DNA of 20,000 nucleotides, taken from the IMG/VR virus record IMGVR_UViG_3300028797_000152, positions 57,162-77,161 of that record. One strand, written 5' to 3'. The notes under the pieces are model-generated. The model was not told the DNA's origin. It was given only the letters and a program-made list of their open reading frames with translations, and searched no databases. Position numbers and translations under genes: made by a program. This DNA comes from an uncultured virus (IMG/VR IMGVR_UViG_3300028797_000152) (taxonomy: Duplodnaviria; Heunggongvirae; Uroviricota; Caudoviricetes). Below are positions 1-20,000 of the stretch, one piece after another; the stretch's first letter is position 1, and every line of letters starts with the position of its first letter.

Positions 1-1203
1 AAAGTAATTGGAACAGGCCCTAGAACTTGGTCAGATTATATATTAGTAACAGGTGGAATTCCTCTTGCAGCAACAACACAGATAGGTGGATTCTACAATA
101 CAGATTCTACATATACAGACGCAGGATATGTAACTCTTGATGAGACCGGTCGACTTAAATTGATTGACTATTCTTTACTTCGTTCTGGTACATTAGCATA
201 TCAATTAGGAGAAGATGTTACATTAGCAAGTAATATTACTTATCCTACTATCCAATCTAACCTTGATGAATATGTAAACAACAGAGTAGCGTTCCCGTTC
301 ACTCCATACCTTGGTGGTACAACTCCTGTAATAAATGTCTATATAACACTTCCTCAGTTAGGTGATGACGATGACCCGGCGAGTGTGAATATTTACAATA
401 TTGATTCAAGATTCGGAACAGCCGTTACATTACATATCTTGGGTAATGCAAATGCTAAAACAATAATCAATATTATTGATTGTGAGAAGATTAAGATTGA
501 TAGTAACATATCCGGCACACCTGTAATAAATATAGTTAGAAGTTGTATATATTATGATGCAAATATTTTCAACTATATTAGGGTTTGTGATGTTAACCAT
601 TATAGGGCTACATCATTCACTGGATTACAAGATATTACATTATGGTACGATAGGTTCAACGAAACAGACCCGGACCTCCTTGTAAATGGAATGGAAGTTT
701 CACAGCCTAATGCACCAATGACAGTAGAAGATATTGCATTCTGGGATGAAGATAATCCGAATGATAACCATTATTCTGCAGCACTCAGGAGCATAACTCT
801 TGGAGGAAACGGTGACATAATTGAGTGTAGCATTTATGTTTCAAATGGTTCTACAGCAACTAATGTAACGACAGGTAGGTCAATAATCGGAGGAACATTC
901 AACTTGCCTCAAGGTTCTGAATTGATTTATCCTAATAGGTGCTTATCAAAGCCTCTTAAAGTAACAGGTTCGTTTACAACCGCTTATATAGTGCAGAATG
1001 CACAGTGGGTCGTTATTGCTACTAACTTTACAGTATATACAGGAACATATGATGTCACAACAGATGTAACTTCGTCAGGAACAATAGCATTTGATTCAAT
1101 AACAGACATAGTAAATTCTGAAAATATGACAATGGGCGTAGACAGTATTGATGGTTGGGAACCTGGTTCGTATCATATCTTCAATGGAGGGTCAACAATC
1201 TAA
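1..1203 (+). CDS. Phage structural protein, probably tail/baseplate associated; 5'-truncated by the window
   Basis: Frame 1 is open from base 1 (KVIGTGPRTWSDYILVTGGIPLAATTQIGGFYN...) into the listed 160..1203 ORF, so the TTG at 160 is not the true start. The protein is beta-rich and T/N/I-rich and lies directly upstream of the baseplate genes. Function is inferred from context only. Confidence 0.6.
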   Translation, partial: KVIGTGPRTWSDYILVTGGIPLAATTQIGGFYNTDSTYTDAGYVTLDETGRLKLIDYSLLRSGTLAYQLGEDVTLASNITYPTIQSNLDEYVNNRVAFPFTPYLGGTTPVINVYITLPQLGDDDDPASVNIYNIDSRFGTAVTLHILGNANAKTIINIIDCEKIKIDSNISGTPVINIVRSCIYYDANIFNYIRVCDVNHYRATSFTGLQDITLWYDRFNETDPDLLVNGMEVSQPNAPMTVEDIAFWDEDNPNDNHYSAALRSITLGGNGDIIECSIYVSNGSTATNVTTGRSIIGGTFNLPQGSELIYPNRCLSKPLKVTGSFTTAYIVQNAQWVVIATNFTVYTGTYDVTTDVTSSGTIAFDSITDIVNSENMTMGVDSIDGWEPGSYHIFNGGSTI

Positions 1204-1754
1204 TGTCACTTATTCACGACATTATCAAGATAAAGTATTCAAATCTGGGTTATCTGCCTGGATATCCTTATCATTTGATTTCAGATAAGGAGATGTTTAC
1301 TGCCTTTATCAACTTAGAAAATGATTCATCAGAACATTTCTTTGAAGATAATTATCCTAATCCTTTTGCAGAAGAAGATTTGATATACAAGAAACTAGAC
1401 AAAGATGGCAATGTAATAAGTGAAGTAAGTCTTAGCGAAGAATATCAGAAACTTAAATCATATATTGTATCTCTAGTAACTTACTATGTTAATGGTCAGA
1501 TATTGGAACTTCCTGATTGGATTTATACCTATATGTTAGGTGAGGTTGTATATAATAATTCAGACTATTTGGACATATACGATACATTAATGCTCTTAGG
1601 TGCGAATAATATAGACAATACCTTTACTAATCAAACATGCGCTCTTTGTTACGCAACAAGTCTCAAATATGTATCTACACTTACAACAGGATTGAGACCT
1701 CCTACAGTGTTTGGTGAGCCTCATGTAATTAAGCAATTAAGATTGGAGGAATAG
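1203..1754 (+). CDS. Hypothetical phage protein (183 aa, MSLIHDIIKIK...)
   Basis: The ATG at 1203 overlaps the upstream stop (TAATG) and is preceded by GGAGG at about 1185, so it is preferred over the 1155 start. No recognisable domain. Confidence 0.7.
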   Translation: MSLIHDIIKIKYSNLGYLPGYPYHLISDKEMFTAFINLENDSSEHFFEDNYPNPFAEEDLIYKKLDKDGNVISEVSLSEEYQKLKSYIVSLVTYYVNGQILELPDWIYTYMLGEVVYNNSDYLDIYDTLMLLGANNIDNTFTNQTCALCYATSLKYVSTLTTGLRPPTVFGEPHVIKQLRLEE

Positions 1755-1758
1755 TTAA

Positions 1759-2751
1759 ATGAGTAAATATTTACCTGTAACTCCTAATACTACTTTATCT
1801 GACCTTTCAGATATAGTAGGTGAAAGATATGTTGATTATGTCCTTAATGTTAATGGACTTAAAAGAGCTGTAAATATCGGAAGGCAGTTACAAGATAGAG
1901 ATACGTCAGGTACAACAGACGCTCAAACTAAAAGACATATACTCAATTCAACCGTTTCAGATTCAGATGTATATGAAAGGGCTGCTTTAGGTACTGAGGC
2001 AGATTGGTGCTCTCTTCAGAGATATGGAACATTTGAAGGTCATATCATAATACCTCCTGAAGTTGATGTTCCGTTGTCAACAGATATATTAGGAAACGGA
2101 GAGCCTGTTAGCACCGAAGTTTATAGACGATGTGATGAGTCACTCAAAACTAGAGGATTTGTAGACCCTGTTATATTCTCAGACTACAGTGTAATGAACA
2201 CAGCCGCTTATGGTATGTCTGATACTTATAAAGTAAGTAATCCGTTTGAGTGGTTTAACTTACCTTGGGGCAAAATTAGTTTATATTCTTCTATAAAGAA
2301 TGAGTCCATGGATTTTCCGGTCTATCCTGAGGAATATTCTGATGGTTACCAAGCAAATTATGACCAGATGCCTAGTATGCTTTATCAATATGAGCCGTGG
2401 TTTGTATACAAAGATTCTGGCCCCAGGACAAATTCATTTACATTCAAGATGCATAGAGATATGTGGTCCGGAGACCACAGAGATGGTCTTGCAAACAAGT
2501 TAGTAAGATTCTGTGAAGCAAATTGCTTCCCTGAGTATCAAGGCTCGGCAGTAATAACTCCTACAGTTACATTATATCTTAACGGAAATAATTTAATAAC
2601 AGGAGTTATGACATCTTGTAAGGCTGATTGGGGCGGACCTATTGGCCTTGATGGACATTGGTTAGAACTCACACTTTCACTTGAAATAACAGAAGTTTCG
2701 CCTGAAGCTCTTAACTACAATACAGTAATGAATAAGGGGTTAGAAGCATGA
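1759..2751 (+). CDS. Putative tail tube initiator / baseplate-tube junction protein with a LysM-like N-terminus
   Basis: The C-terminal half (FPVYPEEYSDGYQANYD...EPWFVYKDSGPRTNSFTFKMHRD...PTVTLYLNG...GVMTSCKADW...LSLEITEV) has the pattern of T4 gp48/gp54-like and contractile-injection tube-initiator folds. The N-terminus (VTPNTTLSDLSDIVG...VLNVNGL) is LysM-like. RBS GGAGG. Confidence 0.6.
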   Translation: MSKYLPVTPNTTLSDLSDIVGERYVDYVLNVNGLKRAVNIGRQLQDRDTSGTTDAQTKRHILNSTVSDSDVYERAALGTEADWCSLQRYGTFEGHIIIPPEVDVPLSTDILGNGEPVSTEVYRRCDESLKTRGFVDPVIFSDYSVMNTAAYGMSDTYKVSNPFEWFNLPWGKISLYSSIKNESMDFPVYPEEYSDGYQANYDQMPSMLYQYEPWFVYKDSGPRTNSFTFKMHRDMWSGDHRDGLANKLVRFCEANCFPEYQGSAVITPTVTLYLNGNNLITGVMTSCKADWGGPIGLDGHWLELTLSLEITEVSPEALNYNTVMNKGLEA

Positions 2752-3176
2752 TACCAACTAATGATTTAACAATTCCCTATGATGAAGTAAACTATTACGG
2801 AATTGAGTATGGTGTATGTATCGACTATAACCATATTTCAAGATATAGAAATCTCAGGCAAGTTACTCATCATACAGACACTTCTGATAGATATATAACT
2901 CTTGAAACTGTTAATCCACTGACTACAAACAACTTAGATGTAATCTATCATGTAGTAGAAACAGGTGAAGAAAACAGGCTTGATTTGATAGCAAATACTT
3001 ACCTAGGTTCTCCTACATATAGTTGGGTCATTGCTTATTTCAACAAGATTGAAGATGGCTATACTGTAAGAGAAGGTCAGACGCTTATAATACCTAAGAC
3101 AATTACTTCATTATTCTCTGAAGGTGAATTACTTGCATCTATTACAGCCTTATCATTAAACTTAGGAGAGGAATAA
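2748..3176 (+). CDS. LysM-fold baseplate wedge protein (T4 gp53 / P2 gpX-like)
   Basis: Motif HVVETGEENRLDLIANTYLGSPTYSWVIAYFNKIEDGYTVREGQTLIIP. ATGA overlap with the upstream gene. Canonical position between the tube initiator and the hub. Confidence 0.8.
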   Translation: MIPTNDLTIPYDEVNYYGIEYGVCIDYNHISRYRNLRQVTHHTDTSDRYITLETVNPLTTNNLDVIYHVVETGEENRLDLIANTYLGSPTYSWVIAYFNKIEDGYTVREGQTLIIPKTITSLFSEGELLASITALSLNLGEE

Positions 3177-3177
3177 T

Positions 3178-4623
3178 ATGCTCAACAATTGTTTCTGCAA
3201 CTTCGTATTCGCAGGAGTATCGTTGACGGAATTTGGACTGAAAATTCCTTCTCCTTTCTGTTCTCTTGAATTATCAAATTCACAAATAACATCATTCACA
3301 TCTTGGACATTAAATGTAGTTGTTGGTGGAGATGACACTAAGAAGTCAAATGTAGCCGCATTTGAAGCATTACTTTATTCTGCTGCACAAGATGCAAGCA
3401 AATATGCAAATTCAAGCGGAATACCCGTATCTTTCATGTTTGGCTGGCTTAATAATGATGGCTCTATCGGAGCGAGTGTAGCATATCAAGGATTTACTTT
3501 GAAGTTCCAATGTTCCACAGATGGAAGATTCATGAGATATACAGTTACAGGATATGCTTCTATTGGAGTGAAGGCAGCAATGCCTGTTTATCATTTTCCG
3601 GCTGTTCACGGAATGGTTCAACCTTCTGCATTAGTTGAAGCAACTTACAGAAGTTTAAAGATGGATAGATACTACGACCTTGACATTGACCACAATGATG
3701 CTCCTACTTATGTAAATCATGGTGCAATGACAACAAGTGTGAATGGTTATATTAGGGGACACTATTCTACTGAAGACGATTATGAGAGTTGGCCTGGTTG
3801 CTTAAGATTATCAAAATCCTATAGTGGAACAAGAGATGCTGCTGGACTTAAATCAGGTGTGCGTAAATTAAGTTGCTTGATGAATAATCTTCAAGATATA
3901 TCTACATTAGGCGGTTACTTGAAGAAGAGTATAGTAGACGAAACTCCTCAATGTTCTTCTTTCTCTCACTGGGTTGAGGAACCTACAATGACAAGAAAGG
4001 GAACCATCCACTACAAGAGTAATGCAGGACTGATTTCTATGCATAATGGAGATACTCTTGAGTATGGTACGGCTAATACAAATATTCTTTCATTAAGTGG
4101 TTCGTATAATGGTGTTGCATACAACATGACAGATATGAAATTTGCTCAAATCGGATTTTCAGTTGACGGAAGTGGTAACACTATTGTTCAAGATACTAAA
4201 GTAGTAAATAGCTGGTCGGCAACTCTTGGAGATGTTTATCAGACAGTCAATATTATCAATGATGTAAATGCTTTAGCATCTCAGTTCTCAGGAGATTTCA
4301 AGATAACTATTCCTGGTAATGTTAATCAGTACACAGTAGCACAACCTGTATCGTTATTAGTAGTATCCGGAAATACAATTTCACCTGTAACTGGAATTTA
4401 TAATGTAGTTTCTGTTGACCATAGTATTAGTAATCAATTTACGACCACACTCAAGGTACAGAGATTGGTTATGAGTTCTGCTAACGAAGTTGCATCTTCC
4501 CAAGGAATTACTATAGCAAATGGTTCAAGCAGTAGGTCATACAGCAAATCAAATAATATAATATCTGCATATAAAGTAGATTTTGGAACTATGTATCCGA
4601 CGTTTGAAGATGTATCTGCTTAA
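3178..4623 (+). CDS. Putative baseplate hub protein (T4 gp27 / P2 gpD / Mu gp44-like)
   Basis: 481 aa. The C-terminal segment KITIPGN...VAQPVSLLV...TGIYNVVSVDHSISNQFTTTLKVQR is typical of hub proteins. Synteny supports the call. Confidence 0.65.
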   Translation: MLNNCFCNFVFAGVSLTEFGLKIPSPFCSLELSNSQITSFTSWTLNVVVGGDDTKKSNVAAFEALLYSAAQDASKYANSSGIPVSFMFGWLNNDGSIGASVAYQGFTLKFQCSTDGRFMRYTVTGYASIGVKAAMPVYHFPAVHGMVQPSALVEATYRSLKMDRYYDLDIDHNDAPTYVNHGAMTTSVNGYIRGHYSTEDDYESWPGCLRLSKSYSGTRDAAGLKSGVRKLSCLMNNLQDISTLGGYLKKSIVDETPQCSSFSHWVEEPTMTRKGTIHYKSNAGLISMHNGDTLEYGTANTNILSLSGSYNGVAYNMTDMKFAQIGFSVDGSGNTIVQDTKVVNSWSATLGDVYQTVNIINDVNALASQFSGDFKITIPGNVNQYTVAQPVSLLVVSGNTISPVTGIYNVVSVDHSISNQFTTTLKVQRLVMSSANEVASSQGITIANGSSSRSYSKSNNIISAYKVDFGTMYPTFEDVSA

Positions 4624-4635
4624 GGGAGGTTATAA

Positions 4636-5067
4636 TTGAATCAAGTATTATCAATTCTAACTGGCAAGCAGGTAGATTCTTCTGTTATAGATAGGGGCTT
4701 CTGCGGAACAAAGCAAGTAAATGCTGGCTGCTACATCAAGTGTGATAAAGTATACAGTATTTATAGCGGAGTTATATTAGCAACGGAAGTCGACCCTGAA
4801 ACTGACACATGGTCAGTTACTCAAGAAGTAAATTCACAATTCTGGCTCAGATATTGTAACCTCAGTAAAGTGAATGTTTCTGTGGGTAGCAATATAACAT
4901 TATCTAACTACATTGGAGATACAACAAAAGGCTTAGTTAGATTAGAATACTGCAATGCAGAATCTTCTTCATTTCCTGTTAGAATCTTATCTCAGCAATT
5001 GTATAAGCAAGACCCTACTCCTATAATATTTGGTAAAGTGAATATGTTTGAGGTGCCTCATGCCTAA
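4636..5067 (+). CDS. Degenerate M23 peptidase-fold protein lacking Zn ligands
   Basis: TTG start after GGGAGGT. KVYSIYSGVI...LRYCNLSKVNVSVGSNITLSNYIG...LVRLEY...DPTPII follows the M23 pattern (VxAxxxGxV...YxHL...VxxGxxVxxGxxIG...HLHFE...DP), but the His residues are absent. Confidence 0.6.
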   Translation: MNQVLSILTGKQVDSSVIDRGFCGTKQVNAGCYIKCDKVYSIYSGVILATEVDPETDTWSVTQEVNSQFWLRYCNLSKVNVSVGSNITLSNYIGDTTKGLVRLEYCNAESSSFPVRILSQQLYKQDPTPIIFGKVNMFEVPHA

Positions 5068-7648
5068 TACAAATAGTTGGTTATGTATATATGCGATAGC
5101 CCAGTTAGGCAGACCTTATAGATTAGGGGCTAGCGGAGATTTTGAGGTATCTTCTAAAAGAAAATTATATCAGAATAATTGGGAAGTTACTTCTACTACT
5201 TATCCTAATCCTAATTATAATGTTCCTGCAAAGACACATGATTGTTCGGGCCTGTTTATAGGCGCAGTGTGTTGTGATGATGTAAATGGCCCTAAAGTCC
5301 GAAGTACAAATCTATATCATGGTGCAACTAAACAATATTGGGATTTTTGCACACACAAAGGAGATAACATACATGAATTCCCTAGAATTCCAGGTATGTT
5401 AGTATTTAGGTCAAAGTCAGCAGGAAGCCATACAAAGGAACATGTAGGTGTATACATTGGAAGATTTATTGACCTTAATGGCAACCCACACGAAGATTAT
5501 GTAATTGATGCAAAGGGCAAAGATTACGGAGTAGTAATGGGCCCGCTATTTAGGAAAGACGGTTCATCTAGATGGGACTGTTGGGGTCAATTAGATATGT
5601 GTGAACAAGACACAAATGAGACCTCAATATTTGATGCAAGAACAAATTCCATGCGAACAGATGAGCAGCAGGAAGCCGGTGAACTTCAGCCTGTAGAAAT
5701 ATCTACAGAGAACATGAAGCCTTTTGTTGCAACTGTATTAGGTCAATATGACCCTAAATTAGATTACGACAGAATAAGAAATGCAAGAATATCTGCTATG
5801 ATGTTTTATGCAGGAGAATTGTTTGATGTGAGCCATGTTAAACATACATATTTGAATCCTAAATTAGCATATCAAGTAGAGCAGTGTAATTCAGCAGGAC
5901 TTCCTTATGCTTTGTATGTTAATGTCCGAGCAAGAAATGAGATAGAAGCCGATGCAGAATGTAAGGCTCTTTATTATGTCATTTCTCAATTCTCACCTAA
6001 ATTAGGATTATGGCTATCGCTTAATCTCAATAATTCTGTTGATATGAATAATAAAATAGTTTCAATCTATTATAAATTCATATATAGTTGGGGATTAGTT
6101 GATAGATGTGGATTATATGTAACTCGTTCACAACTCCAACAGATAACTTGGGAAAATTTTGAAAATGTATTTTATTTATGGTGCATTGAGCCCGAAGATG
6201 TGAATAATATTGATGATGAATTGCTTGACCCTTCATTATTTGACATTAATCCTGAAGATAACGAAATTGAATCTAGGTACACGGAAGAAACATCTAAAGA
6301 AGTATTTTCAAATGCATCACATTTTGATAGTCCTCGTAGCTGGTTGCCAAATCTGCCTAAGTCTGATGAAAGCGGTAGATTTACAAGGTCAACTGGAACC
6401 ACTTCTAGATTCGTTCGCCAAGAGGAATTAGATGAGCAGAAATTGGAACCTCTTTATACTACTAGAACCGATAGACATGATATGACTCTGCGTCAAGTCG
6501 GATATTTAGACACAGGATATAATTTATCTAACAACAGTTCAAATATAGCAATTTCAGTTATTAACTATACATCGGCCCTTGGCGATATATACGATAGTTT
6601 TGCTCCTACAGTTTCTCAATTAAATTCTACAAAAGTTGATACTTCTGCATTACCTCAGTTACAGAAAATCGCTATAGATAAATTATTAGAGGCTGGATAT
6701 AGTGCTTCAAGTGCAACTGGAATTGTAGCATGCCTAGAGAAATATTCAGGACTGAATACACAGCATGCCAAAACTATTCAGAGTGTAACTTTACATGGAA
6801 TTGGTGATTGGTATGACCAAGATTTTGATGCACTTAAGTCCGCTGTAAGTGATTGGTCAACAAATCTATCAGGACAATTAGATTTCTTAATAACAAATAT
6901 TACTGAAAGATTTTCAGGATATGCTGCTGCTTTTAAGTATCAGCCCCTTGATGTTGAAACTGCACAGAAGTGTGCAGAGATTTTCTTATTAACATATAAT
7001 CCTTATTTTAGTTCTAATGAAGACGTAGAAAATGTAAAGCACAAAGCTCAAGATATTTATGAACGTTTAGTAATAATTCCTCCGAATAAACAGATAATTG
7101 GAGAGCTTAGAGATTTAACAAATATAAATGGACAATTACTTACTGCTCAGTACAGTGTAACCATTCCACCTGAACTTAAACAAACAGGCATAACAGATTA
7201 TTATACAGCATATTGGAGGAACTGGAAAAGCGGAACTCCTCAGAGACAATTATATGATATATGGATTCAACAAGGTCGTCCTTGTGACAAAGGGATTGCT
7301 AAGATTGGTGGATACTACTGTGTAGCATTGATGACTGAAAAATTTGGCCCTGTAGGCAGCGTAGTCGTTATATCTCTTAAGAACGAAGTTAGTTTTCCTG
7401 CAATAATAGCAGACGCTAAAGGTGTAGATGCAAAGAACGAATGGGGTCACGATTACGGAAAATCAGGAATATCTATTGTTGAGTGGGAAAGAATTAAAAC
7501 TGAAAATGGCGTTTGTGTGAAAGGTGGGAGCAGTTTAACTGGGGACGATGTAGATTACCCACATACTCCTTCTTGGATGAAAGAAGCATGGGAAGGTTGG
7601 TACTTAGAGGATGTTGCATTCATTACTAATTATGGAAGTTATATCTGA
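5060..7648 (+). CDS. Multidomain virion-associated peptidoglycan hydrolase: NlpC/P60 + GH25-like + phage-tail-lysozyme-like + C-terminal beta-barrel-like domain
   Basis: ATG at 5060 after GAGGTG. NlpC/P60 motifs AQLGRPY..G, HDCSGL and HVGVYIG. GH25-like segment LDYDRIRNARISAMMFYAG...AGLPYALY...EADAEC. Tail-lysozyme-like segment GYSASSATGIVACLEKYSGLN...GIGDW...QLDFL. C-terminal YYCVAL...FGPVGSVVVISL...FPAIIADAKG. Confidence 0.75.
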   Translation: MPNTNSWLCIYAIAQLGRPYRLGASGDFEVSSKRKLYQNNWEVTSTTYPNPNYNVPAKTHDCSGLFIGAVCCDDVNGPKVRSTNLYHGATKQYWDFCTHKGDNIHEFPRIPGMLVFRSKSAGSHTKEHVGVYIGRFIDLNGNPHEDYVIDAKGKDYGVVMGPLFRKDGSSRWDCWGQLDMCEQDTNETSIFDARTNSMRTDEQQEAGELQPVEISTENMKPFVATVLGQYDPKLDYDRIRNARISAMMFYAGELFDVSHVKHTYLNPKLAYQVEQCNSAGLPYALYVNVRARNEIEADAECKALYYVISQFSPKLGLWLSLNLNNSVDMNNKIVSIYYKFIYSWGLVDRCGLYVTRSQLQQITWENFENVFYLWCIEPEDVNNIDDELLDPSLFDINPEDNEIESRYTEETSKEVFSNASHFDSPRSWLPNLPKSDESGRFTRSTGTTSRFVRQEELDEQKLEPLYTTRTDRHDMTLRQVGYLDTGYNLSNNSSNIAISVINYTSALGDIYDSFAPTVSQLNSTKVDTSALPQLQKIAIDKLLEAGYSASSATGIVACLEKYSGLNTQHAKTIQSVTLHGIGDWYDQDFDALKSAVSDWSTNLSGQLDFLITNITERFSGYAAAFKYQPLDVETAQKCAEIFLLTYNPYFSSNEDVENVKHKAQDIYERLVIIPPNKQIIGELRDLTNINGQLLTAQYSVTIPPELKQTGITDYYTAYWRNWKSGTPQRQLYDIWIQQGRPCDKGIAKIGGYYCVALMTEKFGPVGSVVVISLKNEVSFPAIIADAKGVDAKNEWGHDYGKSGISIVEWERIKTENGVCVKGGSSLTGDDVDYPHTPSWMKEAWEGWYLEDVAFITNYGSYI

Positions 7649-7649
7649 T

Positions 7650-7673
7650 AACCTTTCATACATCATATAAATA
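7650..7673 (+). promoter_or_regulatory. Putative phage late-promoter motif AACCTTTCAT followed by TATAAATA
   Basis: Intergenic, 41 nt before the ATG at 7691. The same motif occurs in the next two intergenic gaps. TATAAATA at 7666-7673 matches the T4 late -10 consensus. Confidence 0.5.
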
Positions 7674-7690
7674 GGATAGGATACTAGATT

Positions 7691-7981
7691 ATGATAATTT
7701 TTGGTTATGTTAAAGCGACAAAATATTCAGGAGACGGTAGTTTGATGGTTCAAACTAGAATTCCGAATATTCATGGGCCTTATCGCATATCAGATGCAAA
7801 GGGCAAGACCGTTAGAAATTATACTAGAGACGAAGACCTTCCTTGGTATCCTTCTTTAGTACTTCCGTACCTGCCGAAGGCAGGAGATGTAGTTGCAATA
7901 TCTAGTTTAGATAGTACTTCATCTTCTTTCTTAATACTTGGCCTTACAGGCGGTTCATATACAAACAATTCTGATATATGA
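7691..7981 (+). CDS. Baseplate spike OB-fold protein (T4 gp5 N-terminal / P2 gpV-like), minimal
   Basis: Pattern G.V........G...VQTRIP.IHG...DEDLPW......LPKAGDVVAI......FLILG. It lies directly upstream of the gp25-like gene. Confidence 0.7.
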   Translation: MIIFGYVKATKYSGDGSLMVQTRIPNIHGPYRISDAKGKTVRNYTRDEDLPWYPSLVLPYLPKAGDVVAISSLDSTSSSFLILGLTGGSYTNNSDI

Positions 7982-7988
7982 GAATTAC

Positions 7989-8010
7989 AACCTTTTATCA
8001 TTAAATAAAT
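7989..8010 (+). promoter_or_regulatory. Putative phage late-promoter motif AACCTTTTAT
   Basis: Intergenic, 37 nt before the ATG at 8026, followed by an AT-rich tract and RBS AGGAG. Confidence 0.5.
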
Positions 8011-8025
8011 TCAGGAGATTAATAT

Positions 8026-8490
8026 ATGGCAGAAACAACCTCGTTATCATTTCCTAATATGTTCAACCTCATAAGCAATCAGGTTGCCGTAGACGAGGAT
8101 TTAAAGTCAGTGACAACTCGTTCTAGGCTCTTGATTTTAACTGAGCCTGCAGAATTGTATAATAATCCTGATTTTGGTGTTGGATTGAAGCGCCATTTAT
8201 GGAAATATAATACTGAAAATGAAAGAGCATTGATTAAGGACAGAATCGTAAATCAATTAAGATTACACGAGCCTGATGTCTATGCTGACCAGACACAGTT
8301 TACAGATGGTCTTTTATTTACAGGAGATACAAATGCAGCAGATTCTGCTACAAATGCAAATGAAATCAATATGACAGTAGCAATGCAGACAACATTTGGA
8401 AAGCAAGTTACCTTAGATTTGAATTCTACTCCTGCTACTCAAAATAAACTGACAATATCTGCTCAAGGGTGGATAATTTCAGATAAATAA
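8026..8490 (+). CDS. Baseplate wedge / sheath initiator (T4 gp25 / P2 gpW-like)
   Basis: LLILTEPAELYNNPDFGVGLKRHLW...IKDRIVNQLRLHEP matches the gp25 signature (LxTxxGExxxxPxFGxxL...IxxxIxxxEP). Confidence 0.85.
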   Translation: MAETTSLSFPNMFNLISNQVAVDEDLKSVTTRSRLLILTEPAELYNNPDFGVGLKRHLWKYNTENERALIKDRIVNQLRLHEPDVYADQTQFTDGLLFTGDTNAADSATNANEINMTVAMQTTFGKQVTLDLNSTPATQNKLTISAQGWIISDK

Positions 8491-8510
8491 CCTTGTATCA
8501 ATTATACAAT
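8489..8510 (+). promoter_or_regulatory. Putative phage late-promoter motif AACCTTGTAT
   Basis: Overlaps the gp25-like stop, 41 nt before the ATG at 8530, and is followed by RBS AAGGAG. Confidence 0.5.
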
Positions 8511-8529
8511 CATAAAGGAGATTCTTATT

Positions 8530-8772
8530 ATGACGGTATCAGATATTATTGAAACTTTTACTGATGATGGCTTCACTTTGATACTTTATGACCTTACTAC
8601 AGAGACTGAAATCTACAAAGGTTCTGCAAGTGATGTCTTTTATGAGGATGTTGGCGATTTAGAAGTTATGTCTATTGACCCACCCGAGAAGGCTTGGGAA
8701 ATAACTCTTAATGTAGAAACCTCCAATAATTTCTATGATGAGAGTGAAGAAGATTTCGATGACGAATTCTAA
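8530..8772 (+). CDS. Small acidic hypothetical protein (80 aa) inserted between the gp25-like and gpJ-like genes
   Basis: Strong RBS AAGGAG and an acidic tail DESEEDFDDEF. Resembles ORF 10702..10923. Confidence 0.75.
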   Translation: MTVSDIIETFTDDGFTLILYDLTTETEIYKGSASDVFYEDVGDLEVMSIDPPEKAWEITLNVETSNNFYDESEEDFDDEF

Positions 8773-8787
8773 TTAGGAGAAATATAG

Positions 8788-10686
8788 ATGGCAGAATCAG
8801 AAGCAAACCATGGTCTGATTAATTACGCAAGTAGAGATTATCAAAGTCTGATGGAAGAGTTTTGGGCATTAGTTCCGAAACTCACTGATGTGTGGAAGCC
8901 GGAAGCTGACGCAGACCCGGGTGTTGTATTAGGCAAATTACTTGCTTCTGCTGCAGATTGTTTGTCTGTCAACCAAGATTATCTAGCCAACGAGCTCTTC
9001 GCACCGTCTGTTTTACAGAGAAAAGATGCAGAAAAGATTTTTGGCCTTATCGGATATGATTTAGGTTTCTATACAGCAGCAAGAACAGAAGTTACATTCA
9101 CAAATAATACTTCAGATACAATGAATCTTGATTTTGGATTCAATGGAGCAAACTTCTGCACACTTAATGCTTATACAGATATTACAAATACTGCTAGAGT
9201 TATCAACTACAACATTCTTCCGATGACAAGTAGTTACGGAGATACAGAGAGTAGAAGCAGACGAAGTGTTCTGACTGACTATATTGATGTATTTGCAGAA
9301 TCTGATAAAGTAACTTTAGAGTCAGGTAAATCAGTAACTAGAGTAGCAATTGAAGGCGAACTTAGAAGTTATTCTATTTCAGTTGATGAAGTAATTAAAA
9401 GTAATTATATCATAACATTGCCTTCTCAGCATGTTGATACAACAGCAGTTTGGATTAAAGGTAAAACTTCGTTATCTGCCTCGTCTTTTGATAAGACTCA
9501 ATGGATTCAGGTTGCTAATGTTGCAGAGTTCAATACAGCAGAGCCCAGATATTGCGTAACTTATGACAATTACTCAAATGCACATATAACTATTTCTAAT
9601 TACCTTAATCAGTTATCTAATTATAAGGGATATGTGTTAACTATCTATTGGATAGACTGTTCAGGTGTAATCGGTTGTGTAGGTACTGATGTATTAGAAA
9701 ATCTTATCTTTGCCAAGACAAATAATCCTGCTTATGAACCTAGTGAGATTTTGATTTCTAATCTTTCCAATACAGTAGAGTTACCCCATACTTATGCAGT
9801 AACTGGTAAATCTCCTGAAACTGCAAAAGAAGCATATCACAATAGCAGGAATTCAATCAATACCTGGGACAGTCTTGTAACTCTTCCTGATTATACTCGT
9901 TTCCTTAAGAGGGAAGCCGGAGTAGATTGCGGAGTAGTTATTGACTGTCAAAAGGCGCTTGAAATCAACTTAGCAATATACAAAGACAAGAACTTAACTA
10001 GTAGCCAGAAGTCAAAGATGTATATAACTACTAGAGAATTCCCAAAAGGAAACTTACAGTCCTTAGATTGGAGAAACATCCTTAGTGATGAATTGATTCA
10101 ACTCTATAAAAGGAATAGTATGCCTTTTGAAGTCAATTTTAAAACAAACACAGCAGTTTGCTTTGCAATTCACAATGACTTCAAGGATGATATTTGGGGA
10201 CAAGGTCAAGTTGATTTGGCACAAACTAGCAATGATTCTTCATTTACTAGATATAAGCCACCGCAAATGTTTATCGATAATATAATTGCAGATTTCAGGC
10301 CGCTACAAGCGATGTCTGTAGATATGCAATTTAGTTCTTGTAGAGTATTTGACTTCTATGTAGTGGGTCAGATATTCACAAATAGGCCTGTAACAGAAGA
10401 TGTTGGCAAGACAATTATCAACAAGGCTAAAGAAGCATTAGCAATTTACTTTGCTCCGGCTAATAGAGGATTCAATCTCAAGCCTACAATAATGGAAATT
10501 GTCAAGGTAATACAGAATTGCGACGAAAGAATAATATACTTTGACGCAGGTAGCCCTAGTAATCCTGTAATCAAGTGGAGTAATTGTGATGTAGAATGCT
10601 TTAATTACATCTCATTTGCAAGATACAATGAGCCTGATAATGCAGGTCAAGCAATAAGAATTGCACCAGAATGTTTAACAAAATAA
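8788..10686 (+). CDS. Baseplate wedge protein J (T4 gp6 / P2 gpJ-like)
   Basis: N-terminal NYASRDYQSL...W....ADPGVVL..L.A...D.LS...D....E.F......RK......LIGY...YTAARTEVTF. Later G.SPET...A.......TWDSLVTLPDY. 632 aa. RBS AGGAG. Confidence 0.88.
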   Translation: MAESEANHGLINYASRDYQSLMEEFWALVPKLTDVWKPEADADPGVVLGKLLASAADCLSVNQDYLANELFAPSVLQRKDAEKIFGLIGYDLGFYTAARTEVTFTNNTSDTMNLDFGFNGANFCTLNAYTDITNTARVINYNILPMTSSYGDTESRSRRSVLTDYIDVFAESDKVTLESGKSVTRVAIEGELRSYSISVDEVIKSNYIITLPSQHVDTTAVWIKGKTSLSASSFDKTQWIQVANVAEFNTAEPRYCVTYDNYSNAHITISNYLNQLSNYKGYVLTIYWIDCSGVIGCVGTDVLENLIFAKTNNPAYEPSEILISNLSNTVELPHTYAVTGKSPETAKEAYHNSRNSINTWDSLVTLPDYTRFLKREAGVDCGVVIDCQKALEINLAIYKDKNLTSSQKSKMYITTREFPKGNLQSLDWRNILSDELIQLYKRNSMPFEVNFKTNTAVCFAIHNDFKDDIWGQGQVDLAQTSNDSSFTRYKPPQMFIDNIIADFRPLQAMSVDMQFSSCRVFDFYVVGQIFTNRPVTEDVGKTIINKAKEALAIYFAPANRGFNLKPTIMEIVKVIQNCDERIIYFDAGSPSNPVIKWSNCDVECFNYISFARYNEPDNAGQAIRIAPECLTK

Positions 10687-10701
10687 AAGGAGAAATATAA
10701 C

Positions 10702-10923
10702 ATGATGAATTTAGTGGATTTCTTATCTCAACTTAGTGATAATATTATCATTAAATCCCTTGATGGAACCGTATTATTTAGGGGAAATGTTGGGGAACTT
10801 TATGCAGGCAATGAAATTGATGCTGATTACTTTCTGAGTGATGACCTTACAATTAAAGATTTTGCAGTATATGAGGCTTATGCATCTGGTAGTTGCATAA
10901 TTATAAATGTAGCATTTGCTTAA
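10702..10923 (+). CDS. Small hypothetical protein (73 aa), probable paralog of 8530..8772
   Basis: RBS AAGGAG. Shares the pattern M.(V/L).D.(I/L)...D....I..L....(I/L)(Y/F)(K/R)G...(D/E)...DL.(V/I)...I.(L/I)NV. Confidence 0.7.
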   Translation: MMNLVDFLSQLSDNIIIKSLDGTVLFRGNVGELYAGNEIDADYFLSDDLTIKDFAVYEAYASGSCIIINVAFA

Positions 10924-10933
10924 GGGTGATATT

Positions 10934-11248
10934 ATGAAAAAGTATATAAAATCAAGTTCTGGTAGCATGGATGACATCATTCAATTAGCAGATGATGTTG
11001 AAGCATTATTAAATGAGAATAGAATAAGTCATGTAGAGTTATATAACTATAAGCGTTATGAACCTATTCCTGAAATTGCTGTCATATCATTCTTAATTGA
11101 AGGCGATTGGAAACATGACCATATCAGAGCCGATTGGCTTGTAAAAGATAACTTCAGCGTTGTTAAGAACGAAAGTTATGCAACAGAAGATACAGGTTCC
11201 GATTGGGGCCCTGAAGTTCATACATATTATATCTATATGAATCACTAA
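10934..11248 (+). CDS. Hypothetical protein with MKKYIKSS leader and GDWKHDH motif (104 aa)
   Basis: The ATG at 10934 follows GGGTGA just after the upstream stop and is preferred over the TTG at 10916. Function unknown. Confidence 0.75.
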   Translation: MKKYIKSSSGSMDDIIQLADDVEALLNENRISHVELYNYKRYEPIPEIAVISFLIEGDWKHDHIRADWLVKDNFSVVKNESYATEDTGSDWGPEVHTYYIYMNH

Positions 11249-11251
11249 TCT

Positions 11252-11278
11252 ATGAAAATCAGTGATATATCAGTCTAG
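11252..11278 (+). pseudogene. Stranded 5' remnant (MKISDISV*) of the gpI-like gene
   Basis: atg aaa atc agt gat ata tca gtc tag encodes the same 8 residues as 11701-11724 (atg aaa ata agc gat atc tca gtt). There are 4 differences in 24 nt, all synonymous third positions. Confidence 0.85.
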
Positions 11279-11327
11279 AGAAAGCAATAGAATTTTTGAA
11301 AAAAAATAAGATAAAGGAGACACAAAC

Positions 11328-11690
11328 ATGAAAAGAACAAACAGAGTTTATCCTCAAAGTTATGTAAGAGCAAGTTCAGACAATAGTCGGATATCTATCG
11401 ATGATATTAAATCTGCAATTAAAGAATGCAAAGAATACGGAGCAAAGTGTCGAATTAAAGGCGATTACGTAAGATATACATCATTTGAAGATGATTTTGT
11501 ATCTTATAATAGCTTATCTGACATGGTTGCTGAGCTTAATTCTACAAATATGTCATATGATGATATAATGGAAGACCCCGGTCAAATATTTGATTATGGC
11601 CAGATTGATTCTTTAGGAATCAGCATGTCAAGCGAAGTTCCTGAATATCGTCAATTTAAGAAAGAAATGAATGCTAAGTTAGGCTTCTGA
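11328..11690 (+). CDS. Inserted hypothetical protein (120 aa) with basic leader MKRTNRVYPQSYVRASS
   Basis: RBS AAGGAG. It sits between the remnant and the intact 5' end of the gpI-like gene. Confidence 0.8.
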   Translation: MKRTNRVYPQSYVRASSDNSRISIDDIKSAIKECKEYGAKCRIKGDYVRYTSFEDDFVSYNSLSDMVAELNSTNMSYDDIMEDPGQIFDYGQIDSLGISMSSEVPEYRQFKKEMNAKLGF

Positions 11691-11700
11691 TTAATATAAT

Positions 11701-12807
11701 ATGAAAATAAGCGATATCTCAGTTCCTTCTATATACAAATCTTCTGCAGATTTCCGCTTTTTCATAAAGTGGTTTGAATATGCTTTGACTAGATTACAGT
11801 TTGATATAGAAAATACTGCAGATTTATATGACCCTCTTCGTTGTCCTAGTCATCTACTTTGGATGCTTGGCGATACAATGGGATACAAATATGATGATAG
11901 AGCAGGATTATGCAAAGCATTTAATCGCTTTGTTATGTTATACTTTATGTCTATGATAAAGTATAAAGGAAGTAACCTTGGAGTTACATTAGCCGCAGAG
12001 GTTAATCTCAAACAAAAAGATATAAATGCCTATGGAGAAGAGAATGATATCCTTTTTGATAGATTAGAAGATACCTCAATTCCTAATAACTCAGTGTATG
12101 TTGAATCTAATACAGATATGGGCTATATTAATGTAATATATTTTACAGATGAGAAGCCGATAGATACTTGTATTGAATATGTTAGGCCGCTTGGAATGTA
12201 TTGTTTTCAGTATGCAGGTGTTAGGATTGATTCTTTAACAAGAATTTCAGTAGACGCAAGACTTGCAAAAGCCGGAGACGCTACTGGAATCATCGGCCCT
12301 ACAAAAGTTGGCCATTATACAAGGAATGATTATGCAAGGATGCAGAGAATGAAACATGAGTCTGCTCCTGAAATAATAAATACTCATGATAAGAGACAAC
12401 CTGTATATGCAAGAAATTCTGAAGCAGAATCTCAGCCTACAATTAATGCAGGTTACAGGGCCTTGAATTCACTTCAGATGGCTAATAATGAACATATTGT
12501 TAAGTCGTTATTTAGCGAACCAATATTCAGTTTAGGAGTAAGTCCTACTGTCGATGAAATGACCGAAGTTGATGTAAATGACCCAAAGTATAACCTTAGA
12601 TATAATAGAACAGTTGACTTAGCGAGTTATAGGACACCTCCTACAGATGAACATCCTGAAGGGGAGCCTATTGGACAAGATATTGTCAACGAAATCGGGT
12701 ATCTTCCTGTTGATACTCTTGACAAGGGTAAAGAACAACATTATAACGCTCCTGTTCCTAAAGTAGATGGAATAATGACACAAGCAGGAGAACCAATGGA
12801 TACATGA
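11701..12807 (+). CDS. Baseplate wedge protein (P2 gpI / T4 gp7-like)
   Basis: DLYDPLRCPSHLLWMLGDTMGYKYD...R.........IKYKGS..G matches the gpI-type signature, and IEYVRPLG occurs later. It lies between gpJ and the tail fibre. Confidence 0.75.
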   Translation: MKISDISVPSIYKSSADFRFFIKWFEYALTRLQFDIENTADLYDPLRCPSHLLWMLGDTMGYKYDDRAGLCKAFNRFVMLYFMSMIKYKGSNLGVTLAAEVNLKQKDINAYGEENDILFDRLEDTSIPNNSVYVESNTDMGYINVIYFTDEKPIDTCIEYVRPLGMYCFQYAGVRIDSLTRISVDARLAKAGDATGIIGPTKVGHYTRNDYARMQRMKHESAPEIINTHDKRQPVYARNSEAESQPTINAGYRALNSLQMANNEHIVKSLFSEPIFSLGVSPTVDEMTEVDVNDPKYNLRYNRTVDLASYRTPPTDEHPEGEPIGQDIVNEIGYLPVDTLDKGKEQHYNAPVPKVDGIMTQAGEPMDT

Positions 12808-12820
12808 GAGGAGGTAACAA

Positions 12821-15800
12821 GTGAAAGATAGACGTAAGTTACCTGCTCTTGATAATGCCCAAAAGTTAACTAAACCTGATTTGAATACTATCGGCGATAA
12901 GAATTACGTCGATACTATATTGCGTTATGGCGGACTTGCTACTCATTTTGTGCAATTAGACACAAAAGCAAAATATATTGTCCCTGCCATCAACGAGATA
13001 ATTGTATATCCTAATCCGCCTGAAACACCTACTCAAACATTAAATAAAGTTAAGATTGATAATACAATCTATGCTTTATCTGGCGGCTCAACAGTTATTC
13101 CTAATCCGCCTGACCCTTCTGGTGCTTTAATAACAGAAGATGGTCATATAATTCTTATTGAATCCGGCTCAGAATTAATTCCTGAACAAAGTAGTGGCGG
13201 AGGTACTCCCTCATATCCACCATTAGTTACTGTTAGTATTGATGGTACCATCTACTCTATTGCCGGAGATTATACCTTACCTATTGCTTCTGCTGATACA
13301 TTGGGTGGTATTAAAGTTGGCGAAGGCTTACATATTAATAGCGAAACGGGTGTACTATCTACAGATAATGGGATTGAGTACTTCCCGGGTGTAGGTGTAT
13401 ACTTCAGTTCAGCGGTAACTGAGAATTTTACTACTGCGGCGTATGACGAAAGCACCGGAATATCTTATACTGAATGTCAATTATCCTATCCTACGACTTC
13501 AGATTCTATACGAATAGCTTGTAATCCACCTAGAGGTTCTTATTTTGACTTCCGATATGATTCTGATACAAAGGTAGTTACAGTAATTTGTCGTGATTAT
13601 GTACCAGAAGGAACCCCACTAGAAATAAATTATCAAGGTATTAACGACCGTGCACGCAGTATCAATGCAGAAGTAGGTAGGAAAAGTCCTACTTATCTAC
13701 AAGCAGGACTTAGTTCTGATTACATATCTTCAGAAAGAAAGGATGCTTGGAGAGATACACAAACAGTTGTAGATGGAAATCATGTATATACTAATAATGG
13801 AGGAACAACTGGTCGGAGTAAGGGATTTTCATTAGGAAAGATAACTGTAACTGGAACTGAATCTGCCTCATTCTTTGTAAAACAAGATTCTACTAATACT
13901 AATACAGCCTATGTTCTTATAAGTAAGCCTGATAAATCATTTAAAGTTACTGTTACTGAAACTTTTACTGGAGATGGAACAACTACAACATTTACAGTTG
14001 CCCATGATGTCTACACCCCAGGTGTAATAAGCACATCTCCTTCTTATTATTCTGGTCAGTGGTCAGGAAATAATGTAGTATTCTCAGTTGCACCTTCTGT
14101 AGGAACGACAATTTCTGCTACTTATGAGTATATAGATATCACTGATTCTAGTTTAGTCCTTAAATCATATAAAGGCTTAACTACCGAAGATTATGTAGAA
14201 TGTCCTATTTCTTTCGGTGACGGACGTACTGCTACTAATATCTATAAGAGAACAGTAGATGTCTTATATGTTAAAGACGGCGATAGTTCTATAAATGATA
14301 GTAGTGCTTATATATATTACACAGTAGGTGCACCTTACTTTGGAAACTTAGGTGAAGTTTTCAATGATTATGCTTGGAGTACTCATCATAGCAATTATGC
14401 TATAGGATATCAAGCCCATGCCGAAGGTGGAGATAGCCTTGCTTTTGGTAATCGAAGCCATGCAGAAGGCCAGTCTAAAGCAATAGGCGGTCATTCGCAT
14501 TCTGAGGGTACGGGTTTAGCTCTTGGGAATCTATCTCATGCAGAAGGTGAAGATACTACAACTACAAATACCAGCGCCCATGCAGAAGGTCGTGATACTC
14601 TTGCTTCAGGGTGGCAAGCTCATGCAGAAGGTGAATCTACTCAAGCAACGGGGCATTATTCCCATTCAGAGGGAACTGTTACTGTAGCCTCTAACCAAGC
14701 AGCTCATGCAGAAGGTACGTCTACTCAAGCATCAGGTGATAGTGCCCATGCTGAAGGTAATAAAACTGTTGCAAGTAATTCTCAATCTCACGCAGAAGGC
14801 GATAATACAAAAGCAACAGGACCTTCGGCTCACGCAGAAGGCGGTTCCACTGTCGCATCAGGTAATCGTTCTCATGCAGAAGGTAATATGACTACGGCAT
14901 CGGGAGATTATTCCCATGCAGAAGGTAACTATACTCAAGCTACAAACTATTACGCTCACGCAGAAGGTCAATCTTCTATAGCTTCTGGTAGTGACGGTGC
15001 CCATGCAGAAGGTAATTCCACAAAAGCAATAGGTGTTGCTTCACATTCTGAGGGTTTATATTCTCAAGCTCAAGGTACATATGCCCACGCAGAGGGCAAT
15101 TCTACTACTGCTTCCGGAGATAACTCACATGCCGAAGGTGAGCATACAACAGCTTCGGGTTTTGATGCTCATGCTGAGGGACAAGCATGTGTAGCTAGCA
15201 ATTCTTACTCCCACGCAGAAGGACAGCATACAACTGCATCTGGTCAAGTATCTCATGCTGAAGGCTATTACACAACTGCTTCAGGTACAGATGCACATGC
15301 AGAAGGCATAAGTACTATATCATCTGGTTATGGTTCTCATGCCGAAGGTGAAAATACACAAGCTCTGCAAGAAGCAAGCCACGCCGAAGGTGAATATACA
15401 ATTGCTGCAAGTAGAGACCAGCATGTATTTGGTAAATATAATATTGCAGATATTCCGCCATCGGGTGGTACTGGTCATGGTACTTATGTAGAAATAGTCG
15501 GTAATGGTACTAGCGATAATGCCAGGTCTAATGTAAGAACATTAGATTGGAATGGTAATGAATATGTTGCTGGTAGAATTACTGTTGGCTTAGCTCCTCT
15601 CGCAGGAATGGATGTTGCTACAAAGAAATATGTAGACGACCATGGTGGTGGAGGCGGTGGGGGACTTCCTTCAATTAAAGCTGGTACTGGTATTGCTGCA
15701 GAATTATTCAACCAGATGGATGAGTATAATGAAAGCACTGCTAGTGGTGATTACTCTCATGCTGAGGGTATAAGTACTACATCTTCAGGTCCAGGTGCTC

Positions 15801-17845
15801 ATGCAGAAGGTCACAGCAGTATTGCTTCAGGCCTTGCTTCTCATGCAGAAGGTACAACCTCATTTGGTGGGCCAGTTACTGCAAGTGGTGTAGGTTCTCA
15901 TGCAGAAGGTAGCGGAACTATTGCACAAGGTGATGCTTCTCACATAGAAGGTACCCGTGGTTTAGCTTATGGTGAAGCTACTCATGTAGAGGGTAGCGGA
16001 AACCTTGGATTCGGAAGAGAATCTCATGCAGAAGGTAGCGGTAACGTAACTGGCGGTGACCACGGTCATACAGAAGGTGCGGGAAACTACAATGTAGGAT
16101 ATAGTTCTCATGTAGAAGGTGCAGGAAATAGTACACTTCCTAATTCTAATATAACCCATACAGAAGGCGCCGGTAACGCTAATTATGGTGTCCAAGCACA
16201 TGTAGAAGGTGCAGGAAATAATCTATCTGGCGAAGAGTCTCACGTAGAGGGCGCAGGTAACAAAATTCACGGTGCAAAAACTCATGCCGAAGGCGGCGGG
16301 AATAATATTTATGCCCTCGGTTCTCATGTAGAAGGTAAACATAATGATGTTACTGGCTTTGCTGTCCACGCAGAAGGTTCTCATAACTTCCTTGGAGTTT
16401 CTGAGAATATTAGTCCATTTGTATTTGGAACAACCTATGCAGTAGGTGATATTGTAGGACCTAATGCATTATATAATCCTGATTATCAAAATGAAACAAC
16501 TAGACCATTCATATATAGGTGTATAACTGCTCCTGGTCAAATACAGGCAAGCAATGCGGTCCAGATAATATCACCATCAACTTGGAGTGCTTCGACAACA
16601 TATGTAACTGGGGATGTAGTTAAGTTTGTAGTTTCAAATGCATATGGTCAGCAAATAACTCGATATTATTATGCCACTAACGATGTTCCTACAGGTCAAT
16701 CTCCATTAGAAAATAATAAATGGTCTCGTATAACTTCATTATTAACTCCATTCAAAACAACAACTTCTAATGGGTACTACTTACTTAATCCTGAATCAGA
16801 ATCTAAGAGTGGTTCAGGAAATGTTGCTAAAGTAACTGGAACAGTTGCTGCTATGTGGGAGCCTATCGATTCTATCGAAGGTACTCATGTTGAAGGTTAC
16901 TACAATATTGCAATTGGTAATTATCAGCATGTAGGCGGTAAATATAATGTAGCAGATGCTAATAAAGCAGTTATTATTGGTAATGGTGAAGACGACGGCG
17001 GAGTTGTAACTAGGTCTAATGCTTTAACACTTGATTGGTCTGGTAATCTTGTAATTGCCGGAGATTTGACAACAGGTACTACCTTATCAACATCTTCGCA
17101 GAGTATAGCGGCAGCTATTAATGAATTATATTCCGAATTAGGTAGCGAAGTATCTGTTACACAAGTTCAGTCTACTGGTACAAAGATAGCAGAGATTACA
17201 ATTGACGGAACAACTACTGATATTTATTCTCCTAACGGAGGCGGTGGCGGTTCTACTGTTGTAGTTGAGCCGGTAGTGCAGTCCGGTGTCAATATCGCAG
17301 ATATCACTGTAGATGGTACCACTTCTCATCTCTATACACCTAATGCGGTAGGTTCAGTAACAGTAACCCAAACACAGCAATCTGGTACAAAGGTAGCAGA
17401 AATTGATGTAGATGGTACTTCTACTGATTTATATGCACCTACACCGACTTCAGTATCTATTGACGATACTTTATCGACAGGAACAAAAGTTGCTACTATA
17501 ACAATAGACGGCACGGATACGGAGATTTTAGTCCCTTCCGCAGGTTCTTCTGTCCAAGTAACGCAGATACAAGATACAGGAACTCATATTGCCGATATCG
17601 AGGTAGATGGCGTTACGACTGAACTTTATGCACCTAATGGTGGTGGCGGAGCAGTTATTGATGATAATGATATTGCATTAGATAAGACTTGGAGTTCAAG
17701 CAAAATCAATAGTGAGTTGACTTCACTTGCTGATAGAATAGAAGCAATAGAGAGATACTTATTCGGAATACCTTTAATAACAGAAAATGGTGACCAAAGA
17801 ATAACGGAAGACGGCTCAGATAGAATATTGGAGCAAGAAGAATAA
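12821..17845 (+). CDS. Long tail fibre / adhesin (1674 aa) with two YadA-head-like HAEG beta-roll blocks and CBM5/12-like inserts
   Basis: GTG start after GAGGAGGT. About 40 (S/A/T)HxEG 14-residue repeats. Fibre motifs LPIASADTLGGIKVG, FTGDGTTTTF, DVATKKYVD, AINE and IDD...KTWSSSKI. Five GTKIAxIxIDG repeats. Confidence 0.85.
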   Translation: MKDRRKLPALDNAQKLTKPDLNTIGDKNYVDTILRYGGLATHFVQLDTKAKYIVPAINEIIVYPNPPETPTQTLNKVKIDNTIYALSGGSTVIPNPPDPSGALITEDGHIILIESGSELIPEQSSGGGTPSYPPLVTVSIDGTIYSIAGDYTLPIASADTLGGIKVGEGLHINSETGVLSTDNGIEYFPGVGVYFSSAVTENFTTAAYDESTGISYTECQLSYPTTSDSIRIACNPPRGSYFDFRYDSDTKVVTVICRDYVPEGTPLEINYQGINDRARSINAEVGRKSPTYLQAGLSSDYISSERKDAWRDTQTVVDGNHVYTNNGGTTGRSKGFSLGKITVTGTESASFFVKQDSTNTNTAYVLISKPDKSFKVTVTETFTGDGTTTTFTVAHDVYTPGVISTSPSYYSGQWSGNNVVFSVAPSVGTTISATYEYIDITDSSLVLKSYKGLTTEDYVECPISFGDGRTATNIYKRTVDVLYVKDGDSSINDSSAYIYYTVGAPYFGNLGEVFNDYAWSTHHSNYAIGYQAHAEGGDSLAFGNRSHAEGQSKAIGGHSHSEGTGLALGNLSHAEGEDTTTTNTSAHAEGRDTLASGWQAHAEGESTQATGHYSHSEGTVTVASNQAAHAEGTSTQASGDSAHAEGNKTVASNSQSHAEGDNTKATGPSAHAEGGSTVASGNRSHAEGNMTTASGDYSHAEGNYTQATNYYAHAEGQSSIASGSDGAHAEGNSTKAIGVASHSEGLYSQAQGTYAHAEGNSTTASGDNSHAEGEHTTASGFDAHAEGQACVASNSYSHAEGQHTTASGQVSHAEGYYTTASGTDAHAEGISTISSGYGSHAEGENTQALQEASHAEGEYTIAASRDQHVFGKYNIADIPPSGGTGHGTYVEIVGNGTSDNARSNVRTLDWNGNEYVAGRITVGLAPLAGMDVATKKYVDDHGGGGGGGLPSIKAGTGIAAELFNQMDEYNESTASGDYSHAEGISTTSSGPGAHAEGHSSIASGLASHAEGTTSFGGPVTASGVGSHAEGSGTIAQGDASHIEGTRGLAYGEATHVEGSGNLGFGRESHAEGSGNVTGGDHGHTEGAGNYNVGYSSHVEGAGNSTLPNSNITHTEGAGNANYGVQAHVEGAGNNLSGEESHVEGAGNKIHGAKTHAEGGGNNIYALGSHVEGKHNDVTGFAVHAEGSHNFLGVSENISPFVFGTTYAVGDIVGPNALYNPDYQNETTRPFIYRCITAPGQIQASNAVQIISPSTWSASTTYVTGDVVKFVVSNAYGQQITRYYYATNDVPTGQSPLENNKWSRITSLLTPFKTTTSNGYYLLNPESESKSGSGNVAKVTGTVAAMWEPIDSIEGTHVEGYYNIAIGNYQHVGGKYNVADANKAVIIGNGEDDGGVVTRSNALTLDWSGNLVIAGDLTTGTTLSTSSQSIAAAINELYSELGSEVSVTQVQSTGTKIAEITIDGTTTDIYSPNGGGGGSTVVVEPVVQSGVNIADITVDGTTSHLYTPNAVGSVTVTQTQQSGTKVAEIDVDGTSTDLYAPTPTSVSIDDTLSTGTKVATITIDGTDTEILVPSAGSSVQVTQIQDTGTHIADIEVDGVTTELYAPNGGGGAVIDDNDIALDKTWSSSKINSELTSLADRIEAIERYLFGIPLITENGDQRITEDGSDRILEQEE
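14417..15391 (+). repeat. Coding tandem repeat block 1: 24 HxEG units, period about 42 bp
   Basis: Recurrent CATGCAGAAGG/CACGCAGAAGG in frame within the fibre gene. Confidence 0.9.
15758..16897 (+). repeat. Coding tandem repeat block 2: 15 HxEG units, an insertion of about 160 aa, then a 16th unit
   Basis: Counted from the translation. Later units have the variant form H(V/T)EGAGN. Confidence 0.85.
17150..17650 (+). repeat. Five approximately 33-aa repeats (V.V.Q..xGTKIAxIxxDGxxTxLYxP) in the fibre C-terminus
   Basis: Visible in the translation, separated by Gly/Ser/Pro linkers. Confidence 0.85.
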
Positions 17846-17857
17846 AGGAGAATAGTT

Positions 17858-19534
17858 ATGCCGGGTACATCAAAGAAAATATCTGACTTAAATGCTATCG
17901 CTACAATGCACGATACTGACCTTGTGGAAGTATCTAATGATAATCAGGATAGTACCTATACTTCGGTAAAGGCTACTATCGGAGATGTTGCGGAGCATGT
18001 GGCAATCACTACTGAATTTACTAATGACCTCGATACTACTGATAAAACTCTGGTAGGTGCAATCAACGAAGTAGCAGGGGATATCCCGACTGTAAATGAC
18101 GCTACATTATCGATACAAGTAAACAGTACCGAGATAGGTTCATTTACGGCTAATGCATCTTCTAATGAAACTATCGATATAACCGTACCTACTACGGTTG
18201 CGGAGCTTTCCGATGCTTCTGATTATGCAACAGTAGCGAGTTTAGCAGCCGTAGCAACGAGTGGTGATTATGGCGATTTACTTAATCCGCCTACAATTCC
18301 GGCAGCACAAGTAAATTCAGATTGGGATGCTGTTAGTGGTGTAGCTCAAATCCTCAATAAGCCTACAATTCCTGCGGCTCAGGTAAATTCAGATTGGAAC
18401 AGTAGTAGTGGTGTTTCCCAGATATTAAATAAACCAACACTGGCAACAGTTGCTACAAGCGGTAGTTATAATGACCTTTCAAGTAAACCTAATATTCCAA
18501 CAGTAAATGACGCCACGATAACATTTACTCAAGGAGGAACAACCAAGGGTTCGATTACCCTTAATCAATCATCGGATGCTACGATTGCTCTGGACGCTGG
18601 AGGTGGCGGAGGCGGAGGTCATACCATTCTTGACGACGAAGGTACAAGCCTTACACAAAGAGCCGACCTTCAGTTTAAGGGGGCATACTCCATAGATAAT
18701 AATACAGACCAGATAACCGAGGTTAATGTTGTCCGTGAAATGACAGCATTAGAGTTTGAACAATTATCTGCTGATGAAAAAGTAGGTATCATAAATGTAA
18801 CCGATGCTACCAGCACTCCCGATAATGAGTTTCAACCAGTTATCTATTCTGAAACTGAACGAGAAATCGGTGTTTGGATTGACGGAAAACCACTATATCA
18901 AAAGACCTTTCTTGTGAACAATATTACAATTAGTACAAGTGATTGGCAGAATATAGAACAGATAAGTGACATTGATACTCTTGTTAGTACAGACGGAGCA
19001 GTAACAATACAGTATAACGGACAACAAACAGGAATCGGACAGTATTTGTGTGTTTCGGTTACATCTTCGGGTTATGTTAGGTTTTATTGTTCCACTTGGA
19101 ACGGCGATACCGCAGATGTTGAGGTAACTATCCGCTATACTAAAACAACCGATACGGCAGGTTCGGGGACTTGGACACCGCAGGGAGTTCCTGCAGTTCA
19201 TTATTCTACAACCGAGCATGTTATTGGCACTTGGATAGACGGAAGTACGGTCTATGAAAGAACTGTAACTTTCCCTGCAACAAGTGGCACTAATTTTGAT
19301 TATACACTTGATATCGCAGGATTAGACAGTACGGCAATTATGTATATAGCCGATGGATTCTTCTTATGCGGTGTAAATCGCAGAGGACTGAATTTTTACC
19401 TTACAAATGCTTATAATGCTTTCACCAATGTCGATTTTAATTCTACTGATAACAAATACCATATTGGCGGTTGCATAACAGGATATTCAGGTACTTGTTA
19501 TGTAACTGTTAGATACACCAAAGCAAGTGCATAA
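17858..19534 (+). CDS. Second tail fibre / receptor-binding protein (558 aa)
   Basis: RBS AAGGAG. N-terminal KKISDL and TTDKTLVGAINEV. Shaft repeats QVNSDW...ILNKP and LAxVATSGxYxDL. Two C-terminal YSxTExxIGxWIDG...RYTK modules. Confidence 0.8.
   Translation: MPGTSKKISDLNAIATMHDTDLVEVSNDNQDSTYTSVKATIGDVAEHVAITTEFTNDLDTTDKTLVGAINEVAGDIPTVNDATLSIQVNSTEIGSFTANASSNETIDITVPTTVAELSDASDYATVASLAAVATSGDYGDLLNPPTIPAAQVNSDWDAVSGVAQILNKPTIPAAQVNSDWNSSSGVSQILNKPTLATVATSGSYNDLSSKPNIPTVNDATITFTQGGTTKGSITLNQSSDATIALDAGGGGGGGHTILDDEGTSLTQRADLQFKGAYSIDNNTDQITEVNVVREMTALEFEQLSADEKVGIINVTDATSTPDNEFQPVIYSETEREIGVWIDGKPLYQKTFLVNNITISTSDWQNIEQISDIDTLVSTDGAVTIQYNGQQTGIGQYLCVSVTSSGYVRFYCSTWNGDTADVEVTIRYTKTTDTAGSGTWTPQGVPAVHYSTTEHVIGTWIDGSTVYERTVTFPATSGTNFDYTLDIAGLDSTAIMYIADGFFLCGVNRRGLNFYLTNAYNAFTNVDFNSTDNKYHIGGCITGYSGTCYVTVRYTKASA
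18290..18436 (+). repeat. 72-bp coding tandem duplication (PTIPAAQVNSDWxxxSGVxQILNK x2)
   Basis: CCTACAATTCC...GTAAATTCAGATTGG starts at 18290 and again at 18362. Confidence 0.85.
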
Positions 19535-19548
19535 AGGAGAGATAGATT

Positions 19549-20000
19549 ATGGCTTTATATGTAAACGGCAAAGTAGTTAGCGGCGGTGGAGGTGGTAACA
19601 CCAATTACCAAGAACTCACCTATGATGAGTATATGGCACTTACCCCTGAACAAAAGACAGACGGAACTATGTATTTCCTTACTGATGTTAATGGAGATGA
19701 TTCACAATTTCAGCCTGTTATCTATTCCGAAACCGAAAGGGAGATTGGTGTTTGGATTGACGGTAAACCGTTGTACGAAAAGACTATTAGTTTCCCTAAT
19801 CCAAGCGGTAGACAAGATTTTGTTGCACATAATATTGCAAATGTTGACCATATATTTGTAAATGGTTGGCATGCATTAAGAACTGCCTACGGTGAAACTA
19901 TCCAGGGTTTTGAGGGTACTAACTCCTCTTGGTGGGCATCGGTATTTGATGTAAGTTCTACTGGGGTAAGTTGGAGAATTGGCGGAGGTTGGAATTGTGA
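19549..20000 (+). CDS. Third fibre/receptor-binding protein, paralog of the C-terminal half of 17858..19534; 3'-truncated by the window and missing from the ORF track
   Basis: RBS AAGGAG, then ATG at 19549 with an open frame to the window end: MALYVNGKVVSGGGGGNTNYQELTYDEYMALTPEQKTDGTMYFLTDVNGDDSQFQPVIYSETEREIGVWIDGKPLYEKTISFPNP...WRIGGGWNC. Confidence 0.9.
   Translation, partial: MALYVNGKVVSGGGGGNTNYQELTYDEYMALTPEQKTDGTMYFLTDVNGDDSQFQPVIYSETEREIGVWIDGKPLYEKTISFPNPSGRQDFVAHNIANVDHIFVNGWHALRTAYGETIQGFEGTNSSWWASVFDVSSTGVSWRIGGGWNC

What the first reader, a model, noticed from the sequence alone, without database searches (positions are those of the whole stretch)
11252..11724. Gene-insertion fossil: a cargo gene inserted into an essential baseplate gene and brought a synonymously recoded replacement 5' end
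Seen: 3 nt after the stop of ORF 10934..11248 lies a mini-ORF, MKISDISV*. It is identical in protein to the first 8 residues of the gpI-like gene 449 nt downstream but differs at 4 of 8 wobble positions. A complete 120-aa gene lies between the two copies. A fresh target-site duplication would be identical in DNA, so synonymous-only divergence implies that both copies were under purifying selection as gene starts. Inference: [cargo gene + its own allele of the gpI start] came from a related phage, with an illegitimate left junction at about 11275 and homologous recombination inside gpI on the right. An alternative is a mobile cassette that restores the gene it interrupts, as integrative elements do. 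No integrase or nuclease motif is visible in the cargo.
Basis: partly seen in the sequence, partly recalled or inferred. Interest (0 to 1): 0.8.

Follow-up and report, generated by a model that had tools for sequence, protein, structure and literature searches.

The report
Recombination scar in phage baseplate hotspot
A 27-base mini-gene is the orphaned start of a neighbouring phage baseplate gene, left when two related phages recombined at a spot where small accessory genes pile up; the scar itself is ordinary, but most of those accessory genes share an unexplained seven-residue N-terminal tag.

Summary
Window 11252..11278 encodes MKISDISV*, which matches the first 8 codons of the gene at 11701 at 20 of 24 bases, with all 4 differences synonymous. 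It is the only such match in the 77-kb genome.

The site lies between a baseplate-J-like gene and a P2-gpI-like gene. This gap is a hypervariable hot spot. It is 1-14 nt long ("empty") in 11 records, including two close relatives, L077 and L080. In 18 distinct other arrangements it holds 255-4658 nt of small genes.

One relative, L003, carries the mirror image: 13 codons of another allele of the gpJ 3' end sit between its cargo gene and gpI.

An independent sample bridges both junctions with identical contigs.

Best reading: this is a scar of one non-homologous, unequal crossover between collinear relatives, which concatenated their cassettes. No transposon, integrase, nuclease, promoter or terminator is involved.

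Not found: the predicted allele in which ORF 10934..11248 runs straight into gpI.

Side finding, possibly the more novel one: 21 of 98 genes in this genome and 39 of 58 hot-spot ORFs in relatives begin MKxY[IV][KR][SA]. This leader is selected at the peptide level, is disordered, and looks added on.

The parts
8788..10686 (+). Baseplate-J-like wedge gene (632 aa). It is the left conserved flank of the hot spot and ends ...QAIRIAPECLTK*.
   Evidence: PHROG 219 'baseplate wedge subunit', E 2.2e-6. tblastn hit on the annotated 'baseplate J protein' of a Bacillus phage, E 2e-6. Homologues of 63-84% identity occur in all related loci, and nucleotide homology to relatives stops at its stop codon.
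10702..10923 (+). First gap gene, s73 (73 aa). It has no leader motif and no known function.
   Evidence: ORF with a ribosome-binding site. No Pfam match, and only a weak PHROG match of unknown function. Absent from the empty-site relatives.
10934..11248 (+). Second gap gene, s104 (104 aa). It is a leader-tagged (MKKYIKSSSGS-) member of a small GDWKHDH family. In the inferred parent it was followed directly by the I-like gene.
   Evidence: 14 homologues of 55-73% identity plus its own sequence (15 hits); alignment. The AF2 model has pLDDT 88.9, with residues 1-8 below 50. The stop at 11246-11248 lies 3 nt before the fossil's ATG.
11252..11278 (+). The fossil: ATG plus 7 codons of another allele of the gpI-like gene's start, ending in a TAG created at the junction. 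The breakpoint is at about 11274-11276.
   Evidence: see the observation check.
11279..11309 (+). Possible second, decayed scar. It is 31 nt long and resembles the last 10 codons plus the stop of a J-like gene (AGAA-AGCAATAGAATTTTTGAAAAAAAATAA against AGAATTGCACCAGAATGTTT--AACAAAATAA). Uncertain.
   Evidence: Local alignment score 14, with the best match to the window's own J allele. This score was reached by 3 of 1000 shuffles of the 35-nt query and by 14 of 2077 genome 35-mers, but by 31 of 500 shuffles of a longer 52-nt query. The look was post hoc.
11314..11319 (+). Shine-Dalgarno sequence (AAGGAG) of the cargo gene.
   Evidence: Read directly from the sequence. It lies 8 nt upstream of the ATG at 11328.
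11328..11690 (+). Cargo gene s120 (120 aa). It is an orphan with a variant leader, MKRTNRVYPQSYVRAS.
   Evidence: No Pfam match, and only weak PHROG matches of unknown function. Only 2 homologues were found among 5.8 billion clusters, at 99% and 87% identity. The protein atlas gave no usable hit. Its first 44 nt are 86% identical to the start of an L002 gene whose body belongs to another family.
11701..12807 (+). Functional P2-gpI-like baseplate gene (368 aa). It is the right conserved flank of the hot spot.
   Evidence: It lies between the J-like gene and the 1674-aa fibre gene. It has no direct Pfam hit. However, 20 of 30 weak profile hits of its family match Pfam Tail_P2_I at E<=0.001, 18 of them above the curated cut-off. 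Nucleotide homology to relatives resumes at its ATG.

Best explanation
The mini-ORF is a recombination scar. Two related, collinear phages carried different small accessory genes in the gap between their baseplate J-like and I-like genes. Parent A had J-s73-s104-I. Parent B had s120 in front of its I gene.

One non-homologous (unequal) crossover joined parent A, 24 bases into its I gene, to parent B at a point upstream of s120. The product keeps A's left arm and B's right arm, so both cassette sets now sit in tandem. A's I gene start is orphaned and closed by a chance TAG at the joint. B's intact I gene supplies the function.

The four synonymous differences are simply the allelic difference between the two parents' functional I genes. 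The recombinant was viable because a complete I gene lay downstream and the gap is read through as part of the late baseplate operon.

Shown: the fossil, its allelic nature, the hot spot, the empty sites, a mirror-image scar in a relative, and the reality of both junctions. Inferred: the single-crossover history and the identity of the parents.
For: (1) The fossil is real and non-random.

(2) All 4 differences are synonymous, P=0.0006 under neutral change. The fossil sits within the range of natural alleles of the MKISDISV start class; the nearest is L035 at 21/24.

(3) The J-I gap is a hot spot. There are 18 distinct occupied arrangements (255 to 4658 nt) and 3 kinds of empty site (14, 8 and 1 nt). 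Nucleotide homology to every relative stops at the J stop codon and resumes at the I start codon.

(4) L003 has a mirror-image scar. After its cargo gene (2010-2390) come 13 codons, QAIRIAPECLIR*, of another allele of the J 3' end, overlapping the I start as ATGA. The real J gene ends at 2002. Five of the differences are synonymous, and the 2 amino-acid differences both occur in other functional alleles. 23 consecutive bases are identical to the J end of the empty-site relative L080.

(5) A possible decayed J 3' remnant lies directly after the fossil, as an unequal crossover would leave.

(6) Cassette families recur in different orders, loci and genome regions. For example, the L033 gap gene is 85% identical to a gene 34 kb away in this genome.

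(7) Both junctions are bridged by identical contigs in a second sample and study.

(8) There is no promoter or terminator excess, no GC anomaly and no terminal inverted repeats.

(9) The genome encodes a UvsX-like recombinase, a Cas4-like exonuclease and two Holliday-junction resolvases.
Against: - Neither parental arrangement was found. No record has s104 directly before the I gene, and no record shows the context of the 87%-identical s120 homologue.
- Only 2 of the 18 occupied gaps show a clear scar, so most junctions are clean or already eroded.
- There is a tension if 11279-11309 really is a J remnant from the same event. It has decayed (2 indels, 5 mismatches) while the adjacent I fossil shows no non-synonymous change. 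Either the J-like similarity is chance, or the two scars differ in age, or that stretch was reshaped as the A-rich leader of s120.
- The fossil is only 24 nt long, so the comparison of alleles has little power.
Confidence: 0.75

Rival explanations
1. In-situ duplication. The insertion of s120 produced a direct repeat of the I gene start (a long target-site duplication or a local tandem duplication), and the two copies then diverged in place.
For: The two copies form a direct repeat flanking the cargo. The possible J-like remnant matches the window's own J allele best, which would also fit an intragenomic event.
Against: A non-functional copy should accumulate changes at all positions, yet 0 of the 4 differences is non-synonymous (P=0.0006 if all changes arose in the fossil). 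If changes are shared between a constrained copy and a free copy, P is about 0.009; this is my own arithmetic from the 13/72 synonymous fraction. No transposase and no terminal inverted repeats are present.
Confidence: 0.08
2. Functional mini-ORF. The 8-codon ORF is kept by selection, for example to capture ribosomes that terminate at s104 (its ATG lies 3 nt after that stop) and to tune translation of s120 or the I gene.
For: The ATG is intact and there is no non-synonymous change. The position is typical of translational coupling. The I gene in the window lacks a clear Shine-Dalgarno sequence.
Against: The ORF has no Shine-Dalgarno of its own. s120 has a strong one of its own 49 nt further on. 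No other of the 18 occupied gaps has such a mini-ORF, so there is no conservation to indicate function. Identity to the I gene start is fully explained by descent.
Confidence: 0.07
3. Self-restoring mobile cassette. s120 belongs to a site-specific element that targets the start of the I gene and carries a replacement start, as integrative elements carry a replacement gene end.
For: The geometry is the same as in elements that integrate into a gene and restore it. That comparison (prophages in icd or in tRNA genes) is recalled from memory and was not checked here.
Against: There is no integrase, recombinase or nuclease in or beside the cargo. The repeats are not identical. s120 was found only in this context. 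In other loci, unrelated cargo sits at the same site without I-start repeats. The L003 scar is at the other flank.
Confidence: 0.03
4. Chance similarity or mis-assembly.
For: The sequence is AT-rich and only 24 nt long.
Against: No comparable match occurred in 20 random genomes, and it is the only match in the real genome. The junctions are bridged by identical contigs in a second study. The same 11 kb is present in a 98-kb public contig.
Confidence: 0.02

Closest known systems
Phage genome mosaicism by illegitimate recombination followed by selection for function (the model summarised in PMC3233612, Background; passages read)
   Same: Module boundaries coincide with gene boundaries. Partners share little or no identity at the joint. 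Only products that keep intact genes survive. Here the joint fell 24 nt inside a gene and was tolerated because a whole copy followed.
   Different: Here the joint itself is still visible as a duplicated gene end. A mirror-image example sits at the other flank in a relative, and empty sites exist in close relatives. Most described mosaic joints are inferred from clean boundaries.
Morons (extra genes inserted between two genes that are adjacent in related phages). The definition is recalled from memory; no paper was read for it.
   Same: s73, s104 and s120 lie between two genes that are adjacent in relatives.
   Different: There is no promoter or terminator of their own above chance and no compositional difference. 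The genes ride on the late baseplate operon.
[quoted passage not shown]
   Same: This is an analogue for the side finding. A hypervariable set of unrelated small proteins shares only a short N-terminal peptide. One cassette in a relative is an ADP-ribosyltransferase of the 'polyvalent protein' type.
   Different: The leader here (MKxY[IV][KR][SA]) marks about a fifth of all genes and is spread over several genome regions. No protease site, virion location or injection has been shown.
Prophages that integrate inside a gene and carry a replacement end for it (recalled from memory; not checked here)
   Same: A duplicated gene end with mostly synonymous differences flanks foreign DNA.
   Different: There is no integrase, no identical core repeat and no recurrent element. 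The cargo varies from phage to phage.

Membership tests
Recombination scar at a mosaic joint (unequal or illegitimate crossover) | A partial copy of a flanking gene's end sits at the joint, next to a complete functional copy. | tested here: met
   A mirror case is in L003.
Recombination scar at a mosaic joint (unequal or illegitimate crossover) | The partial copy differs from the functional copy the way alleles of different phages differ, not the way a decaying duplicate would. | tested here: met
   4 of 4 differences are synonymous, P=0.0006, and lie within the range of natural alleles.
Recombination scar at a mosaic joint (unequal or illegitimate crossover) | Relatives exist with the two flanking genes adjacent, and others with different content in the gap. 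| tested here: met
Recombination scar at a mosaic joint (unequal or illegitimate crossover) | The parental arrangements can be identified. | tested here: not met
   No record has s104 directly before the I gene. The contexts of the s104 and s120 homologues could not be fetched.
Moron | Inserted between genes that are adjacent in relatives. | tested here: met
Moron | Has its own promoter and terminator. | tested here: not met
   12 promoter-like sites against 8.7 +/- 3.2 expected. 1 terminator-like site against 0.7 expected, and it lies inside the I gene.
Transposon or insertion sequence with target-site duplication | Identical short direct repeats, terminal inverted repeats and a transposase. 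| tested here: not met
   The repeats are 20/24 identical. No notable terminal inverted repeats were found. No transposase family matched.
Integrative element that restores its target gene | An integrase or recombinase plus a recurrent element at the same target. | tested here: not met
Free-standing homing endonuclease cassette | A nuclease gene in the inserted segment. | tested here: not met
   No nuclease family matched in s73, s104 or s120.
P2 gpI family (Pfam Tail_P2_I), for the gene whose start is duplicated | A match to the family profile. | tested here: inconclusive
   There is no direct match, and only faint matches in 3 of 12 close homologues (best E 0.064). But 20 of 30 distant profile hits match Tail_P2_I, 18 of them above the cut-off. 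These 30 were picked from the 150 listed hits, among those with E 7e-25 to 3e-9. Synteny J-I-fibre is present. The AF2 model was too poor to use (pLDDT 41).
T4-type capsid targeting sequence (for the MKxYI leader) | A short conserved N-terminal peptide on otherwise unrelated proteins. | tested here: met
T4-type capsid targeting sequence (for the MKxYI leader) | Tagged proteins are packaged in the virion and processed by the prohead protease. | not testable with these tools
   This needs virion proteomics. No protease or cleavage motif was identified here.

The most novel reading that the evidence does not exclude
The hot spot and its scars may be the visible traffic of a lineage-specific system of tagged gene cassettes. 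About a fifth of the genes in this phage group carry an add-on, disordered N-terminal peptide MKxY[IV][KR][SA] followed by a Ser/Thr/Asn-rich linker. The tag is selected as a peptide.

It may mark otherwise unrelated small proteins for a common fate. The most interesting possibility is loading into the virion for injection with the DNA, as the T4 capsid targeting sequence does for internal proteins. Alternatives are timed proteolysis or recognition by one phage factor.

The baseplate gap is then one of several docks where such cassettes are stacked by unequal crossovers.
Probability: 0.3. Interest if true: 0.8.

Novelty: new member of a known kind. Interest (0 to 1): 0.5.

Why it matters
Phage mosaicism is usually inferred from clean module boundaries, and the joints themselves are rarely seen. 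Here one locus provides a gene-start fossil in the window, a mirror-image gene-end fossil in a relative, and empty sites in close relatives. Together they show step by step how an accessory-gene array between two essential baseplate genes grows by non-homologous crossovers that happen to leave a whole gene downstream. This supports the 'random joint plus selection' model over a targeted-insertion model at this locus.

The context adds an unexplained feature that may matter more. A peptide leader is shared by most of the shuffled genes. If it is a sorting tag, it would single out a whole class of candidate injected or host-directed phage proteins in uncultivated gut phages.

Tried and rejected
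- **GenBank phages.** blastn of 10600-12900 gave no match. tblastn with the J-like protein gave only one weak Bacillus phage hit.
- **s120 function.** Nothing in Pfam and only weak unknown PHROGs. Only 2 homologues. One IMG/VR locus, which is itself. No usable atlas hit.
- **I-like gene.**
  - The AF2 model had pLDDT 41 and was unusable, so no fold search was made.
  - The profile search against PDB sequences found nothing meaningful.
  - The PF09684 search of the genome found no match.
- **s104 fold.** No PDB match at E<=0.001.
- **Promoters and terminators.** No excess over shuffles.
- **GC content.** No anomaly.
- **Exact fossil allele in IMG/VR.** Only this phage was returned.
- **Profile search for s104 relatives in IMG/VR.** Only distant relatives, in other contexts.
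- **First remnant scan.** The scan missed the L003 scar because the search region ended before the ATGA overlap. It was seen by eye and confirmed by the corrected scan.
- **Possible third scar in L004** (3943, 6 of 8 residues; gapped nucleotide alignment, score 14). Too weak to count.
- **Stretches without contig cover** in runs X3-X5. No inference was drawn from them.
- **Leader in print.**
  - Full-text search for MKRYIK, MKKYIK, MKIYIK and MKRYIR returned 0 papers.
  - Two keyword searches returned nothing relevant, judged from the listings only.
- **Earlier notes of this scan.** None on this genome, and none on this motif.
Full report
**1. Observation**

ORF 10934..11248 (here s104) ends with TAA. 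Three bases later comes atgaaaatcagtgatatatcagtc followed by tag (11252..11278, MKISDISV*). A 120-codon ORF (s120, 11328..11690) with its own AAGGAG site follows. At 11701 a 368-codon gene starts atgaaaataagcgatatctcagtt (MKISDISV-PS...).

- The two 24-mers agree at 20 positions. All four differences are third-position and synonymous.
- The functional gene's first 24 nt have only this one other match with 4 or fewer mismatches in the whole 77,161-base genome, on both strands. They had none in 20 Markov-random genomes.
- The repeat finder ranks the pair as the top direct repeat of the region.
- Four random substitutions would all be synonymous with probability 0.0006.

**2. Reality of the junctions**

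The window is the 3' end of a 77-kb virus record estimated to be about 51% complete. A 98-kb public contig carries the same 11 kb at 100% protein identity, but it may not be independent.

Contigs of four public runs were laid on 10300-12500.
- X1 may be the source sample. It spans the whole stretch in one 15.5-kb contig.
- X3 comes from another sample and study. One contig covers 11196-11346 and another covers 11657-12500, both with 0 differences, so both junctions are bridged independently.
- No contig joins across 11252-11700.

**3. What the flanking genes are**

- The upstream 632-aa gene (8788..10686) is baseplate-J-like: PHROG 219, E 2.2e-6, and a tblastn hit on an annotated 'baseplate J protein'. 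A gp25/W-like gene lies before it (Pfam GPW_gp25, 26.9 bits against a cut-off of 27.2).
- The 368-aa gene has no direct family match, and its AF2 model was unusable (pLDDT 41).
- A profile of 12 homologues (A1) found 439 proteins at E<=0.001. I scanned 30 of the 150 listed hits, choosing 200-310-residue hits with E 7e-25 to 3e-9. Of these, 20 match Pfam Tail_P2_I at E<=0.001, and 18 exceed the curated cut-off.
- Together with the order W-J-I-fibre, 'gpI-like baseplate gene' is justified by transitive homology and synteny. Whether the gene is essential is inferred, not tested.

**4. The gap is a hot spot**

Protein-guided scans of IMG/VR (21 loci) and of metagenome contigs (27 loci, many from the same contigs) were combined with a pattern scan for the MKISDISVP start (8 loci). 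The picture is as follows.

- Nine records of a distant clade (51-52% I-gene identity) have J and I 14 nt apart.
- Two close relatives are also empty. L077 has TGA, 8 nt, then ATG, and its I gene's first 26 nt are identical to the window's functional start. L080 has TGA, 1 nt, then ATG.
- Eighteen distinct arrangements carry 255 to 4658 nt of small forward-strand genes. The window carries 1014 nt.
- Nucleotide homology between the window and every relative ends at the J stop codon and resumes at the I start codon. Inside the gap, only short leader pieces and one conserved motif match.
- Gap genes form families that recur in other orders and places. For example, the single gap gene of L033 is 85% identical to a gene at 34.1 kb of this genome.

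**5. A mirror-image scar**

In L003 the real J gene ends at 2002 and a 126-aa cargo gene occupies 2010-2390. The 39 nt before the I gene then read QAIRIAPECLIR*, and the stop overlaps the I start as ATGA.

- Against L003's own J end, this copy has five synonymous differences and two amino-acid differences. Both amino-acid variants occur in functional alleles of other phages.
- 23 consecutive bases equal the J end of the empty-site phage L080.
- So the right part of L003 came from an empty-site phage, cut 13 codons before the end of J.
- This remnant also carries the GGAG, within the Pro-Glu-Cys codons, that lies 11 nt before the I start. That may explain why it is retained (inference).

A corrected scan of all 18 occupied gaps found one I-start fossil (the window, 8 of 8 residues), one clear J-end fossil (L003, 8 of 8) and one weak candidate (L004, 6 of 8; not counted).

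**6. Allelic nature of the fossil**

Functional I genes of the window, L003, L033 and L035 (and of L077 and L080) all begin MKISDISV. In one search's comparison the four alleles differ from each other by 1-4 synonymous bases in 24. The fossil is a further version: 21/24 to L035, 20/24 to the window and L003, and 19/24 to L033.

That is what is expected if it was the working start of another phage's gene. In-place decay of a duplicate is unlikely. P is 0.0006 if all changes occurred in the dead copy. P is about 0.009 if changes are shared between a constrained copy and a free copy; this second figure is my own arithmetic from the 13 of 72 synonymous single changes.

**7. Mechanism**

One unequal, non-homologous crossover between two collinear genomes is sufficient. 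The left arm comes from a parent with J-s73-s104-I, cut 24 nt into I. The right arm comes from a parent with s120 before I, cut upstream of s120. No second crossover is needed.

Such an event concatenates the two parents' gap contents, and it should leave an I start followed by a J end at the joint. The 31 nt right after the fossil (11279-11309) do resemble a J 3' end, with the best match to the window's own allele. The score of 14 was reached by 3 of 1000 shuffles and by 14 of 2077 genome 35-mers. With a longer query it was reached by 31 of 500 shuffles. I treat this as suggestive only, for three reasons:
- The look was post hoc.
- The stretch has 2 indels and 5 mismatches.
- That degree of decay sits uneasily beside the unblemished I fossil.

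Nothing indicates a dedicated element. There is no integrase, transposase or nuclease family, no terminal inverted repeats, no promoter or terminator excess and no GC anomaly. The phage has its own recombination genes: a UvsX-like recombinase, a Cas4-like exonuclease and two resolvases. Their involvement is conjecture.

This fits the second of the two published models of phage mosaicism, random illegitimate joints filtered by selection for gene function (PMC3233612, Background; passages read).

**8. Side finding: a shared N-terminal leader**

- In relatives, 39 of the 58 gap ORFs (50 aa or longer) start MKxY[IV]. Four more have the motif at an in-frame Met within 30 residues.
- In this genome, 21 of 98 called genes start this way, all on the gene strand, and there are 0 internal MKxY[IV] in 23,362 residues.
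- The DNA pattern occurs on the gene strand 12 and 15 times in two related genomes. It occurs once each in two genomes of the empty-site clade and 0 times in an unrelated phage. The reversed-pattern control gave 0 everywhere.
- Across 53 distinct instances, Arg is coded by AGA, AGG, CGA and CGC, Ser by both TCN and AGY, and Tyr by TAT (33) and TAC (20). So the peptide is conserved rather than the DNA, although AAA is favoured at codons 2 and 6.
- The leader is an add-on. Close s104 homologues have it, while distant ones in other phages start about 17 residues later. s104 keeps a Met right after the leader. In the AF2 model of s104 (pLDDT 88.9), residues 1-8 are disordered.
- One tagged cassette in L014 is an ART-PolyVal ADP-ribosyltransferase, matched from residue 11 (E 2.2e-9).
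- s120 has a variant leader. Its first 16 residues match the start of an L002 gene whose body belongs to another family.

The nearest known analogue is the T-even internal-protein set, which is diverse and shares only a capsid targeting sequence (PMC3012670, section 6; passages read). The leader's function here is unknown. Full-text searches for four versions of the motif found no paper.

**9. Verdict**

It is best seen as an ordinary but unusually legible recombination scar in a cassette hot spot, not as a special insertion mechanism. The predicted s104-to-I empty allele was not found, and the relevant contigs could not be fetched. The leader motif is the part that deserves follow-up.

Noticed in passing
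Genome-wide (G000), for example window 10934; also L002-L056 gap genes: About a fifth of all genes (21 of 98) and 39 of 58 hot-spot ORFs in relatives begin MKxY[IV][KR][SA], followed by a Ser/Thr/Asn-rich stretch. The motif never occurs internally. It is conserved as a peptide, it is disordered in a confident model, and it is absent from distant homologues of the same protein. Its function is unknown, and no paper was found.
   Followed up: partly
L003 2391-2434: A mirror-image scar: 13 codons of another allele of the J gene's 3' end lie between a cargo gene and the I gene, and the stop overlaps the I start (ATGA). The remnant contains the GGAG that probably serves as the I gene's ribosome-binding site.
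   Followed up: yes
L007 2122, L011 3122, L010 3709 (compare L006 3998): Some cassette proteins carry two leaders in tandem, for example MKIYIKSTSAL-RRYIRAYWYD, where the L006 homologue starts MKIYIRAYWYD. They look like in-frame versions of the same kind of joint scar.
   Followed up: partly
L014 1559-2041 and 2507-3682: The largest gap (4658 nt) holds a leader-tagged ART-PolyVal ADP-ribosyltransferase (E 2.2e-9) and a full S-adenosylmethionine synthetase. This suggests host-directed or counter-defence cargo.
   Followed up: no
window 8530-8772: An 80-aa gene lies between the W-like and J-like baseplate genes. It was not detected there in the relatives that show both genes, so this looks like a second, smaller insertion site. 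No scar was seen.
   Followed up: partly
window 10694-10705 and 11693-11704: The 12 bases around the start of s73 (AATATAACATGA) and around the I gene start (AATATAATATGA) match at 11 of 12 (D11). This may be a trace of an older J-I junction, or it may be chance in AT-rich DNA.
   Followed up: no
G000 7194-8186, and 1278-7182: The phage encodes a queuine tRNA-ribosyltransferase-like protein, which may point to 7-deazaguanine DNA modification (my inference from the match). It also encodes clamp-loader subunits, a UvsX-like recombinase, a Cas4-like exonuclease and a Holliday-junction resolvase here, with a second resolvase at 36053-36595.
   Followed up: no
window 12821-17845: A 1674-aa fibre protein contains long runs of HAEG-type repeats that match YadA head repeats (Pfam PF05658, E 7.7e-10).
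   Followed up: no
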